A stretch of 64,000 bases of DNA, taken from IMG/VR virus record IMGVR_UViG_2687453623_000004; one strand, given 5' to 3'. Positions within the stretch are counted from its first letter, which is position 1, and every line of letters begins with the position of its first letter. Both the position numbers and the translations under genes were made by a program. Positions 1 through 64,000 of this stretch are shown piece by piece. The stretch is from a virus (taxonomy: Duplodnaviria > Heunggongvirae > Uroviricota > Caudoviricetes). The notes beneath the pieces are model-generated. The model did not search any database, had not been told where the DNA came from, and was given only the letters and a program-made list of their open reading frames with translations.

Positions 1-1
1 C

Positions 2-91
2 TGGTCTTATGCTCCGGGGGCAGCATACCGTCCCGACCTGGCCCGCTATCAGGGTACGCTTCAGCCACTGGCACAACAGGAACTGAGAGGA
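2..91 (+). CDS. 3' end of an upstream phage head-morphogenesis gene (partial, start outside window)
   Basis: Open frame from the window edge to TAA at 89-91, directly upstream of the RBS and start of the next gene; identity not determinable. Confidence 0.25.
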
Positions 92-96
92 TAACA

Positions 97-555
97 ATGG
101 CTTCCGATAACCTGGTCAGTATCACCATTAACGATAAGTCCCTGCGCCGGAGCCTCCGTGCGCTGGATCTTGCTGCCACAGACCTGGAGCCCGCGATGCG
201 CAAAATCGCCGGAACCCTGCTGGCGGAAACACAGTTTAACTTTCTTGATGAGGGGCGTCCGGGGTGGATGCCCTCGCTGGCAGCGGAAGAACGTGACGGG
301 CAGACACTGCAGGATACCGGGCGTCTGATGGGGTCAGTATCAACCGACCATGACGACCGGCAGGCTGTTGTGGGGACCAACGTTGTTTACGGTGCCATTC
401 ACCAGTTCGGGGGTAAAACGGGGCGTAATGAGTCTGTTGAACTTCCGGCCCGCCCGTTCCTGCCGGTGACGGGGGATGGAGAACTACAGCCTGAAGTGGT
501 AATCCCCATCCTCGATACCATTGTCCGCCATCTTGAATCAGCGGCCCGTCGCTGA
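97..555 (+). CDS. phage virion morphogenesis protein (Mu gpG-like)
   Basis: 152-aa ORF with purine-rich RBS (gagagga) upstream of the ATG; sequence recalls the Mu G family; lies just before protease/scaffold and major head genes in Mu order G-I-T. Confidence 0.65.
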   Translation: MASDNLVSITINDKSLRRSLRALDLAATDLEPAMRKIAGTLLAETQFNFLDEGRPGWMPSLAAEERDGQTLQDTGRLMGSVSTDHDDRQAVVGTNVVYGAIHQFGGKTGRNESVELPARPFLPVTGDGELQPEVVIPILDTIVRHLESAARR

Positions 556-769
556 GTTTTCTCTCTTCAGGCGGGTGATTTATCATTGCCAGCGAATGAG
601 GGGCTGTATTACCTTTATAAAGGCTTTACAGCCTCTGTTTTATAACCGCCTCCGGTTCACCGCATTGCTTTCCCTGTCCTTCTCCCCTGATGTTTTCTAA
701 AGCAGATTAAAATCGCCGGGCCTGCATTTCTCACAAACTGTCTCCGACAACATAACGCGGGACAGCAAA

Positions 770-1885
770 ATGTCAGCCATTCACATTTTTAAAGCCGGTA
801 CTCATACCGATATGCACGGCAAAAAACTGCCGTTCACGCCAGACGATCTTGCCGCCTGCGTGAAAGCCTATGACCCGTCCGTCCATGAAGCACCACTCGT
901 GATTGGTCATCCCAGAACGGAAGACCCGGCGTGGGGCTGGGTGAAAGCCCTGTCGCTCAGCGGCGTCGATCTGATGGCAGAGCCTGCCCAGCTGGACCCG
1001 CAGTTTGCTGAGATGGTCACCGACGGACGATTCAAAAAAGTGTCCGCCTCTTTCTACCTCCCGGATTCACCGTCCAATCCGAAGCCCGGCGTGCTCTACC
1101 TTCGCCATGTGGGCTTTCTCGGGGCACAGCCACCTTCCGTCAAGGGGCTGAAACAGGTGTCCTTCAGTGAGCAGGAAGAAGGTGTGGTGGAGTTCGCCGA
1201 CTGGCAGGCCATCACGAATGCCTCCCTGTGGGGAAAGCTGCGCGATTTTCTGATCGCCCGCTTCAGTCTGGACGAGGCAGAAAAAGTCCTGCCGGAATGG
1301 CAGCTCAACAGTCTGCGCGAAGAGGCGTACCGCGACACACTGTCGCAGGATGCAGCAGGTGCACAATTCAGTGAGACAGGCCCGGGGCCGTCTTCCGCAA
1401 GTAACGAGGAATCATCGATGACAAAAGAAGAGATTGAAGCCCTTCAGGAGGAGAACCGCCGCCTGAAGCAGCAGGCTGCTGATCGCGATGCGCGTGATGC
1501 ACAGGTCAGACAGGAGCAACTGCATAAGGACAATGTGGCCTTTGCAGAAAAACTGGTCGCAGAGGGCCGTCTGGCTCCCCGCGCCTCCTCCGTGGTGGTT
1601 GCCCTGCTGGATGCCGTCGCCGGTGGCGACAAGCCGGTGGAGTTTGCTGAGGGGGAAAGCCGCACACCGCTGGCCACCGCCTTTCGTTCATTGCTCTCCG
1701 ACGGGGAGCCGGTGATGAATTTCGCCGAACAGGCCACAAAAGAGCGTGTCGGCGACACGGTGAAGGTGGATGTGGCAGAGTTTGCGGAAGCCGATCCTGA
1801 GCGTCTGGCCCTGCATCAGAAAGCAGTGGCCCTGTCCAAAAAAGAAGGCATCAGCTATGAGGCTGCTGTCGCACGCTGCCTGTAA
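770..1885 (+). CDS. Mu-like prophage protease/scaffold protein (gpI-like)
   Basis: 371-aa ORF; N-terminal region typical of the Mu I protein family with a coiled-coil-like, charged C-terminal half (scaffold); immediately upstream of the major head gene. Confidence 0.65.
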   Translation: MSAIHIFKAGTHTDMHGKKLPFTPDDLAACVKAYDPSVHEAPLVIGHPRTEDPAWGWVKALSLSGVDLMAEPAQLDPQFAEMVTDGRFKKVSASFYLPDSPSNPKPGVLYLRHVGFLGAQPPSVKGLKQVSFSEQEEGVVEFADWQAITNASLWGKLRDFLIARFSLDEAEKVLPEWQLNSLREEAYRDTLSQDAAGAQFSETGPGPSSASNEESSMTKEEIEALQEENRRLKQQAADRDARDAQVRQEQLHKDNVAFAEKLVAEGRLAPRASSVVVALLDAVAGGDKPVEFAEGESRTPLATAFRSLLSDGEPVMNFAEQATKERVGDTVKVDVAEFAEADPERLALHQKAVALSKKEGISYEAAVARCL

Positions 1886-1899
1886 TTTAAGGAGAGAGC

Positions 1900-2853
1900 A
1901 TGTCTGATTACTTAAAAGGTAAACGTGTCGTTGATCCGGTACTGACCAGTATCGCCCGTGGCTATAAAAATGCCGCATTCATCGGCGAACGTATTTTCCC
2001 CGTCGTGCTGACGGACAAGGAAGGCGTGCGTGTACCGACCTTCGGGAAAACCGCCTTTGTGGAATATGACACCGAGCGTGCCGTCGGGGCGGACAGCAAT
2101 GTTCTGGTCCGTGAAAAAACAGGCACGCTGGACCTGGTGCTGGGTGAACACGATCTGGCTGCGCCGGTGGACTATCGCGAGCAGGCGGAGTCCATGTTTA
2201 ACGAAGAGAGCAAGGCCATCCGTCGCGCCACGAATGGCGTGAACCTGCGCCGTGAACTTATCGCTGCCCGTCTGGCTCAGGATGAAAAGGTCTACCGTAC
2301 CGGGCACGTCAAAAAACTGACAGCCAGTGATCGCTGGGCCGGTGGTAAGGGGGACCCCATCGGGGTGATTGAAGCCGGTATGGAAGCGGTCCGTACGGCC
2401 ACGGGGCTGCGTCCTAACCTGATGACCATGGGGGCCGGCGTGATGGCGCTGCTGAAGTTCCACCCGGCGATTCAGGCCGCCATCGGAGCCAACGAACGCA
2501 AGCGCATCACCACAGAAATCCTGCAGGACCTCTTTCAGATCGAAGAGATCGTCATCGGTGCCCCAGTCTCCCTGCCGTCCATGAAAGCGGCAATGGATAA
2601 GAACAGCGTGCCGGCGGATATCTGGGGAGACAATCTGATGCTGCACTATGTCGGCAAACCGCAGCCGGGGGCGGACAGCGCGGACGAGAACGAGCCGTCC
2701 TTCGGCTACACCCTGCGTCGTAAGGGGATGCCTGTTGCCGACAAATACGACGGAGCCGGTGGCAAGGTGAAGTACTGCCGTTATACCGATATCTACAAAG
2801 TCGCCGTGGTTGGTGGCGATGCCGGGTATCTCATTACCGGTATCAGTAAATAA
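1900..2853 (+). CDS. major head subunit (Mu gpT-like)
   Basis: 317-aa ORF with RBS aaggagaga upstream; size and position match the Mu T capsid protein. Confidence 0.7.
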   Translation: MSDYLKGKRVVDPVLTSIARGYKNAAFIGERIFPVVLTDKEGVRVPTFGKTAFVEYDTERAVGADSNVLVREKTGTLDLVLGEHDLAAPVDYREQAESMFNEESKAIRRATNGVNLRRELIAARLAQDEKVYRTGHVKKLTASDRWAGGKGDPIGVIEAGMEAVRTATGLRPNLMTMGAGVMALLKFHPAIQAAIGANERKRITTEILQDLFQIEEIVIGAPVSLPSMKAAMDKNSVPADIWGDNLMLHYVGKPQPGADSADENEPSFGYTLRRKGMPVADKYDGAGGKVKYCRYTDIYKVAVVGGDAGYLITGISK

Positions 2854-2862
2854 GGAGGCGTT

Positions 2863-3201
2863 ATGGGAACCACTCAGCAGGTCATTCTGATCACAACCGT
2901 AACGGCAGGGGCAGCACTGGCACAGCAGCGTTTTGTCGGGGCAGATAATACCCCCTGTAAAGCCGGTGCCGCAGCGCTCGGGGTTGCCGAAGTGGATGCT
3001 GTTACCGGCGACAGCACGCCGGTGAGCGTTCTGGGCATTATTGCTGTCGAGGCCGGGGCCGCTGTCAGCCGTGGTGTGGCTGTTCAGTCAGATGCTCAGG
3101 CCAGAGCCGTGCCGCAGTCCGGCGACGGTAAATCCTGTGGTATTGCACTTGATGAAGCCGGGGGTGAAGGCGACGTCATTCGTATCCTGCGCGGGGTGTG
3201 A
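2863..3201 (+). CDS. hypothetical head-associated protein (Ala/Gly/Val-rich)
   Basis: 112-aa ORF with strong RBS (taaggagg) 6 nt upstream; tightly packed between capsid gene and gp36-like gene. Confidence 0.45.
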   Translation: MGTTQQVILITTVTAGAALAQQRFVGADNTPCKAGAAALGVAEVDAVTGDSTPVSVLGIIAVEAGAAVSRGVAVQSDAQARAVPQSGDGKSCGIALDEAGGEGDVIRILRGV

Positions 3202-3202
3202 C

Positions 3203-3649
3203 ATGTACTGCACCCTGGAGGATTTGCTTGCGCAGGTGCCGGAGCGGACGCTTATCGAGCTCACCAGTGAAGAGATGGACTTCGACTCACCTGCAACAGT
3301 GAATACCCGTGTGGTGGACAGCTGTATCCGCTATGCCGACGAGCTGATTGATGCCCATCTGCGCGGACGCTATATCCTGCCACTGGCAGAGATACCGACT
3401 GTTCTGCGGGACATTGCCATCACGCTGGTCCGTTACCGGCTCTACGCCCGCCGCCCGGAAGGTGACCTCCCGGATACGGTGAAGGATGACCACAAAGAAG
3501 CGCTGCGGCAACTCAGGGAGTTACGTGATAACAGGCTCACGCTGGGGCTGCCGTCCACTCAGAAAGATGTGCCTGAGCCTGGCGAGTTTCGTGTACGCAG
3601 TCGCCCGGCCACTTTCGGCGGTCGTGACGGTTTACTGGAGAAATACTGA
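3203..3649 (+). CDS. Mu gp36-like protein (DUF1320-type)
   Basis: In-frame ATG at 3203 two bases after the previous stop (the listed 3041 start overlaps the upstream gene); 148 aa; position and size match Mu gp36 (J). Confidence 0.5.
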   Translation: MYCTLEDLLAQVPERTLIELTSEEMDFDSPATVNTRVVDSCIRYADELIDAHLRGRYILPLAEIPTVLRDIAITLVRYRLYARRPEGDLPDTVKDDHKEALRQLRELRDNRLTLGLPSTQKDVPEPGEFRVRSRPATFGGRDGLLEKY

Positions 3650-4113
3650 TGAACGTTCTGCCCGTCCTTGATGCGGTACTGGCCCGGTTACGCGAGAAGC
3701 TGCCGCAACTGCAGGTGGAGTACTTCCCGGAGAAACCGGCTGAATATCGCCTGAACCATCCGGTTGGCGCGTTGCTGTTGAGCTATGCCGGTTCGCGCTT
3801 TGACAGGCCGGATGATACCGGTGCGGTGATCCAGTCTCAGACTATCCAGCTCTGCGTCACGGTGGTCTTCCGCCAGCTCAACGGTAAAAAAGGGGCGATT
3901 AATGTCCTGGATGCTGTCCGCCGCATTCTCGGTGGCCACACCCCGCCCGGCTGCCGCCGCCGTATCTGGCTGACCCGCGAGGTGTTTATCGGTGAAGTCA
4001 GGGGGCTGTGGCAGTACGCCCTCGACTTCGCGACTGAAAGCGTCTTTATCGAAGACAGCGATTTACCGTCCGGCCCGCTGTTAACCGAAGTGAACTATGA
4101 GGAAAGCGAGTGA
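3649..4113 (+). CDS. Mu gp37-like protein (DUF1834-type)
   Basis: 154-aa ORF whose ATG overlaps the preceding stop (ATGA coupling); size and position match Mu gp37 (K). Confidence 0.5.
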   Translation: MNVLPVLDAVLARLREKLPQLQVEYFPEKPAEYRLNHPVGALLLSYAGSRFDRPDDTGAVIQSQTIQLCVTVVFRQLNGKKGAINVLDAVRRILGGHTPPGCRRRIWLTREVFIGEVRGLWQYALDFATESVFIEDSDLPSGPLLTEVNYEESE

Positions 4114-4364
4114 TGAAAGAATACCGCTATTCCGGCCCGGCCAGCGGCGTCACGCTGTCGGACGGAACCGAAATCCTGCTCTGGCCGGGGAAGACGGTTT
4201 CCCTGCCGGAGGAGCATGACTACGTGAAGGTACTGGTGGCGCTGAAACATCTGACGCCGGTACCTGAAGAGACTAAACCCGCCGGCACACCGGCTGTGCA
4301 GTCACCAAAGCGCAGAAGCAGCAGTGACAGCGAAGTGAAAACGGAGGACACCCATGGCAGCTAA
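4110..4364 (+). CDS. small hypothetical phage protein (Mu gp38 position)
   Basis: 84-aa ORF, start overlaps the upstream stop and its end overlaps the sheath gene start; typical operon packing. Confidence 0.35.
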   Translation: MMKEYRYSGPASGVTLSDGTEILLWPGKTVSLPEEHDYVKVLVALKHLTPVPEETKPAGTPAVQSPKRRSSSDSEVKTEDTHGS

Positions 4365-5781
4365 CTATCTGCATGGTCCCGAAACCATTGAGGTGGAAAA
4401 CGGTGCCCGCCCGGTTAAAACGGTGAAATCTGCCGTTATTGGCCTGATTGGTACCGCCCCGATGGGGGATGTCAATACGCTGGTACAGTGCCTGTCTGAG
4501 AAAGACGCAGCGGCATTTGGCAGCCAGTTCACCGGCTTTACCATTCCGCAGGCGCTGGATGCGATTTATGACCATGGTGCAGGCACCGTTCTGGTCATTA
4601 ACGTCCTCGACCCGGCGAAACATAAAACGGCGATCGAGGATGAGGTGGTTACCTTTGACAAATCGACAGGGCAGGCCAGACTGGCGCATCCGGTTGTCGC
4701 TAATGTGGTGGTGAAAAACAGTGAAGGCAGCACCACCCACACGGCGAACACGGACTACCGTGTTGATGCGCAGGCGGGTGTGCTCACGAACCTGGGCAAG
4801 GCTATTGAGGCCGGTGGCAGCGTGAAGGTGAGCTATGAGTACGCGGACCCGTCGAAGGTGACTGCGGCGGACATCATCGGCGGGGTGAACAGCGCCGGAA
4901 ACCGAACCGGCATGAAGCTGCTTAACGACAGCTTCAACCTGTACGGCTATTTCGCCAAAATTCTGATTGCGCCGGTGTTCTGCACCCAGAAGAGTGTCGC
5001 AGTTGAGCTTATCGCCATGGCAGAGAAGCTGGGCGCGGTAACCTACATTGATGCGCCTGTCGGTACCACCTTTGCACAGGCTCTGGCAGGTCGTGGCCCG
5101 GAAGGCACCATCAACTTCAATACCAGCTCCGACCGCGTCCGTCTGTGCTATCCGCATGTGAAGGTATATGACCCGGTGACAAACACAGAGCGTCTGGAGC
5201 CGCTCAGCCAGCGTGCAGCAGGTCTGCGTGCCAGAGTCGATCTGGACAAGGGCTACTGGTGGTCATCCTCCAATCAGGAGATTCTGGGGATCACCGGCGT
5301 GGAGCGCCAGCTGTCCGCGATGATTGATGACCCGCAGAGTGAGGTGAACCTGCTTAACGAACAGGGGATCACCACGGTATTCAGCAGTTACGGCAGCGGC
5401 CTTCGTCTGTGGGGTAACCGGACGGCAGCATGGCCAACGGTCACCCATATGCGTAACTTTGAGAACGTTCGCCGCACCGGTGATGTGATCAACGAGTCCA
5501 TTCGTTATTTCAGCCAGCAGTACATCGACATGCCGATTACTCAGGCGCTGATTGATGCACTGACGGAGTCGGTCAACGCCTACGGTCGCAAAATGACTGG
5601 TGATGGTGCGGTACTGGGCTTCCGTTGCTGGTTTGATCCGGCCCGCAATCCGGAGACGGAGCTGGCCGCCGGGCACCTGTTGCTGAGCTACAAATATACG
5701 CCACCACCGCCGCTGGAGCGACTGACGTTTGAGACTGAGATCACCTCGGAATACCTGTTAACCCTGAAAGGGGGCAACTGA
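4354..5781 (+). CDS. contractile tail sheath protein (Mu gpL-like)
   Basis: 475-aa ORF; size, position upstream of the tube gene and sequence character match myovirus sheath proteins. Confidence 0.8.
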   Translation: MAANYLHGPETIEVENGARPVKTVKSAVIGLIGTAPMGDVNTLVQCLSEKDAAAFGSQFTGFTIPQALDAIYDHGAGTVLVINVLDPAKHKTAIEDEVVTFDKSTGQARLAHPVVANVVVKNSEGSTTHTANTDYRVDAQAGVLTNLGKAIEAGGSVKVSYEYADPSKVTAADIIGGVNSAGNRTGMKLLNDSFNLYGYFAKILIAPVFCTQKSVAVELIAMAEKLGAVTYIDAPVGTTFAQALAGRGPEGTINFNTSSDRVRLCYPHVKVYDPVTNTERLEPLSQRAAGLRARVDLDKGYWWSSSNQEILGITGVERQLSAMIDDPQSEVNLLNEQGITTVFSSYGSGLRLWGNRTAAWPTVTHMRNFENVRRTGDVINESIRYFSQQYIDMPITQALIDALTESVNAYGRKMTGDGAVLGFRCWFDPARNPETELAAGHLLLSYKYTPPPPLERLTFETEITSEYLLTLKGGN

Positions 5782-6302
5782 TGTCAAAGATTGAGATAAA
5801 CCGCATCACGAATGCCAACATCTATCTGGATGGTACTAACCTGCTGGGACGGGCTGAGGAAGTTAAACTCCCCGATGTCTCCATGATTATGCAGGAACAC
5901 AAGGCGCTGGGGATGGTGGGTAAGGTGGAACTCCCGGCTGGTTTTGACAAACTGGAAGGCGAAATCAAATGGAACAGCTTTTACCGCGATGCGATGCTGT
6001 CTGCCGCGAACCCGTACAGGTCGCTGGCACTGCAGTGTCGTTCCAGCGTCCAGCGCTACAGCTCGCAGGGGCTGATTGACGAAATCCCGCTGGTCACCTT
6101 CCTGACGATTATGTTCAAGAAGAACCCGCTGGGGACGTTCAAACAGCACGAGAACGCCGAGTTCTCCAGTAGCTTCACCTGCACGTATATCAGACAGGTA
6201 CTGGATGGTGAAGAGCTGCTGCAACTGGACTATCTGGCCAACATCTTCCGGGTCGGCGGTGTTGATCAACTGACTGACTACCGTATCAATATCGGGGGCT
6301 GA
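5781..6302 (+). CDS. tail tube protein (Mu gpM-like)
   Basis: 173-aa ORF whose start overlaps the sheath stop; sheath-tube gene pair. Confidence 0.65.
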   Translation: MSKIEINRITNANIYLDGTNLLGRAEEVKLPDVSMIMQEHKALGMVGKVELPAGFDKLEGEIKWNSFYRDAMLSAANPYRSLALQCRSSVQRYSSQGLIDEIPLVTFLTIMFKKNPLGTFKQHENAEFSSSFTCTYIRQVLDGEELLQLDYLANIFRVGGVDQLTDYRINIGG

Positions 6303-6304
6303 CG

Positions 6305-6586
6305 GTGAGTGTTGAACTGACGGATAAAGGAGGACGATGTGCGGCACTGGGCATGTCAAATGGTACGTGGTTTACCCTCCTTGATATTCCGGGGGTGGAA
6401 ACCCTTTTTAATACCCGTAAAACCAATGACCCGATTGACTGCACACGTTCAAAGGCCCGCAAACTGGCGGATTTGATTGAAGCATGGGAGCCTCCCGACC
6501 ACTGGTTCTCCGGCATCGGCAAATCTGAGGGAAAGACGCTTCTCATCGCTTTCCTGCGTAACTGCAAGGGGTTTCGCACTTGCTGA
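6305..6586 (+). CDS. hypothetical protein (possibly shorter, from ATG 6353)
   Basis: 93-aa ORF beginning with GTG at 6305 (G-run 6 nt upstream) or an internal ATG at 6353; no recognisable family. Confidence 0.25.
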   Translation: MSVELTDKGGRCAALGMSNGTWFTLLDIPGVETLFNTRKTNDPIDCTRSKARKLADLIEAWEPPDHWFSGIGKSEGKTLLIAFLRNCKGFRTC

Positions 6587-6683
6587 CATCACAGGGGCTC
6601 CGGCCCCTTCTTCTTAATCTCCTTTAATATCCGTCACGCGCTTCTCCCGACATACTGCCCTGAACTTACACAGGAGCACAATC

Positions 6684-7019
6684 ATGTCACAGACCCCATC
6701 CGATACTTTTAAATTGTCTTATCCCTTCACCACTGCTGCAGGCACCAGAATTGAGCTGGTTGAACTGAAACGCCTGACGGTAAAAGACCTGAAGCAGGTG
6801 CGCAAAATCAGCAAAAACCCGGCAGACTGGGACGAACCGCTGATTGCCCGCAGTACTGGTCTTCTCCCGGAGGATCTCGACAATATGGATCTGGCTGATT
6901 ACCTGCAGTTACAGAAACGATTTCAGCTCATCACGGGGATGGGTGAGAGCAACCAGGGCGCTGACGCAGGCGCAGGGGCTGCTGGCGAGATGGTTCCGGT
7001 TTCAGCCGGGGGAGATTGA
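6684..7019 (+). CDS. tail assembly chaperone (Mu gp41 / P2 gpE analogue)
   Basis: 111-aa acidic ORF immediately upstream of the tape measure gene; RBS caggagca upstream; overlapped at its 3' end by a second frame (see frameshift product). Confidence 0.6.
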   Translation: MSQTPSDTFKLSYPFTTAAGTRIELVELKRLTVKDLKQVRKISKNPADWDEPLIARSTGLLPEDLDNMDLADYLQLQKRFQLITGMGESNQGADAGAGAAGEMVPVSAGGD

Positions 7020-7101
7020 TGCCCTCGATACTGACGATCTGGAGATGTGGCTGGAGCAGGCTGAAGAGCAAATCAAAAGCGAGTACGGCGACAAATCATA
7101 G
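6684..7101 (+). other. putative programmed-frameshift product of the tail assembly chaperone (shift to the +1 frame, equivalent to -2)
   Basis: Second frame 6844..7101 has no plausible start of its own, overlaps the last third of the chaperone gene and adds ~28 aa (…RFQPGEIDALDTDDLEMWLEQAEEQIKSEYGDKS); a G5 run at 7008-7012 lies in the overlap. Confidence 0.4.
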
Positions 7102-7176
7102 TACAGACAGCCGCCAGTAGCGGCTGTTCTGCGTTATCCCCTCACGTCTTTTCACCTTCCCCGGAGGTTAACCACT

Positions 7177-10128
7177 ATGTCGGGACAGTTTTCAGTCGGC
7201 GTTGTTATCGGCGGGATGATTGGCAGCACATTCCGTTCTGCAATGAGCGGTACCCGCCGTGCGCTTGATTCCCTGAGCGATACCTCACGCCGCCTGCAGG
7301 AACGTCAGAACGCTTTAACCCGTGCAACAGAACGTTATGGTCAACTGGGTTCTTCCCGGATGCAGCATCTCAACAGCGAGCTGCTGCGGGTAAGCCGCAC
7401 CATGGAGCAAATTGAGCGCCAGCAGCGCCGTCTGTCAGCGGCATCCGCTACCAGTGATGCGCTGAAAGCTAACCGCATGGCGCTGTATGGTCAGGGGATT
7501 GAAGCGTATGGCATGGCACAGACTGTTTATCATACGGTTTCCCCTGCCGTTCAGCAGTCCATGTCTTTTCAGGACAAAATGATTGATATGTCGATCACCG
7601 CAAAATATGACAATAAAACGCGGGATGCACTTGCCGGACAGATAAAAGGCTGGGCGCTTAAATACAATCAGTATCAGGATGAGCTGCAGGAGGCGATGGG
7701 TTCACTCATCAGCGACAATATTGATAATGTGTCAGATATCGGTTTTCTGATGCCGGATATTGCCCGCGCGGCAACGGCAACACGCACGTCTGCTCAGGAC
7801 TGGGCAAAAGTGGCCGCAGTCTGGCAAAACTCCCTGAAAGGCGCGGCCAGAGATTTTGGTGCCGTTCAGAATATTATGGCTTATGCCGGTGACCAGGGGT
7901 CATTTGAAATCCCGGATCAGGTCAAGTGGATGCAGTCCCTGGCCCCAATGATGGCGGGTATTGCCAGTGGAAAAGAGGCTGTTGCTGAAATCGGGGCCAG
8001 TCTCCAGATAGCAAAAATCGGTGCAGGTTCCACCGACGAAGCAGCCAATAATTTTAAAAACTTTCTTACCAAAATTTTTGCCCGCGATACTCAGAAACAG
8101 TTTGCTGATCTGGGTATTGATTTGCAGGGATCTATTGCGAGTTATAAAGCTGCGGGGATCTCTCCGATTGAAGGGATGTTGAGTGTTATAGAACGTTACC
8201 TCAATGCCAAAAGCCCCGAAGCGCTGGCCGGCTTCAAATCAGCCATGAAAATAAAGAATGATACGGCAAGAGATGAGGCACTTCAGGCTCTGGCGAAAAA
8301 CTTTGGTCTGGGCGATATGTTCGCGGATATGCAGGTCATGGCATTTATCCGCCCGATGCTGGCCAACATGGACAGATATCGAGAGATCCGTGCCGGTGCT
8401 CTCAGGGCTGCGGATAACGATTTGCTTGCCAGTGCTTATGATCAGCGGCTGAAATCTCCCCTTGAAGCCACTAAAACACTTATGGTCAGCAGTCGCGATC
8501 TGGCAATTACGCTGGGCGATCAATTAGCTCCATCTTTTATTTCTCTGACTCAGGACTTGCTCCCACTCATTCAGGGGACAAAACACTGGGTGGCGACTCA
8601 CCCGCAATTTGTCAGTGGGGCTTTTAAGCTCATCAGTGCGCTCCTTGCGATTAAGATAGCGACTGTTGGTCTCAAACTGGGGCTGAATCTCCTTATTTCC
8701 CCCTTTGTGAACGTCTGGAAAACTGCTGTTTTACTCCGGACCAACTGGCATCGACTGACTACCGCACTCGGAGAAGGTGGCAAATTACGCTGGCTTGTCA
8801 CTGGATTCAGCCGACTGACCAGCGGAGGACTGAAACTCAGCAAAGTTCTGGCGGGCAGCCTCGTTCGCGGTTTTATGAGCGCTGCACGTGCCGTTCTCTG
8901 GATTGGGCGAGCGCTGATGATGAATCCCATCGGTCTCGTTATCACCGCTGTCGCGGCAGCAGCTTACCTTATCTACCGCAACTGGGGGGCAGTCAGTGGC
9001 TGGTTTAAACAGCGCTGGGCTGACATTCAGGAAGCCTTTAACGGCGGTATCGCGGGAACTGGTAAGCTGCTGATTAACTGGTCGCCGGCAGGCCTGCTCT
9101 ATAAAGCCTTTGCGGCTGCGCTGAAATATTTCGGCGTTACTCTGCCGGCAAAGTTCACCGACTTCGGTGGCCATCTTATCGACGGTTTGATTAACGGTAT
9201 CAAAAACAAATGGGGGTCGCTCAAATCCAGTGTAACCGGAATGGGTGACAGCATCAGTAGCTGGTTTAAACAATGCTGGGCTGACATTCAGGAAGCCTTT
9301 AACGGCGGTATCGCGGGAACTGGTAAGCTGCTGATTAACTGGTCGCCGGCAGGTCTGCTCTATAAAGCCTTTGCAGCTGCGCTGAAATATCTTGGTGTTG
9401 ATCTGCCGGCAAAGTTTACCGACTTCGGTGGCCATCTTGTCGATGGTCTGATTAACGGTATCAAAAACAAATGGGAGTCGCTCAAATCCAGTGTAACCGG
9501 AATGGGCGACAGCATCAGTGGCTGGTTCAGCGAAAAGCTGGGCATTCATTCGCCGAGCCGCGTGTTTATGGGCTTTGGTGACAATATCGCGCAGGGGGCC
9601 GCCATTGGCCTGCAGCGGACCACTCCGCTTGCAGCTCTGGCCGGGCAGCGAATGGCCAGTGAACTGCTCCCCAGAATGCCCGTGAGCATTCAGGGGCCAG
9701 AAATACGGGATAACACTTCAGGTGTTCGCTTCAGTATGCCGTTGCCCGATATCAATGGGTTTATGTCGTCTGCTAAAAATGCGATCGGAGCCGTAATCAA
9801 TAGTTTGTCTTCCATGCCCGCTATTCCGCTCTCCACCCGGGCATCGATTTTACCAGGGCAACGTCTGGCAAATGAGATGACACCGGATGTTCCCCGTATC
9901 CCCTCGCCTGAAATCCTGGCTGCCGGATATTCAGGCCGTGGTGCAGCTGCAACCGGCGGTGGAACGTCTGGTGGTATCCAGGTCAGCTTTAATCCTCAGT
10001 TTTTCCTCAATGGCAGGGAAACCACAGCGCCTGCAGGACTGACTGGTGCCCTGAATATGAGTCTGCATGAGCTGGAAAAAATGCTGGAGCGTCTGCTGGC
10101 TCAGAAACAACGTAAGGAGTACCGCTGA
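7177..10128 (+). CDS. tail tape measure protein
   Basis: 983-aa ORF after the chaperone pair; RBS ccggaggt upstream; helical N-terminal region, hydrophobic central segments, internal tandem duplication. Confidence 0.85.
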   Translation: MSGQFSVGVVIGGMIGSTFRSAMSGTRRALDSLSDTSRRLQERQNALTRATERYGQLGSSRMQHLNSELLRVSRTMEQIERQQRRLSAASATSDALKANRMALYGQGIEAYGMAQTVYHTVSPAVQQSMSFQDKMIDMSITAKYDNKTRDALAGQIKGWALKYNQYQDELQEAMGSLISDNIDNVSDIGFLMPDIARAATATRTSAQDWAKVAAVWQNSLKGAARDFGAVQNIMAYAGDQGSFEIPDQVKWMQSLAPMMAGIASGKEAVAEIGASLQIAKIGAGSTDEAANNFKNFLTKIFARDTQKQFADLGIDLQGSIASYKAAGISPIEGMLSVIERYLNAKSPEALAGFKSAMKIKNDTARDEALQALAKNFGLGDMFADMQVMAFIRPMLANMDRYREIRAGALRAADNDLLASAYDQRLKSPLEATKTLMVSSRDLAITLGDQLAPSFISLTQDLLPLIQGTKHWVATHPQFVSGAFKLISALLAIKIATVGLKLGLNLLISPFVNVWKTAVLLRTNWHRLTTALGEGGKLRWLVTGFSRLTSGGLKLSKVLAGSLVRGFMSAARAVLWIGRALMMNPIGLVITAVAAAAYLIYRNWGAVSGWFKQRWADIQEAFNGGIAGTGKLLINWSPAGLLYKAFAAALKYFGVTLPAKFTDFGGHLIDGLINGIKNKWGSLKSSVTGMGDSISSWFKQCWADIQEAFNGGIAGTGKLLINWSPAGLLYKAFAAALKYLGVDLPAKFTDFGGHLVDGLINGIKNKWESLKSSVTGMGDSISGWFSEKLGIHSPSRVFMGFGDNIAQGAAIGLQRTTPLAALAGQRMASELLPRMPVSIQGPEIRDNTSGVRFSMPLPDINGFMSSAKNAIGAVINSLSSMPAIPLSTRASILPGQRLANEMTPDVPRIPSPEILAAGYSGRGAAATGGGTSGGIQVSFNPQFFLNGRETTAPAGLTGALNMSLHELEKMLERLLAQKQRKEYR
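8988..9530. repeat. intragenic tandem duplication (two ~261-bp units plus a partial third) inside the tape measure gene
   Basis: Unit beginning tggtttaaacagcgctgggctgacattcagg recurs 261 bp later with few substitutions; the protein shows the ~87-aa block WFKQ…GMGDSIS twice in frame. Confidence 0.85.
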
Positions 10129-11012
10129 TGTTTGCCGTACTGGGTGATATTGAGTTTGAGCTGATTACCTACTGGGACGGCTTCGAGGCCACGTTCGGCG
10201 TCGATTATGCGGAGCATGCCCGCATCGGGGGTAAGCCTGGTCTGCAGTTCGTCGGCGACAGGCTGGACGAAATCCAGATAACTCTGGTTTTCCATCAGCA
10301 TTATTGTGTACCCGATGTGGAGCTGGCGAGACTGCGAACAGCCATGAAAGCCCATCAGGCACTGGCGCTGGTCTTCGGCAACGGTGACTATCGCGGCTGG
10401 TTCGTGATCACCGATGTGACTGCAACCAGCGAGCAGACTGACAGTACCGGCAACGTGCTGGCTGTCAGTGCCACCGTGTCTCTCCGGGAATACACCGGTG
10501 ACCCGAAAAATCCTCTGCAACCACCGGCAATACGCACGAAGCTCCCGGGTGTCGGGGCGGTCTCCGGTGCCATACCTTCACCTTCAGGGGTGGCGCAGTT
10601 CATCCGCAACGGCGTCAACTATGCGAAACAGGCGCAGTCTGTACTCCAGACCACTATCAGCGCCGTTCGGGTGACACAGAAAATGAAGGATAACCCCGTT
10701 GTCGCACTGACCCGTGTGCCGGGGCTGATGAGCGGACTGGGTAATATCTCCGGGGCTCTGGGGAAAAGTGTTCCGGCGTTTAACGCACTCTCTGAATCCA
10801 TGCCCGATGCCATCAGTCTGGCCAGAACAGCCAGCGAAGCAGCCACGTATGTACAGCAGGCACAGTCTGCGCTGAGTGGTGTGGACAAAAGAAATATTGC
10901 AGGTGCTCTGGATACCGTTTCCGGGCAGCTTAACGCCGTCGGCACAGCATTCAACCGCATGTCTCCGGGATTAAGTGCAATGGCCGCCAGAATACTGACG
11001 AGGAGTGTGTGA
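10128..11012 (+). CDS. tail protein with P2 gpU-like N-terminal region (Mu gp43 position)
   Basis: 294-aa ORF with start overlapping the tape measure stop; N-terminus MFAVLGDIEFE… resembles the P2 gpU family seen at 29387..29866. Confidence 0.5.
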   Translation: MFAVLGDIEFELITYWDGFEATFGVDYAEHARIGGKPGLQFVGDRLDEIQITLVFHQHYCVPDVELARLRTAMKAHQALALVFGNGDYRGWFVITDVTATSEQTDSTGNVLAVSATVSLREYTGDPKNPLQPPAIRTKLPGVGAVSGAIPSPSGVAQFIRNGVNYAKQAQSVLQTTISAVRVTQKMKDNPVVALTRVPGLMSGLGNISGALGKSVPAFNALSESMPDAISLARTASEAATYVQQAQSALSGVDKRNIAGALDTVSGQLNAVGTAFNRMSPGLSAMAARILTRSV

Positions 11013-11224
11013 TGTTTCTTGAACATGTTACCCGTGACGGAGAGCGCTGGGATTCGCTGGCATGGCAGTACTACGGTGACCCGCTGGGCTATCCCCGGAT
11101 TATTGCCGCCAATCCGCACGTGGCCATCACGCCGGTGCTGCCCTCCGGGCTGTTGTTACTGATCCCGGTGATTGAGGCTGAAGAAGCCCGTACAGAAGAG
11201 GATATTGCCCCATGGCTGAGATAA
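11009..11224 (+). CDS. tail protein X-like (LysM-like)
   Basis: 71-aa ORF; pattern …DSLAWQYYGDP…AANPHV… parallels P2 gpX (…DAICVRYYGRT…AANPGL…) found at 47519..47722. Confidence 0.5.
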   Translation: MMFLEHVTRDGERWDSLAWQYYGDPLGYPRIIAANPHVAITPVLPSGLLLLIPVIEAEEARTEEDIAPWLR

Positions 11225-12366
11225 ACAGCACTGCGCAAGTCACATCAGCGTTAACCGGCGTCAGCGATGTGCTGACACCGGTGTTCACTCTGTGGTATCT
11301 GCAGAAAAACATCACCTCTGATATCGCGCCTTATGTCACCCGTGTGACCTGGAGCGATAACATCAAAAATGAGTCCGATACCATTGAGGTGGAGCTGGAC
11401 GACACCGATGGCCGCTGGCTGGATAAATGGTATCCGGGCAAGGGTGACACGCTGACGCTGAAAATGGGCTATCAGGGCGAGAAGCTGCTGTCCTGCGGTA
11501 CGTTCTCTATAGACGAGATCGAAGTGAGTTCGCCCGCTTCCGTTGTTTCTATCCGTGGGGTGGCCACCTCGGTTAACAGTGCCCTGCGGACTAAAACCAG
11601 TCGTGGTTTTGAGAACACCACGCTGGCAGCTGTTGCGGGGCGGATTGCCAGAAAGCACCGGCTGAAACTGGTGGGCAGCATTGAGTCCATCAGAATCGAC
11701 CGGGTGACCCAGTATGCTGAAACCGACGTGGGTTTTCTGCGCCGGCTGGCCAGCGAGTATGGTTATGCAGTGAAAGTGGTCAGTGACCAGCTGATTTTTT
11801 CTCATCTGGCCACACTGCGCAGTCAGGAGCCGGTCAGGCAGTTAAAACCGCAGGATGTGGCCCGCTTTTCCCTGCGTGACACCATCAACCGGGTCTATAA
11901 ATCTGCAAAGGTAAAACACCAGAAAAGCAGCAGTAAAAAACTGATCGTCTACGAAGCTGATGGTGGTACCCGTGAAAGCGACAAAAAGCTCAAAGGTGGT
12001 AAGGTTACCAGCGCTGACTCACTTAAAGTTAACAGCCGCGTCAGCGACCCGGACAGTGCCCGGATTAAAGCGGATTCAGCACTGGCCAGACATAACGAAT
12101 ACCAGCAGAACGGCTCCCTGACGCTGACGGGAACACCTCAACTGACAGCAGGCAACAAAATTGAACTGGTGAGTTTTGGGCAGTTATCCGGGCCATGGCT
12201 CATAACCACTGCCCGCCATGCGTTTGACCGTAACAGCGGCTACACCACAGAGCTGGAAGTGGCACGGGGGCCAGTCACAAGAGGGAAAAAACAAAAAACT
12301 CAGAAACTCACGGTTTATCACCCGGATGGCAGTACATCGACGGTGATTAAGGAGAAGAAAAAATGA
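11212..12366 (+). CDS. baseplate hub / late-control gpD-like tail protein (Mu gp44-like)
   Basis: 384-aa ORF with architecture similar to P2 gpD including a lysine-rich C-terminal region. Confidence 0.6.
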   Translation: MAEINSTAQVTSALTGVSDVLTPVFTLWYLQKNITSDIAPYVTRVTWSDNIKNESDTIEVELDDTDGRWLDKWYPGKGDTLTLKMGYQGEKLLSCGTFSIDEIEVSSPASVVSIRGVATSVNSALRTKTSRGFENTTLAAVAGRIARKHRLKLVGSIESIRIDRVTQYAETDVGFLRRLASEYGYAVKVVSDQLIFSHLATLRSQEPVRQLKPQDVARFSLRDTINRVYKSAKVKHQKSSSKKLIVYEADGGTRESDKKLKGGKVTSADSLKVNSRVSDPDSARIKADSALARHNEYQQNGSLTLTGTPQLTAGNKIELVSFGQLSGPWLITTARHAFDRNSGYTTELEVARGPVTRGKKQKTQKLTVYHPDGSTSTVIKEKKK

Positions 12367-12959
12367 CTGGTGTCACTCGTCAGGTCGGTACGGTCAGTGC
12401 CGTTGATGCCGACAGGGTTCAGGCCCGCGTTCGTCTGCCTGAATGCGATAACCTGCGCACAAACTGGCTTAACGTGCTGCAGCGCAATACCCAGGATAAC
12501 AAAGATTACTGGCTCCCTGACGTGGGGGAGCAGGTTGAGGTGCTGCTCGATGCCAACGGCGAGGATGGTGTTATTCTGGGCGCGGTGTATTCAGACGTCG
12601 ATAAACCACCGTTCAGTGACAAAAATATCCGGGGAACCCGGTTTGCTGATGGTGCAGAGTACAGCTACAACCGGAAGACGCACACTCTGATCATCCGGGG
12701 CGGCATTGAGCATATTGTCATTGAGTGTGGTGCTGATGTGGTATTGAAAACACAGAAAGCCACGATTGACGCACCGGAAACCGAACTTACCGGAGATCTG
12801 CGTGTCAGGGGTAAGCTGATTTACGAAGGAGGCATGGCGGGTTCTGGTGGTGAAGGTGTTACCGCGACCATCCATGGCAATATCGAGATTAAAGGGAATG
12901 TCCATGCCACGGGCAGTATGTTGTCTGATGGCGAAAACTCCAGCCACCACTCCCACTGA
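12363..12959 (+). CDS. baseplate spike protein (P2 gpV-like / Mu gp45-like)
   Basis: 198-aa ORF; compares with P2 V at 44162..44797 in size and spike-like C-terminal region; histidine-rich C-terminus. Confidence 0.6.
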   Translation: MTGVTRQVGTVSAVDADRVQARVRLPECDNLRTNWLNVLQRNTQDNKDYWLPDVGEQVEVLLDANGEDGVILGAVYSDVDKPPFSDKNIRGTRFADGAEYSYNRKTHTLIIRGGIEHIVIECGADVVLKTQKATIDAPETELTGDLRVRGKLIYEGGMAGSGGEGVTATIHGNIEIKGNVHATGSMLSDGENSSHHSH

Positions 12960-13013
12960 GCTTTTTAAACGCCTTTAATATCAGCGTTCCCGCACGGGGG
13001 CAATACTGCCCCC

Positions 13014-13361
13014 ATGAAAACAACCTCAGTATTCTGGCAACCAGCCCTGCAGGCTCCCGGCGAAATTGTCCGGGGGCTGGATGATATCCGGCAGGCGATT
13101 CAAATTATCCTGCGGACTCCCCGCGGCAGCGACCCGCATCGCCCGGAGTTCGGCAGCAATCTGCATCTTTATATCGACTGGCCTGTAGACCGGGCCATTC
13201 CGCATGTGGTGCGCGAATCCGTCGATGCCATCCGGCGCTGGGAGCCCCGCTGCCAGCTTATGTCAGTTAAACCCGCCGTCGACGGCGAACATCTTACGCT
13301 CCGGGTGAGCTGGAAAGGCTCAGACGGACAGACCCGGACTCAGGAGCTGCTATGGCGCTGA
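13014..13361 (+). CDS. baseplate wedge protein (gpW / gp25-like)
   Basis: 115-aa ORF, same length as P2 gpW at 43818..44165, conserved position before the J-like gene. Confidence 0.6.
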   Translation: MKTTSVFWQPALQAPGEIVRGLDDIRQAIQIILRTPRGSDPHRPEFGSNLHLYIDWPVDRAIPHVVRESVDAIRRWEPRCQLMSVKPAVDGEHLTLRVSWKGSDGQTRTQELLWR

Positions 13362-14455
13362 CAGAACCCGATTTTATTGAACGCGATGCCGACAAAATCA
13401 CGGCAGAAATGATTGCGAAGTATGAAGCGGATACCGGCAAAACGCTGTACCCGGCACAGGCAGAACGTCTGCTGATTGATCTGTGGGCCTATCGCGAAAT
13501 GCTGGTCAGGGTTGCGGTACAGGAGGCAGCAAAGCAGAATCTGGTCGCCTTTGCCCGTGAGCCGATGATTGATTACCTCGGTGAACTGGTCGGTGTATAC
13601 CGTCTTGCCGCGCAGCCTGCCACCACCACGCTCCAGTTCTCCGTAGATGAGGCACTGGCCATTGATGTGCTGATCCCGGCAGGCACCCGCGTCAGCGCTT
13701 CCGACAGCGTTATTTTTGCCACCGATACAGATGTGGTACTGAAGGCCGGATTGCTGCTGGTCAATGTCACGGCCACCTGTACCGAACCCGGTACCGCTGG
13801 TAACGGCTGGCAACCTGCGCAGGTCAGTCAGTTACTCGATGAGATTGATAACGTTAACCTGCTGGTGAGCAATCTGATGGCCAGTTCCGGCGGTTCAGAA
13901 CAGGAAGACGATGACAGGCTCCGGGAGCGTATCAGGCTGGCCCCGGAGTCATTCACCAATGCCGGAAGCCGTGGCGCATACCGCTTTCATGCCATGCAGG
14001 CCCATCCCAACATTGTCGATGTTGCTGTGCTTTCCCCGGTTCCCGGGACCGTAGATCTGTATCCGCTGCTCAGTACCGGTCTGCCGGACGGCGGTGTTCT
14101 CACGCTGGTAGAGAGTTTCTGCTCTGATGAGAAAGTCAGGCCACTCACTGATACAGTGCGGGCTAAAACACCAGTGAAGGTGGATTACACCATTGAAGCC
14201 AGGATTACGATCTATCGTGATCAGGATGCCAGGTCTGTAAAAGATGCCGCTAACAGCGCCATACAGAACTGGGTGGCATCACGTGCCGCCACGCTGGGGC
14301 GCGATATTGTCCCCAGCCAGATTATCAGTGCATTGTCCGTTTCCGGGGTGTACCAGGTTGAACTGGTGACACCGGCACTGCGGGTGGTGGCAGAAAACGA
14401 ATGGGCAAACTGTACGGCAATCACTCTTAACATGACTGGAGTGTCTGATGACTGA
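13352..14455 (+). CDS. baseplate J-like protein (Mu gp47-like)
   Basis: 367-aa ORF overlapping the W-like stop; corresponds to P2 gpJ (42905..43813) in gene order. Confidence 0.65.
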   Translation: MALTEPDFIERDADKITAEMIAKYEADTGKTLYPAQAERLLIDLWAYREMLVRVAVQEAAKQNLVAFAREPMIDYLGELVGVYRLAAQPATTTLQFSVDEALAIDVLIPAGTRVSASDSVIFATDTDVVLKAGLLLVNVTATCTEPGTAGNGWQPAQVSQLLDEIDNVNLLVSNLMASSGGSEQEDDDRLRERIRLAPESFTNAGSRGAYRFHAMQAHPNIVDVAVLSPVPGTVDLYPLLSTGLPDGGVLTLVESFCSDEKVRPLTDTVRAKTPVKVDYTIEARITIYRDQDARSVKDAANSAIQNWVASRAATLGRDIVPSQIISALSVSGVYQVELVTPALRVVAENEWANCTAITLNMTGVSDD

Positions 14456-15026
14456 GCCATTACAACTCCCGCCACCGCTTGAGGGTGATATCAGTCTCAG
14501 GACGCTGGGAAGACTGGCAGGACGGCTGGATAACATCGACCTGAGCGTACTGATGGTCTTTCTCGTCGATATCGTCGACAGTTCCGCGCTGCCATGGCTG
14601 GGCGAGCAGTTCTCACTGTCTGGCGATGGCTGGGAGCTGGCGGAATCGGACGATGTTCGCCGCATGCTTATAAAAGCAGCCATCGAACTGCACCGGTATA
14701 AAGGGACGCCGTGGTCAATCCGGGAAGTTATCCGCCGTTTTGGCTTTGGTGAAGTGGATCTGATTGAAGGCACAGGTCGTCTCAGTTACGACGGCAATCG
14801 CAGCTATAACGGACTGTTTGTTCATGGAGATGCAGCCGCCTGGGCAGTTTATCGCGTTATTCTGAAACAGCCCATTACTAACGATCAGGCCGCGATGCTG
14901 CGTCAGACGCTGGCTGCATTTGCACCGGCCCGCTGCCATCTGGCCAGCCTGGAGTATCAGTCTGTGGCCATTCGCTATAACAATACCGCCATCCATGATG
15001 GCAGTTATAACCACGGGAGCAGTTGA
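14448..15026 (+). CDS. tail protein I-like (Mu gp48-like)
   Basis: 192-aa ORF overlapping J-like stop and fibre start; position equals P2 gpI. Confidence 0.55.
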   Translation: MTEPLQLPPPLEGDISLRTLGRLAGRLDNIDLSVLMVFLVDIVDSSALPWLGEQFSLSGDGWELAESDDVRRMLIKAAIELHRYKGTPWSIREVIRRFGFGEVDLIEGTGRLSYDGNRSYNGLFVHGDAAAWAVYRVILKQPITNDQAAMLRQTLAAFAPARCHLASLEYQSVAIRYNNTAIHDGSYNHGSS

Positions 15027-16276
15027 TTATGGGAAACCTGAATGAAACAGAAAAGTGGGAAGAAAATATCTATCAACTGGAGACATCAGATCCGGTTCTG
15101 GGTGGTGCAGACGGGATATCAAATCGAGCCCCCCGGCAACTGGCAAACAGGACGAAATGGCTGAAGAAGAAAACGGAGGAAGCCGCACAGTCACTGGCTG
15201 AACACGTACGTTCCCGTAACCACCCGGACGCGACACTGACAGCTAAGGGGTTCACCCAACTGAGCAGTGCCACCAACAGCACCTCTGAAACGCTGGCCGC
15301 CACACCAAAAGCGGTCAAGGCTGCATACGACCTGGCAGCCGGCAAGGCGCCTGCCAGCCACACTCACCCGTGGAGTCAGATAACGGGAGTGCCTGCGGCT
15401 TCACTGACGGCAAAAGGCACCGTACAACTGAGCAGCGCCACGGACAGTCAATCAGAAACTGAGGCTGCCACGCCGAAGGCGGTCAAGGCTGCATACGACC
15501 TTGCAGCCGGCAAGGCGCCCGTCAGCCACACTCACCCGTGGAGTCAGATAACGGGAGTGCCTGCTGCCTCGCTGACGGCAAAAGGCACCGTACAATTGAG
15601 CAGTGCCATCAACAGCACGTCTGAAATACTGGCCGCCACACCGAAAGCGGTCAAGGCTGCATACGATCTGGCAAACGGAAAACAACCGGCAGATGCCACG
15701 CTCACTGCTCTGGCAGGACTTGCCACTGCAGCAGATCGGTTGCCTTATTTTACCGGAGCAGACCGCGCAGAGCTGGCAACCCTTACAGCTATTGGTCGCG
15801 CTATTATCGCTAAGGGCAGTATAAAAGATGTCCTCAATTACCTTGGTTTGGGGGAAGGCTCGGCGCTGCCCGTTGGTGTACCTGTTCCGTGGCCCACTGC
15901 CACACCGCCAGCAGGCTGGTTAAAGTGCGACGGGCGCGCCTTTACAAAAGAACAATATCCTGTTCTGGCCAGAGTCTACCCGACCCTCCGTCTTCCCGAT
16001 TTACGCGGTGAGTTTATCCGTGGATGGGACGACGGGCGAAAAGTGGATACAGGGCGCGATCTGCTTTCACGGCAGGATGGTACAAGTTTTTCTCATTACG
16101 CAGGTAATTTTGACATTGGGTCTGGTCATTCAATCAATAACTATGACCAAATCGTTGACAACCAACCTGGATTCTCCCGTTTTTCATTTGCAGGTCCTTC
16201 GCGAGGCGATGGGGTTAATTATGTGACCATTCGTCCCCGTAACATTGCGTTTAATTACATCGTAAGGGCGGCATAG
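15023..16276 (+). CDS. tail fibre protein (constant region fused to variable cassette 1)
   Basis: 417-aa ORF; N-terminal collar motif ([23 protein letters not shown]…PKAVKAAYD) shared with P2 H at 39747..42371; three tandem ~56-aa repeats; C-terminus ends [11 protein letters not shown]. Confidence 0.8.
   Translation: MIMGNLNETEKWEENIYQLETSDPVLGGADGISNRAPRQLANRTKWLKKKTEEAAQSLAEHVRSRNHPDATLTAKGFTQLSSATNSTSETLAATPKAVKAAYDLAAGKAPASHTHPWSQITGVPAASLTAKGTVQLSSATDSQSETEAATPKAVKAAYDLAAGKAPVSHTHPWSQITGVPAASLTAKGTVQLSSAINSTSEILAATPKAVKAAYDLANGKQPADATLTALAGLATAADRLPYFTGADRAELATLTAIGRAIIAKGSIKDVLNYLGLGEGSALPVGVPVPWPTATPPAGWLKCDGRAFTKEQYPVLARVYPTLRLPDLRGEFIRGWDDGRKVDTGRDLLSRQDGTSFSHYAGNFDIGSGHSINNYDQIVDNQPGFSRFSFAGPSRGDGVNYVTIRPRNIAFNYIVRAA
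15236..15700. repeat. three tandem ~168-bp coding repeats inside the tail fibre gene
   Basis: Protein block LTAKG(F/T)(T/V)QLSSA…[12 protein letters not shown](A/N)GK… occurs three times consecutively; DNA copies start near 15236, 15404 and 15572. Confidence 0.8.
15831..15856. other. putative invertase crossover site 1 (gix/hix-like), at the constant/variable junction of the fibre gene
   Basis: Sequence …caattaccTTGGTTTgggggaagg…; homology with the inverted copy at 17874-17899 begins exactly here; central ACCTTGGTTT resembles the AAACCAAGGT core of hix-type sites as I recall them. Confidence 0.4.
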
Positions 16277-16294
16277 AAACGTTGGTTTGGGGGA
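16269..16294. other. putative invertase crossover site 2 (direct orientation)
   Basis: …tagaaacgTTGGTTTgggggaagg… immediately after the fibre stop codon; near-reverse-complement of site 3. Confidence 0.35.
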
Positions 16295-16748
16295 AGGCTC
16301 TGCATTGCCTGTTGGTGTACCGGTTCCATGGCCCACCGCCACACCGCCAGCAGGCTGGTTACAGTGCAACGGAGCTACGTTCACCAAAGAACAATATCCT
16401 GTTCTGGTCAGAGTCTACCCGACCCTCCGTCTTCCCGATTTGCGCGGTGAGTTTATCCGTGGATGGGACGGTGGTCGCAAGGTTGATACCGGGCGTGCGC
16501 TACTTTCATTTCAGGAAGGGACTATCGTATCCGGTTTTGATGATAATGATACCGGAGATATCAGTTCGCTCGGCTCTACACAATACGGATTTGGTGACGC
16601 TTTAACCTCTAATCAACTGGGGGTCTTAAATGGCAAAAAGTGGATATTTGATGCATCCTCTAAAGGTGCACAAAGATATGACTGGTGGGCTTATGTATCA
16701 GCTCGCCCCCGCAATATCGCATTTAACTATATCGTGAGGGCGGCGTGA
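16287..16748 (+). CDS. silent alternative tail-fibre C-terminal cassette (variable cassette 2; no ATG, no RBS)
   Basis: 153-aa frame starting at TTG; encodes (L)GEGSALPVGVPVPWPTATPPAGW…[11 protein letters not shown], a paralogue of the C-terminal ~140 aa of the expressed fibre. Confidence 0.5.
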   Translation: MGEGSALPVGVPVPWPTATPPAGWLQCNGATFTKEQYPVLVRVYPTLRLPDLRGEFIRGWDGGRKVDTGRALLSFQEGTIVSGFDDNDTGDISSLGSTQYGFGDALTSNQLGVLNGKKWIFDASSKGAQRYDWWAYVSARPRNIAFNYIVRAA

Positions 16749-16754
16749 TACCGT

Positions 16755-17369
16755 TCAGCCGGCAAGCGCCAGTGGCGCTTCCGGCCAGCTGATTTCAGGT
16801 GCCTTGCTGATATCCAGTGCGTTCAGCTCGTCGATATAATCCAGCACGGCGTTCAGTTTTGCCGTTTCTTCTGGTTTCAGACTGCGACCAGCACGCAGTT
16901 TGAGGTTGATAAGATCGACGGACGCCATCGCCTGTTTCACCCGTTGCTGGCGTTGCTGTCTGGCAACCTCCAGTTCTGCGGCTCGCTGCCGTTCAGTATC
17001 GGTTACCCACGCCTCACCGTTCCAGGTATCCCATGGCGTGGCTGGCTGTTTTGTGGTGGTGTCCGCCGGGTAATCACCCGGTTGGGTAATCAGAACGGGG
17101 TTACCGTTCTCCGTGCTGTATACCGTCTCGCCGCGGTGATCAGGCACATGCTCCCACCCGTTCAGCGTGGCAGTCCGGCAAACCACGTAACCCGAAATTG
17201 CTTCCGGCGGTGCATCGGCGCACGAATGTGCCGGAGTACCCACCCCAAGGGCGAGATACTCCACAGAGGATGAGGTGTATTCCCGGGTTTCCTCGTCATA
17301 GTGATATACAGTGATATCGCCCGCTACAGTGGCGATACCGTTTTCATCCAGAACTGCAGTGTTACTCAT
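16755..17369 (-). CDS. tail fibre assembly protein (Tfa, Mu U'-like)
   Basis: 204-aa ORF; C-terminus …ELNALDISKAPEISWPEAPLALAG typical of Tfa chaperones; start overlaps the stop of inverted cassette 3. Confidence 0.75.
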   Translation of the reverse strand: MSNTAVLDENGIATVAGDITVYHYDEETREYTSSSVEYLALGVGTPAHSCADAPPEAISGYVVCRTATLNGWEHVPDHRGETVYSTENGNPVLITQPGDYPADTTTKQPATPWDTWNGEAWVTDTERQRAAELEVARQQRQQRVKQAMASVDLINLKLRAGRSLKPEETAKLNAVLDYIDELNALDISKAPEISWPEAPLALAG

Positions 17370-17851
17370 TAAACTGCCCTCACAATGTAATTAAGTGCAA
17401 TGCTACGGGGTCTGACAGTGATACCCTTCGCATACCCGCTTCTGATAGAGGTCAGAATAGTAGCCTGCATACCATTGTCTGACATTGCCACGACAGGATC
17501 GCTGAATGTTGTCCCGTCCGGCATTTTAAAGCTGCCCTCACGAAGGTCTGTAATGGAATCTTCATTGTTGAATCCCATGCCGACTATCCCCGAGGTTCCC
17601 GTAGTGTCCTGGTTATAATAATCCAGCATTGCTGTTCTTAACAGCGTTGCCCCTTGTGCGGACAGCAACTTACGTCCTGTATCAACTTTGCGCCCGTCGT
17701 CCCATCCACGGATAAACTCACCGCGTAAATCGGGAAGACGGAGGGTCGGGTAGACTCTGGCCAGAACAGGATATTGTTCTTTTGTAAAGGCGCGCCCGTC
17801 GCACTTTAACCAGCCTGCTGGCGGTGTGGCGGTGGGCCACGGAACAGGCAC
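17369..17851 (-). CDS. alternative tail-fibre C-terminal cassette 3 (inverted, promoterless; Mu Sv'-like)
   Basis: 160-aa frame on minus strand with GTG as first codon; first ~64 aa nearly identical to cassette 1; upstream frame closed by TGA just beyond the crossover site. Confidence 0.6.
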   Translation of the reverse strand: MPVPWPTATPPAGWLKCDGRAFTKEQYPVLARVYPTLRLPDLRGEFIRGWDDGRKVDTGRKLLSAQGATLLRTAMLDYYNQDTTGTSGIVGMGFNNEDSITDLREGSFKMPDGTTFSDPVVAMSDNGMQATILTSIRSGYAKGITVRPRSIALNYIVRAV

Positions 17852-17886
17852 ACCAACGGGTAGCGCCGAGCCTTCTCCTAAACCAA
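17693..17886. repeat. inverted repeat (~194 bp) matching 15844-16037
   Basis: Reverse complement of 17693-17886 is almost identical to 15844-16037; delimits an invertible segment of ~2.0 kb. Confidence 0.85.
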
Positions 17887-17899
17887 CGTTTATCTCTCA
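17874..17899. other. putative invertase crossover site 3 (inverted orientation)
   Basis: …ccttctcctAAACCAAcgtttatctc…; boundary of the inverted repeat, ~55 bp upstream of the invertase gene. Confidence 0.4.
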
Positions 17900-17952
17900 A
17901 ATCCTCCCCACATTATCTCAGTACTTTAACCACTCAAAAGGGAGTATTTTTA

Positions 17953-18525
17953 ATGCTGATTGGCTACATACGTGTGTCAACAAATGACCAAAACACAGAT
18001 TTGCAACGCAATGCATTAATGTGCGCAGGATGTGAACAGATTTTTGAGGACAAAATGAGCGGAACCAAGTCGGAACGACCAGGCCTGAAACGCGCTTTAA
18101 AGTGCCTTAAAAGAGGGGATACATTGGTGGTCTGGAAGCTGGATCGGTTGGGTAGAAGAATGAAACACCTCATTGCTCTCACAGAAGAGCTACGCGCAAA
18201 AGGTGTCAATTTTCGCAGTCTGACGGATTCAATCGATACCAGCACTCCGATGGGAAGGTTCTTTTTTCATATGATGGGTGCACTGGCAGAAATGGAGCGT
18301 GAACTGATAGTTGAGCGCACGCTGGCTGGACTGGCTGCTGCGCGAGCACAAGGAAGAGTTGGAGGACGTCGCCCGAAACTGACGAAGGAGCAGCATGAGC
18401 AGATCGCAAGATTGCTCCAGAAAGGGTATGACAGAAAGCGGCTGGCAATTATCTATGATATTGGACTGTCAACGATCTACCGCTATCACCCTGTTGGGAC
18501 TGTCATAACGCAACCTGAAATGTAA
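17953..18525 (+). CDS. serine DNA invertase, Gin/Pin/Hin family
   Basis: 190 aa from ATG 17953 with RBS aaagggag upstream; MLIGYIRVSTNDQNTDLQRNAL… and C-terminal HTH (…YDIGLSTIYRYHP) closely match recalled Gin/Pin sequences. Confidence 0.85.
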   Translation: MLIGYIRVSTNDQNTDLQRNALMCAGCEQIFEDKMSGTKSERPGLKRALKCLKRGDTLVVWKLDRLGRRMKHLIALTEELRAKGVNFRSLTDSIDTSTPMGRFFFHMMGALAEMERELIVERTLAGLAAARAQGRVGGRRPKLTKEQHEQIARLLQKGYDRKRLAIIYDIGLSTIYRYHPVGTVITQPEM

Positions 18526-18529
18526 TTCT

Positions 18530-18610
18530 TTTTCAAATAATGAAACGCCGCGTGGATGCCATTTATCGCACAAGATAGAGTGCATTTATCGCGCGGCGCA
18601 TCATTCTTCA
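18530..18610. mobile_element. Mu-like right terminus (putative transposase-binding repeats ending …TTCA)
   Basis: Two copies of CATTTATCGC(A/G)C within 40 bp, then …gcgcggcgcatcattcttca; recalled Mu right end contains CGATAAATGCG and ends …GCGCCGCTTCA; homology to phage genes stops here. Confidence 0.45.
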
Positions 18611-18780
18611 TGTGAATCATCCGTTGATTAATTATATATAAACATTATGTATCAACAAGTTACATTGATAATTAACGCTACCATTAATAAAAATACCCCA
18701 CAAGGTCCGAAAAAAAACGCCGGCAATGTGCCGACGTCTTTGAAAAGAAAGGATTGTCTATGTTATCGCCCGTTATTCAT

Positions 18781-20064
18781 TCAGCCGGGTTGACTTATCC
18801 GCGCCAATTGCTCGAAATAGTCTGGAAAAGTTTTAGCGGTACATTTTGGATCAAGAATCGTCACAGGCGTATCTGATAATGCGACCAGCGAGAAACACAT
18901 CGCCATCCGGTGATCATTATAAGTGGCGATCTCAGCAAATTTCAGTTTTTCCGGTGGCGTAATGCGAATGAAATCATGCCCCTCTTCGACTTCCGCACCG
19001 ACTTTACGCAGTTCTGTTGCCATCGCAAACAGGCGATCGGTCTCTTTAACACGCCAGTTATAGATATTGCGCAGCGTGGTGGTGCCTTTTGCAAATAACG
19101 CCGCGGTGGCAATGGTCATCGCCGCATCGGGAATATGGTTCATATCCATATCAATGGCGTTCAGTTCACCACGCGTGCAGGAAATATAATCATCGCCCCA
19201 GCAAATGGTCGCGCCCATTTTTTCCAGAACATCAGCAAAGCGAATATCACCCTGCATACTGTTGCGTCCAATGCCGGTCACTTTTACAGTGCCGCCTCTG
19301 ATTGCTGCTGCTGCCAGGAAATAAGAAGCCGAAGATGCATCGCCTTCAACCAAATAAGTGCCCGGAGACTGGTAAGACTGCCCCCCTTTTACGACAAATT
19401 GTTGATAGTGCTGATTTTCAATTTCAACACCAAACGTCTTCATCAGATTGAGGGTGATATCGATATAAGGTTTAGAAACCAGATCGCCTTTAATACGAAT
19501 CACCGTATCTTCCGGCGCAAGAGGCGCAGTCATTAACAGTGCGGTGAGGAACTGGCTGGAAACGGAGCCATCAACATCAACGTTGCCGCCAGTAAAGCCG
19601 CCCTGTAAACGCAATGGCGGATAATTTTCTTGTTCCAGGTAAGTGATCTTCGCCCCGCCCTGGCGCAGCGCATCCACCAGATGACCAATCGGGCGTTCTT
19701 TCATTCGCGGTTCACCGCTCAGTACAATATCATTGCTACCCAGGCAAAGTGCTGCCGCCAGCGGACGCATTGCCGTTCCGGCGTTACCGAGGAACAACTC
19801 CCGGGCACTTTCTGCGTGTAATGGACCACCGTTACCGATAATTTCGCAACGCGTACGATCGGCTGAAAGCGTATAGCTTACCCCTAACGCTGTTAATGCA
19901 TTCAGCATATGGCGCACGTCATCGCTATCCAGCAGATTGGTTAATACTGTTTTGCCGTGTGCTAATGCCGCCAGCAATAAAGCGCGGTTAGAAACGCTCT
20001 TGGAACCGGGCAGATTAATAGTGCCATCGACACGAGCGATGGGTTGTAACGTTAGGGATTCCAT
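18781..20064 (-). CDS. aroA: 3-phosphoshikimate 1-carboxyvinyltransferase (EPSP synthase)
   Basis: 427-aa [38 protein letters not shown]… matching E. coli AroA along its length with a few substitutions relative to my recollection of K-12. Confidence 0.95.
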
Positions 20065-20086
20065 GAACTCAACTCTCTACAACAGA

Positions 20087-20112
20087 AATAAAAACCCCAC
20101 AGGCTGGCTGTG
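20087..20112 (-). terminator. putative intrinsic terminator/attenuator between serC and aroA
   Basis: Minus strand reads ccccacagccagcctgtgggg followed by tttttattt; lies 25-45 nt after the serC stop. Confidence 0.45.
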
Positions 20113-20134
20113 GGGATTATGCAAAATTTCGACA

Positions 20135-21223
20135 TTAGCCGTGACGACGTTCGAACTCAACCATGAAGTCTGTCAGTGCTTTAACACCTTCCAGCGGCAT
20201 GGCGTTATAAATAGACGCACGCATTCCGCCGACCACTCGGTGACCTTTCAGCGCATGTAAGCCCGCAGCGAAAGACTCTTCGAGGAACAATTTATCAAGC
20301 GCGCTATCCGCCAACTGGAACGGCACGTTCATCCGCGAACGGTTAGCTTTCGCCACATCATTGCGGTAGAAATCGCTGTTATCAATCACCCCATACAGCA
20401 GTTCTGCTTTTTGCTGATTGATCTTATCCATTGCAGCCACACCGCCGTTCGCTTTCAGCCATTTGAAGACCAGGCCAGATAAGTACCAGGCAAATGTCGG
20501 CGGCGTGTTGAACATGGAATCGTTATCGTTGAGGATGGAGTAATCCAGAATCGATGGGCAGGCGATATTCGCTTTGCCCAGCAAATCTTCACGAACGATG
20601 ACGATTGTCAGGCCAGCCGGGCCGATATTTTTCTGCGCGCCAGCGTAAATTACACCATAACGGCTGACATCAATCGGACGGGAAAGAATGGTTGAAGAGA
20701 AGTCAGCGGCGACCACCACGTCTTTACCGAAGTCTGGTGTTTCATCGATAGCGATACCATCGATGGTTTCGTTCGGGCAGTAATGCATATAAGCAGCATT
20801 ATCAGAGAGTTGCCATTCACTCATTGGCTTAACTGCGCGAAGACCATCAACGGTCACTTTCGCATCAAACACATTTGGTGTGCAGTATTTTTTCGCTTCT
20901 TTGATAGCACTTGCTGCCCAGTAACCCGCATCAACATAATCTGCAGTGGTTTTATCACCAAGAATATTCAACGGTACTGCAGCAAATTGACCGCGACCAC
21001 CGCCATGGCAGAACAATACTTTGTAGTTGGAGGGGACGTTAAGAAGATCGCGAAAATCCTTCTCGGCTTCCTCTGCAACCTGAATGAACTCTTTGCCACG
21101 GTGACTCACTTCCATCACCGACGTACCAAGACCGTTCCAGTCGCGCAGTTCCTGTTGAGCCTGTTTAAGCACCTCTGCCGGTAGCATTGCCGGACCAGAA
21201 CTAAAATTGAAGATTTGAGCCAT
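20135..21223 (-). CDS. serC: phosphoserine aminotransferase
   Basis: 362-aa [49 protein letters not shown]… matching E. coli SerC; upstream of aroA as in the serC-aroA operon. Confidence 0.95.
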
Positions 21224-21421
21224 TTCCCCTCACCACGTTGCGTTGCTATTAACCCGCGGTCAATCGATTGCGACCACAGGTAATACATTATTCCAGTGGC
21301 TATCGGTTTTATCATTCAGTGACACACATCGCAATGAGTAAAACCGTTGAGGGCAAAAATGTGGCTTGCATCACACAAAAGAATCTCTCGGATTATTAGC
21401 AAAAAGCCGATGTTTTTGCTG

Positions 21422-22114
21422 TCAGGTCACCCGTTTAGCTCGACTTGCCTTCGTCCATTCTGGATTTGCACAGCGCGGACATAATTGTTTTTCCCCCGCG
21501 TTCATATGAATGATTTCACTGCAACGGATGCAGGCATAGTCCGCCGACTCCGGCACCACTTTGTAACGCTGAGTACAGTCACTGGGTAAAATAAGTAACC
21601 CCGGTTTCACCTTGTCATCTTCAAAGAAATAAACACTGATTTGCCCGTTGGTTTCGAGAATCGCCAGACGTACCTGCCCCAACTGCTCTACACCGCGCAA
21701 TCGTAGCTCCATAAAGAACTCAAATTCCGTCATGTTGGAGTTATTGAGTTTCGACCAGGCCAGCTCGCCGTCTTCAATAATGACAACCGGCTTGCCTTCC
21801 AGAAGATCTTCCAGTTTTTCACTGTGCGCCATCAACCACATTACCAGGCGGTATAACAACGCCAGAGTAATAAAGACGATAAGTACCGGGACCATCGGCA
21901 CATCATCATAAAACGCCACATCTCCCGCCGCTGAACCCAGTGTCAGAATGATTAACACTTCAAACAGCGACATCTGCCGCACACCGCGTCTTCCGGTCAT
22001 TTTGAGGAACAAAAAAACCAGTACAAAGGTATAAAGACTACGTAGTGCAACTTCGCCAAGGAAATCAAAAGGCACTTTATCAAATGCCATACGGTGGAGA
22101 TCGAACGCCTTCAT
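21422..22114 (-). CDS. ycaP: inner-membrane protein YcaP (DUF421 family)
   Basis: 230-aa ORF with hydrophobic N-terminal half and Cys-rich C-terminus; position between serC and ycaO as in E. coli. Confidence 0.8.
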   Translation of the reverse strand: MKAFDLHRMAFDKVPFDFLGEVALRSLYTFVLVFLFLKMTGRRGVRQMSLFEVLIILTLGSAAGDVAFYDDVPMVPVLIVFITLALLYRLVMWLMAHSEKLEDLLEGKPVVIIEDGELAWSKLNNSNMTEFEFFMELRLRGVEQLGQVRLAILETNGQISVYFFEDDKVKPGLLILPSDCTQRYKVVPESADYACIRCSEIIHMNAGEKQLCPRCANPEWTKASRAKRVT

Positions 22115-22243
22115 TTTTATGCTCTTATCGTGGTTTATCCGCTAAAAGCATAGCCAACAGTTCATCGGCATGGCGGCGGTGATAGCGCCTTTGAGATAAA
22201 ACCCGTATTATTGCGCGCTTTCCGTACGACTAAAGTGATTTTC

Positions 22244-24004
22244 ATGACGCAAACATTTATCCCCGGCAAAGATGCCGCTCTGGAAGATTCCATCGCTCGC
22301 TTCCAGCAAAAACTTTCAGACCTCGGTTTTCAGATTGAAGAGGCCTCCTGGCTGAATCCCGTGCCTAATGTCTGGTCTGTACATATTCGCGACAAAGAGT
22401 GCGCACTGTGTTTTACCAACGGTAAAGGCGCAACCAAAAAAGCGGCGCTGGCTTCTGCCCTCGGTGAATATTTCGAGCGTCTCTCAACCAACTACTTTTT
22501 TGCGGACTTCTGGCTGGGCGAAACCATCGCCAACGGCCCATTCGTGCATTATCCCAACGAAAAATGGTTCCCACTGACCGAAAATGACGATGTACCAGAA
22601 GGGCTGCTCGATGACCGTCTGCGCGCATTTTACGATCCGGAGAATGAACTGACCGGTAGTATGCTGATTGACCTGCAATCCGGTAACGAAGATCGTGGTA
22701 TTTGCGGTCTACCGTTTACGCGCCAGTCCGACAATCAGACCATTTATATTCCGATGAATATCATTGGTAACTTGTACGTTTCTAACGGTATGTCTGCTGG
22801 CAATACCCGTAACGAAGCACGCGTTCAGGGGTTATCCGAAGTTTTCGAACGTTACGTGAAAAACCGCATTATTGCTGAAAGCATCAGCTTGCCGGAAATC
22901 CCGGCAGACGTGCTGGCACGTTATCCAGCAGTAGTTGAAGCGATCGAAACGCTGGAAGCGGAAGGTTTCCCGATCTTCGCTTATGACGGTTCGCTTGGCG
23001 GCCAGTATCCGGTGATTTGCGTGGTACTGTTCAATCCTGCTAACGGTACCTGCTTTGCCTCATTCGGTGCGCATCCTGATTTTGGCGTTGCACTGGAACG
23101 TACCGTGACCGAGTTGCTGCAAGGTCGTGGCCTGAAAGATCTGGATGTGTTTACTCCACCAACCTTCGATGATGAAGAAGTCGCTGAACATACCAACCTC
23201 GAAACGCACTTTATCGATTCCAGCGGTTTAATCTCCTGGGACCTGTTCAAGCAGGATGCCGATTATCCGTTTGTTGACTGGAGCTTCTCCGGCACCACGG
23301 AAGAAGAGTTCGCCACGCTGATGGCTATCTTCAAAAAGGAAGATAAAGAAGTTTATATTGCCGATTACGAGCATCTGGGTGTCTACTCTTGCCGTATTAT
23401 CGTACCTGGCATGTCCGATATTTATCCGGCTGAAGATCTGTGGTTGGCGAATAACAGTATGGGCAGCCATTTACGTGAAACGATTCTGTCACTGCCCGGT
23501 AGCGAGTGGGAAAAGGAAGATTACCTGAACCTCATCGAGCAACTGGATGAAGAAGGTTTTGATGACTTTACCCGCGTGCGTGAACTGTTGGGCCTGGCGA
23601 CCGGGTCGGATAACGGCTGGTACACTCTGCGTATCGGTGAATTAAAAGCCATGCTGGCGCTGGCTGGTGGCGATCTGGAACAGGCTCTGGTCTGGACCGA
23701 ATGGACGATGGAGTTTAACTCATCAGTATTCAGCCCGGAACGCGCCAATTATTATCGCTGCCTGCAAACATTGTTATTACTGGCGCAGGAAGAAGATCGC
23801 CAGCCGCTGCAATATCTGAATGCGTTTGTTCGCATGTACGGCGCAGATGCCGTGGAAGCCGCCAGTGCAGCAATGAGCGGCGAAGCGGCGTTTTATGGCT
23901 TGCAACCAGTAGATAGCGATCTGCACGCGTTTGCTGCACATCAGTCGTTGTTGAAGGCCTACGAAAAGCTGCAACGCGCCAAAGCAGCATTCTGGGCAAA
24001 ATAA
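22244..24004 (+). CDS. ycaO: YcaO-domain protein (ribosomal protein S12 methylthiotransferase accessory factor)
   Basis: 586 aa from ATG 22244 (MTQTFIPGKDAALEDSIARFQQKLSDLGF…), matching E. coli YcaO; the listed 22211 start is an upstream TTG. Confidence 0.9.
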   Translation: MTQTFIPGKDAALEDSIARFQQKLSDLGFQIEEASWLNPVPNVWSVHIRDKECALCFTNGKGATKKAALASALGEYFERLSTNYFFADFWLGETIANGPFVHYPNEKWFPLTENDDVPEGLLDDRLRAFYDPENELTGSMLIDLQSGNEDRGICGLPFTRQSDNQTIYIPMNIIGNLYVSNGMSAGNTRNEARVQGLSEVFERYVKNRIIAESISLPEIPADVLARYPAVVEAIETLEAEGFPIFAYDGSLGGQYPVICVVLFNPANGTCFASFGAHPDFGVALERTVTELLQGRGLKDLDVFTPPTFDDEEVAEHTNLETHFIDSSGLISWDLFKQDADYPFVDWSFSGTTEEEFATLMAIFKKEDKEVYIADYEHLGVYSCRIIVPGMSDIYPAEDLWLANNSMGSHLRETILSLPGSEWEKEDYLNLIEQLDEEGFDDFTRVRELLGLATGSDNGWYTLRIGELKAMLALAGGDLEQALVWTEWTMEFNSSVFSPERANYYRCLQTLLLLAQEEDRQPLQYLNAFVRMYGADAVEAASAAMSGEAAFYGLQPVDSDLHAFAAHQSLLKAYEKLQRAKAAFWAK

Positions 24005-24055
24005 AATCAAATAGCCTACGCAATGTAGGCTTAATGATTCGTCTGAGTTATATTA

Positions 24056-24086
24056 CGGGGCGTTTTTTTAATGCCCCGCTTTACAT
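24056..24086 (+). terminator. putative terminator hairpin after ycaO
   Basis: cggggcgtttttttaatgccccg hairpin with T-run; a second perfect 7-bp stem hairpin (agcctac gcaat gtaggct) at 24013-24031. Confidence 0.3.
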
Positions 24087-24335
24087 ATATTTGCATTAAT
24101 AAAATAATTGTAATTATAAGGTTAAATATCGGTAATTCGTATTTAATAAATACGATCGATATTGTTACTTTATTCGCCAGGTGCTCCCTTTTAATTAACT
24201 GTTTTAGCGGAGGATGCGGAAAAAATTCAACTCATTTGTTAATTTTTAAAATTTATTTTTATTTGGATAATCAAATATTTACTCCGTATTTGCATAAAAA
24301 CCATGCGAGTTACGGGCCTATAAGCCAGGCGAGAT

Positions 24336-24349
24336 ATGATCTATATCAA
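24336..24349. promoter_or_regulatory. putative FNR box (TTGAT-N4-ATCAA-like) with downstream -10 in the focA-pflB promoter region
   Basis: aTGATctatATCAA at 24336-24349, then tataat at ~24357-24362, about 50 nt upstream of the focA GTG start; the operon is anaerobically FNR-activated. Confidence 0.4.
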
Positions 24350-24409
24350 TTTCTCATCTATAATGCTTTGTTAGTATCTCGTCGCCGACTTAATAAAGAG
24401 AGAGTTAGT

Positions 24410-25267
24410 GTGAAAGCTGACAACCCTTTTGATCTTTTACTTCCTGCTGCAATGGCCAAAGTGGCCGAAGAGGCAGGTGTCTATAAAGCAACGAAACATC
24501 CGCTTAAGACTTTCTATCTGGCGATTACCGCCGGTGTTTTCATCTCAATCGCATTCGTCTTCTATATCACAGCAACCACTGGCACAGGTACAATGCCCTT
24601 CGGCATGGCAAAACTGATTGGCGGCATTTGCTTCTCTCTGGGGTTGATTCTTTGTGTTGTCTGCGGAGCCGATCTCTTTACTTCCACAGTGTTGATTGTT
24701 GTTGCCAAGGCGAGTGGGCGCATCACCTGGGGTCAGTTGGCGAAAAACTGGCTAAATGTTTATTTTGGCAACCTGGTCGGCGCACTGCTGTTTGTACTTT
24801 TAATGTGGCTTTCCGGCGAGTATATGACCGCAAATGGTCAATGGGGACTAAACGTCCTACAAACCGCCGACCACAAAGTGCACCATACTTTTATTGAGGC
24901 CGTCTGTCTTGGTATCCTGGCAAACCTGATGGTATGTCTGGCAGTATGGATGAGTTATTCTGGCCGCAGCCTGATGGACAAAGCGTTCATTATGGTGCTG
25001 CCGGTCGCGATGTTTGTTGCCAGCGGTTTTGAGCACAGTATCGCAAACATGTTTATGATCCCGATGGGTATTGTAATCCGCGACTTCGCATCTCCGGAAT
25101 TCTGGACCGCTGTCGGTTCTGCACCGGAAAATTTTTCTCACCTGACCGTGATGAACTTCATCACTGATAACCTGATTCCGGTTACGATCGGTAATATTAT
25201 CGGCGGTGGTTTGTTGGTTGGGTTGACATACTGGGTCATTTACCTGCGTGAAAACGATCACCATTAA
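24410..25267 (+). CDS. focA: formate channel FocA
   Basis: 285 aa from GTG 24410 ((V)KADNPFDLLLPAAMAKVAEEAGVYKATKHPLKTFYLAITAGV…); matches E. coli FocA; the long upstream extension in the ORF track is AT-rich leader. Confidence 0.9.
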   Translation: MKADNPFDLLLPAAMAKVAEEAGVYKATKHPLKTFYLAITAGVFISIAFVFYITATTGTGTMPFGMAKLIGGICFSLGLILCVVCGADLFTSTVLIVVAKASGRITWGQLAKNWLNVYFGNLVGALLFVLLMWLSGEYMTANGQWGLNVLQTADHKVHHTFIEAVCLGILANLMVCLAVWMSYSGRSLMDKAFIMVLPVAMFVASGFEHSIANMFMIPMGIVIRDFASPEFWTAVGSAPENFSHLTVMNFITDNLIPVTIGNIIGGGLLVGLTYWVIYLRENDHH

Positions 25268-25321
25268 TGGTTGTCGAAGTACGCAGTAAATAAAAAATCC
25301 ACTTAAGAAGGTAGGTGTTAC

Positions 25322-27604
25322 ATGTCCGAGCTTAATGAAAAGTTAGCCACAGCCTGGGAAGGTTTTACCAAAGGTGACTGGCAGAATGAAGTAAACGTCC
25401 GTGACTTCATTCAGAAAAACTACACTCCGTACGAGGGTGACGAGTCCTTCCTGGCTGGCGCTACTGAAGCGACCACCACCCTGTGGGACAAAGTAATGGA
25501 AGGCGTTAAACTGGAAAACCGCACTCACGCGCCAGTTGACTTTGACACCGCTGTTGCTTCCACCATCACCTCTCACGACGCTGGTTACATCAACAAGCAG
25601 CTTGAGAAAATCGTTGGTCTGCAGACTGAAGCTCCGCTGAAACGTGCTCTTATCCCGTTCGGTGGTATCAAAATGATCGAAGGTTCCTGCAAAGCGTACA
25701 ACCGCGAACTGGACCCGATGATCAAAAAAATCTTCACTGAATACCGTAAAACTCACAACCAGGGCGTGTTCGACGTTTACACTCCGGACATCCTGCGTTG
25801 CCGTAAATCCGGTGTTCTGACCGGTCTGCCAGATGCTTATGGCCGTGGTCGTATCATCGGTGACTACCGTCGCGTTGCACTGTACGGTATCGACTACCTG
25901 ATGAAAGACAAACTTGCACAGTTCACCTCTCTGCAGGCTGATCTGGAAAACGGCGTAAACCTGGAACAGACTATCCGTCTGCGCGAAGAAATCGCTGAAC
26001 AGCACCGCGCTCTGGGTCAGATGAAAGAAATGGCTGCGAAATACGGCTACGACATCTCTGGTCCGGCTACTAACGCTCAGGAAGCTATCCAGTGGACTTA
26101 CTTCGGCTACCTGGCTGCTGTTAAGTCTCAGAACGGTGCTGCAATGTCCTTCGGTCGTACCTCCACCTTCCTGGATGTGTACATCGAACGTGACCTGAAA
26201 GCTGGCAAGATCACCGAACAAGAAGCGCAGGAAATGGTTGACCACCTGGTCATGAAACTGCGTATGGTTCGCTTCCTGCGTACTCCGGAATACGATGAAC
26301 TGTTCTCTGGCGACCCGATCTGGGCAACCGAATCTATCGGTGGTATGGGCCTCGACGGTCGTACCCTGGTTACCAAAAACAGCTTCCGTTTCCTGAACAC
26401 CCTGTACACCATGGGTCCGTCTCCGGAACCGAACATGACCATTCTGTGGTCTGAAAAACTGCCGCTGAACTTCAAGAAATTCGCCGCTAAAGTGTCCATC
26501 GACACCTCTTCTCTGCAGTATGAGAACGATGACCTGATGCGTCCGGACTTCAACAACGATGACTACGCTATTGCTTGCTGCGTAAGCCCGATGATCGTTG
26601 GTAAACAAATGCAGTTCTTCGGTGCGCGTGCAAACCTGGCGAAAACCATGCTGTACGCAATCAACGGTGGCGTTGACGAAAAACTGAAAATGCAGGTTGG
26701 TCCGAAATCTGAGCCGATCAAAGGCGATGTCCTGAACTATGATGAAGTGATGGAGCGCATGGATCACTTCATGGACTGGCTGGCTAAACAGTACATCACT
26801 GCACTGAACATCATCCACTACATGCACGACAAGTACAGCTACGAAGCCTCTCTGATGGCGCTGCACGACCGTGACGTTATCCGCACCATGGCGTGTGGTA
26901 TCGCTGGTCTGTCCGTTGCTGCTGACTCCCTGTCTGCAATCAAATATGCGAAAGTTAAACCGATTCGTGATGAAGACGGTCTGGCTATCGACTTCGAAAT
27001 CGAAGGCGAATACCCGCAGTTTGGTAACAACGATCCGCGTGTAGATGACCTGGCTGTTGACCTGGTAGAACGTTTCATGAAGAAAATTCAGAAACTGCAC
27101 ACCTACCGTGACGCTATCCCGACTCAGTCTGTTCTGACCATCACTTCTAACGTTGTGTATGGTAAGAAAACTGGTAACACCCCAGACGGTCGTCGTGCTG
27201 GCGCGCCGTTCGGACCGGGTGCTAACCCGATGCACGGTCGTGACCAGAAAGGTGCTGTAGCGTCTCTGACTTCCGTTGCTAAACTGCCGTTTGCTTACGC
27301 TAAAGATGGTATCTCCTACACCTTCTCTATCGTTCCGAACGCACTGGGTAAAGACGACGAAGTTCGTAAGACCAACCTGGCTGGTCTGATGGATGGTTAC
27401 TTCCACCACGAAGCATCCATCGAAGGTGGTCAGCACCTGAACGTTAACGTGATGAACCGTGAAATGCTGCTCGACGCGATGGAAAACCCGGAAAAATATC
27501 CGCAGCTGACCATCCGTGTATCTGGCTACGCAGTACGTTTCAACTCGCTGACTAAAGAACAGCAGCAGGACGTTATTACTCGTACCTTCACTCAATCTAT
27601 GTAA
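25322..27604 (+). CDS. pflB: pyruvate formate-lyase 1
   Basis: 760-aa [64 protein letters not shown]… to the glycyl-radical C-terminus; RBS aaggtagg upstream. Confidence 0.97.
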
Positions 27605-27645
27605 TTAGATTTGACTGAAATCGTACAGTAAAAAGCGTACAATAA

Positions 27646-27671
27646 AGGCTCCACGAAAGTGGGGCCTTTTT
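27646..27671 (+). terminator. intrinsic terminator after pflB
   Basis: ggctccac gaaa gtggggcc followed by tttttt, ~40 nt after the pflB stop. Confidence 0.6.
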
Positions 27672-27795
27672 TAGCACGAGAGCCTTTTTTGTCAGCTATC
27701 TATACTTTAAGGTGACTGCCAAAACAGACTCGACGTAGCCTTCGAGCTGCGCACCAACACGGCCTCAGATGGGCCACATCTGGAGAAACACCGCA

Positions 27796-27822
27796 ATGTC
27801 AGTTATTGGTGACATTTTTTGA
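27796..27822 (+). pseudogene. pflA: 5' remnant of pflA (PFL-activating enzyme) truncated at the prophage junction
   Basis: RBS ggag then ATG TCA GTT ATT GGT (MSVIG, the recalled PflA N-terminus), followed by GAC ATT TTT TGA instead of the continuation RIHSFES…; divergence begins at 27811. Confidence 0.55.
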
Positions 27823-27883
27823 TATCTAATCACATGAAATAAAAGGATTTATTTCTGGTCACGTCCACACATTGACCACATCG

Positions 27884-27910
27884 ACAAAAAAAGCCCCTCG
27901 ACTGAGGGGC
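27884..27910 (-). terminator. intrinsic terminator after ogr (minus strand)
   Basis: Minus strand: gcccctc agtc gaggggc followed by ttttttt, ~15 nt downstream of the ogr stop. Confidence 0.6.
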
Positions 27911-27923
27911 TTTCCATTTGTAA

Positions 27924-28142
27924 TTACATCCACATAATTTGCTGCCCTGACGGCAACGGGTGCGGCCTTACGGCGTGGACTTCTCCCGGCTTCACGATGT
28001 ATCGCTGTACCGACTCATAGGTGATGAACGTGGCGCTGCAATTCACGTTCTGACACTGGTGATAACGCTCTTTTGTCGTGTCAGTGATATAGCGGCTTGT
28101 ACGCGCATGTGCGGCATGCTGGCATAAAGGACAATGAAACAT
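27924..28142 (-). CDS. ogr: late gene transcriptional activator Ogr (zinc finger)
   Basis: 72 aa from ATG 28142: MFHCPLCQHAAHARTSRYITDTTKERYHQCQNVNCSATFITYESVQRYIVKPGEVHAVRPHPLPSGQQIMWM; Cys4 motif. Confidence 0.9.
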   Translation of the reverse strand: MFHCPLCQHAAHARTSRYITDTTKERYHQCQNVNCSATFITYESVQRYIVKPGEVHAVRPHPLPSGQQIMWM

Positions 28143-28223
28143 CGCGAGCACCTCTTCCGGTTTTGTTGACGGTGCCATTTTAGTTAATTTATCCTTACAA
28201 AACAAACAGATAAATAAAACACA

Positions 28224-29387
28224 TCACTCATCACCTTCTGTTTCGTACTCCACATCAGAAAGCCTGACCTCAAGCTCTAAGGACGTCGTGAAGCCGCTAT
28301 TATTCAGAAAATGTGTCACCTTAGTGATTGTCCAGTCCTGCTCGTCTATGACGCGCTTAAAGCCTGACACTTTGACCGGCGTTTCCGTGTAAATATCTGC
28401 CCGACCGGTAGCCAGACTGATGGAGAACTCCGCAACGCCCCGTTGCAGTTTATCCCACTTCGCCTGAGCGGCACGCATGGCCTGCGCTTTCGTGGCATAT
28501 ACCGTGGTCAGGGCAAAAACGTTGTCAGCCTCACCGGCCATGTATTCACCTTCACGCGCTTCCGGTACTTTAGGCGCTTTCTTCTGCCTGACCGGTTTCG
28601 CTTTCGGGTGCTCCAGTGCGCGCAGGTGTTTCTCTTTCTTTTTGCGTTTCAGTTTTACCTTCTGCTTTTGCGGTTTCGGGTCTTTGGTGTGTAACCACTT
28701 TGCCGTTACGCCTGTATAGGCTCCGCGGTCAGCAATCGCAAAATGATGACGGTCGCCGTCGCTGCGGGTGATGGTAATCTGCGGGATTTTTTTACCGCTG
28801 GCCGTCACCCCCTGCCCCGCTTTGAGAAACAGCAGTTTTCCCATTTTTACCGACACCTCACCGCCGTTGCGTTCAGCAAGACGGGTCAGGAATTTCGCAT
28901 CAGACTCCTGCGACTGGTCGATGTGCGGGATTTTAATTCCTGCCAGTGACGGCGCGACACTGGCTTCCAGCCTGTTACGGGAGGCTATCGCCTCAACAAT
29001 CGCACCGAGCGTGGTGTCATGCCATGAGCCTTCACGGCGGGAATTGAGCGTCCCGCGAAAATCTGCACTCCGGGCGCGGATGGTGACCACATCCGGTGCG
29101 CCCCGGTGTTCAACCTCATCAACGGTGAATTTCCCTTTGCATACCAGGGCAAAACCTTTCCAGCCGATATACACCGTCAGGACAGCGCCACGAACCGGCA
29201 GCTCGACCTGCCCGTCGGCATCGTTCAGTTCAATATCAAGCTGGTCAGCCTCAAAGCCCCGGTTATCCGTCAGGGTCATGCTCATCAGACGGTCGCTGAT
29301 ATTGCCGGTAATATCCCTGCTGTCGAGCACCAGCATGTAATCCGGCGTCAGCGTACTGCCTGCATCAAATGTCAGTGCATCCAGCAT
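28224..29387 (-). CDS. D: tail protein D (late control gene D)
   Basis: 387-aa ORF MLDALTFDAGSTLTPDYMLVLDSRDITGNISDRLMSMTLTDNRGFEADQLDIELND… matching P2 gpD. Confidence 0.9.
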   Translation of the reverse strand: MLDALTFDAGSTLTPDYMLVLDSRDITGNISDRLMSMTLTDNRGFEADQLDIELNDADGQVELPVRGAVLTVYIGWKGFALVCKGKFTVDEVEHRGAPDVVTIRARSADFRGTLNSRREGSWHDTTLGAIVEAIASRNRLEASVAPSLAGIKIPHIDQSQESDAKFLTRLAERNGGEVSVKMGKLLFLKAGQGVTASGKKIPQITITRSDGDRHHFAIADRGAYTGVTAKWLHTKDPKPQKQKVKLKRKKKEKHLRALEHPKAKPVRQKKAPKVPEAREGEYMAGEADNVFALTTVYATKAQAMRAAQAKWDKLQRGVAEFSISLATGRADIYTETPVKVSGFKRVIDEQDWTITKVTHFLNNSGFTTSLELEVRLSDVEYETEGDE

Positions 29388-29866
29388 TATCCCGCCCCCG
29401 TCATACCCGTGAATTTAGTCGCCATACTGCCAGCCTTACCGATGAGCGATTCCGCCTGTTTACCGATATCGCCATAAAGCGCGGCCAGTGATTCATCAAC
29501 GCGGGTGAGCGACAGCGTAAAATCAATTTTCCGGGGTGTGCCGTCTGCAAAGAAAATACTCCCTGTTTCACTCACCTTGCTGATGACATACATGCCGTAA
29601 ATCATGCCGGTGCCATCCAGCAACGGCCACGCCCGCCCCTCCTCTGCCATCAGCCTGAGCGTGGTCATCGTCAGCTTGCCGCCGGTCAGTTCGGGATAAA
29701 GCACACCGGCAAGCGTCATGTTTTCCTCACCCACACCGAGAAACTGGTAGGCATCCCGTTTACCGATACGGGAATTTGACGGCCAGCGATAATCTGATTC
29801 ACGCTGCATGGTCTGGTGTGGCAGCGTCTGGCGCATAAAAACAAACATACCTAACGCGAGCATCAT
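29387..29866 (-). CDS. U: tail protein U
   Basis: 159-aa ORF MMLALGMFVFMRQTLPHQTMQRESDYRWPSNSRIGKRDAYQF… matching P2 gpU. Confidence 0.9.
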   Translation of the reverse strand: MMLALGMFVFMRQTLPHQTMQRESDYRWPSNSRIGKRDAYQFLGVGEENMTLAGVLYPELTGGKLTMTTLRLMAEEGRAWPLLDGTGMIYGMYVISKVSETGSIFFADGTPRKIDFTLSLTRVDESLAALYGDIGKQAESLIGKAGSMATKFTGMTGAG

Positions 29867-29880
29867 TTTTCGTCACCTCC

Positions 29881-32327
29881 TTAACCGTCATGCATCATGC
29901 TGGCACGGGCGCGCGCTCGTTTATCCCGCTCGTATTTTTCGAGCGCATCCTGTAACTGGCGGTCGAGCTGTGTCCCCGGCGCAGTACCACCCGTCAGGCT
30001 GATGTGATATTCGTTTTTACTCTGGTCTACATAAGAGCGGCCAGCCGGTGCCGTGACCGGCTGATAAGCCTGATAACCTGCATAAGAGCTGGTCGCCGGA
30101 ATATAACCACCGCTGCCATACGTGGCGGCTTGAGTTCTGGCGGCGGTCTGGTCAAGTGTGTCTGACTCTTTGTTGATAACACCGAGTTTTTCCAGTACCC
30201 AGTCAATACCACTGCGCAGTTTGTTGAACGCATTAAGCGGCAGCATCAGCGCGTCAGCCAGTGCCTGCCCGAACATGACGCCCGTGTCACGGCAACGGTT
30301 CAGGGTGTCCTGGGTGGCTTTGACCGGGGCAATCAGGTTTTTAAACCACTGCCACGCGGCCTGTAACTTTTCACCCAGCCAGTCAAACACCGGTTTAAGT
30401 GGCGTGAACAGTTCCCCCACCGGCGTAAATGCCGCTTTCAGCCCTTCCACCACACCGCCAAAGAATGCGCTGACAGGCTCCCAGTATTTACGGATAAGCA
30501 ACGCCCCGGCGACAATGGCGGCCACCACGGCCACAACCGGCCAGCTAATCGCCCCGATGGCGGTCATAACAGCACTGCCAACCGTCGTGAAGATTGCCCC
30601 CATTGCGCCTGCTGCCGCGATGATGGCATTGATGCCGGTGATAACCGGCCAGGCTACGAGGCCAATGGCACCGATGACACCAATCAGTGCCAGTGCACCA
30701 CCGACAATGATGCCGATGGTTGACGCCAGTGATTTGTTTTTCTGGATCCAGCCGTCGAGTTTTAACACATACTTTGTGGCCGTCTGCGTGAGATTACGCA
30801 GTGCGCCTTCCTGCTGGTCAAACAGGTCAGTCCCCACCGCCTCATAAGCGGACTGAAACTCCTTAAAGTCACCGCCGAGGTTATCCTGCATGATTTTAAC
30901 CAGCTCTTCCGTTTTACCGTCCGAGGCTTTCAGCGTGGCGGTCAGCTTATCCAGTTTTCCGCTTGCTGCCGCTGCCAGTAAAACGTTCGCTGATTTCAGG
31001 GCTTCCTCACCAAAAATGGTTTTAAGGTATTCCCCCTTCTGAGACGTTCCCAGCTTGTGTTTATCAAAGCTGGCCTGAATCTCTTTCAGAATGGTGAACA
31101 ACGGACGCATATTTCCCTTTTTGTCCGAGGTTTTAACGCCAAGCTCTTTGAGTGCATCCCATGCTTTTCCAGTCGGTGCCTGTAATCGGGTGACAACGGC
31201 ACTACTACCCGTACCCGCCATTGACCCCCTGATGTTATTGTCATGCAGCACACCTGTCATGGCCGCTGCCTGCTCAAGACTTACGCCTGCCGTCCTCGCA
31301 ACCGGCCCGAGGTAAGTCAGTGCATCACTGAGTCCCTGAAAATCAGCGCCGACTTATTCATCGTTGCAGACAACACGTCGCCCACATGGCTGACATCATC
31401 ATTTGACAGTTGAAAGGATGCCTTAGTCCCCAGCAACAGTTGCGCGTTTTCTTCCATCGACCGCTGATTCGCCAGTGCCATATTCAGCGTGACCGGCGTT
31501 GCCGCCTGAATAGCCGCAGCATCTCCACCCGCTTTCGCAATGATAATCTGCGCACCGGCCGCATCATCCGCCGAGGCGGCTGTGTTGTCACCGAGCTGGC
31601 GCGCCTGTTTGCGGAGTGCGGTCATTTCGGCGGAGTCTTTTGCCACTCCGAGCACGGCCTGCAATTCTGAGTTTTTCTGCGCAAACTCATAACCGGGCAT
31701 CAGCAGCTTAACTCCGGCCATCGTTCCCGCAGCAGCAATCCCCGCACCGGCAGCGCCCACTGAGGCCATATTTCCGGCCAGTTCCTTTCCTGCCTGATAA
31801 CGCTGTTTGACTGCGTTAAGTTTTGCCTGTTGTACACTGACACGCGCCAGCGCGTCACGCTGACGGTTAAGCTGTGCGGTGGTTTCACTGATACGGTTTT
31901 TCAGTCCCTGCTCATCATGTGCAAGATTGCGGGTATTAATTCCCACAGCGGCCAGTTCTCGCTGCTGGCGTTTAACGGAATCTGTCAGGCGGTTATATTT
32001 CGCCTGTAAGTCCTCCGCCGCACGCTTTGCGGATTCCAGCACTTTCGCCTGAGCACGGGTCGGACGTTCGGTGTTTTTAAACTGTGTGGCAAGGGCTTCG
32101 GCTTCCTGTCGAGCCTTTTCAAATGCATGACCAGTCACGGCGAGCTGTGCACTGGTCTTGCGGAATCCCTCAATACGGGATGCGTGACCGTTCAGCTCGC
32201 GCAGTGATTTTTGTGTTTCCCGGATATCCCCCGACAGCGACTTGCTCGCTGTACGGATGGATTTAAACGGGCGGGATGCCTGGTCAACAGCCCTGAGCAA
32301 TACCTGTAATTTTACATTGTTACTCAT
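29881..32327 (-). pseudogene. T: tail tape measure gene T, interrupted by a frameshift (two ORFs: 31317..32327 and 29881..31353)
   Basis: N-terminal 336-aa ORF ends with TGA at 31317-31319 while the C-terminal frame is open from 31353 down; the two frames overlap by ~35 nt; combined length ~810 aa fits P2 gpT. Confidence 0.6.
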
Positions 32328-32747
32328 TCGTGTTTCCGCTTCGCCGGAGCGCCTTTTCGCGCCATGTGATGAGTTCGGTCAGGCTCATGGGATACAGTTC
32401 TGATGGCGGCCAGTGAAATATCACTGCCACATCCGCCATCAGGTCATCGACCGAGAGATTTTTCGGAAACGTTACTGCACCGAGTTCGGCGACAAAAAAC
32501 CGACCACCTTACCGGCCAGCGCCACAAGGTCAGGCAGCTCCAGCGCGGCGACCTCCTGCTCAGTCAGCATCGGTGCCGTCATGCGCGGCAGCACTTTAAT
32601 CAGTGCATCGACTTCGGAGTTCGCGACCGCAGCCAGACTGACACCGCGCAGCGTCCCGGCATTGGGTTTCATCAGCGTGACCTGTTCGATAACCTGCTCA
32701 CCACGCTTGACCGGATTGTCCAGGGTAATCACATTTTCTTTGTTCAT
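32320..32747 (-). other. E': E+E' -1 programmed frameshift product (slippery T-TTT-TTG at 32493-32499, minus strand)
   Basis: In the E frame the codons GGT TTT TTG contain the heptamer TTTTTTG; the -1 frame then stays open for ~55 codons (VAELGAVTFPKNLSVDDLMADVAVIFHWPPSELYPMSLTELITWREKALRRSGNTNE) to TAA at 32320-32322, overlapping the T start. Confidence 0.65.
32472..32747 (-). CDS. E: tail assembly chaperone E
   Basis: 91-aa ORF MNKENVITLDNPVKRGEQVIEQVTLMKPNAGTLRGVSLAAVANSEVDALIKVLPRMTAPMLTEQEVAALELPDLVALAGKVVGFLSPNSVQ. Confidence 0.85.
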   Translation of the reverse strand: MNKENVITLDNPVKRGEQVIEQVTLMKPNAGTLRGVSLAAVANSEVDALIKVLPRMTAPMLTEQEVAALELPDLVALAGKVVGFLSPNSVQ

Positions 32748-32803
32748 GGTTTTCTCACTTCTGAATCAGGGTTAACCGGTCAGCCTGGCTGACCGGATGA
32801 AAA

Positions 32804-33322
32804 TCACAGGCCGATATTGCGGCGGTGTTGCTCCAGCCGGTCGACGCCGTTCACCTTCTCAATCATGTTGATGGTGTCGATTTCGACCAGCTCCTTACCG
32901 TCCATCGTCAGCCGGAAATAGGTGCAGACCACGGAGATTTTCGACTCGGTGTCTTCTCCCTGTTTACCCTCTCCGGTGTCGATTTCTTTCTGACGTCCAC
33001 GCATGACCACTTCGACGGCCACCGTTTCGCCGGTATCGTCACGCTGGTAAGAGCCTGCAAAACGAATCGGCACGGCATCCACGCCGGTTGCGGCGTAAAG
33101 CTCCCAGATAACCGAATCCGGGAAGCCCCCGAGCGACCACTCCATTGACAGCGCATCGTCATCAAGGCCGAGGTCTACCGGTGCGCTGCCGTTCATCCCC
33201 GCACCGCGATAGTTTTCGAGCTTACGGGTCAGTTTTGGCAGCGTGACGGACTTTGCAACGCCCTGATAGCTGTAGCCGTTCAGAAAGACGTTCATTAACT
33301 TGAGTTTGCGCGGCATTGCCAT
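32804..33322 (-). CDS. FII: tail tube protein FII
   Basis: 172-aa ORF MAMPRKLKLMNVFLNGYSYQGVAKSVTLPKLTRKLENYRGAGMNGSAPVDLGLDDDALSMEW… matching P2 FII. Confidence 0.9.
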   Translation of the reverse strand: MAMPRKLKLMNVFLNGYSYQGVAKSVTLPKLTRKLENYRGAGMNGSAPVDLGLDDDALSMEWSLGGFPDSVIWELYAATGVDAVPIRFAGSYQRDDTGETVAVEVVMRGRQKEIDTGEGKQGEDTESKISVVCTYFRLTMDGKELVEIDTINMIEKVNGVDRLEQHRRNIGL

Positions 33323-33334
33323 CGGTCAGGCTCC

Positions 33335-34525
33335 TTAATTGCTGTTAACCGAGGTGACCAGATTTGCCAGGTATTTATCGGTAATACGCTGGCGCAGGGT
33401 CAGGTTTTCAAGAGGAGGCACCGGTGTATAGTCGTAGTCGATATACAGTTTTCCGGCCTTGAGGGTTTCCGCATCGTTGGATTCTTCGCTGAACCAGCAG
33501 GTCGCATCCACGATATAGCCGTTTGTTTTCAGCTCACGGAATTTGGCATTGATGCCGTCAACGATGTCGCGAATCAGCGTTGCGGTGATGGGCTTGTCCA
33601 CCGCCCACATGTGCGCCTCAGCCATCGTGTCGGCAAGCACCTGCGCGGTGCGGGTGTAGTTTTCAAAGAGGAACAGCGGGTCATCAGAGCAGGTACGGTT
33701 ACCCCAGAAGCGGAAACCGTCACGGCGAATCAGCGTTGTGACGCCTGACTCGTTAAGCAGGTCAGCATCGGTACCGGACTCCTGCAAATCCCAGAATACA
33801 GAGGCGCTGATGCCGGTAACACCGCTTACCCCGACGTTGGACAGCGTTTTATGCCAGCCCTGCTCCTGGTCGATTTTAGCACGCAGGCCCAGTGCACGAG
33901 CGGTGGCATACGCGGTGGCGGTGGTACTGGCGACCGTATCCCATGCGAGGAAATCCGGCCAGATGACCATCAGCTCACGCTGGCTGAAATTCTGGCGGTA
34001 GGCTTTCACCTCGGAAATGGTCTTACAGCCCCATGCGCTGATATACCCGAAAGCGCGCAGCTTCTGACAGACTGATGCCAGTGCGACGGCAACCTCTTTG
34101 GTGTCCAGTCCCGGCACACCAAGAATACGCGGTTTAACACCGGTTACCGACTCCGCCGCCAGCAGGGCTTTCAGTCCGGTGTACTGACCGTTTTCGTCGG
34201 TGGTGCCGATGATATTGGAAATGGTCTGCGCAAGTTTCGTTTCTTCGTCGTCGCCGGTGCCGTCTTCCACACGCACGACAACGGTGACCGGTTTTGACTG
34301 GTCGGCGATGGCCTGCAACGATGCCGCCAGCGTGCCTTTTTTACCGGCCTTTGCAATTGCGCTCTGCACATTGGTTATCAGCACCGGTTTATTGAGGGGG
34401 AAGGTTTCCGCATCCGCATCGCTGGCCGTGCAGACCATGCCGACAATGGCCGTGGATACGGTGGAAATGACGCGGGTGCCGTCGTTAATCTCCAGCACCT
34501 GCACGCCGTGATGATAGTCACTCAT
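33335..34525 (-). CDS. FI: tail sheath protein FI
   Basis: 396-aa ORF MSDYHHGVQVLEINDGTRVISTVSTAIVGMVCTASDADAETFPLNKPVLITN… matching P2 FI. Confidence 0.9.
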   Translation of the reverse strand: MSDYHHGVQVLEINDGTRVISTVSTAIVGMVCTASDADAETFPLNKPVLITNVQSAIAKAGKKGTLAASLQAIADQSKPVTVVVRVEDGTGDDEETKLAQTISNIIGTTDENGQYTGLKALLAAESVTGVKPRILGVPGLDTKEVAVALASVCQKLRAFGYISAWGCKTISEVKAYRQNFSQRELMVIWPDFLAWDTVASTTATAYATARALGLRAKIDQEQGWHKTLSNVGVSGVTGISASVFWDLQESGTDADLLNESGVTTLIRRDGFRFWGNRTCSDDPLFLFENYTRTAQVLADTMAEAHMWAVDKPITATLIRDIVDGINAKFRELKTNGYIVDATCWFSEESNDAETLKAGKLYIDYDYTPVPPLENLTLRQRITDKYLANLVTSVNSN

Positions 34526-34620
34526 CCGTTTAACTCCGTGGTTAATGGGTGCAACTATTTTCTGTTGTGCAGAGCATGAGACGCTATTTGACCTGGCTGG
34601 CCAGTGGATGAAACAACAAA
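34526..34620 (-). promoter_or_regulatory. probable Ogr-dependent late promoter region upstream of FI
   Basis: Placement inferred from P2 organisation; dyad-like TGCAC…GTGCA elements present; exact Ogr site not resolved. Confidence 0.3.
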
Positions 34621-34621
34621 T

Positions 34622-34650
34622 AAAGAAAAGGCGGGCAATCAGCCCGCCTG
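34622..34650 (-). terminator. intrinsic terminator downstream of the Z/fun-position cargo gene (minus strand)
   Basis: Minus strand: ggcaggcgggc tgatt gcccgcc followed by ttttcttta. Confidence 0.55.
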
Positions 34651-34836
34651 CCTTGATTTGTTCTCACTCAGCTTCCAACTGACAAGTTACATAATCAAAA
34701 CGCTATTAAATCTGACAGTCTGCTTTGAGCGATGAACGGACATAACGACTCACTAATGACTAATTTGCTAACCGCTTCCGACCCAAAACTGTCGGTTGCA
34801 TGATAATTAATCCAGCAAGCAAATTCATAGTCATTG

Positions 34837-35313
34837 CTATATGTTACTGGGATTATTAAAAGGGATAATACTGGCCAATCCGTCATCAACATCAAGACCA
34901 TAGGTAACCGCTATTTCTGCCAGAGAGTTACCACACTTTTGTCGCAGTTTAAAAAGGGCTCGCTCAAGTATGGATATTTGAACAGGATGATCAAGTTGGA
35001 TAAAGTGAGGGGAGCCAACGCTGTCACAGAATTCTTGGCATGCTTTTCTCATTTTCCTTAATTGTTTTGCTAAATGTGAATCGCTCGGCAAACCTTGTAG
35101 GACTTTAGTCAATTCAGATCTAATGTTGATAACACTCGAAGTGCAATGACTAGCACCCTCCATGTCGACAGGATTGAAAAGAACGCGCTTGTCCTCAAGA
35201 AAAATGACGATCTTCTTCGCTTCGTCAGTTTCTATTATTGGAGCATTCCACTGAATCCCGAATATGGGACAGCTAAGGCCAGTAATATTTTTATAGATTT
35301 GTTCAAATTTCAA
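34837..35313 (-). CDS. hypothetical protein, accessory cargo at the P2 Z/fun position (no family recognised)
   Basis: 158-aa ORF MKFEQIYKNITGLSCPIFGIQWNAPIIETDEAKKIVIFLEDKRVLFNPVDMEGASHCTSS… in a visibly AT-rich block unlike the surrounding phage genes; own terminator downstream. Confidence 0.55.
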   Translation of the reverse strand: MKFEQIYKNITGLSCPIFGIQWNAPIIETDEAKKIVIFLEDKRVLFNPVDMEGASHCTSSVINIRSELTKVLQGLPSDSHLAKQLRKMRKACQEFCDSVGSPHFIQLDHPVQISILERALFKLRQKCGNSLAEIAVTYGLDVDDGLASIIPFNNPSNI

Positions 35314-35571
35314 AAGTCACTCCTTGGATGGACTCTGAGCATATAAAACGCCATACTGATAAACGGACTCGGTTCAAGTAATCTGTTAGATAGCATAACT
35401 CGGAACCACTGTAAAAATAGTTGTTAACATACCTAAAAGTGACAGCGGAGGCAAGATTCCCTCAGCCGGAGCGATAAATTAGGCATAAGTTATACACACA
35501 TTAGTAATAATCACTAAAGATATTCTAATTTTTTATGCCGACTTAATATGATTTCCCGTCAATCAGGTTAG

Positions 35572-35597
35572 CGTCCGCTCCTGGCACAAAGCGGACG
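35572..35597. repeat. hairpin-containing ~26-bp element, copy 1 (cgtccgctcctggcac aaa gcggacg)
   Basis: Perfect 7-bp stem CGTCCGC/GCGGACG; the first 16 nt recur exactly at 36495-36510. Confidence 0.6.
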
Positions 35598-35753
35598 AGG
35601 TAACTGAGCTAAAGGTCCGCTGTGAGCGAAAAGTGGACATTAGAGTTACAAAAGTAAGTTTAAATCATCCAAAATATTACAATATCCTTATCTATCTGAT
35701 ATTGTTATGATAAAAAGTTCCTGAATATAATCGATAGTAGGTGGTTATTTTCC

Positions 35754-36131
35754 ATGAAATCAATTTTAGAGGTTTTTACTCAAGGAAATACTAAAGAAAA
35801 ACTGGCTGTTATCGCTGATCTCACAACCATTGCGGGAATATCGATAGCAACTATTATTGCTGGTTTGTTAACCCTAGTTGCAAAAACAGATAAACTAGAT
35901 GTTGGAAATCTGTTTGGAGTTGTCATAATATCTCTGCTCGGATTGGCTGGTGTTTGCTGTTTTATGGCCCTATTTATTTGGGTTATAACCCAAATGTCTA
36001 AACCATGGGGAACACCTCGGGGGATTCAGTCCTTAGTTAAGTGTGCTATTTCCCTTATCTTTATCTGTATTTTTTTGCTGGCTGTCTTTACATTTTATGA
36101 GGTTATTTCTTCGATGAGAATACTCTATTGA
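35754..36131 (+). CDS. small multi-pass membrane protein, accessory cargo (no family recognised)
   Basis: 125-aa ORF with RBS ggtgg upstream; three or four hydrophobic helices (…IAGISIATIIAGLLTLVA…, …GVVIISLLGLAGVCCFMALFIWVI…, …AISLIFICIFLLAVFTFY…). Confidence 0.55.
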   Translation: MKSILEVFTQGNTKEKLAVIADLTTIAGISIATIIAGLLTLVAKTDKLDVGNLFGVVIISLLGLAGVCCFMALFIWVITQMSKPWGTPRGIQSLVKCAISLIFICIFLLAVFTFYEVISSMRILY

Positions 36132-36494
36132 ATATAAAATCAGCTCTCATAACTTAAAAGAGGCCTTCTATAAGGTCTCTTTTAATTGAATTACCATCCT
36201 ATTAATCCAGAGAATCTTTATCATCACAAAATAACAAACATTGGAGATAATTAATAAACTAATCATCCTCAAGATCATCTTTATCTTTACAAAGCGAGTG
36301 TCAGTATTCATCCTAACATCAAGTGCAGAATGGAGTATTTTATGTATCTTCATGCCGCTTGCACGCTTTATCTCGTTTTTTGTAGGTGGTGTACTATCTC
36401 TAAATGACCATTTATATGGTGTAAGACTACTGACTTTAGAGGGCTATGATCTACATAGTTCTTCTAACCATTATTCTCCAAATAAACTTTACAA

Positions 36495-36520
36495 CGTCCG
36501 CTCCTGGCACGGAACGGACA
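36495..36520. repeat. hairpin-containing ~26-bp element, copy 2 (cgtccgctcctggcac ggaa cggac)
   Basis: Direct repeat of copy 1; together they bracket the membrane-protein gene (~0.9 kb). Confidence 0.6.
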
Positions 36521-36580
36521 GCCTGATTAGGTTTTACTCTGTGCCATAGATGAGTAATCTCATACCAGAGCTAATACGAT

Positions 36581-37105
36581 TTATTGCGGCATTTCTGGCC
36601 ATTCTATATCCGGAGCATTTTCCGGCTGAACGCGATTCAGTAGCACACGGTATTTTTTCCAGTGTGTCAGGCTTAACTTTTCTTCCTCGGTAGCCATATC
36701 TAAATCGACAGCATCCTGCAGAGTGCCAATAATTTCACCGGCATATGCAATCTGCTCTTTCTTCTGAGACTCCGCCGCTCTGACAAGTGCATCATGCTCT
36801 GCATTCTCATCATTCACCCACGCATTTCCGTTCCATTTCTGATAATCCCCATCCGGGGAAATGGCTGTCACGTCTGGAGGTAATGCACCAAGTTCAGAAA
36901 TATAAATGGCTGCTCCCGTTTTCGTTTCGTAGACAGTCTTTCCGCGATGATCTTCCATCAACTCCCATTTCATTTCATCTGCATTGAAAACGGCTGCATA
37001 ACCAGCAGGAATATCAGGTGGTGCAATATCTGTACTGTTTGCAGGCAGACCTGTATGCGGCGGAATATATGCATCACTTTCGCCAATAAACTCATTGGTT
37101 GCGTA
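36581..37105 (-). pseudogene. G: tail fibre assembly gene G, 3' fragment (175 codons, no start codon), separated from its 5' end by an IS element
   Basis: Frame open from TAA at 37106-37108 down to the stop at 36581; encodes …[57 protein letters not shown]…DIEWPEMPQ, the conserved Tfa body. Confidence 0.8.
37093..37099. repeat. 7-bp target-site duplication (CATTGGT), copy flanking the lower-coordinate IS end
   Basis: cattggt immediately precedes the IS terminus tgcgtatt… at 37100; identical heptamer follows the other terminus at 39681-39687. Confidence 0.7.
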
Positions 37106-37184
37106 TTACCGTGAAGGAGATCGGTGAGTAACATCGATGGAGATCGGTTCGTGTCACTTTCACAGAACCGTTTTTAAATTACCT

Positions 37185-37934
37185 TCACTGATCTCCTTCG
37201 GTCAACGGAGATTGTATTTTCCGCATTGATTCTCCTTTAAGTTCGATCTTGATACTGCCATGAACCAGTCGATCTAGGATGGCATCCGCATGTGTGGAGT
37301 CTCCGATCATTTTGTACCAGTTTTCCACCGGCAACTGGCTCACTACGATGATTGAGCCTCGTTGGTACATCAGATCCACTATTTCCAGCAGGTCGCTACG
37401 CTGTTCTGATGAGAGAGGTTCCAGCCCCCAGTCATCCAGAAGCAGCAGATCGCTATTATTCAGCCTGGTCAAAAGTTTGCTGTATCTTCCATCAGCATGC
37501 CCCTGATAGCACTGTTCCATCAGCGCTTTAAGGCGATAATAGTAGACCTTGTATCCCTGTCGGCAGGCATTATGACCAAGTGCACATGCCAGGAACGTTT
37601 TACCGCTGCCGGTGGCCCCGGTCAGTAAAATATTTTGTTTCAGGGTTAACCAGTTTCCCTGACTGAGTGAACGGATGAGGGCCCTGTCCAGCCCTCTATT
37701 GTTACGATAATCCAGCTTTGATAACTCAGCATTAAGTCTGAACCGTGCATGTTTGATCAGACGCTCTGCCTTCCTGTTTTCACGGCAGGTTAGTTCTTCT
37801 GCTGTCAGTAATGACAGGCGTTCTTCGAAGCCCAGCTCCTGGTATGTGCCCGGTTGAGCAAGTTGCTTTTTAAGCGCATCACGGAAGCCGGTGAGTTTAA
37901 GTGCGGTCAGTTGTTCGTAAAGATGATTCATCAT
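37185..37934 (-). CDS. istB: IS21-family transposition helper ATPase IstB
   Basis: 249-aa ORF with Walker A motif (LLTGATGSGKTFLACALG) and Walker B-like LLLLDDWG. Confidence 0.9.
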   Translation of the reverse strand: MMNHLYEQLTALKLTGFRDALKKQLAQPGTYQELGFEERLSLLTAEELTCRENRKAERLIKHARFRLNAELSKLDYRNNRGLDRALIRSLSQGNWLTLKQNILLTGATGSGKTFLACALGHNACRQGYKVYYYRLKALMEQCYQGHADGRYSKLLTRLNNSDLLLLDDWGLEPLSSEQRSDLLEIVDLMYQRGSIIVVSQLPVENWYKMIGDSTHADAILDRLVHGSIKIELKGESMRKIQSPLTEGDQ

Positions 37935-37945
37935 TGGATCCCGTA

Positions 37946-39487
37946 TCAGTGGTAATACTCACTGCCGCGTACGTTTTCGTGTTCCATCGTGGATAACAGA
38001 TCTGGTTTTGGATCCTGAACAGGTTGTTTATCCAGACCTTTTTCCAGGATCGATTTAATACCTGACAGACGCCATACCTTTGTTTTCAGAGCTCTTGCAC
38101 ATGCTGCATTAAGTCTGGCTTTACTGTATTTTTTATGAAGGTTCAGGAGTCCAAGGCAGAAGCGATAGCTTTGTTCCGGATGTGGACGAGAGTTCAGTAT
38201 ATGAAGCACATAACTATGAGTTTCACTGCCTATGTGCCCCGCCCATTCCAGAAGACGCTCTGGCGTCCAGGTGGCATGCTGTCGATGAGCTTCAGGCATG
38301 TGCTCGTTGCGGGTACTGTAGCCATAAGTACGCTTGCGCGGGTGCACAGCAACCTCCTGCCCCTGATTGAAGAGTCTTACCAGTTCTCCGGAGATCCATG
38401 CTTCCAGTTGCTGGCCTAACAGCGAACATGGAACCGAGTAGTAATGTTTGTCGATTTCCACGTGGTAATCGGCATGAACTCTGACTTTCTTCACCAGGGT
38501 GTAACTGTAACTGGCTTCAGGAAGAGGCTTCAGTGCGGGTTTATCAAGCTGGATGAAGAGTTCTGCACGTGAATAACCCAACTTCTGCATTATTTTGTTA
38601 TTCAGTCTTTCCAGCAACTCCCGAATGCGCTGATTAAGCGATGCAAGGCTGTAGAAGATCTCATGCCTGATTCGGGCCATGATCCAGCGTTCAACAACCT
38701 GAACGCCAACTTCAGCTTTGGCTTTATCTTTCGGTTTACGTGGCCGCGCAGGCAAAACTGCGACATTATAATGCTCAAGCATCTGCTGGTAGGTAGGGTT
38801 AACGTCAGGATCATACTTACATGCCCTGGATGTGGCGCTTTTCAGATTGTCCGGAACAACAAGTTCAGGAACGCCACCCAACCACTGGAAGCAGCGAACA
38901 TGACTCATCACCCAGTCTTCAAGCTGCTGAGACCAGGTGGCCTCTGCCCATGTGTAACTTGATGCCCCGAGAACAGCTACGATGACCTGAGCAGTTCTTA
39001 TTTCTCCGGTCTCAGGGTCGGTAACGCCAACGGTAGGTCCACAGTAATCAACGAAAAGTTTTTCGCCAGCTTTATGTACCTGACGCATTGATGGTGAAGT
39101 GGTTTTGAGCCATTCACGGTACATCCGGCAGTAATGGTTATAGCTGTAAAAACCGCCTGGATTACGCTCACAGTATTCTTCCCAGAGTAGCTGCAGCGTC
39201 ACGCATTTATTACGCAGTTCCCGGTGTACTGTAGCCCAGTCAGGCAGAGAGTGCTTCTTCATCTTAACCTGGGTCTGAAGGAACGCATGTTTTAGTTTTG
39301 TATCATCCCATCCTGTAGGTAAGGGCCACTGCTTTATGCCAAGTTGAGCCGCCCGATTAGCATATCTGGATACAACGGAAGGGGAGATTGCAAGACTACG
39401 ACCAATTTGTCGATGGCTGAGTCCAACACCGTATTTAAGCCTAAGAATTTCTTTAAGTTTTCTCATAGAAATTGGAACTGTTGGCAT
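37946..39487 (-). CDS. istA: IS21-family transposase IstA
   Basis: 513-aa ORF with N-terminal HTH (…LSHRQIGRSLAISPSVVSRY…) and DDE-type catalytic core; followed 12 nt later by istB. Confidence 0.9.
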   Translation of the reverse strand: MPTVPISMRKLKEILRLKYGVGLSHRQIGRSLAISPSVVSRYANRAAQLGIKQWPLPTGWDDTKLKHAFLQTQVKMKKHSLPDWATVHRELRNKCVTLQLLWEEYCERNPGGFYSYNHYCRMYREWLKTTSPSMRQVHKAGEKLFVDYCGPTVGVTDPETGEIRTAQVIVAVLGASSYTWAEATWSQQLEDWVMSHVRCFQWLGGVPELVVPDNLKSATSRACKYDPDVNPTYQQMLEHYNVAVLPARPRKPKDKAKAEVGVQVVERWIMARIRHEIFYSLASLNQRIRELLERLNNKIMQKLGYSRAELFIQLDKPALKPLPEASYSYTLVKKVRVHADYHVEIDKHYYSVPCSLLGQQLEAWISGELVRLFNQGQEVAVHPRKRTYGYSTRNEHMPEAHRQHATWTPERLLEWAGHIGSETHSYVLHILNSRPHPEQSYRFCLGLLNLHKKYSKARLNAACARALKTKVWRLSGIKSILEKGLDKQPVQDPKPDLLSTMEHENVRGSEYYH

Positions 39488-39680
39488 AGGTATCCTTTAC
39501 CGGAATGGCAAAAGATACAGATCAACACACCTGTGAAGTTCCAATAACATTGATGGAGATCACTGAATAACAAAATGAGTCAAAAGTGATCTCCATCGAT
39601 GTTATTCAGCGATCTGTTCAAATGTTATTACCCGATCTCGATGGAAGTTATTGAGTGATCTCCTTTCATGAAAATACGCA

Positions 39681-39747
39681 CATTGGTTCCATCAAGTAAA
39701 TTGAAAACGCGGATAGTTTGTGCTTCTGCACTCATTCTGAAAGCCAT
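39681..39747 (-). pseudogene. G: tail fibre assembly gene G, 5' fragment (first 22 codons)
   Basis: ATG at 39747-39745 overlapping the H stop; encodes [22 protein letters not shown], then runs into the IS terminus; joining it to the 3' fragment across the IS restores …[15 protein letters not shown]…. Confidence 0.75.
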
Positions 39748-42371
39748 TATGCAAGCCTCACAATATAGTTAAATGCGATGTTTTTGACGGTGTTTTCTGT
39801 ATTACCTGTAGCATTAACGGTAATAGAGTGCCCGTGTGAGCCAATAGCAACCGTGTGTGAATGTGCACCAATACCAACCGTATGATTATGTGCACCAATA
39901 TCTACCGTGTGGGCATGATTCCCGGCAGCTCCTGATGTGCCATTAAACGATGGGTTGTCAAAGCCTGTTTTACCGGTTTCACCATTAGTATTGGCATTCC
40001 CTCTGTAAATGGTATGTGTATGGTTACCAGTGGTATTAGTGGTTTTTGTTCCGTAGTTAAACGTACTGACTGTCTTCGTCCCGTAATCAAACGAACTGGT
40101 TGTTTTCGTTCCCAAATCCGTATTTGACGCACTGGCACTGTGAGTATGCGATTTAATCCCGTCCTGTTCCTGTGACAATACGGCACGCCCACTGGCGGGT
40201 TTGCCCTTGATTGTCCAGCCGCGCATATCAGGAATAACACCAGAAGGATAGGCTATAGCCAGTTTCGGATATGCTGCCTTATCAAACGTCTGCCCCTGCA
40301 TGATTGCATAGCCTGCAGGTGGTGTATCTGATGGCCACGGCAGCGGAACACCAGGCGGAAACGCTTCAATATTTGCCGAGCCGTCAAATTTTACGCCGTT
40401 AATTGTCCTTGCCGTTTTCAGCTTTGTTGCTGTAGCCGCATTGCCGGACAGTTCACCAGAAAGGCCTGCACTGAATGTCTGTTTTGCCTCCCATGTCTGG
40501 GCTTCGTCGATAATTGGTAGCCGACGAATATTGAAGCTACGCTCCCCAGGATTGCCATATAAGCGGACTGTAAAAAAACGATAGTTGGTTTTGTTTGAAG
40601 TGCTGCGCCATACCTGCATTGAACGGGCGACACCTCCGCCTTCACTGGGGCCAACAGTGATATTTATCAGGTTAGTATCAATGACGCCCCATTCCATCCC
40701 ATCGGGAATATTGGTCATATCTGAAAGCCTGACAGTTATCATGCTGCCCGGTATAAAGTCGTAGGTCTGCCAGTCCAGACTGGATAACCTGTCGGTAACA
40801 CCGCCGACACCTAATTTAGTGAGTAATGATTTTGAGTTGTATACTTCCGCCCATTCCCCCCAGTCAGTTTCACCGCTGGCGCGGGTTCGCTGAAATGTCC
40901 GGTTTTTATAGGCATCCGTTGCTGAAACAGTCGTATATGTCTGGATATACGATTCAATATCACAACGTTTTTTCACCTCAACTATTGAGCCAACAGCAAG
41001 ATCTTTAGAGTCGGTGACAGGTGCATTTGTGGCCTGTTTCGTGACGCTATAAATACCAGGCTTTAAAAGGTCATCAAGATCCCCTGAATAAGTCCATCCC
41101 GTGGACTGATACCCAACAGCAATCCAGTCCTCCCATTGTGGATTTTCTGCATCCCATGAGGCTGTCAGTCCGCGAATGTACATAGTCCCACTACGGGTGG
41201 TATAACGTTGCATCCTCCCATACAGACCGCCTTCAAAGACTTCCAGAATACCCTGTCCAAAACTCCCTTCCTCCGGGAAATGACGGTCAAATGAGGCTAT
41301 TGATGTACTGCTATTGCGCCATATTCCCAGGTGTTCCGCACCACCTAAAGAATTCAGGTCAATTGACGTGCTTAATGGGCGAGTCCCGCTTGTAATAGCT
41401 CTCCATGCACTCCATACAGGACTGACAGGGTTCCATTCTGCATCAAGCATCCGAATGTAAATATTACCGGTTCGGGTGGTGTAGCGTTGTGTGCAGTGAA
41501 AGCGACCAGCATTGAATACTTCCAGAACCCCATTGCCTTTATCTTCAGGGTAACCAGACTCTGGTTTTGCAGTGGATTGTGACGGACATGACCACGTTCC
41601 AAGATATTTTTCTTCTGGGCCATAGGAATCAAGATTGTCAGTGGTTGGAATCATTCCATTGTGTTTCATAAACGTCAGGCTGGTAACGCCAATATTGTCC
41701 AGAAAAGCGCCCTTATCTGGAATATCGCCACCGTTCTGGTCTTTCTGCAGACGTTTCTCAGCATTGTCATAGGCTGCTTTTACTGCCTTTGGCGTTGCTG
41801 CCAGCTTTTCACTGGTGCTGTTTGTTGCACTGCTTAACTGAGTAAAACCTTTTTCTGTCAGCGTGGCGTCAGGATGGCGGCGGGACTGCTCATGCTCTGC
41901 GATTTTGTCATCGACGTAATCCTGCGTCGCCATCACTGTGCTGGCATCAATACTCAGCTCAACAGACGCCACGTTACTGACAATAATGACCATGCGGCAG
42001 GTCTGCGCACGCCCGGAGCCTTCAGCCAGTTCAGGCTTATAGCTTTCTGCCATGTTAGCGACCGCAATCAGTGTTCCGGCATCATCATACAGACCAAGTT
42101 CACGCATCCAGAAGCCGCCCACTTCTGGCGGTACAACCAGTTCAGCCACGATATAGTTTTTATTCTTGTTATCCACGCTGACTTTATTCAGAGCGTGACG
42201 CCAGACCTCATGCACCAGTTTCGTCTGACCGGCATCCGGCACCGGCAATTTGCCATTACCGTCACCCACGGCCATTGCAGACAGGTTTACTTTTTTCCCG
42301 CCGGGGACAGTGGCGGCTGCCAGCTTTGCGGCTCCGGCAGTAGTGATAACGGTTTTAAATTTCGTGCTCAT
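39747..42371 (-). CDS. H: tail fibre protein H
   Basis: 874-aa [66 protein letters not shown]… (P2 H-like N-terminus) with His-rich C-terminal repeats ending [11 protein letters not shown]. Confidence 0.9.
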
Positions 42372-42381
42372 TGTTTCTCAC

Positions 42382-42912
42382 TTATCCGGGATAAACAGTA
42401 ATAACATCACCATCACAGACCACACCGCCTGTATACAGATAGCCGGGAATGTCCTGGATAATGTTCAGACCGATAAGGTGGCGACTTGCGGGTTTGGCAT
42501 CGGCAATCAGCCGTTCCATTTCCAGATACATCTCCTCCGTGATGCCGCTTTCCAGTACGCCGATATCAAGGCGGAAGGTTCCTGGCGGGTCGTTTGTCTC
42601 CCACCATTCCTTTACGTTAATGAGATAGCCGAGCGGCTCCACCACACGCCGGATTGCGCCGACAGTGCCTTTATGACAATGAATGAAATAGGCATCGCGG
42701 ATAACGGCGCGTTTTGTCGCTTCCGGCCACTTTTCATCCCAGCGGTCAACCGAAAATGACCACGCCAGCCACGGCAGTAGATTTGCCGGGCAGGTGTCCG
42801 GGTTCCACAGCTCACGAATACTGACCGGCGTTTTTTCAATTTCCGCACAGGCTTTTGCGGCGGCGACTTCAAGCGGTGATGAGCCAGTCGGCAGCAGTCG
42901 CGAATCACTCAT
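42382..42912 (-). CDS. I: baseplate/tail protein I
   Basis: 176-aa ORF matching P2 gpI. Confidence 0.85.
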   Translation of the reverse strand: MSDSRLLPTGSSPLEVAAAKACAEIEKTPVSIRELWNPDTCPANLLPWLAWSFSVDRWDEKWPEATKRAVIRDAYFIHCHKGTVGAIRRVVEPLGYLINVKEWWETNDPPGTFRLDIGVLESGITEEMYLEMERLIADAKPASRHLIGLNIIQDIPGYLYTGGVVCDGDVITVYPG

Positions 42913-43813
42913 CCGAGCCTCCGGTCACGACGCTGTATTCGGTGCAGAAAGACGCCTGCGTACTGTTGAGCACAATGTCGGCCAGTGGTGCGGCCAGCTC
43001 GACACGCTGCACGCCTTCCACATGCAAAGCGGCATAAATGGCAGACAGACGGATGTCGCGCCCCAGCCGGTGCTGTGCCGTGATGTACGCTTCCAGTTTT
43101 TTCACGGCAGCAGCGCGGATGGGTTCGCTTTCGGGACCAGGGTAAAGGTAAAGCGTGGCGTTTATCTGGTATTCAACAATGGCGGCAGACTGCACGGTCA
43201 CGCGGTCGGCCACCGGCCTGACGTCCTCGCCATTAAGGGCGTTACGCACCACCGCCAGCAGGTCTTCGGATGCCACACCGTTATTTTCACGTGACAGCAC
43301 AGAGATGGTGACGCAGGCCGGAGACGGACTGGTGACAGAGATATCCGCGACACGCCCATCGGCACTGCGACCATGATACTGATAGGCTCCCACCGACCCG
43401 GCGACGCTTAAACCTTCAAACGCCTGCTGAATACGCAGACGATAATCGGTGTCAGACTCCATCACTGCCGGTGTCGGCGGGATGGTCGAATCATCTGCCG
43501 GGGTGATAGTCAGGCGCGTGGTGTTGTAATTGGCACCAATCACATCAAGGTCATTACCGGCTGCACAGGCCAGCATCACCGCCCGTGCAGCCTCATTCAC
43601 ACGCTGACGCCAGATAAGCTCACGATAAGCATTTTCCTCCAGCAGTTTGACGAGAGGCTCAGATTCCAGCGTCAGGGTACGGGCGACCGCCTCCTGCTGG
43701 TCTTCCGGGTAAAGGGAAATCAGTGTCGCCTTGCGTTCAGCGAGAATGGTTTCAAAGTCCAGCTCCTCGACCACATCCGGTGCGGGTAGCTGGTTCAGGT
43801 CGATAATCGGCAT
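42905..43813 (-). CDS. J: baseplate assembly protein J
   Basis: 302-aa ORF matching P2 gpJ. Confidence 0.9.
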   Translation of the reverse strand: MPIIDLNQLPAPDVVEELDFETILAERKATLISLYPEDQQEAVARTLTLESEPLVKLLEENAYRELIWRQRVNEAARAVMLACAAGNDLDVIGANYNTTRLTITPADDSTIPPTPAVMESDTDYRLRIQQAFEGLSVAGSVGAYQYHGRSADGRVADISVTSPSPACVTISVLSRENNGVASEDLLAVVRNALNGEDVRPVADRVTVQSAAIVEYQINATLYLYPGPESEPIRAAAVKKLEAYITAQHRLGRDIRLSAIYAALHVEGVQRVELAAPLADIVLNSTQASFCTEYSVVTGGSDE

Positions 43814-43817
43814 GGTT

Positions 43818-44165
43818 TCAACTCACAGGGATGGTTAACGAAAGTGGCTGGCCGGTGTCGTTGTGCTGGCCGGTTAACGTGACCGTCATTCGCCCGTCAA
43901 AACTGCGCGCCGTAGTGACGGATGACAGGGTGACGCGGGGTTCCCATTTCAGCACGGCCATGTAACAGGCGACCTTAATCTGCAACTCAAGCGCCGGGGT
44001 CTGCGGCTGGTCAATCATTGACGCCAGCAACGAGCCGTAATCACGACGCATCACCCGTGAGCCGACCGGTGTGCGCAGGATATCGCCGATACTCTGGCTG
44101 ATATGCTCAAGGTCAGTGACAGTCAGGCCATCACTGCGATTCATTCCGAGATAACGCGCTGTCAT
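43818..44165 (-). CDS. W: baseplate wedge protein W
   Basis: 115-aa ORF matching P2 gpW. Confidence 0.9.
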   Translation of the reverse strand: MTARYLGMNRSDGLTVTDLEHISQSIGDILRTPVGSRVMRRDYGSLLASMIDQPQTPALELQIKVACYMAVLKWEPRVTLSSVTTARSFDGRMTVTLTGQHNDTGQPLSLTIPVS

Positions 44166-44797
44166 AGAGGACTCCCGGTTGTGCCGCCGCTGTCGCCGGG
44201 GTGTTTATGGGTATGCAGTACCTTACCGTTTGATGAGAGTTCACCGCCGGTGTGTTCAATGTTGCCGCGCATCGTCCCGCCCTTCTGCACTTTCAGCGTG
44301 CCGGTAATCAGCCTGTTGGTGCAGACCACCTCCGGTGTGTCCAGGGTGATGCGGGTTGATGCTTTCACCATGACCACCGGCACCGTGGCAGTAACAGAAT
44401 CAGAAGCCGTCACGCTGGCCGTTTTAATTCCGCTTACCGTGAGTGCACTGGTTTCGGGTTCATACTCAATCACCGCCCCGTCAGGGAAACGGATATGCAG
44501 GGCATCAGCCGACGCAGACGGCGCGGGGTTATCGCCGGAATAAATCCCCGGCAGAACAAACGCCGTGTCAAGTTCACCACCCACGGCCAGAATCAGCACC
44601 TGTTCCCCCACGGAAGGTGCCCACCATGTGCGCGAACGTCCTGCGCGATGGGTCAGCCACTGAAGCCAGTCGGTGCACATGCCGCCGGTCTGCACACGGC
44701 AGCGACCGGCGTTAAGGTCGGTTTCGACGATAATGCCGGTGCGGATCATGTTGCGCAGTGCGCGCGCGAGTTCCTGAATATTTGCGAGAGTGTTCAT
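44162..44797 (-). CDS. V: baseplate spike protein V
   Basis: 211-aa ORF MNTLANIQELARALRNMIRTGIIVETDLNAGRCRVQTGGMCTDW… matching P2 gpV. Confidence 0.9.
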   Translation of the reverse strand: MNTLANIQELARALRNMIRTGIIVETDLNAGRCRVQTGGMCTDWLQWLTHRAGRSRTWWAPSVGEQVLILAVGGELDTAFVLPGIYSGDNPAPSASADALHIRFPDGAVIEYEPETSALTVSGIKTASVTASDSVTATVPVVMVKASTRITLDTPEVVCTNRLITGTLKVQKGGTMRGNIEHTGGELSSNGKVLHTHKHPGDSGGTTGSPL

Positions 44798-44863
44798 AAC
44801 GGGAAGGATGCCGCCGGGTCATACCGGCGGCAATGTGACGATGAGGTGTCGGGAATGGCACAA
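44798..44863 (-). promoter_or_regulatory. probable late promoter region upstream of V
   Basis: Position inferred from P2 operon structure; motif not resolved. Confidence 0.25.
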
Positions 44864-45316
44864 CTAACGGTCGAGGTGAGCCAGAATAATCTCTTCAATC
44901 ATCTGCACATCCTCACCGGTAAAGCCGAGCAGAGGACGCGCCGGATAATCAATTTTCTTACCGTCTTTCCGGGTTTCTTCCGACAGACCGAACTGATGCA
45001 CACTGGCGATTTTCGGCGACTTCCCGCCGTAAAATTCCATTGATGCCTGTTCCGGGCTGGCGCGGATATGCAAAAAACGACTGGTGATAAGTTTCGCAAA
45101 CATTTTTCGCTTAACACGACCGGTCTTTTTTCTGGCGCTCTGCTGCTGGCGTGGCGCGTAGGGTGTGCCGTCCGGGGCTTTCTGTGCCATCACCCGACGC
45201 TGCTGACTCTGCCGCAGACGCTTCGCCAGCTCTGCACTCAGCCGCCGACGCCCTGACGGTGACAGCGACTCAATCAGTCCGGTCAGCCGGTCTTCAAAAC
45301 GCTTAAACTCATTCAT
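44864..45316 (-). CDS. S: tail completion protein S
   Basis: 150-aa ORF MNEFKRFEDRLTGLIESLSPSGRRRLSAELAKRLRQSQQRRV… matching P2 gpS. Confidence 0.9.
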   Translation of the reverse strand: MNEFKRFEDRLTGLIESLSPSGRRRLSAELAKRLRQSQQRRVMAQKAPDGTPYAPRQQQSARKKTGRVKRKMFAKLITSRFLHIRASPEQASMEFYGGKSPKIASVHQFGLSEETRKDGKKIDYPARPLLGFTGEDVQMIEEIILAHLDR

Positions 45317-45779
45317 CCCACTTGCTCACCAGTTCGCCATTGATATAAAGCTCCATCGGGCGGGTGACCGGCTCCGGCGGCGGGGGTTCCGGGATATTCT
45401 TCACATGCAGTGCGCCGTCCACCTCACTGACCAGCGTTCGCTCGGTCAGCATCAGGCTGATGCTGATATCAAAACTGCTGTCATTGTTGATGTCTGCATA
45501 AAACGTGAAGCCCTTTTTCTGGCCTGCGTCGGTGGTCATGATGTCGGGCTGATTTTCCCGCAGCCACGCCAGCACCGGCACGATGAGCAGGTCAAAATCA
45601 CCGGTAAAGTCGGTCACAATGACATTGAGCGTGTAACGCTTTTCGAATGACAGCGACGTCGCCAGTGTGGAGGCAATACTCCCGTTATCCACGAATATCC
45701 GCAGCATATCGGGGTTAGTTTTCAGCACCGTGACGGCATCAGTCAGCGCCCTGCGCAGGCTGTCGGGTTTGAGCATCAT
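45309..45779 (-). CDS. R: tail completion protein R
   Basis: 156-aa ORF matching P2 gpR. Confidence 0.85.
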   Translation of the reverse strand: MMLKPDSLRRALTDAVTVLKTNPDMLRIFVDNGSIASTLATSLSFEKRYTLNVIVTDFTGDFDLLIVPVLAWLRENQPDIMTTDAGQKKGFTFYADINNDSSFDISISLMLTERTLVSEVDGALHVKNIPEPPPPEPVTRPMELYINGELVSKWDE

Positions 45780-46029
45780 TTTCGTCCTGACAGTGTTTAA
45801 TCATTTTTATCTGGCTGGCACACCGTGCCAGCGCGTTCTCAAGCTGCCGGATATCGGCACTTAAATCGCCGTTCGTCTGCGGGTCACTGCCCGGCATCGG
45901 GCAAAGGCTCACTTTCGGGCAGGCGTTGGGGACAATCACTGGCGTCAGTGCAGGCGGGGCGCTGGTGCAACCGGCGCACAGCATCAGGCAGGTCAGCACC
46001 GTACCAGTGGCGAAAATCTTCGTTTTCAT
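45739..46029 (-). CDS. lysC: outer-membrane lipoprotein spanin LysC (Rz1-like), embedded out of frame in lysB
   Basis: 96 aa from ATG 46029: MKTKIFATGTVLTCLMLCAGC… with lipobox L-C-A-G-C; the longer listed ORF start is an upstream extension. Confidence 0.7.
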   Translation of the reverse strand: MKTKIFATGTVLTCLMLCAGCTSAPPALTPVIVPNACPKVSLCPMPGSDPQTNGDLSADIRQLENALARCASQIKMIKHCQDENDAQTRQPAQGAD

Positions 46030-46309
46030 TGAGTAACCTCGTAATGGTTTTCTCGCGCTGTGCTTCACGCTTCGCGGCGTTCTCCAGTTCCTGACGCAGT
46101 ACCACCTGCGCCAGCTCGTTTTTGTCTGCCCTGGAGAGGGCAACATGAAGCTGATTTTTCAGCATGGAGATAGTCGCCTGCTGTTCACTGGCGACGTTGT
46201 TCGCCCTGTCCAGTGAGGCGCGCAGTCTGGCGTTTTTATGCTTCGCCAGAAACAGCCCCGCCACCGCCAGCGATAACAACACGACCAGCACAATCATCAG
46301 CTTTGACAT
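45884..46309 (-). CDS. lysB: inner-membrane spanin LysB (Rz-like)
   Basis: 141-aa ORF with N-terminal TM helix (MSKLMIVLVVLLSLAVAGLFLA) and coiled-coil body. Confidence 0.8.
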   Translation of the reverse strand: MSKLMIVLVVLLSLAVAGLFLAKHKNARLRASLDRANNVASEQQATISMLKNQLHVALSRADKNELAQVVLRQELENAAKREAQREKTITRLLNENEDFRHWYGADLPDAVRRLHQRPACTDASDCPQRLPESEPLPDAGQ

Positions 46310-46722
46310 AATTCTCGCCCCTCAAGACGCTGACGACAGGCTTTACGTATCAGCCGGAAAAACACCGACGCCACAAGGTAAATCAGCGCAGTAAAAATCC
46401 ACCCGGCAGCGACCAGCGAGATAAACGTCGCCACCATCACCACCAGAGCCGCCGCCCGTCTGCGCCACGGCACCGGCTGCAAAAACAGCGACGTGACAAT
46501 CTTCACGGCCAGCGATTCAGGCGGCAGCTCCCGCCCGTAGCGTTCCAGCACATACTCAGTGGCATACACGCCGACACCACCGGCAACCACACAGATAACC
46601 GTCGCCAGAATCGCCCAGGTAGCGACAAAACTGACGGCCACGCTCTGCGGGTAAATCAGGGACAGTGCCAGCATCAGCGCCAGCGACACGTTCAGCATCA
46701 GTGAAAGGGATAATTTCTTCAT
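46297..46722 (-). CDS. lysA: lysis timing membrane protein LysA
   Basis: 141-aa hydrophobic ORF between K and lysB, as in P2. Confidence 0.8.
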   Translation of the reverse strand: MKKLSLSLMLNVSLALMLALSLIYPQSVAVSFVATWAILATVICVVAGGVGVYATEYVLERYGRELPPESLAVKIVTSLFLQPVPWRRRAAALVVMVATFISLVAAGWIFTALIYLVASVFFRLIRKACRQRLEGRELCQS

Positions 46723-46736
46723 GGTGTTTACTCCGT

Positions 46737-47234
46737 TTAAGCCGGTACGCCGCCAGCGGTACGCCAGACGGTGACCAGTTTTTCCAGTGAATGCTCACGC
46801 TGACCGTAACCGGCACCCGGCAGGGACGCCCAGATATTGCGACAGCGTGAAATGGCGCGCTCAATGCGTCCCGCCCGGATGTCATCCAGTGCACCGCGTT
46901 CGCGGATCAACTGAATGGCGAGTCTGTCCTGTGACAACGAACTGAAATCCGGCAGGGCAAGCTGTTTGCGGTAGTGCGGCCAGAACAGATAAAGCTGCTG
47001 ATAGCGACCGGAGGCCGTGGATTTTTCACCGCGACGGTTAAACACCTTCGCCGGTCGGCCATGTGCGAACGGGTGGTCACTGTAGTCGGTGAAAATTTCC
47101 GGCTTTCCGTCCAGTCCGGTGACTATCACGTCATAGCCCCGGTTTTTCGTCAGCGGATGGTTCGCCGTCCCTTCGGACACGGCCAGCATGTCGAGAAAGG
47201 CGGCGATATTCTGATGCGTGTTAATTACCGGCAT
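46737..47234 (-). CDS. K: endolysin K (lysozyme)
   Basis: 165-aa ORF MPVINTHQNIAAFLDMLAVSEGTANHPLTKNRGYDVIVTG… matching P2 gpK. Confidence 0.9.
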   Translation of the reverse strand: MPVINTHQNIAAFLDMLAVSEGTANHPLTKNRGYDVIVTGLDGKPEIFTDYSDHPFAHGRPAKVFNRRGEKSTASGRYQQLYLFWPHYRKQLALPDFSSLSQDRLAIQLIRERGALDDIRAGRIERAISRCRNIWASLPGAGYGQREHSLEKLVTVWRTAGGVPA

Positions 47235-47515
47235 TACTGTTTCCCCCTGCCCTTAAAGCGGCGCTGAATGGCAATCTCAATCACCTGATAACCGGCGATA
47301 CCCAGCATGGAGCCGATGCCGCACACCGCAGGCAGTGACAGGTCAGGAAACTGCACCAGAACAACACCGGCAACCATCGAGACAAAACCACCGAGCAACA
47401 TGCGCCCGATAAACAGACGCGGGGTGATGGGTTCACCACCGGCAAGCACCTTGCCGACAACAATCAGCACCCCAATCATGAAAAGCGACAGGACGCTTTT
47501 TTCTTCTGCTGTCAT
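47234..47515 (-). CDS. Y: holin Y
   Basis: 93-aa ORF with hydrophobic helices and charged C-terminus, matching P2 gpY. Confidence 0.85.
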   Translation of the reverse strand: MTAEEKSVLSLFMIGVLIVVGKVLAGGEPITPRLFIGRMLLGGFVSMVAGVVLVQFPDLSLPAVCGIGSMLGIAGYQVIEIAIQRRFKGRGKQ

Positions 47516-47518
47516 GCG

Positions 47519-47722
47519 TTACTCCCACAGATTGACAGTTTCAGCCACGGGCGCGGTCTGAACGTCGGGCAGTTCGACGGCGGTGCCGTGTGGCAGCACC
47601 GCACCCAGTTCAGCCAGTCCCGGATTTGCGGCGAGCACGGCTTCAACCACGCCCTCAGTGCGCCCGTAATACCGGACACAAATGGCGTCGAGCGTGTCGC
47701 CCTGTAGCGCAAAGGTCTTCAT
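47519..47722 (-). CDS. X: tail protein X
   Basis: 67 aa from ATG 47722: MKTFALQGDTLDAICVRYYGRTEGVVEAVLAANPGLAELGAVLPHGTAVELPDVQTAPVAETVNLWE. Confidence 0.85.
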   Translation of the reverse strand: MKTFALQGDTLDAICVRYYGRTEGVVEAVLAANPGLAELGAVLPHGTAVELPDVQTAPVAETVNLWE

Positions 47723-48231
47723 CAGATTTGACTCACGATGCAGCGCGGCTTGTCCTGGATACGCGCCACCGCCCAGCGCATATCCCGCCACAGTTCATCA
47801 ATGGTGCTGTCAATGCTGTCGGCCTTCTTGTCGCCTTTCGCACTGGCATCCACGCCGCGATAACGCTCATAAAGCGACGCGGTCGCCATCGCACACACGG
47901 CGCGCTCGTAGTAAAAAACTTTGATGCTTTCACCGTCGATGTCGTCCGCCGGGACGTCCGCCAGACGCGTAAAACCGGCAGCAATTTTCTGTTCGCGGTA
48001 CTCGTACAGCTCCGCATTCGTTTCAGCCATGCCTGACTTGATGGCCTCACGCAGACGGGCGGGGGCGACGGTCTGCTCAAGGCGCATACGTTCCCGGACG
48101 CGCTTCGGGTCGATATCGGGAAAAAAGAACGTGTTTTTAATCACCGGCTCGTCGCCTGCCGGTTGCGGGATGACCACCGTACCCTCACCGGATACAGGAG
48201 CCTCCTTTCGCGGAATAATCAGCGTCATCAT
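47722..48231 (-). CDS. L: head completion/stabilisation protein L
   Basis: 169 aa from ATG 48231 (MMTLIIPRKEAPVSGEGTVVIPQ…); the listed 48291 start is an upstream extension. Confidence 0.85.
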   Translation of the reverse strand: MMTLIIPRKEAPVSGEGTVVIPQPAGDEPVIKNTFFFPDIDPKRVRERMRLEQTVAPARLREAIKSGMAETNAELYEYREQKIAAGFTRLADVPADDIDGESIKVFYYERAVCAMATASLYERYRGVDASAKGDKKADSIDSTIDELWRDMRWAVARIQDKPRCIVSQI

Positions 48232-48330
48232 GACTACCTCTGAAAAGTCGGGCGGTGGACGCCGGTGCAGTGTCAGGTGATTCACCGTCACTGACCGGCG
48301 TGCCGCCCTGGCGCGGGGCGCATTCGGTTG

Positions 48331-49074
48331 TTAACTGGCTTTCTTTTTCGGGCGTCCACGTTTTGCCGGGGTCACGCTCCGGGTCTTACGCGGGGCGCGG
48401 GTGACCGCTTTTGGCTGCGGCTCCGGCTTCGGTTTCAGCTCCCGCTCCAGTCGTTCAATCTCTTTTTTGACGCCTGCCTGACAGTCGAGCTGTGTCGCAC
48501 GTTGCAGGTGCGCCAGCGCACCTCCGGCATCACCAGCGTCACGCAGAAACAGACCGGTGATTTTGTGCAGCTTTGCGCGCACTTCATCAGGCATGTCAGC
48601 CGTGGCGGTCAGTTCGAGGGTGTCCGTCAGCAGGCGGGTGTCCACAGACTCACCGGCAGCGTGAGCGCGCATGGCCGCAAGTGCCACCTCCTCGGTGAAC
48701 ATGTACGGCGGGGTGCGGCGGTGTTTACCCGGCATGGTCAGACCGTACTTCAGGGCATAACGGGCAATCTCCAGCGCACCGGCAATATCGCCGGTATCCA
48801 GACGCCACAGCATGACCGTCATCAGAATGTCATCCTGTGCACCTTTGCCCTGCTCCAGCACGCCGTTCACCCACGGCAACCAGAACGGCAGCAGTTCGCG
48901 CTTTTTCGCGGCCTTCAGCTCTTTTGAATAAATCGCTTTCAGTGTGCGCTGGTCTGCGGCCAGCTTGACCAGCATCTGCTCATAGACAGTTGCATGTCGC
49001 AGCGGGGCGGCTTCCCGCTGCGCGGTCATCGCTGCCGAGACCCGCATCATGTGGCGCTGTGCGGGACTCGTCAT
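48331..49074 (-). CDS. M: terminase small (endonuclease) subunit M
   Basis: 247-aa ORF matching P2 gpM. Confidence 0.85.
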   Translation of the reverse strand: MTSPAQRHMMRVSAAMTAQREAAPLRHATVYEQMLVKLAADQRTLKAIYSKELKAAKKRELLPFWLPWVNGVLEQGKGAQDDILMTVMLWRLDTGDIAGALEIARYALKYGLTMPGKHRRTPPYMFTEEVALAAMRAHAAGESVDTRLLTDTLELTATADMPDEVRAKLHKITGLFLRDAGDAGGALAHLQRATQLDCQAGVKKEIERLERELKPKPEPQPKAVTRAPRKTRSVTPAKRGRPKKKAS

Positions 49075-49077
49075 CGG

Positions 49078-50151
49078 TTACGCTCCCGGCTCTGCGGTCG
49101 CCTTAGCCGGTGTGGAGAAATCACCGACCTTAATTTTTTCCACCAGACAACCGGCGGCGTAGTCTTCCACCACGTAATCAATGTTCATTGACTCGTAGTT
49201 CTCCACGCGGTCGAGTTTCGGGTTTTCCACAATCACGCGGCGATGGCTGTCATCCATGTAGTAGATGGACAGGTTTTCCAGCTTCGTGATGAGCATCGCA
49301 TCCGCCGGGAAATACGGGACGCGTACCGCCGGCAGGTTACCGATGCGTTTCTGGCTGATGATGACGTCAGCGGCCAGCATTTCGCTGTTGTCCTGCTCCT
49401 TGTTAACGATGGGGAAATACTTGTCCGCCAGTAGCTGACGTCCCACAATCACCACAAGGTCAGGGTCTTCCTGATACCACGGTTCAATCAGGTTGTTGGT
49501 CGCATCCATCACCAGTGCATCAAGGCTGGCATAATCGCCGCCCTTACCCACGCGGATAACCTCAGAGGTGGTGCGCCCTTCCTCGTCAGTGACCTTGCTC
49601 ATCACGCGCGCCGGGGCTTCATTGCGGTATTTCTGCAACCAGCCGACCGCCACATCCTGCAACATCGGATTGCTGCTGCGGTCAGAAGTTTCGGCACGCT
49701 TCACGCCGTTAAAACCGGCCATGATTAAATCAAGGGACTGGCGTTTGATAATGGCGTTACGGACACGGAGCTGGAAATCCTGATAACGCGCCCACAGGTC
49801 AAGCGTTTTGTAGCGGATATAAAAATCGAAGTTAATCTGGTCGCATTCGTACTTGTTTGACACCAGCTTCGAGAAGTCCTTTGGCTGACGCTCGGTGCCA
49901 CCGGCGGTGTCGGTGGTGCTGGCGATGGAGCCGGTGACACCGATACCAATTTTTTCCCCTTTCATTTCGCTGACCGGCACAATATTGATGCGGGTCAGAA
50001 AATCAGAGGACTCCTGCATGGTGTTCATCAGGGTCTGGGTGACCGACGGTTCAACGGTGAACTTTTTCGACACATCACCGGCGTCGATGCCGTTCAGTTC
50101 GGCAACACGGGACAGGTAGGCATTAAATTTAAAGCGGGTTTCCTGGCGCAT
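49078..50151 (-). CDS. N: major capsid protein N
   Basis: 357-aa ORF MRQETRFKFNAYLSRVAELNGIDAGDVSKKFTVEPSVTQTLMNTMQESSDFLTRINIVPV… matching P2 gpN. Confidence 0.9.
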   Translation of the reverse strand: MRQETRFKFNAYLSRVAELNGIDAGDVSKKFTVEPSVTQTLMNTMQESSDFLTRINIVPVSEMKGEKIGIGVTGSIASTTDTAGGTERQPKDFSKLVSNKYECDQINFDFYIRYKTLDLWARYQDFQLRVRNAIIKRQSLDLIMAGFNGVKRAETSDRSSNPMLQDVAVGWLQKYRNEAPARVMSKVTDEEGRTTSEVIRVGKGGDYASLDALVMDATNNLIEPWYQEDPDLVVIVGRQLLADKYFPIVNKEQDNSEMLAADVIISQKRIGNLPAVRVPYFPADAMLITKLENLSIYYMDDSHRRVIVENPKLDRVENYESMNIDYVVEDYAAGCLVEKIKVGDFSTPAKATAEPGA

Positions 50152-50209
50152 ATTTTTTCCTGAAATTAAGGGTTAATCGTGAAGGTTTTCCCGGACTGAC
50201 TGACGCCGG

Positions 50210-51064
50210 TCAGCAGTTCGTCATCAGGGCGTCACCGCCACCGCCGGTGGCTTTGCTGCGGCGCTGCTGGGTCAGACTTTCGGTGCTGTCGAGACTGTTT
50301 TTCAGGCGGGTGAATGCCTGGCTGGTTTCATCCGCCCTGTCAGTCACTTCCTGCTTAAGTGCAGAAAAGGCGGTTTCCATCTCTGCGAGGCGCTGCTCAG
50401 TGGCGCTCAGTTTTTCCTGCACATGTTCAGCGACAGCGGTCACCGCTTCATGCACGTCATTCAGACGGGCGTCATCGCTGGCCTGTTTGCGGCCAAAAAT
50501 GGATTTCACCTTTTCGGTCAGGGCGGTGAACACGGTTTCAGGCAGGTCTTCAAATTCCAGCTCAACAGGCGTTGCCACTGAAATCAGATTTTCAGGGCTT
50601 AATTTGAAGCGGTTCAGGGGGTTGTGTTTTGCCGTGCGGCAGAATTCCAGGTATTCCGTGCCGAGGCTTGCCGGGTCATCGGTGACGGCCAGCCCCACCA
50701 GATAACATTTGCCGGTGTTGGCAAAGTTCGGCTGAATTTCCATTGAGGTGTAGACCTTCTGCGCGGCCTTGTTCATCGCGATAAGGTCATCGGTCGGGGT
50801 GATTTTCGCAAACAGCGCCCATTTGCCTTTCAGCGCCGAATCATCGTCAATCTTTTCGGCCTTCAGTTCGGCCACATCGCCATAACGCTTAAAAATACCG
50901 TCAGGCAGGATGCCGCGCAGATGTTCCAGGTTAATGCGGCAACCATAGACTCGCGGGTCAAAGGTTTCGGCCATTTCCTGAATATCCTGCGCACTGATGA
51001 CACGCCCGTCACAGGTGTCACCCTCAACGCCGATACGAAAGAATTTTGAGACTTTTTTTGCCAT
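50210..51064 (-). CDS. O: capsid scaffolding protein O
   Basis: 284 aa from ATG 51064 (MAKKVSKFFRIGVEGDTCDGRVISAQDIQEMAETFDPRVYGCRINLEHLRG…). Confidence 0.9.
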   Translation of the reverse strand: MAKKVSKFFRIGVEGDTCDGRVISAQDIQEMAETFDPRVYGCRINLEHLRGILPDGIFKRYGDVAELKAEKIDDDSALKGKWALFAKITPTDDLIAMNKAAQKVYTSMEIQPNFANTGKCYLVGLAVTDDPASLGTEYLEFCRTAKHNPLNRFKLSPENLISVATPVELEFEDLPETVFTALTEKVKSIFGRKQASDDARLNDVHEAVTAVAEHVQEKLSATEQRLAEMETAFSALKQEVTDRADETSQAFTRLKNSLDSTESLTQQRRSKATGGGGDALMTNC

Positions 51065-51237
51065 TGTCAGGAGTCCTGAATAGTGATTAGAGGAGTCACA
51101 TGTCGGCATCAGTTTCCCGACGATACGCATCCTCCGCCATCAGTCCCGGATGGCTTATCACTGACACAACAGCACCTTAGCGAATCGCGGGGCGCGACTC
51201 AGTAGCCTTGCCGTGTATTCATCACGGCGAGGTATTC
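51065..51237. promoter_or_regulatory. divergent late promoter region between O and P
   Basis: Intergenic region between divergent capsid and terminase/portal operons; contains inverted repeat gccgtg-tattca-tcacggc at ~51199-51220. Confidence 0.35.
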
Positions 51238-53010
51238 ATGACCATCACCACAGACACCACTCTTTTACACGACCCGCGTCGTCAGGCGGCGCTGCTGTAC
51301 TGGCAGGGGTTTTCCGTGCCGCAGATTGCCGCCATGTTGCAGATGAAACGCCCGACGGTGCAGAGCTGGAAACAGCGCGACGGCTGGGACAGCGTTGCCC
51401 CCATCAGCCGTGTCGAAATGAGTCTGGAAGCGCGGCTGACCCAGCTCATCATCAAACCGCAGAAAACCGGCGGTGACTTCAAGGAAATTGACCTGCTGGG
51501 ACGTCAGATTGAACGACTGGCACGGGTCAACCGTTACAGTCAGACCGGCAACGAGGCAGACCTTAATCCGAACGTCGCTAACCGCAACAAAGGCGGGCGG
51601 CGCAAACCGAAAAAGAATTTTTTCAGTGACGAGGCCATCGAAAAGCTGGAGCAGATTTTCTTTGAGCAGTCTTTCGACTATCAGTTGCACTGGTATCGCG
51701 CCGGGCTTGAGCACCGCATCCGCGATATCCTGAAATCCCGCCAGATTGGCGCAACGTTTTATTTTTCCCGCGAGGCGCTGCTGCGCGCCCTGAAAACCGG
51801 TCATAACCAGATTTTTCTGTCGGCCAGTAAAACGCAGGCGTATGTGTTCCGCGAATACATCATCGCCTTTGCCCGTCTGGTTGACGTTGACCTGACCGGT
51901 GACCCGATTGTCCTGGGCAATAACGGCGCAAAACTGATTTTTCTCGGCACCAACTCCAACACCGCGCAGAGCCATAACGGCGACCTGTACGTCGACGAGA
52001 TTTTCTGGATCCCGAATTTTCAGGTACTGCGTAAGGTGGCATCAGGTATGGCCTCACAGAGCCACCTGCGCTCGACCTATTTCTCCACCCCGTCCACGCT
52101 GGCGCACGACGCCTACCCGTTCTGGTCGGGTGAACTGTTCAACCGGGGACGCGCCAGCGCCGCCGAACGCGTGGAAATCGACGTCAGTCATAACGCCCTT
52201 GCCGGAGGTCTTCTCTGTGCGGACGGCCAGTGGCGGCAGATTGTCACCATTGAGGACGCGCTGAAAGGCGGCTGCACGCTGTTCGACATTGAGCAGCTCA
52301 AACGCGAAAACAGCGCCGACGATTTTAAAAACCTGTTCATGTGTGAATTTGTTGACGACAAGGCGTCGGTGTTCCCGTTCGAGGAGCTGCAACGCTGCAT
52401 GGTCGACACTCTGGAAGAATGGGAAGACTACGCGCCGTTTGCCGCAAATCCGTTCGGCTCCCGCCCGGTATGGATTGGTTACGACCCGTCACACCGTGGC
52501 GACAGCGCCGGATGCGTGGTGCTGGCACCGCCGGTGGTGGCCGGTGGCAAATTCAGGATACTTGAGCGTCACCAGTGGAAAGGCATGGACTTTGCCACCC
52601 AGGCTGAATCCATCCGCAAACTCACCGAAAAATACAACGTCGAATACATCGGTATTGATGCCACCGGCCTTGGTGTCGGCGTGTTCCAGCTCGTGCGCTC
52701 GTTCTATCCCGCCGCGCGCGACATCCGCTACACGCCGGAAATGAAAACCGCAATGGTGCTCAAGGCAAAAGACGTCATCCGCCGTGGCTGTCTGGAATAT
52801 GACGTCAGCGCCACCGACATCACCAGCTCGTTTATGGCTATCCGCAAGACCATGACCAGCAGCGGACGCAGCGCCACCTATGAGGCCAGCCGCAGCGAGG
52901 AAGCCAGCCACGCCGACCTCGCCTGGGCGACCATGCACGCTCTGTTAAATGAGCCACTCACCGCCGGTATCAGCACTCCGCTGACATCCACCATTCTGGA
53001 GTTTTACTGA
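51238..53010 (+). CDS. P: terminase large (ATPase) subunit P
   Basis: 590 aa from ATG 51238 (MTITTDTTLLHDPRRQAALLYWQGFSVPQIAAMLQMKRPTVQSWKQRDGWD…). Confidence 0.9.
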   Translation: MTITTDTTLLHDPRRQAALLYWQGFSVPQIAAMLQMKRPTVQSWKQRDGWDSVAPISRVEMSLEARLTQLIIKPQKTGGDFKEIDLLGRQIERLARVNRYSQTGNEADLNPNVANRNKGGRRKPKKNFFSDEAIEKLEQIFFEQSFDYQLHWYRAGLEHRIRDILKSRQIGATFYFSREALLRALKTGHNQIFLSASKTQAYVFREYIIAFARLVDVDLTGDPIVLGNNGAKLIFLGTNSNTAQSHNGDLYVDEIFWIPNFQVLRKVASGMASQSHLRSTYFSTPSTLAHDAYPFWSGELFNRGRASAAERVEIDVSHNALAGGLLCADGQWRQIVTIEDALKGGCTLFDIEQLKRENSADDFKNLFMCEFVDDKASVFPFEELQRCMVDTLEEWEDYAPFAANPFGSRPVWIGYDPSHRGDSAGCVVLAPPVVAGGKFRILERHQWKGMDFATQAESIRKLTEKYNVEYIGIDATGLGVGVFQLVRSFYPAARDIRYTPEMKTAMVLKAKDVIRRGCLEYDVSATDITSSFMAIRKTMTSSGRSATYEASRSEEASHADLAWATMHALLNEPLTAGISTPLTSTILEFY

Positions 53011-54044
53011 TGAGCAAGAAAAAAGGGAAAACACCGCAACCTGCGGCAAAAAAAATGACCGCCAGCGCCCCGAAAATGGAGGCATTCACCTTTGGTGATC
53101 CGGTGCCGGTACTCGACCGCCGTGACATTCTGGATTATGTCGAATGTATCAGTAACGGCAGATGGTATGAACCCCCGGTCAGCTTTACCGGTCTGGCAAA
53201 AAGCCTGCGTGCTGCCGTGCATCACAGCTCACCGATTTACGTCAAACGTAATATTCTGGCTTCAACGTTTATCCCGCACCCGTGGCTTTCCCAGCAGGAT
53301 TTCAGCCGCTTTGTGCTGGATTTTCTGGTGTTCGGTAATGCGTTTCTGGAAAAGCGTTACAGCACTACCGGTAAGGTCATCAGACTGGAAACCTCACCGG
53401 CAAAATATACCCGCCGTGGCGTGGAGGAGGATGTTTACTGGTGGGTGCCGTCCTTCAACGAGCCGGCACCTTTCGCGCCCGGCTCCGTGTTTCATCTGCT
53501 GGAGCCGGATATTAATCAGGAGCTGTACGGCCTGCCGGAATATCTCAGCGGCCTTAACTCTGCCTGGCTGAATGAGTCGGCCACGCTGTTCCGCCGCAAG
53601 TATTACGAAAACGGCGCACATGCCGGATACATCATGTACGTCACCGATGCCGTGCAGGATCGCAACGATATCGAAATGCTTCGCGAAAACATGGTGAAGT
53701 CGAAAGGCCGCAACAACTTTAAAAACCTGTTTCTCTATGCCCCACAGGGAAAAGCCGACGGCATTAAAATTATCCCGCTCAGTGAAGTGGCGACGAAGGA
53801 CGATTTTTTTAATATCAAAAAAGCCAGCGCCGCTGACCTGCTGGACGCGCACCGCATCCCCTTTCAGTTGATGGGCGGCAAGCCGGAGAACGTCGGGTCG
53901 CTGGGTGATATTGAGAAAGTGGCTAAGGTCTTTGTCCGCAATGAGCTTATCCCGCTACAGGACAGGATCCGCGAGATAAACGGCTGGCTCGGTCAGGAGG
54001 TCATCCGCTTTAAAAACTACTCACTGGACACTGACAACGGCTGA
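53010..54044 (+). CDS. Q: portal (capsid vertex) protein Q
   Basis: 344-aa ORF MSKKKGKTPQPAAKKMTASAPKMEAFTFGDPVPVLDRRDILDYVECISNGRWYEPPVSFTG… matching P2 gpQ; ATGA coupling with P. Confidence 0.9.
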   Translation: MSKKKGKTPQPAAKKMTASAPKMEAFTFGDPVPVLDRRDILDYVECISNGRWYEPPVSFTGLAKSLRAAVHHSSPIYVKRNILASTFIPHPWLSQQDFSRFVLDFLVFGNAFLEKRYSTTGKVIRLETSPAKYTRRGVEEDVYWWVPSFNEPAPFAPGSVFHLLEPDINQELYGLPEYLSGLNSAWLNESATLFRRKYYENGAHAGYIMYVTDAVQDRNDIEMLRENMVKSKGRNNFKNLFLYAPQGKADGIKIIPLSEVATKDDFFNIKKASAADLLDAHRIPFQLMGGKPENVGSLGDIEKVAKVFVRNELIPLQDRIREINGWLGQEVIRFKNYSLDTDNG

Positions 54045-54213
54045 ACATCGCCGCCTGCGGGCGGCTTTTTTACATCCCGTCATCACGCCCTCACACGCTC
54101 ACCACCGCACAAAACACCCCGCAGACACACCAACGCCCCGGCGCACAATCTAAACGCCATCACGACGCGCTCAGACGCTGAAAAAATAAAATCAGCACCA
54201 CCGCCAGCGCGCA

Positions 54214-54232
54214 GTGCTTTCCCCGCCTCGCC
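54214..54232. other. cos: cos cohesive-end sequence (P2-type 19-mer)
   Basis: gtgctttccccgcctcgcc is the reverse complement of GGCGAGGCGGGGAAAGCAC, which I recall as the P2 19-nt cohesive end; ~170 bp beyond Q. Confidence 0.7.
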
Positions 54233-54336
54233 CGCCCGCTTCATGGGGCGGTTTTAATGCAGATGTATGAATCCGTCAAAACCATGCCGACACTGACGGC
54301 ACTCGAATATGAAAATAACGAATGAGGCATGCAAAC

Positions 54337-54363
54337 TAATGCATCTAATGCATCTAATGCATG
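54337..54363. repeat. three tandem copies of a 9-mer (TAATGCATC/TAATGCATC/TAATGCATG)
   Basis: Directly visible in the sequence, just 3' (minus strand) of the 139-aa cargo gene. Confidence 0.8.
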
Positions 54364-54369
54364 CAAGAT

Positions 54370-54789
54370 TTAATCATGCTCTAAAGGAGGAATATCAATG
54401 TCACTTAGTTGCAGAACCTTGCGGTAAGCCTCAAAAATTATTTGATGTATATTTTTTAAGTCAGCAAGCATTCTCTGCCTTCCTTCTGGAGTGAATTTAC
54501 CATCAGCATGTTTGCGATAAAACTCATGTGCCAAGTAGTTTCTGGCTTTAAGAGCATCTGACACATGCTCCAGTGTATCAGCATCCCCCACCATCCTTGA
54601 CTTCAGTGCGTAATTCAGTTTACCCAGCGTGTACTTATCCATTTCTAGAAACTGTTTTTTCAACGACGCTATATCCCCCCCTTGCTTCATATCATACTCA
54701 GTGAGGGCATTTATTAATTCAGTCTCCAATAATTGGGCAGCTTCCGATGCATAACCAAACTTCCAATACACAGTATCAAGCGTCACCAT
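54370..54789 (-). CDS. hypothetical protein, tin/old-position cargo (no family recognised)
   Basis: 139-aa ORF MVTLDTVYWKFGYASEAAQLLETELINALTEYDMKQGGDIASLKKQFLEMDKYTLGKLNYALKSRM… with RBS ggagaa ~8 nt upstream; AT-rich context. Confidence 0.5.
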   Translation of the reverse strand: MVTLDTVYWKFGYASEAAQLLETELINALTEYDMKQGGDIASLKKQFLEMDKYTLGKLNYALKSRMVGDADTLEHVSDALKARNYLAHEFYRKHADGKFTPEGRQRMLADLKNIHQIIFEAYRKVLQLSDIDIPPLEHD

Positions 54790-55192
54790 ATAACCTATTC
54801 TCCAGATAACAAACTCTATCCGAGATTAAGCCATAATACACAAATAAGTCTAACGCATCGCTGCACTCATTGTTCCCCCCCGCTAACACTAGAAACAAGT
54901 TTCACGGCTAGCGGCGTTCTCTATCATCTGTGTGATGACGGAGCCATTCTGGATGGACTGATATCGTTAAGCAACCCGTAATTCTCCCGGACTAATTGCC
55001 CTCCAACCAACGCATCAAGCATCAGATTTTCGTGCTTCATTATCTGCTGCCGACTGTGAACAAAAGCCATCAGTTTGATACTTTCAGTTGTATTAACTCA
55101 GACACCAACTGATAGGTTACATATCCAGTATTCAATCAGATCTGACAGTTAAGAGGGACGATAACATGACAACCACCGTAACTATTTGAAAG

Positions 55193-55969
55193 CTATTTAA
55201 TACGTATGAAATCTAAAGAGTATTTAATTGATGATTTCGTTGATTGAAACCATTTCAAATGCGACCACTCTGGGCCTGACAATAGAGTCAGTAGCGTTTT
55301 TTTATCTCTTTCCTTCATTCTTAACCCAAAAGCTATAGAATTGACCGCTAAAGGTTCAAATTTCCTTGCTCCAAAATTCTCCACAATCAATCGGCGCTCC
55401 CTTTCATATTTCCAACTTGTGTACTTTGTCGTTAAAATAGAAAGTAAAATATCCCCGCAAATATTATCAAACCCGTTAAGGCATTCATTATCCTCAAAAT
55501 AATGAATACGTTTAACAATATCATCAAAGGGATAATTATCCTGATATTCCACATCTGCTTCCAAAAAAGAAACCCCAGCTTTCTTCAAATACTCCTCTTT
55601 AAAGCCAATGCAAATACCTTTATGTTCATCGGCATAATGTGACCACATCAATTGATTTTTCCTCGCTTTACTAAAGGAACAAATTCCGACTTGCTGCAAT
55701 GACTGTTTAAGATATCTCTCATATTTAATTCTCATATCAAGAGGCAGTGGATAATGTTTCCAAACAGCATCAAGCACATTTGAAAATGAAGAATTTGCTT
55801 CAAAAGGATCATTAAGAGTATCTGGTTTTGCAAACCATAACTCACGATTCAATAACAGCTTCAGATTGTTTTTATCAAACTTACGATACTTAAATAAAAT
55901 TCCTGGCTTTGTTATGTGTATCACATCCTCTCCTGTTAATTCACAATTCTTATTAAAAACAACAAACAC
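55193..55969 (-). CDS. hypothetical protein, possibly DUF2971-like (start may be GTG at 55924)
   Basis: 258-aa frame; segment …ILFKYRKFDKNNLKLLLNRELWFAKPDTLNDPFE… resembles the N-terminal signature I associate with DUF2971; first codon is GTG, and an alternative GTG at 55924 has a better RBS (ggagagg). Confidence 0.45.
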   Translation of the reverse strand: MFVVFNKNCELTGEDVIHITKPGILFKYRKFDKNNLKLLLNRELWFAKPDTLNDPFEANSSFSNVLDAVWKHYPLPLDMRIKYERYLKQSLQQVGICSFSKARKNQLMWSHYADEHKGICIGFKEEYLKKAGVSFLEADVEYQDNYPFDDIVKRIHYFEDNECLNGFDNICGDILLSILTTKYTSWKYERERRLIVENFGARKFEPLAVNSIAFGLRMKERDKKTLLTLLSGPEWSHLKWFQSTKSSIKYSLDFIRIK

Positions 55970-56041
55970 TAAAAAAAATCATGAAAGGGGTGCATTAAAA
56001 ACACCCCTTAAGATCATTAAAACAGCATTAAATGCCGTTCG

Positions 56042-56548
56042 CTATAACTTTTCCTCCAATTCTTTTTCGTTTATTACTGTATACAACCTATTTATAAACG
56101 AGACATTTCTCCAAATAAGAACAATAACGCATGACAGTTGAGTCAGTAATATACTCAAGATATATACACAACTCACACCTTTAATAAGGTGACGATTGTT
56201 CGCATAGAAATCCGTACCGCGGAGAACAGCATTAAATGCGTAAAAAGCAATAATAAAAATTAATACAGTAGCGGACATAATGATAATAAGAATCATACCT
56301 TCTATGCGCTTCGCTTCACTTTTGCTTGCTAAAAAATCCACTTTTTCAGATTTCATCAAACCAGCGATTGCATTTGGATAGAGATAAGCTAGCCAAATAC
56401 CAGCAATTGCAAAAATCATCGCGGACGTATTTTGCAAAACACCAAGAAGATCAACAACATATGAATATTTGACGCTTTCTGAAATGCTAAAACCGCCAAC
56501 AAGCAGAACGAAGGCCATGAGAATCCCAATAAGGATCTTTATTATCAC
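56042..56548 (-). CDS. four-helix integral membrane protein (candidate effector), translationally coupled to the upstream gene
   Basis: 168-aa ORF starting with GTG 2 nt after the upstream TGA, with RBS ggagga inside the upstream gene's last codons; four hydrophobic segments. Confidence 0.6.
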   Translation of the reverse strand: MIIKILIGILMAFVLLVGGFSISESVKYSYVVDLLGVLQNTSAMIFAIAGIWLAYLYPNAIAGLMKSEKVDFLASKSEAKRIEGMILIIIMSATVLIFIIAFYAFNAVLRGTDFYANNRHLIKGVSCVYILSILLTQLSCVIVLIWRNVSFINRLYTVINEKELEEKL

Positions 56549-56549
56549 A

Positions 56550-57710
56550 TCATCCTCCTATAGCGACCTCATTGTTATTTCCCGAAGGTATAACTTGAGT
56601 TTTATCAATCTCATAACCATCGAGACCACTTACGAGTTCTTTTCGTTTATCATTAATTAACTCTGCCAATTTCTCAGCCGAGATATGTGCGTTATCATTT
56701 ACAGTATAAGTAGCATTCAAATAATCACGCATAACATATTCATCTAACCACTTAGTCTGCCCATTCTTACCATCCTGTTTGAAGCCGATATTGTTCCAAG
56801 AAGAGCCGAAAGCATAATCCTCTTCATAAAAATCGAAAAGTTCGTCAATTTGCTTTTCAGTTGGTCTTTCTTCAATAATTAACTCTATCTGTCGTTCTTT
56901 ATGAGTCTTAGGTACTTCATCACGTAATACAGGAAATTTATCAAAAGCCTTTACCCACCAAGCTCTTTTATCTGGAACTTTAGCTCCAATTGTATCTCTT
57001 ATTACAATATGTGTTATAGAGTCACGAATCTTCTTTATATTTATACGCCCAGCTTTTTTCATATACTGCTGCGCTTCAAATAAAAATCTTACTCGTGAAC
57101 TTCCGTCATCACTTTCAAATGTAACAACACTAAACTTTATGTCTTTCCCACCTGGATTTGGTCTGCATACTTCTGCAATTTTACGCCCGGGATATGGCAT
57201 TCTGAAATTAGCATAATCTCTAATATAGCGACTAAAAAGATAAGTGTCTGAGTTTGAGTGAGGGAAACGAATTGCAGCAAATTTATTGAACTCAGGGATG
57301 TACCAGTAATAACATGGCTTACCCCAAATATATTTAACCCCATCAGTCATATCATCCGAAAGCATCTTAACGTCACTAGATGATGAATTTACCTGTGAAT
57401 CTGGCGCAACCCCCTGAAGATTACCATTGCCATCAAGTTCTGATTTCCAAAGCACAAAAAAATAATCGCCTGTCTTTTCATCTTTATGCACACCTCGACA
57501 ATAAACCTTTTTCCGCAGTCTAGAGTCATCAACCAATGGTAGGGTTTCTTCAAAAGAACGAGAACAAACCCAGTTGGACAGGGAGTCTAATATATTTACA
57601 ATATCCGTGCTTTTTTGAACTTCATCCTTAAGATTGTAAAAACCAGCTTTCGTTACATCAAAAAATGTTAAGCGCCCTGCTTCTTCAGCCATGATACTAC
57701 CTTGCAACAT
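56550..57710 (-). CDS. hypothetical soluble protein (~380 aa), first gene of a two-gene cargo operon (no family recognised)
   Basis: 386-aa ORF (likely start at the second ATG, 57692, which has an upstream aagg) MLQGSIMAEEAGRLTFFDVTKAGFYNLKDEVQKSTDIVNILDSLSNWV…; ~390-bp AT-rich upstream intergenic region. Confidence 0.6.
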   Translation of the reverse strand: MLQGSIMAEEAGRLTFFDVTKAGFYNLKDEVQKSTDIVNILDSLSNWVCSRSFEETLPLVDDSRLRKKVYCRGVHKDEKTGDYFFVLWKSELDGNGNLQGVAPDSQVNSSSSDVKMLSDDMTDGVKYIWGKPCYYWYIPEFNKFAAIRFPHSNSDTYLFSRYIRDYANFRMPYPGRKIAEVCRPNPGGKDIKFSVVTFESDDGSSRVRFLFEAQQYMKKAGRINIKKIRDSITHIVIRDTIGAKVPDKRAWWVKAFDKFPVLRDEVPKTHKERQIELIIEERPTEKQIDELFDFYEEDYAFGSSWNNIGFKQDGKNGQTKWLDEYVMRDYLNATYTVNDNAHISAEKLAELINDKRKELVSGLDGYEIDKTQVIPSGNNNEVAIGG

Positions 57711-58105
57711 GTTTAAAATGACTACATTCTATACTTAGCAAGCAAAAGTGCTCACTGGTAATTTAAACAGCAGAAAACAACTGTTTATGCATGCAGTATC
57801 ATAACAAAGTTCCACGTCACAGCGAAAGATAAGCAAACTTAGGCATCTTAATTACATTAGAATCCAACTTAACTTAGATTTCCCTGCTCCATTTTCCCAC
57901 ACATCACATGCTTGTGGGAATGCAGAAGCATAAGACCAGCCATAACTCTTAGGTAGCTGACGTTGGTCAAAATAACCACGTTAAGCTTTGCCCTCAGGCA
58001 TATATGCATACAACTCTCAGAGCGGTTTACGGTTCCCATTCCATACTATAATCTTGGAATCAATCGATGATCTGATTAATCTCAGTAGTATATTCATGTC
58101 AATCA

Positions 58106-60385
58106 TCATTGATAATATGTTGAGAGTCCCGGCCATTCGTCAGCGACCGGATACATGAATTTTTTCCCGTCATAATTTACTGTTGCCCCACGCGCCAGCG
58201 CCTCAAGCTCCCATCGCTGCGGCCTGATACCGTTCTGAGCAAGGTCAACGCGGATACGGGTAATTTGCAATCGTTCCGACCGGCTCAGTCTGGCCGATGG
58301 TGCAATTTCATGTGGTTTTAACGTGCTTCCGTTTCTTTGCTGGCGGTTTGGTCTTCTCAGTCCGTGTTTTAATGCCCCCCTGAGCGCCCTCACGACCTCC
58401 GGGTCACTCCATTCGATGACACCGTCATCAACCAGATTAAGCACTGCTGAGGCGTGTTCAGAAGGCGTGGGAGCCGGTGACGAAGTATCACCACCGGTGA
58501 GCTTTCCACAGTTATTGACAGGACTCCGAGGCGCGGCGATGCCGCTTTTTAAAGTCAAAGGCTCAACGACCGGAACTTTCGGTACAATGCGCCAGTCCGT
58601 CGTTCTGGTGATATGAATATGACGCGCGCCGAGATGCGGCGCGTAAATGCCGACCACTCTCTCGACTTCTTCCTCGTACTCGTTAACGTCATCCGACGGG
58701 CTACGGGCGACCCTGACAGTCTGACAATCGCGCGGGACATTTGCCCCACCCTGCGCGCTGATATACAACGCAAAATCACCACTGTCTGCGGCGGCGCGTG
58801 CAGCCTCGACGCGCTCGTCAAACTCATCAGCAATGCTGACGCCGCGAGGCAATTTGCGTAGTTCACGGTAAGCCCCCATTGTCGGCAGGCCAACCGTTTT
58901 AAATTGCGGAATGCGCCACGTTGACGCCCATGCGGTAACAGCCGCGGCAGTATCTTTCAGCGGTCTGCCGGTATCGTTATCGAGCTGCCCATCCAGTGCA
59001 TAGCCGTCGATATTTTTTGAGATGTATTTCGCGATATACCCCGCAGCACCGCCCCGATTAAGATGTTTTGCCTGAAAACGGTTTCGCGCGGCACCTCTTT
59101 CGTCGCCATCCTCTTTGAGCGCATAGCGACGCATGATTTCGATAATCTGGTTACGCTGGCGTGGATTACAAAAAAGCATCATATGCCAGTGTGGCGTTCC
59201 GTCATGGTGTGGCTCGACGACACGCAAACCGTAGGCCTGTAAATCATTATCCTTGAATGCCGTGCGCATCAGGCTCCAGATACGGCAGAGATAACGCTGC
59301 GCATCCTTTGGATTAAATGCCTCATCGTTCCAGCCGTGATTAAGCTGAACGGTTTTACTTTCGCCTTTTCCGACCTGACGTGTCGGGTGATACTTTGACG
59401 GTGCGGTCAGCGTGATAAACATCCCCACATCACCCTCTGCGGCGGCGTAACGCTCAATACCGGCGATGGTGTTCATCAGCTCCATCCGGCGAATTTCTGG
59501 ATTAGAAATACTGCCCATCACCTTACTGATAAGGTCGATGCGCTCGCCGGTTTCCCTGTTTTCAAGGTCACACGATTTAAGAAATTCCAGATTTGCCTGG
59601 CGGCGTGCACGCACATCACGAATGGCGTGTTTACTGGCATAAGGTGAGCGGTCTTTATTAACCTCCCCGACAGCTATCAGTAACGCTTCATGCCAGCGCA
59701 TACGCTGTCCTTTAAGCTGATGAGTCCACCACTCATCATTAAACAGACGGGCAATGGCAGAATATGCCTGCCTCGTGGTCATCTGTCCTTTACGGTATTT
59801 TTTCCAGTAGAGCGGGGAAATATTGAAAGCACGTGCAGCGCCAGCAACATGACCATACAGATGCGCCTGCGCCTCATCCGTAAACAGCGATTCTTTTTCG
59901 CCATGTGCATCAACCCATGCATCGCAGAGTTCCTCATACATCATGAAAAGCTGCGATGAAATACGGGCGGCAAACTTTTTCAGCTCCTTGTCATTCATCC
60001 CCGGCAGACGCGCATAATGGTCACGCTCTGTCAGAAACAGCAACGACGCGTCGGTGTTCATTTCATGGCGCTGATTAACGCGCTCAATGCGCGGCCATAA
60101 ACGACGCTGAAAAGTGGATGTGAGGAAATAAAACCCGTGCACCGGGCTTTTAGTGCGCCGGATGTAGTCGTAGCGTGAAGTAAACAGCGAGCGCAAAAAA
60201 TAAGGCAGGCGGTTAATCGTGGATAAAACACCTTGCACCTGACGCATCTCGTCACGTGTAAGGGGTCTTTCGCGCCCGACAGCCTCGCGTGGCGCGTTCC
60301 ATGCATAAGCACCGGTAAACGTCTTACCGGTGCCTGCGGCAAATGCTGACGGAGGGACAAAACGCCCGGAGGCTTTAACGGCCAT
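58106..60385 (-). CDS. A: replication initiation protein A (rolling-circle nickase)
   Basis: ~760 aa from ATG 60385 (MAVKASGRFVPPSAFAAGTGKTFTGAYAWNAPREAVGRERPLTRDEMRQVQGVLSTINRLPYF…), matching P2 gpA. Confidence 0.9.
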   Translation of the reverse strand: MAVKASGRFVPPSAFAAGTGKTFTGAYAWNAPREAVGRERPLTRDEMRQVQGVLSTINRLPYFLRSLFTSRYDYIRRTKSPVHGFYFLTSTFQRRLWPRIERVNQRHEMNTDASLLFLTERDHYARLPGMNDKELKKFAARISSQLFMMYEELCDAWVDAHGEKESLFTDEAQAHLYGHVAGAARAFNISPLYWKKYRKGQMTTRQAYSAIARLFNDEWWTHQLKGQRMRWHEALLIAVGEVNKDRSPYASKHAIRDVRARRQANLEFLKSCDLENRETGERIDLISKVMGSISNPEIRRMELMNTIAGIERYAAAEGDVGMFITLTAPSKYHPTRQVGKGESKTVQLNHGWNDEAFNPKDAQRYLCRIWSLMRTAFKDNDLQAYGLRVVEPHHDGTPHWHMMLFCNPRQRNQIIEIMRRYALKEDGDERGAARNRFQAKHLNRGGAAGYIAKYISKNIDGYALDGQLDNDTGRPLKDTAAAVTAWASTWRIPQFKTVGLPTMGAYRELRKLPRGVSIADEFDERVEAARAAADSGDFALYISAQGGANVPRDCQTVRVARSPSDDVNEYEEEVERVVGIYAPHLGARHIHITRTTDWRIVPKVPVVEPLTLKSGIAAPRSPVNNCGKLTGGDTSSPAPTPSEHASAVLNLVDDGVIEWSDPEVVRALRGALKHGLRRPNRQQRNGSTLKPHEIAPSARLSRSERLQITRIRVDLAQNGIRPQRWELEALARGATVNYDGKKFMYPVADEWPGLSTYYQ

Positions 60386-60650
60386 ATGAGCCCAAAGCCT
60401 CTGAACAACGCTTGCTGAGTTGCTCAACCTGCGCGTTTAAATCAGCAAAAGACTTTGCGCTTCCGGTCAGAATATCGTGATGCATCAGGCCGGAAACGAG
60501 CTGGCTTAATTTCGGGTAATAACCAACCACCGCCAACCATTCCTGACCGGCGTTTTTACCGCTTTCCGCTCTCTTTTTCTCGTGGAGAATAAACTGAAAG
60601 CTGTCACTGGTAACGACATAACGTTCGCCAATTTCAATACGAATACTCAT
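60375..60650 (-). CDS. hypothetical protein (P2 orf83 position)
   Basis: 91-aa ORF in the early operon, overlapping the start of A. Confidence 0.5.
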   Translation of the reverse strand: MSIRIEIGERYVVTSDSFQFILHEKKRAESGKNAGQEWLAVVGYYPKLSQLVSGLMHHDILTGSAKSFADLNAQVEQLSKRCSEALGSYGR

Positions 60651-60871
60651 GACGTTCTCCGGTAATGTTTGTTTTTTGCTTCAAAGACTGACTGACAGGA
60701 AACACAACGCGTGGCTGACGGATAAGCCGCACGACGGGCAGCAGGTATTGGCACATCACACTCTTCGCAAACCAGCGCAGAAGCACCGCAATGTTTTACC
60801 CTCGCCGCGTTAATCTGGCGCTCCAGTAATTCAGCCTGTTGTTCCTGAATGAAATCTACGTTGTCCGGCAT
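60647..60871 (-). CDS. TraR/DksA-family C4 zinc-finger protein (P2 orf82 position)
   Basis: 74-aa ORF with CGASALVCEECDVPIP…TRCVSCQ four-cysteine motif. Confidence 0.65.
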   Translation of the reverse strand: MPDNVDFIQEQQAELLERQINAARVKHCGASALVCEECDVPIPAARRAAYPSATRCVSCQSVFEAKNKHYRRTS

Positions 60872-61176
60872 TACCAGTTCCTTTTGTCGTTCAGTTTCTT
60901 AAATTCATCAGCGCAATAGCTGGCGATTTCTGTCGTTAATTTTGTCAGCTCATCCACGGATGAAATTTGCTTGTGAAATACAGCGCGTTTAACAAGTAAA
61001 TTGACCACATCAGACAGGAGGTTTAATTCACTCTGATAAATCGCGATAACAGATTCAGTTATGTCGCACTTCTCTTTATCAAGACCAAGTTGAATAAGAG
61101 ACAAATCACCATTTTTCATAACGGCGATTTTTAAGGCGTTATTCGGTAATACAACCGAACGAGAACAGGACATCAA
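60871..61176 (-). CDS. hypothetical protein (P2 orf81 position)
   Basis: 101-aa ORF, stop/start overlaps with neighbours. Confidence 0.45.
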
Positions 61177-61397
61177 AGCACCTCCCTGCGAGACAATCCG
61201 ATATTGTGAAATTTTTCCGACTCCTGACTGAGCAGCTCGACTATCTCCACGCGGGATAACTCCGCCTTTGTGATGTGGCGAATCATGGCGTCAAGATGAG
61301 AAGAAAAGCGCGTCGCTGCATCGGCCTGTGCTTCGGTTCTGGCCTGTTGCAGCAGTAATGCGTATTTACCGCACTGATTTTCAGAAACTGTATGCAT
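61173..61397 (-). CDS. hypothetical protein (P2 orf80 position)
   Basis: 74-aa ORF in the early operon. Confidence 0.45.
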
Positions 61398-61460
61398 GAC
61401 TTTCTCCAGGCAAAAAGAAGCCCCGCACGATTAAGTGCGTTAAAAACTCTGGTTAATTAC

Positions 61461-61961
61461 TTAATGCAGATATTGCTCTGGTTTTACCGACGTCAGAATT
61501 GTCGGTGCATACTCAAACAGGCTGAATAATTCACGTAATGCACGGAATAAAGCATCACGCCAGTAACATGATTCTTCATTAATTCGCCAGTATGGCTGGT
61601 TGAATTCTTTTTCAGTCAATCCGGCATGCATAAATAAAGTACGACGCTGACTGACTGTTAAAAAACTAATATATGCATACTCACTTGCACCGACCTGACG
61701 GCGTTTTGAGAATGCCCCACGCAATTCATCAATTGCACATACCAGTCGTTCACGTTCGACGTCGTTCATTTCTTCAAAACGCATCGTTGCGTGACGCTGT
61801 TTTAACTGTGCATGGAAGCAAACCGTTAGCCGTTCGCGTTCCATCATCTGATTATAATAATCACATGTCTCCTGCCAGCGAGGGACGGCCAGATGCTTAC
61901 CAATTATCCGGCGCATAGCTGCTGGCTGTTTTTCGACAAGATTAAGTGTCATCACTGTCAT
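61461..61961 (-). CDS. B: replication protein B
   Basis: 166-aa ORF MTVMTLNLVEKQPAAMRRIIGKHLAVPRWQETCDYYNQMMERERLTVCFHAQLKQRHATMRF…; size and sequence match P2 gpB. Confidence 0.8.
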   Translation of the reverse strand: MTVMTLNLVEKQPAAMRRIIGKHLAVPRWQETCDYYNQMMERERLTVCFHAQLKQRHATMRFEEMNDVERERLVCAIDELRGAFSKRRQVGASEYAYISFLTVSQRRTLFMHAGLTEKEFNQPYWRINEESCYWRDALFRALRELFSLFEYAPTILTSVKPEQYLH

Positions 61962-62215
61962 TTCCAGACCCTCCGGCTTTTCAGAAAGGTCAGAGCCCTC
62001 TTTAACGGACTCTGTTTTTTGGTGCGGATAATGATTCCCTTACGCCCCTTACCGTGGGTGATGGTGAAGTCAATCGCCCTGGGGCTTTCGTTACGCAATA
62101 ACTGAGCAATACAACGAGGCTCATTCATCCTTTCCACCTTAAGCCGCACGGCCATGTCTTGATTTGCTATAACTAATGCGATTTTTCCAGTCGTGCCATT
62201 CTGATGGAGCTTCAT
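61958..62215 (-). CDS. hypothetical protein (P2 orf78 position; start uncertain)
   Basis: 85-aa ORF; its 5' end overlaps the 3' end of the cox-like gene in another frame, so the true start is probably an internal ATG. Confidence 0.35.
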   Translation of the reverse strand: MKLHQNGTTGKIALVIANQDMAVRLKVERMNEPRCIAQLLRNESPRAIDFTITHGKGRKGIIIRTKKQSPLKRALTFLKSRRVWK

Positions 62216-62495
62216 CGACTAGCTGTGCTGCGTACTTGTCCCACTCACGACGATTAATCCATAACTCAGCATGACCTCCCGGCTTTAATGGGTCTGCCAT
62301 GTAAAAGGCAGGCAGCTTGCCTGCTTTCGCCATTTCAGCTACAGCGCGAGGCGTCTTACCGATGTAAAGAGCAAAACCCTCTTTCGAGAGTAGATCCGAC
62401 GGTGCGGCAGCGAGCTTGATGTCACATTTTTTACTTTTTGTGAGATCAGATACTTTTTCTCCAACATCGTTATTCATTTCTGATCCAATACTCAT
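62139..62495 (-). CDS. Cox-like excisionase/early regulator (HTH)
   Basis: 118 aa from ATG 62495 (RBS gaggat 6 nt upstream); contains HTH-like …FALYIGKTPRAVAEMAKAGKLP…; divergent from the C repressor gene. Confidence 0.55.
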   Translation of the reverse strand: MSIGSEMNNDVGEKVSDLTKSKKCDIKLAAAPSDLLSKEGFALYIGKTPRAVAEMAKAGKLPAFYMADPLKPGGHAELWINRREWDKYAAQLVDEAPSEWHDWKNRISYSKSRHGRAA

Positions 62496-62599
62496 TTTGA
62501 TATCCTCAACTTTGGTGCCATTCAACCAGAGCTATTTGAAGCCGCTCTGCGTTGTTCTGGCTTGTCGCATGCAACATAAATTACGAGATACGACAATTC
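62496..62599. promoter_or_regulatory. immunity switch region (divergent early and repressor promoters, operators expected)
   Basis: 104-bp intergenic region between divergent cox-like and C genes; placement by analogy with P2 Pe/Pc. Confidence 0.4.
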
Positions 62600-62911
62600 A
62601 TGTCAAATACACAAATCACATCTCAAGCAGAGAAACTCGCACTTATTAGGGAGTCAGAAAGGATGACAAGGAAGCAAGTCGCTGAATTAACTGGGATTAA
62701 CTACAACACCTATGCTGGATATGAGCAGGGAAAAGTAAAGATGTCTTTTGACGCAGGTATGAAATTTTTCAAGCCAGAAAGATTTCGCAAGTACCGTGAC
62801 TGGTTCATGTTTGATGAAACTGATCCCGCTGGCGGACAAATAGCCCCGGCGCTCGCGCACATTGGGCAAGACTCAACAACCTTGCACCACTCAGACCAAA
62901 AGACTGGCTGA
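62600..62911 (+). CDS. C: immunity repressor C
   Basis: 103 aa from ATG 62600 (MSNTQITSQAEKLALIRESERMTRKQVAELTGINYNTYAGYEQGK…GQIAPALAH…), paralleling recalled P2 C. Confidence 0.7.
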   Translation: MSNTQITSQAEKLALIRESERMTRKQVAELTGINYNTYAGYEQGKVKMSFDAGMKFFKPERFRKYRDWFMFDETDPAGGQIAPALAHIGQDSTTLHHSDQKTG

Positions 62912-63004
62912 CGATTTATTCAGCATATGTGTGCAGTAAATGTACGAAAGAAAATTGCATTAATTTTCAAGTAGTAGAAGTAAACAGCGTCATCGGAGGG
63001 CTTT

Positions 63005-64000
63005 ATGTCTATTAAAAAGCTCGATGATGGTCGTTATGAAGTGGACGTCAGACCGCAGGGTGCAGATGGAAAACGTATCAGGCGGAAATTTAAAACTAAA
63101 GGTGAAGCTCAAGCATTCGAACGTCATGTACTGGTTAACTACCACAACAAAGAGTGGTTGGAGAAACCAGCCGACCGCCGAACTCTTACAGAGTTGTTAG
63201 GCAGATGGTGGATATATCACGGAAAATCACATGAGCGTGGAGATATTGAACGGGGGCGTTTAACGACAATAATCGCCAAATTTGCAGAAATGGGAGTGTC
63301 CAGAGCTGACCAGCTAACAAAGAAAACGATAACTGATTATCGCGTTGTAATGATGAACGATGGTCTGAAACCAGCCAGCGTAAATCGACATCTGGCAATA
63401 ATGAGCGGGATGTTCACCAAGTTAATTGACGCCGGTGAATACCACTCTCACAACCCGTTCCGTGAGATTAAACGGTTACGTGAAGCTGTTACGGAAATGG
63501 CTTTTTTGTCCAGTGAAGAGATTACGCGGCTGTTATCCATGCTTGATGGTGATGAATTAAATGCAACTCTGGTCTGCCTTTCTACAGGTGGACGGTGGAG
63601 TGAAGTATCTAATTTAAAAGCTGAACACATCATTAACCAGATGGTTACGTTTATGAAAACTAAAAACGGAAAACGCAGGACAATTCCCGTTTCGCAGGAC
63701 CTGATTAAACGGATCAAGACCAAAAATTCAGGCAGGCTTTTTAATGCCAGTTACTACAAAGTGCGTAACGCTCTCAGGGAAGTAAAACCCGATTTACCTG
63801 ACGGACAAGCAGTACATGTTTTGAGGCATACATTTGCCACACATTTTATAATGAATGGAGGTAACATAATCACATTGCAGCGCATCCTGGGTCATTCTAA
63901 CATTCAGCAAACTATGACCTACGCACACTTTGCACCGGATTTCTTACAAGATGCTGTGACTCTTAACCCGGTGTCAGGAATGTCCATAATGCGTCCATAA
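63005..64000 (+). CDS. int: tyrosine integrase (P2 Int-like)
   Basis: 331-aa ORF MSIKKLDDGRYEVDVRPQGADGKRIRRKFKTKGEAQAFERHVLVNYHNKEWL… with catalytic region …HVLRHTFATHFIMNGGNIITLQRILGHSNIQQTMTYAHF…; stop codon is the last three bases of the window. Confidence 0.9.
   Translation: MSIKKLDDGRYEVDVRPQGADGKRIRRKFKTKGEAQAFERHVLVNYHNKEWLEKPADRRTLTELLGRWWIYHGKSHERGDIERGRLTTIIAKFAEMGVSRADQLTKKTITDYRVVMMNDGLKPASVNRHLAIMSGMFTKLIDAGEYHSHNPFREIKRLREAVTEMAFLSSEEITRLLSMLDGDELNATLVCLSTGGRWSEVSNLKAEHIINQMVTFMKTKNGKRRTIPVSQDLIKRIKTKNSGRLFNASYYKVRNALREVKPDLPDGQAVHVLRHTFATHFIMNGGNIITLQRILGHSNIQQTMTYAHFAPDFLQDAVTLNPVSGMSIMRP

What the first reader, a model, noticed from the sequence alone, without database searches (positions are those of the whole stretch)
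27790..27825. P2-like prophage junction lies inside the first codons of pflA
After the pflB terminator, an RBS and ATG TCA GTT ATT GGT (MSVIG, the PflA N-terminus as I recall it) are followed from 27811 by phage DNA and a stop three codons later; the next gene is ogr. The prophage therefore appears inserted at the 5' end of pflA, separating the PFL-activating enzyme from pflB by at least 36 kb. Whether pflA is regenerated at the int-side junction with a phage-derived 5' region cannot be seen in this window.
Basis: partly seen in the sequence, partly recalled or inferred. Interest (0 to 1): 0.6.

Follow-up and report, generated by a model that had tools for sequence, protein, structure and literature searches.

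The report
P2-like prophage rebuilds pflA's start
A P2-type prophage sits inside the first five codons of the E. coli gene pflA and supplies a new 20-codon start, so the gene stays whole; this attachment site was already known and is common.

Summary
At 27796-27810 the window carries ATG TCA GTT ATT GGT, preceded by the intact pflB-pflA intergenic region. From 27811 it continues into a P2-like (Peduovirus) prophage, with ogr as the first gene.

The junction is attL. The 13-bp core GTCAGTTATTGGT (27798-27810) recurs at attR, 91 nt past the window end, in a genome that differs from the window at 1 of 40,020 compared bases. Free phage genomes carry the predicted attP, and K-12 carries the predicted attB.

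At attR the phage supplies an ATG and 20 in-frame codons (MSNLTNCNTTENTATAGATK). These fuse to Ser2 of PflA and give a 265-aa protein whose residues 21-265 are identical to crystallised PflA.

About 7.4% of complete E. coli genomes (404 of 5426) carry this junction, and it holds their only pflA. The same int-leader-pflA arrangement occurs in E. albertii, Scandinavium, Pseudescherichia and Rahnella, and the same leader on Salmonella PflA proteins. One metagenomic contig keeps the leader after the prophage has decayed.

Substitutions in the leader concentrate at third codon positions, which argues that it is translated. Transcription from phage signals is inferred, not shown.

The site matches the published attB of coliphages PhiD145 and PhiD160 and of prophage ECA29. 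It is already known and of modest interest.

The parts
25322..27604 (+). pflB (formate C-acetyltransferase), intact
   Evidence: A 760-aa ORF; annotated as pflB in the near-identical genome.
27647..27672 (+). pflB terminator hairpin GGCTCCAC-GAAA-GTGGGGCC followed by TTTTTT
   Evidence: Read directly from the sequence and identical in K-12. The simple scanner did not call it, probably because its stem extension uses up the T run.
27673..27795 (+). Native pflB-pflA intergenic region (pflA promoter region and Shine-Dalgarno GGAG at 27782-27785), now cut off from the pflA body
   Evidence: Aligns to K-12 with one difference (A1). That a pflA promoter lies here is prior knowledge and was not tested.
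27796..27822 (+). pflA stub: five native codons (MSVIG), three phage codons (DIF) and TGA
27798..27810 (+). attL core GTCAGTTATTGGT, identical in attB, attP and attR. The wider imperfect identity between attB and attP is 18 of 22 bases.
   Evidence: Alignments A1 and A2.
27811..64000 (.). P2-like (Peduovirus) prophage, from the ogr end to the int stop codon. It continues about 90 nt past the window to attR.
   Evidence: RefSeq annotation of the near-identical genome. The late region is 96% identical over 82% of its length to Peduovirus P24A7b. The int region is 99.7% identical to phage pro483.
27862..27885 (+). Putative P' arm: direct repeats CGTCCACA and TGACCACA, candidate Int arm-type sites
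   Evidence: Read from the sequence and conserved in free-phage attP (A2). Their role as binding sites is inferred by analogy with P2.
27890..27912 (.). G+C-rich hairpin. It is the ogr terminator on the minus strand (followed by U7) and a likely barrier to host read-through on the plus strand.
   Evidence: Folding gives -20.6 kcal/mol on the plus strand and -21.4 on the minus strand, with z-scores of -5.3 and -4.6.
27924..28142 (-). ogr (late-gene activator)
62139..62495 (-). cox
   Evidence: Annotation of L001 38159-38515.
62600..62911 (+). Immunity repressor C (helix-turn-helix), on the same strand as int and the rebuilt pflA
63005..64000 (+). Tyrosine integrase gene (331 aa). Its stop codon is the last three bases of the window.
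   Evidence: Relatives that are 76-80% identical sit beside pflA in other genera.
63963..63999 (+). Promoter-like site TTAACC-16 nt-CATAAT (63963-63990). It overlaps the putative P-arm repeats TGTCCATA (63981-63988) and CGTCCATA (63992-63999).
   Evidence: Promoter scan (L001 39983-40010) and sequence. This is only a consensus match, and the region yielded fewer promoter-like sites than shuffled sequence.

Best explanation
Bases 27798-27810 are the attL core of a PhiD145-type P2-like prophage. Its tyrosine integrase recombines attP with an attB that spans codons 1-5 of pflA. Integration leaves the native pflA promoter, ribosome-binding site and ATG attached to an 8-codon stub at the ogr end of the prophage. 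A strong hairpin there probably stops host transcription from entering the prophage. At the int end, 91-103 nt past the window, the phage supplies an ATG 31 nt after the int stop codon, followed by 19 further codons in the pflA frame. The chromosome therefore encodes a 265-aa PflA: MSNLTNCNTTENTATAGATK followed by Ser2-Phe246. All of this is shown by sequence. The following steps are inferred. The fused gene is transcribed from phage signals, either by read-through of the lysogenic C-int transcript or from a promoter inside the 3' end of int. It is translated from the phage ATG. The short, polar, probably disordered extension leaves PflA active, so lysogens keep pyruvate formate-lyase activity.
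For: - **Junctions and reciprocal sites.** K-12 attB, window attL, LS4 attR and the attP of two free phages fit a single crossover within GTCAGTTATTGGT.
- **Rebuilt gene.** The attR sequence and its 265-aa translation are. Residues 21-265 are 100% identical to the crystallised PFL-activating enzyme 3C8F.
- **Prevalence.** attL is present in 402 and attR in 404 of 5426 complete E. coli genomes. The median genome has one pflA match, and the three lysogens listed in the sampled output each have one. The exact 265-aa protein occurs on at least 1000 contigs.
- **Other genera.** Integrases 76-100% identical to this one sit before a 60-nt in-frame leader and an intact pflA in E. albertii, three Scandinavium species, Pseudescherichia vulneris and Rahnella. 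Further prophage contigs show the same. Salmonella proteins carry the same kind of leader.
- **Reading frame.** In all 12 distinct leaders the pflA frame has no stop codon, while the other two frames have 2-5 stops each.
- **Coding signature.** Among close relatives, 9 of 12 substitutions in the leader fall at third codon positions (P = 0.004) and 8 of 12 are synonymous (P = 0.003). The 34 nt upstream show no change within any clade.
- **Intact ORFs.** Every pflA downstream of a leader is full length with no internal stop. LS4 differs from K-12 by 12 synonymous and 0 non-synonymous changes.
- **Fossil.** A metagenomic contig has pflB, a 431-nt spacer holding a decayed 3' end of int, then the leader fused to an intact pflA, with no prophage.
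- **Transcription and translation context.** No plus-strand terminator is predicted between C, int and the rebuilt pflA. The spacer between int and the leader is unstructured at -0.7 kcal/mol.
- **Structure.** An AlphaFold model of the Salmonella 265-aa fusion has pLDDT below 50 for residues 1-16, and its first strand starts at residue 24.
Against: - No expression data were available, so the promoter, the start codon used and the enzyme activity are all inferred.
- The sequence upstream of the phage ATG has only a weak Shine-Dalgarno match (GAAG), compared with GGAG for the native gene.
- The promoter-like site is a 9-of-12 consensus match, and the scanned region gave fewer such sites than shuffled sequence. 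The lysogenic promoter Pc was not detected by the scan at all.
- The constant length and the conserved first 8 codons of the leader could reflect attP architecture (IHF and Int binding sites and their spacing) and not protein function.
- The substitution test rests on only 12 changes, which I counted by hand.
- A review describes the ECA29 prophage at the equivalent Pectobacterium site as disrupting pflA (PMC13492144).
- The near-absence of non-synonymous change in pflA largely reflects evolution before integration.
Confidence: 0.8

Rival explanations
1. Integration inactivates pflA. The fused reading frame is an annotation artefact that is not expressed, so lysogens lack the PFL-activating enzyme. 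This is how ECA29 in Pectobacterium has been described.
For: A review lists ECA29 as disrupting pflA. The native promoter, ribosome-binding site and ATG are removed from the gene. The ribosome-binding site before the phage ATG is weak.
Against: The frame is kept open in 12 distinct leaders from five or more genera. Leader substitutions show third-position and synonymous excess. All downstream pflA ORFs are intact. The junction is carried by 7.4% of complete E. coli genomes, and pflA is typically single-copy (median one match per genome; one in each of the three lysogens sampled). A decayed prophage still keeps the leader fused to an intact pflA.
Confidence: 0.1
2. pflA is expressed, but the 60-nt leader is essentially attP architecture (IHF and Int binding sites plus spacing). 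Its open frame is incidental, and translation starts elsewhere or only weakly. In the Rahnella type it could start at the retained native-position ATG, which follows a GGGGG run.
For: The leader is exactly 60 nt in every lineage and its first 8 codons are nearly invariant, as expected for protein-binding DNA. Rahnella-type phages keep an ATG at the native position, preceded by a purine-rich run.
Against: In the E. coli, Salmonella and Scandinavium types the native ATG is replaced by AAG. The only in-frame canonical starts are then the phage ATG and a TTG three codons upstream of it. The third-position bias of substitutions matches the pflA frame.
Confidence: 0.08
3. The match to the pflA start is a chance similarity or an assembly artefact, and the prophage lies in an intergenic region.
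Against: The full upstream intergenic region is homologous to K-12. More than 400 independent complete genomes carry both junctions. Free phages carry the reciprocal attP.
Confidence: 0.01

Closest known systems
P2-like coliphages PhiD145 and PhiD160, and prophage ECA29 of Pectobacterium atrosepticum (Nilsson et al. 2011, PMC3448106; Evans et al. 2010 as cited in PMC13492144)
   Same: Table 1 of PMC3448106 places the PhiD145/PhiD160 site at MG1655 coordinate 950293. With the +777 offset between genome versions (from my memory), this is nucleotide 11 of pflA, the middle of the core found here. The table gives ECA29 the same site identity, and ECA29 is reported to lie in pflA.
   Different: The PhiD145 integrase and att sequences were not in any searchable collection, so identity of the integrases is not shown. 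I could not read the primary papers. I therefore do not know whether they describe the rebuilt gene with its 20-residue extension. The accessible review calls the ECA29 event a disruption.
dusA-specific integrases of prophages and genomic islands (Farrugia et al. 2015, PMC4482086)
   Same: Integration occurs inside the 5' end of a conserved housekeeping gene, and the element replaces the native 5' end with its own sequence so the reading frame is restored.
   Different: The integrase family and target gene are different. In dusA the replaced segment encodes a structural beta-strand that the island must mimic. Here only Met1 is replaced, and 20 unrelated, probably disordered residues are added.
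Phage HK022 integration upstream of torS (Carey et al. 2019, PMC6814406)
   Same: A prophage separates a host anaerobic-metabolism gene from its native promoter, and the gene then lies just downstream of int. In HK022 a phage promoter in the 73 bp after int drives torS and changes its regulation.
   Different: The HK022 crossover is upstream of the coding sequence, and the promoter was mapped experimentally. Here the crossover is inside the coding sequence, the N-terminus changes, and the promoter is only predicted.
Phage integration into the 3' ends of genes with a phage-borne duplicate (phage 21 and e14 in icd; many tRNA sites)
   Same: The phage carries a substitute for the part of the target gene that it displaces, so the gene stays functional. 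This is stated from general knowledge.
   Different: Those phages replace the 3' end with a homologous copy. Here the 5' end, including the start codon and all expression signals, is replaced by non-homologous sequence.

Membership tests
P2-like phage (Peduoviridae, genus Peduovirus) | P2-type gene order: ogr, D, U, T, E, FII, FI ... H, I, J, W, V ... lysis genes ... L, M, N, O / P, Q ... A ... cox / C, int | tested here: met
   RefSeq annotation of the near-identical genome shows this order. The late region is 96% identical over 82% of its length to Peduovirus P24A7b and 96% over 76% to L-413C.
P2-like phage (Peduoviridae, genus Peduovirus) | Able to produce infectious virions | tested here: not met
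   In this strain the tape-measure gene is frameshifted (2447 nt against 2448 nt, with the frame broken after codon 336). ISEc12 interrupts the tail-fibre assembly gene. This copy is therefore probably defective. Close relatives exist as isolated phages.
Tyrosine-recombinase site-specific integration | A common core at attL and attR, with attP in the free phage and attB in the empty site equal to the reciprocal recombinants | tested here: met
   The 13-bp core GTCAGTTATTGGT is present in all four sites.
PhiD145-type integration module | attB at MG1655 950293 (older numbering), inside the 5' end of pflA | tested here: met
   Table 1 of PMC3448106, combined with the pflA start at 951080 in NC_000913.3. 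The +777 offset between genome versions is from memory. The ECA29-pflA link gives independent support.
PhiD145-type integration module | Integrase sequence identical or nearly identical to PhiD145 Int | not testable with these tools
   The PhiD145 sequences (AJ298559, AM158280, AM159077) are partial records that are not in the collections.
Target-restoring integration at a gene's 5' end (dusA type) | Crossover inside the 5' coding region, with the element supplying an in-frame replacement start | tested here: met
   repeated in other genera.
Target-restoring integration at a gene's 5' end (dusA type) | The rebuilt gene is expressed and functional | not testable with these tools
   Only indirect support is available: intact ORFs, the codon-position pattern in the leader, the fossil locus, and prevalence.
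Phage-promoter takeover of a host gene (HK022/torS type) | A phage-encoded promoter or phage read-through drives the host gene | tested here: inconclusive
   No terminator is predicted between C, int and pflA, and there is one weak promoter-like site in the 3' end of int. Pc was not detected by the scan.
PflA (pyruvate formate-lyase activating enzyme, radical SAM) | Full-length match to PflA, including the CX3CX2C cluster motif and the N-terminal GRIHSFES...DGPGIR motif | tested here: met
   Residues 21-265 are 100% identical to PDB 3C8F/3CB8, and both motifs are visible in the translation.

The most novel reading that the evidence does not exclude
The phage-supplied 5' end may be more than a neutral repair. 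By placing pflA under the lysogenic C-int transcription unit and adding a 20-residue tail, these prophages could change the amount, timing or stability of the PFL-activating enzyme. That would alter mixed-acid fermentation in lysogens, including pandemic ST131-type strains, much as HK022 rewires torS. The fossil locus shows that the phage-derived N-terminus and expression signals can become a permanent part of a bacterial housekeeping gene after the prophage is lost.
Probability: 0.2. Interest if true: 0.55.

Novelty: already known. Interest (0 to 1): 0.3.

Why it matters
pflA is needed to switch on pyruvate formate-lyase, the central enzyme of anaerobic mixed-acid fermentation in enteric bacteria. 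About one in fourteen complete E. coli genomes, including isolates labelled O25:H4 and APEC O18, carry their only pflA as a phage-host chimaera that depends on phage DNA for its start codon and probably its promoter.

If expression differs from the native gene, lysogeny would tune anaerobic metabolism in the gut. Even if it does not, this is a clean natural example of a phage that targets the 5' end of a housekeeping gene and repairs it with unrelated sequence. It also corrects the reading of such insertions as simple gene disruptions.

The site itself is already in the P2 literature and the fused protein is routinely annotated, so the finding is confirmatory.

Tried and rejected
- **Literature search.** Searches combining pflA with P2-like, prophage, integrase or attachment site found no paper on the E. 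coli fusion.
- **Unavailable primary papers.** Evans 2010, Karlsson 2006, and Christie and Calendar 2016 are not held. Mandali 2010 I did not try to fetch and know only from memory.
- **P2 diversity paper.** The 2026 paper on P2-like diversity does not mention integration sites.
- **UTI89 prophage.** I suspected that PhiECO5 of UTI89 sat at pflA. It lies between serS and dmsA.
- **Providencia PflA.** I took the 262-aa Providencia PflA for another phage fusion. It sits directly after pflB with no phage DNA, so it is a native or over-called N-terminus.
- **258-aa Salmonella variant.** I first read this as a shorter, independent leader. It is the same 20-codon leader with a later start call, so I dropped the argument from a different leader length.
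- **IMG/VR prophage contigs.** Most end at the int stop codon and gave no junction.
- **Terminator scanner.** It missed both obvious hairpins, at pflB and at ogr, so I folded the ogr one directly.
- **Pc promoter.** Neither the scan nor inspection by eye identified it.
- **Related integrase at another site.** An integrase 70% identical to this one (L087) lies next to pyrE and not pflA. Site specificity therefore changes below roughly 75% identity.

Full report
**1. The observation**

The window reads ...GGAGAAACACCGCA ATG TCA GTT ATT GGT GAC ATT TTT TGA..., with the ATG at 27796. The 15-nt pflA start occurs once in the window, even when two mismatches are allowed.

It is not an isolated short match. 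The pflB 3' end, its terminator and the whole pflB-pflA intergenic region align to E. coli K-12 MG1655 with a single difference. Identity ends after GGT at 27810 (alignment A1).

Downstream lie ogr (27924-28142, minus strand), gene D, and the other late genes of a P2-type phage. Further on are the replication gene A, cox, the repressor C, and an integrase gene whose stop codon is the last triplet of the window.

The late region is 96% identical over 82% of its length to Peduovirus P24A7b.

**2. The far junction**

Megablast of the junction against 5426 complete E. coli genomes found it in 402 of them. Strain LS4 (NZ_CP024717.1, locus L001) differs from the window at 1 of 40,020 compared bases, so it serves as a continuation of the window.

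In LS4 the int stop codon is followed by 31 nt and then this sequence: ATG AGT AAT TTA ACT AAT TGT AAT ACA ACA GAA AAT ACC GCT ACG GCG GGG GCT ACC AAG | TCA GTT ATT GGT CGC ATT CAC TCC....

RefSeq annotates this as pflA, 265 aa instead of 246. Its product begins MSNLTNCNTTENTATAGATK-SVIGRIHSFESCGT.... Residues 21-265 are 100% identical to the crystallised E. coli PFL-activating enzyme, PDB 3C8F/3CB8.

The sequence GTCAGTTATTGGT is shared by attL (window 27798-27810) and attR. attR is at L001 40111-40123, which would be window positions 64091-64103. Core to core the prophage is 36,293 bp, including a 2.6-kb ISEc12.

**3. A normal site-specific integration**

Free phage genomes (Peduovirus P24A7b and Yersinia phage vB_YpM_46) carry int, the same 31-nt spacer and leader, then ...ACCAAGTCAGTTATTGGTGACATTTTTTGATATC..., and then ogr. 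This is exactly the attP predicted from attL and attR. K-12 carries the predicted attB.

Around the 13-bp core, attB and attP share 18 of 22 positions. Both arms carry paired direct repeats of the form YGWCCAYA:
- TGTCCATA and CGTCCATA, inside the last 20 nt of int.
- CGTCCACA and TGACCACA, at 27862-27885.

I interpret these as Int arm-type binding sites by analogy with P2. That is an inference and was not tested.

**4. How common it is, and whether pflA survives**

The attR junction is present in 404 of 5426 complete E. coli genomes. The median genome has one match to the pflA part of the query, and the three lysogens listed in the sampled output each have one. In lysogens the fused gene therefore appears to be the only pflA.

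The exact 265-aa protein is recorded on at least 1000 contigs. Hosts of the lysogens include humans, cattle, chickens, a pigeon and a yak.

Integrases 76-100% identical to this one lie in front of pflA in E. albertii, three Scandinavium species, Pseudescherichia vulneris and Rahnella ecdela. In each case the geometry is the same: ATG 31 nt after the int stop codon, and a 60-nt leader. Several IMG/VR prophage contigs show the same arrangement. Salmonella proteins with such leaders exist, for example MSNLNDCIKKENTAAAAEKK-PIIGR.

Every pflA behind a leader is full length with no internal stop. LS4 differs from K-12 by 12 synonymous and no non-synonymous changes.

**5. Is the leader translated?**

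In all 12 distinct leaders the pflA frame has no stop codon, while the other two frames have 2-5 stops each.

I counted substitutions by hand among close relatives: within the Rahnella type, within the Scandinavium/Pseudescherichia type, and between E. coli and E. albertii. This gave 12 changes, all in codons 10-19.
- Nine of the 12 are at third codon positions (binomial P = 0.004 against an expectation of 1/3).
- Eight of the 12 are synonymous (P = 0.003 against the expected fraction of about 0.25).
- The 34 nt upstream of the ATG show no change within any clade.

This is a small sample, but it is the pattern expected of a translated sequence read in the pflA frame.

The first eight codons (MSNLTxCN) are nearly invariant. 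They may also serve as protein-binding DNA; a CAANNNNTTR-like IHF motif lies on the opposite strand, which I read by eye and did not test.

In the E. coli, Salmonella and Scandinavium types the native ATG has become AAG, so the phage ATG is the only in-frame AUG (a TTG lies three codons upstream of it). In the Rahnella type an ATG is retained at the native position behind a GGGGG run, so two start codons are possible there.

An AlphaFold model of the Salmonella 265-aa protein gives pLDDT below 50 for residues 1-16. Its first beta-strand begins at residue 24, which is native residue 5. The extension therefore looks like a disordered tag.

**6. A fossil**

One 265-aa variant (P0017, leader MTNLTNCNTTEIVAESEEKV-PVLG) sits on a 16.6-kb metagenomic contig directly after focA-pflB, with no prophage. 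The 431-nt spacer between pflB and pflA contains about 220 nt of a decayed, frameshifted 3' end of a Rahnella-type int gene. After it come the arm repeats, the spacer and the leader.

Here the prophage has been deleted, but its 5' replacement for pflA remains and pflA is intact. This is the best indirect evidence that the phage-derived 5' region is sufficient for pflA expression.

**7. How it probably works**

*Shown.* The crossover removes the promoter region, the Shine-Dalgarno sequence and the ATG from pflA. These remain at attL, attached to an 8-codon stub. The phage supplies a new start and 20 codons at attR.

*Inferred.*
- In P2-type phages, C and int form the lysogenic transcription unit that reads towards att. 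This is general knowledge of P2; I could not retrieve a source.
- C, int and the rebuilt pflA are on the same strand here. No plus-strand terminator is predicted before the one that follows pflA.
- A weak promoter-like site, TTAACC-16 nt-CATAAT, lies in the last 40 nt of int. It resembles the position of the experimentally mapped HK022 promoter for torS.
- The spacer in front of the phage ATG is unstructured at -0.7 kcal/mol. This can compensate for its weak Shine-Dalgarno match.
- At attL, the ogr terminator hairpin (27890-27912; -20.6 kcal/mol on the plus strand and -21.4 on the minus strand) probably blocks transcription from the orphaned pflA promoter into the prophage.
- Separation of pflA from pflB by 36 kb should matter little if pflA has its own constitutive promoter, as reported for K-12. 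That rests on my memory of Sauter and Sawers 1990.

**8. What is already known**

Table 1 of Nilsson et al. 2011 (PMC3448106) lists the P2-like coliphages PhiD145 and PhiD160 as integrating at MG1655 position 950293. It gives the Pectobacterium prophage ECA29 the site identity 'PhiD145'. A 2026 review cites Evans et al. 2010 for ECA29 lying in, and disrupting, pflA.

pflA starts at 951080 in NC_000913.3. With the +777 offset between the two genome versions (from memory), 950293 becomes 951070. That is nucleotide 11 of pflA, the centre of the core found here. The site is therefore a published attB.

I could not read the primary papers. I found no accessible text that describes the rebuilt 265-aa gene in E. 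coli.

The general mechanism also has a described precedent. The dusA-specific integrases insert into the 5' end of a housekeeping gene and replace that end with element-borne sequence (PMC4482086).

**9. Verdict**

The observation and the interpretation are both correct, and the open question is resolved: pflA is regenerated with a phage-encoded N-terminal extension. The element is a member of a known phage group at its known attachment site, and the fused protein is already annotated in RefSeq.

What I add:
- The cross-genus conservation of the in-frame leader.
- The codon-position signature of the leader.
- The fossil locus.
- The caution that calling such an insertion a 'disruption' is probably wrong.

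Interest is modest (0.3). It would rise only if the phage-controlled, extended PflA were shown to change anaerobic physiology.

Noticed in passing
window 54370-57692 (minus strand), between the portal gene Q and the replication gene A: A low-G+C (37-40%) cargo block sits in the classical P2 tin/old hotspot. One 243-aa DUF2971 protein matches the PADLOC candidate defence system PDC-S31 (E = 2e-47). The adjacent 158-aa and 380-aa proteins match PDC-M18B (E = 3e-19) and PDC-M18A (E = 9e-41). A 139-aa ORF at 54370-54789 has no match.
   Followed up: partly
window 34837-36131, between the tail sheath gene and the tail-fibre genes: A second low-G+C cargo spot lies at the P2 Z/fun position. It holds a DUF6650 protein (158 aa, minus strand) and a 125-aa ORF with no family match. 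Neither matches PADLOC.
   Followed up: partly
window about 37100-39681: An IS21-family element, ISEc12 (istB 37185-37931 and istA 37946-39487), interrupts the tail-fibre assembly gene. Fragments of that gene remain at 36581-37099 and 39682-39747.
   Followed up: no
window 29881-32327 (minus strand): The tape-measure gene is split into two ORFs (29881-31260 and 31317-32327). It is 2447 nt long against 2448 nt in P24A7b, and the frame breaks after codon 336. RefSeq flags it as frameshifted. Together with the IS insertion, this suggests the prophage copy is defective. The single base that differs between the window and strain LS4 (window 31020) lies in this gene.
   Followed up: partly
L096 3570-4060 (Logan SRR23300977 contig): This is a prophage fossil: the pflB-pflA spacer holds about 220 nt of a decayed int 3' end and the phage leader, fused to an intact 265-aa pflA, with no prophage present. 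The protein cluster has 123 member sequences.
   Followed up: yes
L087 3490-3700 (IMG/VR contig): A related integrase (70% identical) with the same arm-type repeats is followed by a terminator-like hairpin and then the start of pyrE (MKAYQRQFIEFAL...). This suggests a sister lineage that targets the region just upstream of a different housekeeping gene.
   Followed up: no
L099 (E. coli UTI89, 911-948 kb): A different P2-like prophage (PhiECO5 of Nilsson et al.) lies between serS and dmsA, with its int gene reading towards dmsA and a hok/gef gene at the ogr end. This is another case of a P2-type int pointing at an anaerobic-respiration operon.
   Followed up: no
L001 40850-42100 compared with L002 (K-12): In strain LS4, pflA is followed directly by ycaD. 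K-12 has ycaK and ycaN next after pflA; from memory, ycaM and then ycaD follow them. This is a strain difference just outside the window.
   Followed up: no
L092-L095 (Providencia): Providencia PflA is annotated as 262 aa with an N-terminal extension, MSAEIITTTDITKTEAPATL-GRIHS. It sits directly after pflB with no phage DNA. This is either a native extension or an over-called start codon. If it is real, it shows that PflA tolerates N-terminal extensions.
   Followed up: partly

Follow-up and report, generated by a model that had tools for sequence, protein, structure and literature searches.

Organization of the locus

The window, by which we mean the whole stretch of 64,000 nucleotides that was analysed, proved 100% identical to the chromosome of E. 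coli CCUG 73778 (NZ_CP041337.1) over the 24.4 kb tested, with window position 1 corresponding to position 1,884,841 of that record. It contains a P2-type prophage located between pflB (window 25322-27604) and pflA on the E. coli ST131 chromosome. The prophage (window 27605-63000) lies between the genes for pyruvate formate-lyase and its activase, which are thereby approximately 35 kb apart, and, T and G excepted, its annotation is that of a complete prophage extending from ogr to int. The features discussed below are collected in Table 1.

Table 1. Features of the prophage, with positions given in window coordinates.
Feature	Position	Strand	Basis
Gene T, tail tape-measure protein; pseudogene of P2-type prophage	29881..32327	minus	homology, gene order, PGAP
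N-terminal frame of T, 336 aa, ATG 32327 to TGA 31319-31317	31317..32327	minus	ORF list, translation
C-terminal frame of T, 490 codons plus stop at 29881	29881..31353	minus	ORF list, frame reading
Lesion, single G at 31347 where intact T genes have GG	31346..31348	minus	alignment to Wphi, P2_4C9, 11W
U_UUC AGG in mutant frame, slippery tetramer then rare Arg codon	31335..31341	minus	sequence
TTTTTTG near end of gene E, intact, unrelated to the T lesion	32493..32499	minus	sequence
DUF6650 protein, between G and FI	34837-35313	minus	
Hypothetical protein, between G and FI	35754-36131	plus	
ISEc12 (IS21 family), 2580 bp, in tail-fibre assembly gene G	37101..39680	minus	annotation, sequence
PDC-S31 match (DUF2971), intact	55193-55924	minus	PADLOC candidate defence family, E = 2e-47
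PDC-M18B match, intact	56042-56518	minus	PADLOC candidate defence family, E = 3e-19
PDC-M18A match, intact	56550-57692	minus	PADLOC candidate defence family, E = 9e-41

Gene T, whose counterpart in Wphi is annotated as the "tail length determinator" and lies between E/E+E' and U and D, was readily recognized in the window. It aligns over its full length (100% coverage) with the T genes of Peduovirus P24C9, 10W, and 11W at 97.5% DNA identity and with Wphi T at 96.9%, carries the PF10145 domain, and sits between E/E' and U-D in the FETUD operon, the order FI-FII-E-E'-T-U-D being the same as in Wphi (according to the annotations of Wphi and CCUG 73778). It corresponds, in other words, in both identity and operon order to gpT of P2 and Wphi (Peduovirus; PF10145, PhageMin_Tail), from which it differs in the absence of one G at codon 328, leaving a 336-aa fragment followed by a long untranslated C-terminal frame. 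Its span of 2447 nt (815 codons plus 2 bases) compares with 2448 nt in intact T genes, a length found in all of the listed phage T genes except that of 11W, itself disrupted by another lesion. The uninterrupted ORF of approximately 815 codons that characterizes gene T is missing from the window, and because the 1-nt deletion brings the ORF to a stop after codon 336, the gene is filed here as a pseudogene of the gpT family.

The product of the N-terminal frame reads in frame through N324, K, S, and A327 and ends with nine out-of-frame residues (LIFRDSVMH) before the stop. The frame boundaries reported in the earlier note are exact: the N-terminal ORF stops at TGA 31317-31319, and the C-terminal frame, closed upstream by TAA at 31356-31354, opens no earlier than 31353 and continues to 29881. 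Both frames are open at 31353-31320, an overlap of 34 nt where about 35 nt had been estimated, and the A4 run described beside it is present, although at 31339-31342 on the plus strand instead of 31338-31341. The earliest start codon of the C-terminal frame is the ATG at 31260, 93 nt downstream, which would give a hypothetical product of 459 aa; with this as the first start and half of PF10145 missing from what it would encode, an independent C-terminal product is considered unlikely.

A one-base deletion inside a conserved domain

Aligned globally over its whole length, T shows a single gap relative to Wphi T, at alignment position 980, along with 75 substitutions. The alignment to Wphi, P2_4C9, and 11W likewise shows one gap, at GGCGGC, where the intact genes have GTCGGCGGCTGATTTTCAG and the window has GTCGGC-GCTGATTTTCAG; viewed over shorter spans, GTCGGCGGCTGAT of intact T genes corresponds to GTCGGC-GCTGAT in the window, and GGCGGCTG to GGCGCTG. 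The deletion, at position 1,916,187 of the CCUG 73778 chromosome, lies outside the T4/A4 run, four bases upstream, and an indel within that run can be ruled out, given that the alignment places the gap in the GG doublet at 31347. The earlier note had proposed, as the alternative to a sequencing error, that a single-base indel splits and inactivates a P2-type T gene and that alignment to intact T genes would locate it. Both points are borne out by the missing G in the doublet, which is the only gap relative to Wphi T, by the cut through PF10145, and by the PGAP label of "frameshifted". When the G is re-inserted, the expected single frame is recovered with a length of 815 aa, rather than the approximately 810 aa anticipated, and 798 of its 815 residues (97.9%) are identical to Wphi gpT.

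The PF10145 domain is divided between the two frames at profile positions 90 and 91. Positions 1-90 correspond to residues 239-327 of the N-terminal frame and positions 91-201 to residues 3-115 of the C-terminal frame, the two halves scoring 49.1 and 91.3 bits, respectively, against a gathering threshold of 33.2. The break therefore falls inside a conserved domain, away from a domain boundary. The gene thus has the makeup of a frameshift pseudogene, with one indel, a premature stop, and an alignable remainder, and its lesion is reproducible in independent sequences.

Distribution of the mutant allele

When 461 bp with the lesion at their centre served as the query, 17 complete E. coli chromosome records matched at 100% identity and shared the deletion. 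All of the other records listed either span 462 bp or begin one base into the query, and thus keep the G. The 17 carriers come from several countries and projects and comprise SaT040 (USA), CCUG 73778 and REF1 (Sweden), LS4 (isolated from a yak; two records), CU568-3, S21EC, S22EC, USVAST219, AH21H052, and seven records of the OZ series. Among IMG/VR contigs, the mutant junction is present in four, two of which are from metagenome datasets, and the intact junction in 47. In each of the eight carrier loci fetched, T is identical to that of the window at all 2447 positions, so that no variation exists among these carriers; the closest intact T allele has 98.1% identity to the window T.

SaT040 serves as a reference for ST131 clade B (PMC13645330). 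In this record, as well as in CCUG 73778, REF1, and OZ038879, PGAP labels the gene "phage tail tape measure protein, frameshifted", with FMA85_RS09495 (CCUG 73778) and AVR72_RS28530 (SaT040) being examples of the corresponding RefSeq pseudogenes. The annotated pseudogene and the window feature are identical in sequence and coordinates, with no difference between them; the T split is thus a feature already annotated in public records. The prophage itself goes unmentioned in the CCUG 73778 paper and in the ST131 clade A paper.

Disruption of T is also seen elsewhere. Among 33 full-length T genes that do not carry the window deletion, three are disrupted and the other 30 are single 2448-nt ORFs; T pseudogenes are therefore not rare. 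The lesions in these P2-type genes differ from that of the window: in L003 (phage 11W, OM475429.1) T is split by a 1-nt insertion, L035 likewise has an insertion of 1 nt, and L038 has lost approximately 21 nt and is frameshifted as well.

Insertion sequences and the order of decay

The insertion sequence in G that had been noticed earlier is ISEc12, with istA at 37946-39487 and istB at 37185-37934, and it is flanked by an 8-bp direct repeat (CATTGGTT) at 37093-37100 and 39681-39688 that represents its target duplication. ISEc12 occurs in four of 16 near-identical prophage copies, and SaT040 and most of the other carriers of the T deletion are without it. REF1 has an additional ISCro1 inside H, and in OZ038879, whose G is intact, the H/G junction holds an ISCro1 into which an IS4 is nested. 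Because the deletion is common to all carriers and the insertions vary from one carrier to another, the T lesion is older than the IS insertions, including that of ISEc12 in the window. These later hits in and beside H and G fit relaxed selection on the tail genes and ongoing neutral decay. The T lesion shared by the carriers and the subsequent IS hits in the tail-fibre region support the earlier description of the prophage as "defective", but not as "domesticated".

Three further observations concern variation among near-identical copies. The 24.4-kb prophage segment of LS4 (yak, China) is 100% identical to that of CCUG 73778, a Swedish blood isolate from a hospital outbreak, with ISEc12 included. 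Gene H (39747-42371, minus) is intact in the window and contains a G6 run at 40851-40856, whereas SaT040 has G5 and an H annotated as "frameshifted"; the shorter run of SaT040 marks either a second site of variation or an error in reading a homopolymer. Finally, the cargo region that separates G from FI contains a GT/AC dinucleotide repeat (window ~35485-35495), of which SaT040 and IMG/VR contig L009 have one unit more than the window.

Interpretation and alternative readings

Taken together, the evidence makes it very probable that the T gene of a P2-type prophage in E. coli ST131 lost one G, that the resulting frameshift is non-programmed, inherited, and inactivating, and that the IS insertions came later. 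The G was lost from the GG doublet at window 31347 (minus) only once, on one T haplotype, and the allele has since been inherited vertically. Ribosomes would enter the wrong frame at codon 328 and stop at codon 337, producing a 336-aa fragment that lacks the C-terminal 60% of the protein, half of PF10145, and the hydrophobic segment. The tape measure T of P2-type phages is required for tail building. Because the tape measure is needed for the tail and the fragment is incomplete, carriers would be expected to form no tails and hence no infectious particles. Different IS elements landed in or beside H and G in different descendants after the loss of T, with ISEc12 landing in G in the lineage represented by the window.

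This reading is of little consequence beyond annotation, in that it describes an ST131 prophage that would be unable to build tails and a split that is real and no assembly artefact. The T allele could mark the ST131 sub-lineage that has the prophage between pflB and pflA. The only wider interest lies in the gene as a possible natural test case for the leaky -1 suppression of a single-base deletion.

The alternative with the best prospects, although a highly unlikely one, is that the pseudogene is leaky, with a few ribosomes slipping by -1 at U_UUC while AGG occupies the A site, such that IS-free carriers occasionally build tails. Correction of a one-base deletion requires a -1 slip, and U_UUC AGG is the only plausible site at which slippage by -1 in the P site could bring the ribosome back into the T frame. 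With its rare Arg codon, the site matches a configuration described for P-site slippage, in which an X_XXN tetramer precedes a hungry codon (PMC10861913), and single-base deletions in E. coli test genes showed 1-10% aggregate suppression by -1 slippage (Springstein et al. 2024, PMC10861913). The situation at T resembles those cases in having a 1-bp deletion, a potential -1 rescue, and an X_XXN tetramer with a rare Arg codon. A slip would restore the frame inside the 34-nt stretch that is open in both frames, and the predicted product is a full-length gpT with only two changes, A328L and D329I, recognizable by the mixed-frame peptide SALIFQGLSDALTYLGPVAR.

It differs from the published cases, however, in that the opportunity for rescue extends over approximately 12 codons here as opposed to rescue windows of 56-77 codons (PMC10861913), and slippage at T is a prediction from the sequence. 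Other features also argue against leakiness. No X_XXY_YYZ heptamer is present in the overlap (TCG GCG CTG ATT TTC AGG GAC TCA GTG ATG CAC TGA), and no stimulatory RNA structure was found in the 90 nt downstream, which fold at -30.6 kcal/mol (z = 0.40), with 129 of 200 shuffled sequences folding at least as well. The two-frame arrangement is unconserved, being confined to one T haplotype, and the subsequent insertions in H and G point to tail genes that are no longer under selection. Even with slippage at T, moreover, the phage would stay inactive in the window, where G is interrupted as well. Inactivation of T may still be leaky rather than absolute, and U_UUC AGG is itself a chance by-product of the deletion. 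It is correspondingly very unlikely, though conceivable, that the deletion is an incomplete knock-out and that a slipped gpT (A328L, D329I) lets IS-free carriers such as SaT040 release rare infectious particles; if this were true, T would be a natural "pseudogene" kept partly alive by error frameshifting.

An error of sequencing or assembly, in which case the true genome would have GG and an intact T, had been left as an alternative in the earlier note and is now extremely improbable. Single-base indels are the commonest long-read error, and the one-G difference in the G6 run of H in SaT040, within the same prophage, could be an error of that kind. The T deletion, however, is identical in the four IMG/VR contigs and in the 17 complete chromosome records, whose origins include the USA, Sweden, and China as well as further projects. 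The CCUG 73778 assembly combined Nanopore reads with other sequence data (PMC7355845), and a study employing single-molecule real-time sequencing cites SaT040. The site, furthermore, is a GG doublet and not a homopolymer, and has neither a Dam nor a Dcm motif (GATC, CCWGG). Since T is identical in many independent assemblies and the site is neither a homopolymer nor a methylation motif, we conclude that the T deletion represents a single, real, and vertically inherited event on one T haplotype.

The idea of an evolved programmed frameshift, or of a tape measure that functions in two pieces, has next to no probability: programmed -1 frameshifting is known in the adjoining E/E+E' of P2-type phages, but T is a single 2448-nt ORF in 30 of the 33 other full-length genes, the split runs through the conserved PF10145, the first C-terminal start codon lies 93 nt downstream of the point at which that frame opens, and both the heptamer and the stimulatory structure are lacking. 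A programmed -1 frameshift in T is thus ruled out for want of heptamer, structure, and conservation, as the earlier note had supposed in treating the split as non-programmed. The TTTTTTG near the end of gene E, just upstream of T, is the known site of programmed -1 frameshifting in the P2 E/E+E' tail chaperone pair, the slippery heptamer reportedly being that of Christie et al. 2002. In Wphi, E+E' is annotated with a "-1 translational frameshift". The T split is similar to the -1 frameshifts of tail chaperones (lambda G/GT; P2 E/E+E') in being a frameshift in a tail-gene operon, next to the E/E+E' site (32499-32493); it differs from them in being unconserved, in having no heptamer or structure, and in affecting the tape-measure gene rather than a chaperone gene.

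Cargo genes and the neighbouring prophage

Three candidate defence cargo genes, matching PDC-S31, PDC-M18B, and PDC-M18A, sit between the portal gene and replication gene A, the position of the "old/tin" hotspot of P2. As these genes are intact, the candidate defence cargo may offer the host a reason to keep a crippled prophage. The cargo between G and FI, at the Z/fun position of P2, consists of the DUF6650 protein and a hypothetical protein, neither of which had a PADLOC match.

The window also includes a second annotated prophage (1-18525), represented by its late region with contractile-tail genes and its own intact tape-measure gene (~7177-10128). This second prophage is inserted beside aroA, where SaT040 has ycaL, and its fragmented tail-fibre genes and recombinase-family gene (17953-18525) may together make up a tail-fibre segment capable of inversion.

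Follow-up and report, generated by a model that had tools for sequence, protein, structure and literature searches.

The DNA analyzed here, a window of 64,000 nucleotides, carries an Escherichia coli P2-like prophage in which the block at positions 34526 to 36580 is flanked on one side by FI (33335-34525), the tail sheath gene, and on the other by the tail-fibre-assembly gene G (from 36581 on). In phage P2 the FI-G site holds Z/fun, and Vassallo et al. 2022 (PMC9519451) describe it as a second defence-enriched locus of P2-like phages. These borders agree with a preliminary description of the block, which had placed it at the Z/fun position and in a second reported defence hotspot. Two further observations made at that stage, AT-rich DNA and a pair of divergent open reading frames (ORFs), were also confirmed: the GC fraction is 0.32-0.41 over 34650-36450 versus 0.52-0.59 in the tail genes on either side, and the ORF list contains a 158-aa frame on the minus strand (ORF158) and a 125-aa frame on the plus strand (TM125). 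The prophage is defective. A frameshift disrupts its tape measure gene, and ISEc12, an IS21-family element at 37100-39681 (minus strand; istB, 37185-37934; istA, 37946-39487), interrupts G; the element was assigned from its ORFs and from how RefSeq annotates the identical locus of strain LS4. The insertion severed the N-terminus of G. The C-terminal part (36581-37099, minus strand) matches Caudo_TAP (Pfam PF02413, E = 1e-40), and RefSeq labels the gene a pseudogene with a missing N-terminus.

The location of the block stood, but its limits did not, as homology breakpoints confine the cargo itself to 34718-36519. The stretch at 34526-34717 is P2 backbone upstream of FI and holds a hairpin terminator at 34629-34649, followed by TTTTCTTTATT. 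Positions 34000-34743 share 94.9% identity with phage P2 and about 94% with other P2-like prophages. Since the hairpin (G+C-rich; fold z = -5.5) lies inside this P2-homologous segment, it belongs to the backbone and not to the cargo, and a terminator scan read it better on the minus strand. Hence, the cargo cannot be credited with an own terminator at 34622-34650, as had been proposed. On the opposite side, P2 backbone homology restarts at about 36485-36496. A small ORF at 34695-34901 yielded no family, and the sole Rfam match over 34300-37300 was a sub-threshold IS009 inside G.

ORF158 (34837-35313, minus strand), a soluble single-domain DUF6650 (ThsG-like) protein, starts at a TTG codon with an AAGGAG Shine-Dalgarno sequence. 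It matches Pfam DUF6650 (PF20355) with an E value of 2e-16 and 60.7 bits (cut-off, 27), the direct match covering residues 9-101, and RefSeq names it a DUF6650 family protein. The protein had been said to have no recognisable family, a statement that these matches overturn. PHROGs assigns it to phrog_29952, a family with no assigned function, while nothing was found in NCBIfam or, at E values up to 1, in PADLOC-DB 2.0. Hydropathy analysis revealed no hydrophobic segment, and the AlphaFold2 monomer is a helical bundle (pLDDT 78). Most of the 100 homologues are 156 to 158 aa long, a length kept across genera, and dN/dS values range from 0.08 to 0.34. Residues T11, G12, P16, F18, G19, W22, R43 and R124 are invariant. 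The gene is 86% identical at the nucleotide level to an Achromobacter copy and, judged by this comparison, the 158-aa frame is preserved through a recent inter-class transfer. The region upstream of ORF158 (35314-35430, minus strand), presumed to contain its promoter, travels with the DUF6650 gene and is conserved alongside it at 83-97% identity in both P2 and non-P2 contexts; a promoter scan of this upstream DNA found no strong sigma-70 match. The DUF6650 family comprises 1,730 clusters at 50% identity, and the gene is rare in E. coli (28 of 5,426 complete genomes). An all-against-all BLAST of the neighbouring genes revealed no recurrent partner for the 158-aa subfamily. Two weak links to a Comamonas DUF2971 cluster were set aside, as the matching genes sit in the other hotspot.

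TM125 (35754-36131, plus strand) had been described as a multi-pass membrane protein, which is borne out by three hydrophobic segments (residues 16-45, 47-82 and 89-124) and by three long helices in the AlphaFold2 model. The confidence of this model was low (pLDDT 64, pTM 0.37), too poor for a fold search. The protein belongs to phrog_4155, a PHROGs family without assigned function, and has no Pfam, NCBIfam or PADLOC family (PADLOC-DB 2.0 at E values up to 1). Its 21 homologues are all from Enterobacterales, with a mean column identity of 86% in the alignment, and dN/dS was 0.21-0.38 against orthologues in other genera. The comparison with KSC207 gave 0.76, a value that is uninformative given the few substitutions between sequences sharing 97% nucleotide identity. 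Apart from this closest pair, dN/dS was 0.08-0.38 for all pairs of both ORFs. A sigma-70-like promoter (35702-35731, plus strand; TTGTTA, 18 nt, TATAAT) lies 22 nt before the ATG; with 10 of 12 matches it is the best site in the region, whose total number of sites is no higher than expected by chance. A perfect 14-bp stem (36154-36185, inverted repeat I6; fold z = -5.8) begins 23 nt past the TM125 stop and is likely its terminator. The S88-type cassette departs from the present one within this hairpin.

Beyond TM125, tblastn and blastn detected the remnant of a convergent gene for a 556-aa P-loop NTPase (36168-36510, minus strand). Positions 36279-36437 encode NTPase residues 498-550 and are 88.7% identical over 53 aa to the NTPase of Serratia L017 (tblastn, E = 2e-29), whereas positions 36439-36510 match the region upstream of the NTPase gene, placing a deletion junction at 36438/36439. 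The intervening DNA of L017 (5687-7281) is absent from the window by blastn. The Serratia protein carries a faint nSTAND1 Pfam mark and matches PDC-M28C and mad8 weakly in PADLOC. Two small ORFs at 36168-36353 and 36241-36549 have no family and overlap the remnant; they are not genes. In Serratia the intact P-loop NTPase adjoins TM125. The remnant adjoining TM125 here shows that the two were formerly cassette-mates. The NTPase is missing beside TM125 in all 64 TM125-bearing E. coli genomes, and with its original partner gone, TM125 may be an inactive orphan.

On the evidence of lengths conserved across genera and of dN/dS, ORF158 and TM125 are both real genes. This result bears on the possibility that the block is passive baggage, either inactive leftovers in a decaying prophage or genes with a lysogenic-conversion role unrelated to phages. 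A decaying prophage could indeed carry its cargo passively, and the frameshift, the ISEc12 insertion, the loss of the NTPase next to TM125, the lack of a strong promoter before ORF158 and the restriction of the locus to a narrow set of near-identical genomes all speak for it. However, neither ORF is disrupted and both show purifying selection across genera, the 158-aa frame came through the transfer shared with Achromobacter, TM125 is retained in each of its E. coli carriers although the NTPase is absent from all of them, and both families are repeatedly carried solo on mobile elements. We consider baggage improbable and favor two independently acquired cassettes with anti-phage functions.

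The borders of these cassettes are marked by two kinds of hairpin. A type A hairpin (GTCTGCTTTGAGCGATGAACGGAC; 34718-34741, plus strand), recognized by pattern search and homology breakpoints, forms the left edge of the DUF6650 cassette. A type B hairpin (GTCCGCTCCTGGCACGGAACGGAC; 36496-36519, plus strand), found by repeat and pattern searches, closes the cargo on the right, 62 nt away from the stop codon of G. Between the two genes lies a B-A composite junction (35573-35638, plus strand) in which a type B hairpin (35573-35596) and a type A hairpin (35615-35638) are separated by an 18-nt spacer (GAGGTAACTGAGCTAAAG); the DNA fold of this composite has a z of -2.7. The hairpin pattern occurs in four zero-mismatch plus-strand copies, all inside the block; allowing at most one mismatch, 10 matches were found on both strands versus 0.86 expected by chance. 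Homology with EC01307, KSC207, S88 and P2 breaks at the left type A hairpin, and further breakpoints between ORF158 and TM125 coincide with the B-A junction. In other loci the start-to-start spacing from B to A was 42 nt in 18 of 22 junctions, and a 75-nt B-A composite is present in 768 of the 5,426 E. coli genomes. The A-cargo-B pattern also brackets P2 Z/fun, as well as cassettes in lambdoid prophages and genomic islands; such cassettes carry, among others, DUF2971/PDC-S31 and the validated defence gene PD-T7-1. We considered whether the hairpins represent structured RNA. No Rfam match covers A or B, and the variation seen in the stems consists of mismatches and T.G pairs, double compensatory changes being very rare; as stem covariation is essentially absent, this reading was dropped. 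A sigma-54 reading was likewise rejected, since the TGGCAC in the type B loop has no TTGC after it at the spacing such a site requires. A literature search with the hairpin sequences returned chance matches only, and Nilsson et al. 2004 may describe flanking repeats.

The same locus in P2 provides a precedent for such cargo. Fun/Z, which blocks T5, T-even and other phages, occupies the FI-G site between type A and type B hairpins, as the present cargo does, and its transcription, as with TM125, runs against that of the late genes. Three hydrophobic segments lie in the C-terminal part of the 233-aa P2 protein. Neither it nor the 85-aa protein encoded by Z/fun matched ORF158 or TM125 by blastn or blastp.

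The cargo had been suggested to form an exclusion or toxin/immunity module. Accessory cargo in a hotspot is what we found, and an exclusion role remains plausible, but the idea of a single module was not supported. According to that model, ORF158 and TM125 would work as one two-gene system or, in a variant, as a split ThsG whose N-terminal transmembrane helices are supplied by TM125. The two genes are adjacent and divergent, 440 nt apart, and in some ThsG effectors DUF6650 is fused to transmembrane helices (bioRxiv 10.64898/2025.12.03.692087). The pair also recurs in 18 of the 5,426 E. coli genomes and on four IMG/VR contigs; in one of these, neither FI nor G is seen nearby. Nevertheless, the co-inheritance expected of a two-gene toxin/immunity module was not seen. 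The 18 genomes are at least 99.9% identical over the locus, and all co-occurrences, the IMG/VR contigs included, are at least 99.4% identical, essentially one sequence. TM125 lacks DUF6650 in 46 of its 64 genomes, and DUF6650 lacks TM125 in 10 of its 28. In other contexts each gene is found alone or with different partners, and outside E. coli neither family adjoins the other in the genera examined. Moreover, the B-A junction parts the two genes, and the NTPase remnant reveals a different former cassette-mate of TM125. The co-occurrence data contradict the two-gene module, which we regard as very unlikely. That the block instead consists of two separate single-gene cassettes, bordered by the hairpins and with a solo DUF6650 in the first, is a conclusion we hold with high confidence.

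The family of ORF158 was recently linked to immunity. DUF6650 corresponds to ThsG, the effector of type VI Thoeris, in which a TIR enzyme (ThsB) is paired with a DUF6650 protein and 2'cADPR is the signal; addition of 2'cADPR arrests the growth of cells bearing the system, and 255 such operons were reported (bioRxiv 10.64898/2025.12.03.692087). ORF158 has the effector domain of this system above the Pfam cut-off. It shares PF20355 with ThsG over essentially the whole protein, is of similar size and, like some ThsG forms, has no transmembrane helix. In contrast to type VI Thoeris, no TIR gene adjoins ORF158 or is present among the ORFs of either prophage hotspot, and a tblastn search of the 64-kb window with a ThsB_TIR protein returned noise only. 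A survey of about 40 adjacent genes in about 45 related loci likewise revealed no TIR partner. The four E. coli contexts of DUF6650 (this prophage, the EC01307 P2 remnant, an island of strain 181.1 and a Gabija island) yielded no TIR in those neighbours that were annotated or scanned; the 305-aa neighbour of DUF6650 in the Gabija island, considered as a candidate, has no Pfam or PADLOC family. Pfam marks on the neighbours in eight loci from other genera yielded a single TIR, in Pseudomonas spirodelae, three genes downstream of DUF6650 and directly after a ThsA_Macro gene that is likely its own effector. Of 37 GTDB species loci, 24 supplied the 26 adjacent genes that were scanned, none of which is a TIR. 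The 1,730 clusters of the DUF6650 family also outnumber the 255 type VI operons reported. ORF158 is thus a partner-less, solo DUF6650, and the 156- to 158-aa subfamily is solo in the contexts examined, unlike the ThsG of type VI Thoeris. The E. coli type VI systems of the preprint were not detectable with the ORF158 gene at the DNA level.

Independent work has listed relatives of ORF158 as defence genes. DefensePredictor includes DUF6650 among the domains newly implicated in defence and predicts WP_010377994.1, a 158-aa E. coli DUF6650 protein, to be a novel defence gene with a log-odds of 6.5; HHpred covers this protein over its full length with DUF6650 (PMC13092281). We liken it to ORF158 by its length and DUF6650 description. 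The same study validated the single-gene system DS-27 "SMEK" (WP_087896215.1), the C-terminal region of which was assigned to DUF6650 (PMC13092281). DS-27 resembles ORF158 in being an E. coli defence candidate of one gene that has a DUF6650 assignment and lacks a TIR partner; it differs in its 299 aa and N-terminal SMEK domain, and hhalign of the ORF158 subfamily profile against it was not significant (probability 0.3). TM125 was not found among the entries of the DefensePredictor tables that our search covered.

The surroundings of DUF6650 are rich in defence genes. In E. coli its homologues adjoin Gabija GajA/GajB and PD-T4-3. Neighbours of the solo homologues in GTDB include Mrr, HsdR, AbiEii, HEPN_Toprim, RhuM, GIY-YIG, DUF4411, HaeIII and MNT, so that, across many phyla, distant solo DUF6650 has restriction, Abi and toxin-antitoxin genes around it, and the Vibrio vulnificus homologue is a one-gene superintegron cassette. 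A phage-exclusion role is plausible because of the defence hotspot, the validated effector domain, the DefensePredictor listing and these neighbours.

An effector family carried by a phage could also serve the opposite purpose. ORF158 might be a counter-defence sponge, a ligand-binding effector domain that does not kill but soaks up 2'cADPR and shields P2, or the other phages of the lysogen, from host type VI Thoeris. Tad1 and Tad2, Thoeris sponges that bind cADPR isomers, are small, soluble, oligomeric and phage encoded, and type VI Thoeris is overcome by Tad1 and MoTad2, which sequester 2'cADPR (bioRxiv 10.64898/2025.12.03.692087). ORF158 is comparable in being small, soluble, probably oligomeric, phage-borne and free of enzymatic and membrane domains, with no TIR sensor of its own; type VI Thoeris does exist in E. 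coli (strains S1 and ACN001), and how ThsG without transmembrane helices is toxic was left unclear by the preprint (bioRxiv 10.64898/2025.12.03.692087). However, such helix-free ThsG still acts as the effector in the type VI systems tested there, and ORF158 belongs to this effector family and not to a known sponge family, with no sequence or fold relation to Tad1 or Tad2 and no viral relative in a fold search with its model. Furthermore, the same gene turns up outside phages, next to Gabija in chromosomal islands, flanked by IS elements and in the Vibrio superintegron, its distant solo homologues keep company with defence genes, and its hotspot is known for defence genes expressed by the lysogen (PMC9519451). 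A sponge is, in our judgment, quite unlikely, and a stand-alone effector accounts better for these contexts.

Taken as a whole, the best explanation is that two self-contained single-gene cassettes were acquired independently and stacked in the Z/fun hotspot of a now defective prophage, ORF158 being a stand-alone anti-phage effector and TM125 an exclusion or abortive-infection protein. We assign this reading a probability of about 0.6. The A/B hairpins would be the places at which cargo is swapped among P2-like phages, lambdoid prophages and genomic islands. From the first cassette (34718-35596), the prophage would express the soluble ThsG-like protein. Its oligomeric state, ligand and phenotype are drawn by analogy with ThsG of type VI Thoeris, the hexameric ring of which is an AlphaFold3 model (bioRxiv 10.64898/2025.12.03.692087): copies of ORF158 may join into a homo-oligomeric ring that binds 2'cADPR, a related nucleotide signal or some other cue of infection and then halts cell growth before the invading phage finishes its cycle. 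Since no TIR gene of its own is present, the trigger would have to come from elsewhere, through an enzyme acting in trans or from the phage directly. A defence role for ORF158 is somewhat favored.

The second cassette (35615-36519), in which the gene has a promoter and a terminator of its own, would supply an inner-membrane protein of three helices. It would be what is left of a two-gene cassette after deletion of the P-loop NTPase gene. Small membrane proteins of prophages and phages, such as lambda RexB, T4 Imm and P22 SieA, act in exclusion or abortive infection. TM125 resembles them as a small, predicted multi-pass inner-membrane protein from a prophage accessory locus, and it differs in having no homology to annotated families and a history tied to a P-loop NTPase. 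We infer its entire function, exclusion or abortive infection at the membrane, from this likeness, and a defence role is plausible for TM125 but somewhat short of an even chance.

The arrangement of cargo and hairpins invites comparison with integrons. In both, short gene units, with or without a promoter, are parted by imperfect palindromic sites, and a composite site lies between neighbouring cassettes; a small tyrosine recombinase recurs near A/B cassettes, and in V. vulnificus a genuine integron cassette carries the DUF6650 homologue. Unlike attC sites, the A/B motifs (GTCCGCT...GCGGAC) lack the attC core (GTTRRRY / RYYYAAC), and A/B cargo stands in either orientation with its own promoter. 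The fixed integrase-attI platform of integrons is also absent, so that the border hairpins show neither attC core nor intI-attI, and the recurrent 200-aa recombinase is found at varying places with respect to the cassettes. We offer as a tentative proposal that the A/B hairpins and the fixed B-18 nt-A composite could be recombination sites of an integron-like system through which mobile elements of enterobacteria, among them P2-like phages, lambdoid prophages and genomic islands, would exchange cassettes; the cassette-borne 200-aa tyrosine recombinase may be the enzyme at work. Such a system would shuttle mostly single-gene defence cassettes, such as PD-T7-1, solo DUF6650, DUF2971/PDC-S31, TM125 and P2 Fun/Z, and DUF6650 would be a TIR-independent ThsG or a phage-held decoy for Thoeris signals.

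The link between DUF6650/ThsG and immunity dates only from 2025-2026, and it was made only for the domain as a TIR partner or within a fusion protein. Here, and in most of the related loci examined, it stands alone, on a phage, in islands and in an integron, among defence genes. A solo DUF6650 raises the questions of whether ThsG can work without its own TIR, whether it heeds signals made elsewhere in the cell, or whether it is a phage decoy. The border hairpins, in turn, provide a sequence handle on cargo exchange at a P2 hotspot, a question left open for the other P2 hotspot, near cos, by Rousset et al. 2022. With the composite present in 768 of 5,426 E. coli genomes, the hairpins could also be used to search genomes for new accessory cassettes.

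The window holds an E. coli P2-like prophage whose late genes all lie on the minus strand. The tape measure gene T is present as two ORFs within 29881-32327; E/E' stands between T and the tail tube gene FII (32804-33322) in the late-gene order, and the tail sheath gene FI follows at 33335-34525. The tail-fibre-assembly gene G begins at 36581 and is separated from the tail-fibre gene H (39747-42371) by an IS21-family element (istB, 37185-37934; istA, 37946-39487), named ISEc12 by RefSeq. In the identical locus of strain LS4, RefSeq records a frameshift in T and an interruption of G by ISEc12, which has left a 66-nt N-terminal stub of G beside H. The prophage is thus defective. A sub-threshold Rfam match to IS009 (36618-36816, minus strand; 51 bits versus a gathering score of 117; E = 4e-10) falls inside the G coding sequence and probably reflects conserved P2-like tail-fibre-assembly sequence, not an RNA gene.

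As the preliminary description stated, two divergent ORFs occupy the Z/fun position between FI and G, in DNA of low GC content (0.32 to 0.41 over 34650-36450, compared to 0.52 to 0.59 in the tail genes). This 2.3-kb region is 99.9 to 100% identical across 18 complete E. coli genomes, where RefSeq labels read tail sheath protein, DUF6650 family protein, hypothetical protein, and tail fibre assembly protein. The cargo proper spans 34718-36519. A terminator at 34622-34650 had been assigned to the cargo. The hairpin (34629-34649) lies within 34000-34743, a stretch 95% identical to phage P2 itself; it is accordingly a P2 backbone terminator, better read on the minus strand, and probably stops leftward transcription from the cargo ahead of the FI operon.

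Both ORFs are real genes. The 158-aa protein, ORF158 (34837-35313, minus strand), had been described as lacking a recognisable family. It matches Pfam DUF6650 (PF20355; E = 2e-16; 60.7 bits, with a cut-off of 27) and also phrog_29952. About 100 homologues were found at E values up to 1e-3, mostly of 156 to 158 aa, in Escherichia, Edwardsiella, Klebsiella, Achromobacter, Aeromonas, Shewanella, Pseudomonas, Vibrio, Comamonas, and others. The start position is conserved, here as a TTG preceded by an AAGGAG Shine-Dalgarno sequence, and dN/dS was 0.08 to 0.34. Hydropathy analysis of ORF158 revealed no hydrophobic segment, and its predicted structure is a helical bundle (pLDDT 78, pTM 0.70). The second protein, TM125 (35754-36131, plus strand), is the multi-pass membrane protein of 125 aa that had been proposed, with three hydrophobic segments (residues 16-45, 47-82, and 89-124) and a low-confidence predicted structure of three long helices. 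Its 21 homologues are all from Enterobacterales, and nearly all are 125 aa long. TM125 dN/dS was 0.21 to 0.38 against orthologues of other genera and 0.76 against the 97%-identical copy of strain KSC207, which differs by too few changes for the latter value to mean much.

We counted the two genes in 5,426 complete E. coli genomes. The DUF6650 gene was present in 28 and the membrane gene in 64; they occurred together in only 18, all near-identical copies of this prophage. The membrane gene stands alone at the Z/fun position of KSC207, and S88 and about 38 further genomes have it together with a DUF5677 protein and a short tyrosine recombinase. The DUF6650 gene adjoins PD-T4-3 in a P2 remnant (EC01307), is flanked by IS2 and IS3 in an island of strain 181.1, and adjoins Gabija GajA/GajB in a CP4-like island of seven genomes. 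Neither family ever adjoined the other in the other genera examined. The two genes are not one module, and the toxin/immunity pair first suggested gives way to two unrelated cassettes; the preliminary observation was otherwise largely right, and its hotspot and defence framing reasonable.

In pairwise blastn comparisons, homology always broke off at a short motif; there are four of these, all on the plus strand and of two types. Type A, GTCYGCT-TTGAGCGA-NNNN-YGGAC, occurs at 34718-34741 and 35615-35638, to the left of each cassette; type B, GTCCGCT-CCTGGCAC-NNRR-CGGAC, occurs at 35573-35596 and 36496-36519, to the right. The layout is therefore A, DUF6650 gene, B, an 18-nt spacer, A, TM125 gene, B. 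Searching the window for these patterns with up to 1 mismatch gave 10 matches, compared to 0.86 expected by chance. The four plus-strand copies without mismatch all lay within the block, and none was found in the prophage's other hotspot. That site (54370-57710), flanked by the portal gene and replication gene A, has four minus-strand genes, encoding a 139-aa protein without a family, a DUF2971 protein matching the PADLOC candidate PDC-S31, and two proteins, of 168 and 386 aa, that match the candidates PDC-M18B and M18A.

At the boundary of adjoining cassettes, B and A make up a fixed composite with the consensus spacer rrGGTAACTGAGCTnAAG, and in 18 of 22 such junctions the distance from the start of B to the start of A is 42 nt. 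The hairpin stems displayed almost no compensatory changes and the motifs had no Rfam match; on this basis, they appear to be conserved DNA sites with dyad symmetry and not RNA helices. On a 79-kb IMG/VR contig (locus L123, 2658-5723), the DUF6650 and TM125 cassettes are the last two units of a longer array punctuated by B-A composites. Neither FI nor G was found within that fetched locus, which suggests that such arrays may move as a block.

The same A-to-B bracket encloses the native Z/fun genes of P2, the cargo carried by the isolated phages P24C9 and P22H4, that of KSC207 and that of S88, and the DUF6650 cassette in both EC01307 and the island of strain 181.1; in the Gabija island, a type-A-like copy follows the DUF6650 gene. 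Scanning IMG/VR with the type B pattern yielded 105 loci. About half were P2-like Z/fun sites, with at least 7 different A-to-B distances (938 to 3,270 nt), and the remainder had no FI or G inside the fetched locus. The 75-nt B-A composite was detected at ≥80% coverage in 768 of the 5,426 E. coli genomes, and every copy lay in DNA without annotation. All sampled contexts read A-cargo-B, whatever the gene orientation. They include a lambdoid prophage of E. coli 1EC187 (L171, 2339-3688) with a cassette for PD-T7-1 (PADLOC E = 7e-157), a validated single-gene defence protein; an e14-like prophage, beside its integrase gene; and CP4-like islands with a DUF2971 gene. We found no description of this punctuation in the papers examined.

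A tyrosine recombinase of 194 to 200 aa (Pfam Phage_integrase) recurs in these loci with 92 to 100% identity between contexts (L004, 5539-6123; L171, 1419-2021; L172, 6128-6730). It was present in two of four sampled chromosomal contexts and in 6 of the 105 viral loci (L065, L070, L074, L095, L135, and L140); a seventh viral locus gave a partial, more distant match. One copy lies inside the P2 Z/fun hotspot of S88; its position relative to the cassettes is not fixed. We consider it a candidate cassette-exchange enzyme.

DUF6650 is ThsG, the effector of type VI Thoeris, in which infection causes TIR proteins to produce 2'cADPR; supplying this molecule to cells with the system leads to growth arrest (bioRxiv 10.64898/2025.12.03.692087). 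The same study reported 255 type VI operons, AlphaFold3 models of ThsG as a hexameric ring with basic pockets, and N-terminal transmembrane helices in some ThsG proteins, the toxicity of forms without them being unexplained according to the authors. DefensePredictor newly implicated DUF6650 in defence through the SMEK-DUF6650 fusion DS-27 and predicted a 158-aa E. coli DUF6650 protein, untested there, as a defence gene (PMC13092281).

We detected no TIR protein among the ORFs of either hotspot, among the neighbours in four E. coli contexts of the DUF6650 gene, among the scanned adjacent genes in 37 GTDB species loci from bacteria and archaea, or among the neighbours in eight loci from other genera, except in Pseudomonas spirodelae. 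There (L010, 6001-8821), a 158-aa DUF6650 protein is followed by a 243-aa membrane-anchored protein, ThsA_Macro, and, directly after the latter and three genes downstream of DUF6650, ThsB_TIR, of which ThsA_Macro is likely the effector. This was the only locus examined with a TIR close to the 158-aa subfamily, and represents either an adjoining type II-like Thoeris or a multi-effector system. Adjacent genes in the GTDB loci encode Mrr, HsdR, AbiEii, HEPN_Toprim, RhuM, DUF4411, HaeIII, an MNT nucleotidyltransferase, and a LEM-3-type GIY-YIG nuclease. A nuclease of the latter type adjoins DUF6650 both in EC01307 (PD-T4-3; L005, 5235-6008) and in a Deltaproteobacteria metagenome-assembled genome (L053, 3100-3933). 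In Vibrio vulnificus, the homologue (L024 to L026, 5001-5477) is a 615-nt one-gene cassette between the attC repeats of a superintegron; 12 attC-like repeats, each with TAACAA, are spaced 457 to 788 nt apart. The family comprises 1,730 clusters at 50% identity, the best 150 of which are mostly single-domain proteins of 150 to 190 aa. Solo DUF6650 is common, mobile, and set in defence neighbourhoods. We therefore read ORF158 as a stand-alone, ThsG-like effector of abortive infection; its trigger would be supplied from outside its own cassette, and we infer its oligomerisation, ligand, and phenotype. The main rival reading, that ORF158 is a sponge, would suit a soluble, phage-borne ligand-binding domain; we regard it as unlikely, as it matches the chromosomal and integron contexts poorly. 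In Comamonas sp. E6 (L012, 6001-8475), DUF6650 comes first in a series of genes with one orientation and is followed by DUF2971 (241 aa) and by genes for proteins of 161 and 172 aa. Weak matches link the 172-aa protein to the 139-aa gene, and the DUF2971 protein to the DUF2971 gene, of this prophage's other hotspot (54448-55864 of the window; tblastn, 5e-7 and 7e-4), which may reflect a functional link or a shared cassette pool.

The membrane gene displays signs of a self-contained unit: a putative promoter (TTGTTA, 18 nt, TATAAT, 22 nt before the ATG) that is the best sigma-70-like site in the region, a ribosome-binding site (AGGTGG), and a perfect 14-bp-stem hairpin 23 nt past the stop codon. 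The 0.4 kb to its right is a pseudogene remnant (36168-36510, minus strand) and not a spacer: residues 498-550 of a 556-aa P-loop NTPase are encoded there, at 36279-36437 (minus strand), with 89% identity. The intact gene, with the Walker A motif GRTGAGKS, is convergent with the membrane gene in Serratia marcescens (L017, 5506-7176), which suggests an ancestral cassette of both genes; 1.6 kb of the NTPase region is missing from the window, the deletion point being 36438/36439. In each of the 64 E. coli genomes with the membrane gene, that gene occurs without the NTPase, and its neighbours differ in other genera. From this context, we propose that TM125 acts at the membrane as an exclusion or abortive-infection protein and can function on its own. 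P2 Fun likewise has three hydrophobic segments, at its end, but no homology to TM125.

Two results are of greater interest: a partner-less ThsG domain travels as mobile one-gene cargo, and hairpin punctuation marks cassettes both here and in many E. coli mobile elements.

Follow-up and report, generated by a model that had tools for sequence, protein, structure and literature searches.

Two-class 24-bp palindromic elements at the borders of cargo cassettes in a P2-like prophage hotspot: candidate sites of a cassette-exchange system

The hotspots of P2-like prophages are a main reservoir of anti-phage systems in Enterobacteria. Their cargo is swapped extremely fast and is common to unrelated islands and plasmids (PMC13586616). 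That analysis, published in NAR in 2026, left the mechanism of the swap open, with transposons, homologous recombination and illegitimate recombination as candidates. We studied this question at one such locus, contained in a 64-kb window (the whole stretch of DNA analyzed, 64,000 nucleotides) of a P2-like Escherichia coli prophage. Here, a repeated 16-mer brackets the gene of a small membrane protein, and a first-pass annotation had read the repeat either as the border of a cassette delivered by recombination or as a terminator-like structure. What are these repeats, and could they explain how the cargo moves?

This kind of element has been known since 2004, given that a 2022 review (PMC8987985) credits Nilsson et al. 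(2004, Mol Biol Evol 21:1) with the inverted repeats flanking fun. As summarized there, the 2004 repeats resemble those of our window in their setting: they lie between G and FI of P2-like coliphages and flank AT-rich, nonessential cargo, they are likewise held to allow site-specific exchange, with phages and bacterial genomes as the partners, and they are linked to islands of pathogenic enterobacteria. Taken alone, our window is a modest result, namely, one more repeat-bounded P2 hotspot of the type apparently first noted in 2004, in this case with two cassettes. The two classes of sites, the 66-bp junction, the layout of half-sites and centre, and the candidate recombinase that we report here were absent from the later hotspot papers to which we compared our data, and literature searches by site sequence and by recombinase/site system returned nothing relevant. 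The site architecture and the candidate enzyme appear to be undescribed.

Four elements of two classes in the G-FI hotspot

The locus is the AT-rich G-FI ("Z/fun") hotspot of the prophage. Its conserved right-hand anchor is the tail sheath gene FI (33335 to 34525, minus strand, late-gene orientation), and its conserved left-hand anchor is the 3' part of the tail fibre assembly gene (tfa, the equivalent of P2 G; 36581 to 36973, minus strand), which is broken upstream by an IS21-family element. The island between them, from about 34550 to about 36550, has a GC content of 30 to 42% and carries sites at its borders. A canonical intrinsic terminator (AGGCGGGCTGATTGCCCGCCT plus TTTCTTTATT; 34629 to 34649, minus strand) lies between FI and the nearest site.

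The 16-mer CGTCCGCTCCTGGCAC is present in two exact copies on the plus strand, at 35572 to 35587 and 36495 to 36510, and no third copy was found in the window even when three mismatches were allowed. By itself, the repeated 16-mer is weak evidence: we estimate that about 0.5 exact 16-mer pairs are expected per 64 kb, and 8 of 100 shuffles yielded at least two matches to the 16-mer with three mismatches or fewer. The significance of the repeat comes from its extension to 25 nt, from two additional family members, and from the clustering of the family pattern in the hotspot. Indeed, the pattern matched four times within the 2.3-kb hotspot and not once in the remaining 61.7 kb of the window. It also had no match in 490 kb of P2 tail-gene DNA used as a control, the controls amounting to about 550 kb in all.

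The window harbors four related 24-bp palindromic elements, two of class A and two of class B. Each is made of 7-bp inverted half-sites (GTCCGCT/AGCGGAC) around a 10-bp centre, the six middle bases of which are invariant and class specific. On the plus strand of the window, these bases read TGGCAC in class B and GAGCGA in class A, so that the two centres differ, conservedly, at four of six positions. On the FI side, an A site (34718 to 34741, GTCTGCTTT-GAGCGA-TGAACGGAC) adjoins the P2 backbone. Its left, outer arm and the adjacent flank (...AAATCTGACA) belong to the backbone, and its inner arm goes with the first cargo. The internal site B' (35573 to 35596, GTCCGCTCC-TGGCAC-AAAGCGGAC), which corresponds to the first 16-mer copy, is followed by an 18-nt spacer (35597 to 35614, GAGGTAACTGAGCTAAAG) and by the internal site A' (35615 to 35638, GTCCGCTGT-GAGCGA-AAAGTGGAC). 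This composite B-18 nt-A junction of 66 bp joins the two cassettes of the window. The core of its spacer, ACTGAGCT.AAG, is kept in other arrays, and island spacers read, for example, gatatcactgagctgaag. On the G side, a B site (36496 to 36519, GTCCGCTCC-TGGCAC-GGAACGGAC), which corresponds to the second 16-mer copy, adjoins the P2 backbone, to which its right, outer arm and flank (AGCCTGATTAGG...) belong.

The sites split the hotspot into two cassettes, and the array reads A, DUF6650, B'-spacer-A', membrane protein, B. The cassette of cargo 1 (about 34742 to 35572) encodes a 158-amino-acid DUF6650 protein (34837 to 35313, minus strand; PF20355, E value of 2e-16; phrog_29952). The cassette of cargo 2 (about 35639 to 36495) encodes a 125-amino-acid predicted membrane protein (35754 to 36131, plus strand; phrog_4155) without a Pfam family. 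Cargo 2 has its own promoter-like site (35702 to 35731) and, past its stop codon, its own hairpin, an inverted repeat at 36154 to 36185. PADLOC gave no defence annotation for either cargo protein. The first-pass annotation was thus right about the exact positions of both 16-mer copies, about the complementary arm that follows each of them, and about the 125-amino-acid gene, which is the sole open reading frame of the 0.9-kb unit and does sit in a cassette. Its picture of two copies of a roughly 26-bp element around a single cassette had to be revised, however: the elements measure 24 bp and number four, in two classes of which it had noted one, the unit from 35572 to 36520 is built as B-spacer-A-cargo-B rather than simply bracketed, and the neighboring DUF6650 gene forms a second cassette.

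Breakpoints in P2-like loci and reuse of cassettes

Every cargo module found between G and FI of P2 is bounded by an A site toward FI and by a B site toward G, and tandem modules are joined by the conserved B-18 nt-A junction. In P2-like loci, the A site lies at a constant distance from FI (-216/-217 relative to the ATG). The backbone halves of the sites were present in 49 of 86 P2-like loci, and homology breaks inside the elements across 42 to 49 of these loci, which hold about 33 unrelated cargoes.

Over 32 to 33 unrelated cargo flanks, backbone, outer arm, and centre were conserved at 90% or more, against about 35% for the cargo. Despite the unrelated cargo, the inner arm, which is borne by the cargo, retains GTCCGCT/AGCGGAC at 70 to 90%. 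When one cargo was followed through different contexts, the switch fell at the boundary between outer arm and centre, and when one context was compared with different cargoes, it fell at the boundary between centre and inner arm. Two single-cassette prophages (L085 and L084) carry the A' centre and inner arm fused to the backbone outer arm GTCTGCTTT. Since the centre hardly varies among the sites of one class, these comparisons resolve the crossover to the arm and centre and no finer. In the S88-type hotspot, the break lies within the terminator hairpin of cargo 2 itself, and this join is clearly not site specific. An empty hybrid site, in which the outer flanks of B and A would be directly joined, gave no hit in an exact-pattern search of IMG/VR.

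The cassettes recur singly, in changed order, and in islands and non-P2 phages. Cargo 2 is the sole cargo of KSC207 (L085), a non-P2 island (L086) holds the cassette of cargo 1 together with its A and B sites, and a non-P2 phage contig (L229) carries cargo 2, cargo 1 (again with both sites), and a third cassette, the proteins being identical. Arrays were also found in islands L088 to L091, and one cassette, cleanly inserted at a B site, sets L088 and L091 apart. Genomic-island arrays terminate in B followed by TGTCAGATTAG, which is homologous to the G-side boundary of P2. Using the composite junction as an 80-nt query, we found it in 1,063 of 5,426 E. coli genomes (about 20%), at one to three copies each, and on 536 plasmids. 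The flanking repeats thus extend beyond P2, and an element was present at the cargo borders in every locus inspected.

A candidate recombinase and a possible route of exchange

Elsewhere, such arrays encode a conserved tyrosine recombinase of 200 amino acids that comprises the catalytic domain only. It matches the Pfam Phage_integrase domain (E value of 5e-19), the R..K..HxxR..H..Y motifs are readable in its alignment, and the protein from a P2 hotspot (S88) is 92% identical to that of the islands. WP_001305361 is one example of the protein, and array and enzyme occur together in S88 and in Nissle-type islands. We found neither a solved structure nor a specific name for it. Sites of the family occur within 10 kb of the gene in all 12 enterobacterial recombinase loci, with 32 matches where shuffles gave 0.6, and in 16 of 68 distant loci, with 28 matches where shuffles gave 1.6. 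In the distant loci, the arms become GGCCGCT/AGCGGCC and two centre classes persist. As for sites directly flanking the recombinase gene in distant taxa, a strict definition left only 5 upstream and 4 downstream among 80 loci, so that this support is weak; a generalized palindrome scan of GC-rich genomes gave too much noise to be informative. About 16% of E. coli genomes carry the recombinase, which is also found in many other genera. Physical linkage to the arrays makes it the most likely candidate enzyme for the sites. A tblastn search found no recombinase gene in the window, so that the sites of this prophage would depend on an enzyme supplied in trans or are idle at present. The gene was nearby in 1 of 42 P2 hotspots and in 3 of 74 contigs carrying the 16-mer, and it was not found at two plasmid loci with arrays. 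Given its rarity near P2 hotspots and 16-mer contigs, it could also be just a frequent cargo.

Two inverted half-sites around a short centre, with the apparent exchange points within the site, are what is expected of a core-type site. We therefore consider that the elements are probably double-stranded core-type sites for site-specific recombination, in two noninterchangeable classes, belonging to a cassette-exchange system. Similarly, the breakpoints inside the elements, the reuse of the cassettes elsewhere, and the linkage of a small tyrosine recombinase to the arrays argue for delivery by recombination, the first of the two readings initially offered for this locus. We infer that the recombinase would catalyze strand exchange with a crossover in the centre. 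The conserved difference at four of six centre positions is the single indication that sites A and B would not recombine with each other. Recombination of B with B', or of A with A', would then excise a circle containing one cargo and one composite junction, and this circle could insert wherever another phage, island, or plasmid offers a like site. In a double exchange, at both A and B, one cargo would replace another with no circular intermediate.

In its widest form, this proposal is more tentative. The A/B sites and the 200-amino-acid recombinase might constitute an uncharacterized, Proteobacteria-wide cassette-exchange system, similar to integrons in its outcome but with two heterospecific double-stranded core sites per cassette and a B-18 nt-A junction, a reading that we regard as possible yet somewhat doubtful. 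Such a system could move defence, virulence, and metabolic modules among prophage hotspots (of P2 and others), tRNA-linked genomic islands, and conjugative plasmids. If true, it would be the missing mechanism of rapid cargo swapping between unrelated mobile elements, and the logic of the sites together with the candidate enzyme could account for the movement of accessory and defence genes between them. The two-class 24-bp site, the conserved junction, and the candidate recombinase provide a testable handle on the swap question. If confirmed, cassette borders would be predictable from sequence, which would help in delimiting new defence and virulence modules, and the site pair could represent a natural cassette-exchange tool.

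Alternative readings and comparison with known systems

One could argue, although we consider it unlikely, that the elements are linkers kept for another reason, e.g., binding of a regulatory or nucleoid protein, and that the cargo is exchanged by homologous or short-homology recombination, the recombinase being a common cargo. Exchange would then proceed by RecA, by phage Red/RecET-like functions, or illegitimately, at 24- to 66-bp islands of identity and with no dedicated recombinase. In line with this, the recombinase is missing from the window, from 41 of 42 P2 hotspots, and from the two plasmid loci, the crossover is unresolvable within the invariant centre, the hotspot also has joins of illegitimate origin, and homologous and illegitimate recombination are both listed as candidates in the 2026 NAR analysis (PMC13586616). 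The inverted 7-bp half-sites, the two centre classes, and the constant relative orientation nevertheless look like tyrosine recombinase core sites, the architecture is kept beside the recombinase in distant taxa although the arms have changed, and linkage to the recombinase holds in 12 of 12 loci of the Enterobacterales. Moreover, RecA usually requires about 20 to 30 bp of identity, and the uninterrupted identity that partner sites share falls below this requirement (arms conserved at 70 to 90%, centre of 6 to 10 bp). A chance match, or a generic chromosome-wide REP/BIME-like palindrome unconnected with cassette borders, is hardly credible. A lone 16-mer repeated in 64 kb would be statistically unremarkable, but four members fall within 2.3 kb and none in the 550 kb of control DNA. 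We rejected both because the family-pattern controls were empty and because the element occurs at one to three places per E. coli genome rather than hundreds, belongs to no Rfam family, has no match in the window outside the hotspot, and lies at the cargo borders in all loci inspected. A REP-like repeat, the finding that the first-pass annotation had named as refuting its reading, is thus not what was observed.

It is quite improbable, too, that the elements act as RNA or transcription signals (terminators, insulators, or 3'-end stem-loops) that shield morons from late-operon read-through and travel with the cargo. REP-like hairpins stabilize mRNA 3' ends, the G-side B element lies about 60 nt past the tfa stop codon, and both B elements fold well as minus-strand (late-sense) RNA (-18.9 and -20 kcal/mol, z score of about -3.6). 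However, termination, the other function initially envisaged, was rejected: the A and B elements lack a T-tract and are left uncalled by a terminator scan, which calls only 34629 to 34649, and with this canonical terminator present, they are not needed for termination. With E values allowed up to 5, Rfam models still matched none of the four elements, and a known RNA family was rejected on this basis. Furthermore, both sides of the cargo are flanked whatever the gene orientation (sense for cargo 1, antisense for cargo 2), a promoter-like site and a hairpin belong to cargo 2 itself, and the composite structure of the sites, half outer and half inner, is left unexplained by this model. The complementary arms noted in the first-pass annotation are real, but the hairpin is doubtful. 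Arm positions 1 to 7 are conserved, while positions 8 and 9, in the inner stem, pair at chance, without covariation or compensatory changes, a pattern expected of protein half-sites; in addition, the backbone A element forms no stable single-stranded DNA hairpin. A selected hairpin structure was rejected because covariation was absent and backbone A folded weakly. The same data bear on the very doubtful reading of the elements as single-stranded hairpin substrates, either an attC-like folded B-spacer-A or subterminal hairpins of the IS200/IS605 type (HUH transposase). With four arms of one consensus, the composite junction could formally fold into a long imperfect hairpin that has two stems, an unpaired centre, and an apical loop of 18 nt; these parts would resemble those of a folded attC site (R box, unpaired spacer, L box, variable loop), and cassette arrays with imperfect palindromes between them are integron-like. 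Folding of the composite junction as single-stranded DNA nevertheless favored two separate small hairpins of modest energies, no R box of the GTTRRRY type was seen, no HUH or IS200-family gene was present in any array examined, and the cassette genes lie in both orientations with their own promoters.

With integrons, the double-stranded core sites proposed here share a tyrosine recombinase, tandem small cassettes, imperfect palindromic sites, reuse in different orders, and the expectation of circular intermediates. Indeed, tandem and reused cassettes were found in the window, in L229, L086, and L085, and between L088 and L091. The differences are nonetheless substantial. The recombinase has 200 amino acids and the catalytic domain only and is not IntI; the integron integrase model TIGR02249 scored 15.9 bits against a cut-off of 265 (E value of 0.006). 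The sites show no consensus of R''/L''...L'/R' attC boxes (GTTRRRY) and no pairing beyond conservation. Cassettes have their own promoters, lie in both orientations, and carry two heterotypic sites each, and instead of a fixed intI-attI-Pc platform, the arrays occupy phage, island, and plasmid hotspots. Membership in integrons was rejected on the basis of the TIGR02249 score and the lack of an attC consensus.

The pdif (XerC/XerD) modules of Acinetobacter plasmids have short sites with two inverted arms around a 6-bp centre; they are scattered over plasmids and reshuffled between replicons, and their sites alternate by orientation. Here as well, discrete cargo modules are bounded by short two-armed sites and shuffled between replicons, but the sites hold one orientation and alternate by class (A/B), and the candidate enzyme is a dedicated small recombinase rather than the host XerCD. 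The dif site reads GGTGCGCATAA-TGTATA-TTATGTTAAAT; judged by eye, the arms of our sites (GTCCGCT) do not seem to resemble those of dif. In artificial cassette exchange with heterospecific lox or FRT sites, a double exchange likewise swaps cargo between sites with like arms and different centres, and the two ends of one cargo do not recombine to excise it; in our case, such protection would follow from the putative incompatibility of the A and B centres. REP/BIME elements and intrinsic terminators share with our elements the form of short GC-rich palindromes in intergenic DNA; compared to REP/BIME, the sequence is different, there are one to three copies per genome and not hundreds, and these copies keep to cargo borders. 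Finally, FimB and FimE resemble the candidate recombinase in their size of about 200 amino acids and in having no separate N-terminal core-binding domain. The sequence relationship is weak (PRK09871, Fim type, E value of 8e-6, 25 bits where the cut-off is 222), and whereas the switch that Fim recombinases invert lies between inverted repeats of 9 bp, the sites studied here are direct around the cargo.

Two classes of sites in the P2 hotspot

The region studied is 100% identical to E. coli strain LS4 and belongs to a P2-like prophage. Between its tail fibre assembly gene (tfa, the equivalent of P2 G; 36581-36973, - strand) and its tail sheath gene FI (33335-34525, - strand) lies an AT-rich stretch (30 to 42% GC), the classical Z/fun hotspot. 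The first-pass annotation had noticed a duplicated 16-mer, CGTCCGCTCCTGGCAC, and both copies (35572-35587 and 36495-36510) were indeed exact, each with a complementary arm; allowing up to three mismatches, no further copy was found in the window. Such a duplication is by itself unremarkable in 64 kb, 8 of 100 shuffles giving at least two matches at up to three mismatches. Each copy represents the left arm and centre of a palindrome, of 24 bp rather than the approximately 26 bp first proposed, and we named these TGGCAC-centred elements B' (GTCCGCTCC-TGGCAC-AAAGCGGAC, 35573-35596) and B (GTCCGCTCC-TGGCAC-GGAACGGAC, 36496-36519). A repeat finder identified two GAGCGA-centred elements, A (GTCTGCTTT-GAGCGA-TGAACGGAC, 34718-34741) and A' (GTCCGCTGT-GAGCGA-AAAGTGGAC, 35615-35638). 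A family-specific pattern matched these four sites only; both the other 61.7 kb of the window and 490 kb of DNA from P2 tail genes were free of matches. B and A have outer flanks (AATCTGACA, left of the border, and TGTCAGATT, right of the border, respectively) that are inverted copies of one another. Judged by their sequence, the sites are aptly described as a pair of inverted 7-bp half-sites on either side of a 10-bp centre, six bases of which are class-specific. Tyrosine-recombinase core sites likewise have inverted half-sites around a short centre.

On the + strand, the order is FI, a terminator (34629-34649), A, cargo 1 (a DUF6650 gene; 34837-35313, - strand), B', an 18-nt spacer, A', cargo 2 (encoding a 125-aa membrane protein; 35754-36131, + strand), B, and tfa. 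As annotated at first, cargo 2 is the sole ORF between the 16-mer copies, but the unit they bracket is actually B'-spacer-A'-cargo 2-B, and the A sites and cargo 1 had been missed. With its own sigma-70-like promoter-like site (TTGTTA-18-TATAAT, 10 of 12 matches; 35702-35731, 23 nt 5' of the ATG) and a hairpin starting 23 nt 3' of its stop codon (36154-36185; an inverted repeat of 14 bp with 93% complementarity), cargo 2 looks like a moron complete in itself.

The suggestion that the repeats are terminator-like structures did not hold. The terminator scan called only the canonical intrinsic terminator between A and FI (34629-34649, - strand; AGGCGGGCTGATTGCCCGCCT followed by TTTCTTTATT), the A and B elements lack a T-run, and cargo 2 has its own post-stop hairpin. 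Rfam models gave no match to the elements either. Among 111 distinct elements, the observed pairing equalled the shuffled expectation at nearly every position: arm positions 1 to 7 pair only through both arms matching the consensus, and positions 8 and 9 are at chance. This pattern argues against a selected hairpin, as does the weak single-stranded DNA folding of backbone element A (-1.6 kcal/mol, z +0.5). In P2 relatives without the hotspot, a sequence similar to the terminator at 34629-34649 lies directly 3' of the tfa (G) stop codon, as read in L045.

Next to the hotspot, an IS21-family element (37101-39680, 2,580 bp; istA, 37946-39487, and istB, 37185-37934, both - strand) is flanked by an 8-bp target duplication, CATTGGTT, and disrupts the tail fibre assembly gene (192 aa), some 19 codons after the start codon. 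Since this gene is intact in L006, an IMG/VR contig otherwise identical to the window, tail fibre assembly is probably defective in this prophage. Within tfa, a sub-threshold Rfam match to IS009 (RF02111; 36618-36794, - strand) scored 40 bits (gathering score, 117; E 3e-7).

Sites as cassette borders

We analyzed 86 loci: 80 from IMG/VR that encode an FI protein, supplemented with several phages and genomes with annotation. In 49 of them, the backbone half of A was present at a fixed distance of -216/-217 from the FI start codon, and the backbone half of B adjoined tfa in 49; both halves were found in 45/86. The repeats do delimit variable cassettes in P2-like prophages. The cargo between B and A in P2 hotspots measures 842 to 4,103 bp (median, 1,211 bp). 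After collapse to 32 to 33 unrelated cargo flanks, conservation across the site borders followed a step function: at least 90% in the backbone flank, outer arm, and centre, 70 to 90% in the cargo-borne inner arm (GTCCGCT or AGCGGAC), and about 35%, the background, in the cargo. The difference between inner arm and cargo indicates that every different cargo brings its own conserved half-site. In junction alignments, the outer arm varies with context (GTCTGCTTT beside the P2 backbone, GTCCGCTGT or GTCCGCTGA inside composite junctions), and the centre and inner arm travel with the cargo. Together with the conservation profile, this puts the point of exchange inside the invariant centre.

The same cassettes were found reused elsewhere. 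In strain KSC207, cargo 2 is alone, in the order G-B-cargo 2-A-FI. The S88-type P2 hotspot (L084, 3501-5932; also L051) reads B, DUF5677, a 195-aa tyrosine recombinase, cargo 2, and A, and lacks internal sites. Cargo 1, with its B site and an A-18 nt-B junction, is present in a non-P2 island of strain 181.1 (L086). In the 79-kb contig L229, from a non-P2 phage, 3 kb (2245-5310) hold six sites, which bound three cassettes in the order B-cargo 2-A-spacer-B-cargo 1-A-spacer-B-cargo 3. The cargo 2 protein is identical to that of the window, the cargo 1 protein agrees at every compared residue, and the third cassette matches the cargo-side flank of the P2-like locus L032. Neighbouring genes there include Peptidase_M78, ORF6N, and GIY-YIG. 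The original recombination-cassette reading thus proved right in outline, given the border position of the sites and this reuse across loci.

Many P2-like prophages (e.g., L008-L016, L035, L041, and L044; E. coli hits H53-H57) have no A/B hotspot and carry, directly upstream of FI, a "recombinase family protein" gene, presumably invertase-like.

Spread to chromosomes, plasmids, and islands

The exact 16-mer occurred in 74 IMG/VR contigs, only 14 of which had a P2 FI nearby. Using the composite junction (80 nt, window 35566-35645) as a query, we found matches in 1,063 of 5,426 complete E. coli genomes, in one to three places each and always in unannotated intergenic DNA, and on 536 plasmids, mainly of Klebsiella, Enterobacter, and Pantoea, where they sit between metabolic or defence modules. 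Only two isolated phages were matched, because most P2 hotspots have one cassette. On two IncF plasmids the junction separates unrelated modules: in Enterobacter pECLA (L172, 8001-8068) it has an SDR oxidoreductase gene on one side and an aldo/keto-reductase operon on the other, and in a K. pneumoniae plasmid (L173, 8001-8062) dGTPase, QueH, and NACHT genes are found in its region. Neither locus has a recombinase within 8 kb of the junction.

In loci of the tRNA-island type (L088-L091), an iron-uptake operon, a reverse-transcriptase module, and hypothetical genes are set apart from one another by the sites. The arrays there terminate at B+TGTCAGATTAG beside a GTPase-family gene, the boundary also seen on the P2 G side, and L088 and L091 differ by one cassette cleanly inserted at the B site of this boundary. 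Both islands share a module made of a small recombinase, an adjoining 366-aa gene (L088, 9129-10229; L091, 4858-5958), and a B site with left flank ATGGGTTGGACA. Over its full length, the 366-aa gene matches HEC-08, a candidate defence family of PADLOC (E 1e-173), as well as DUF3644. In L086, this left flank and B site recur, with an IS3 insertion in place of the 366-aa gene.

The half-site AG(C/T)GGACA resembles the P2-type integrase arm-site consensus tgTGGaCa (PMC3448106), possibly by coincidence; the A' inner arm (35630-35640) reads AAAGTGGACAT. Since plasmids and non-P2 elements carry the sites too, P2 Int is unlikely to be their sole partner.

A candidate recombinase and proposed cassette exchange

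A 200-aa protein annotated only as "site-specific integrase" is encoded a few kb from the sites in L088, L089, and L091, as a fragment in L086, and within the S88 P2 hotspot; the hotspot and island copies are 92% identical. Its sole domain is the catalytic Phage_integrase domain of Pfam (E 5e-19), and the motifs LRGCDL, QQKTG, HSxRRT, LLGH, and VRY, read in alignment, fit the R-K-HxxR-H-Y catalytic set. It fails the curated family cut-offs for IntI, Xer, and FimB/E; our searches found no specific name for it and, by sequence, no solved relative. The protein is present in 863/5,426 E. coli genomes, and a scan of one genome per species gave more than 547 relatives (61 to 97% identity), from Enterobacterales to Pseudomonas, Burkholderiales, Alteromonadales, and a few non-proteobacterial MAGs. 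Family sites lay within 10 kb of the recombinase in all 12 loci with at least 86% identity (32 matches versus 0.6 in shuffles) and in 16 of 68 more distant loci (28 versus 1.6). In the latter, the arms are GGCCGCT/AGCGGCC, and two centre classes are kept (cggcca/tggccg and gggtcg/cgaccc). In L129, distant-type sites directly bracket the recombinase gene, at -106 and +637; by a strict definition, sites immediately flank it in only a few distant loci, so that direct bracketing in distant taxa is only suggestive.

We infer that A and B are two non-interchangeable recombination sites served by this recombinase, which would be supplied in trans. Each cassette reads A-cargo-B (+ strand), with tandem cassettes joined via B-18 nt-A. 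Recombination between like sites, B with B' or A with A', would release a circle of one cargo and one composite junction that could integrate at any like site; a double exchange, at A and at B, would replace one cargo with another directly. In the window, A' x A would leave exactly the KSC207-type single-cassette arrangement. The need for two site classes and a conserved spacer finds no account in this mechanism.

A 2022 review (PMC8987985) credits Nilsson et al. (2004) with the finding of inverted repeats on either side of fun in P2-like coliphages. Two modern hotspot papers (PMC9122126 and PMC13586616) contain no mention of repeats, hairpins, or a hotspot recombinase, and the latter (2026) lists the mechanism of cargo exchange with other mobile elements as open. 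Our literature search found nothing relevant on the recombinase/site system or the site sequence itself. The elements are of a known but obscure, mechanistically uncharacterised kind, of which the window is a further, two-cassette example. What looks new and testable is the division of the sites into two classes, the composite junction, the breadth of distribution, and the candidate recombinase.

The linkage of recombinase and sites could also mean that the recombinase is mere cargo, and it is in fact absent from most arrays, including the window, where tblastn did not find it. Exchange may also proceed by short-homology recombination at the conserved site sequences, a less likely reading that is compatible with the invariant site centre. 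An exact-pattern search of IMG/VR found no empty hybrid site, with the B outer flank fused to the A outer flank. Finally, the homology of S88 to the window stops at about 36172, inside the post-stop terminator hairpin of cargo 2, indicating that some hotspot joins are illegitimate rather than site-specific.
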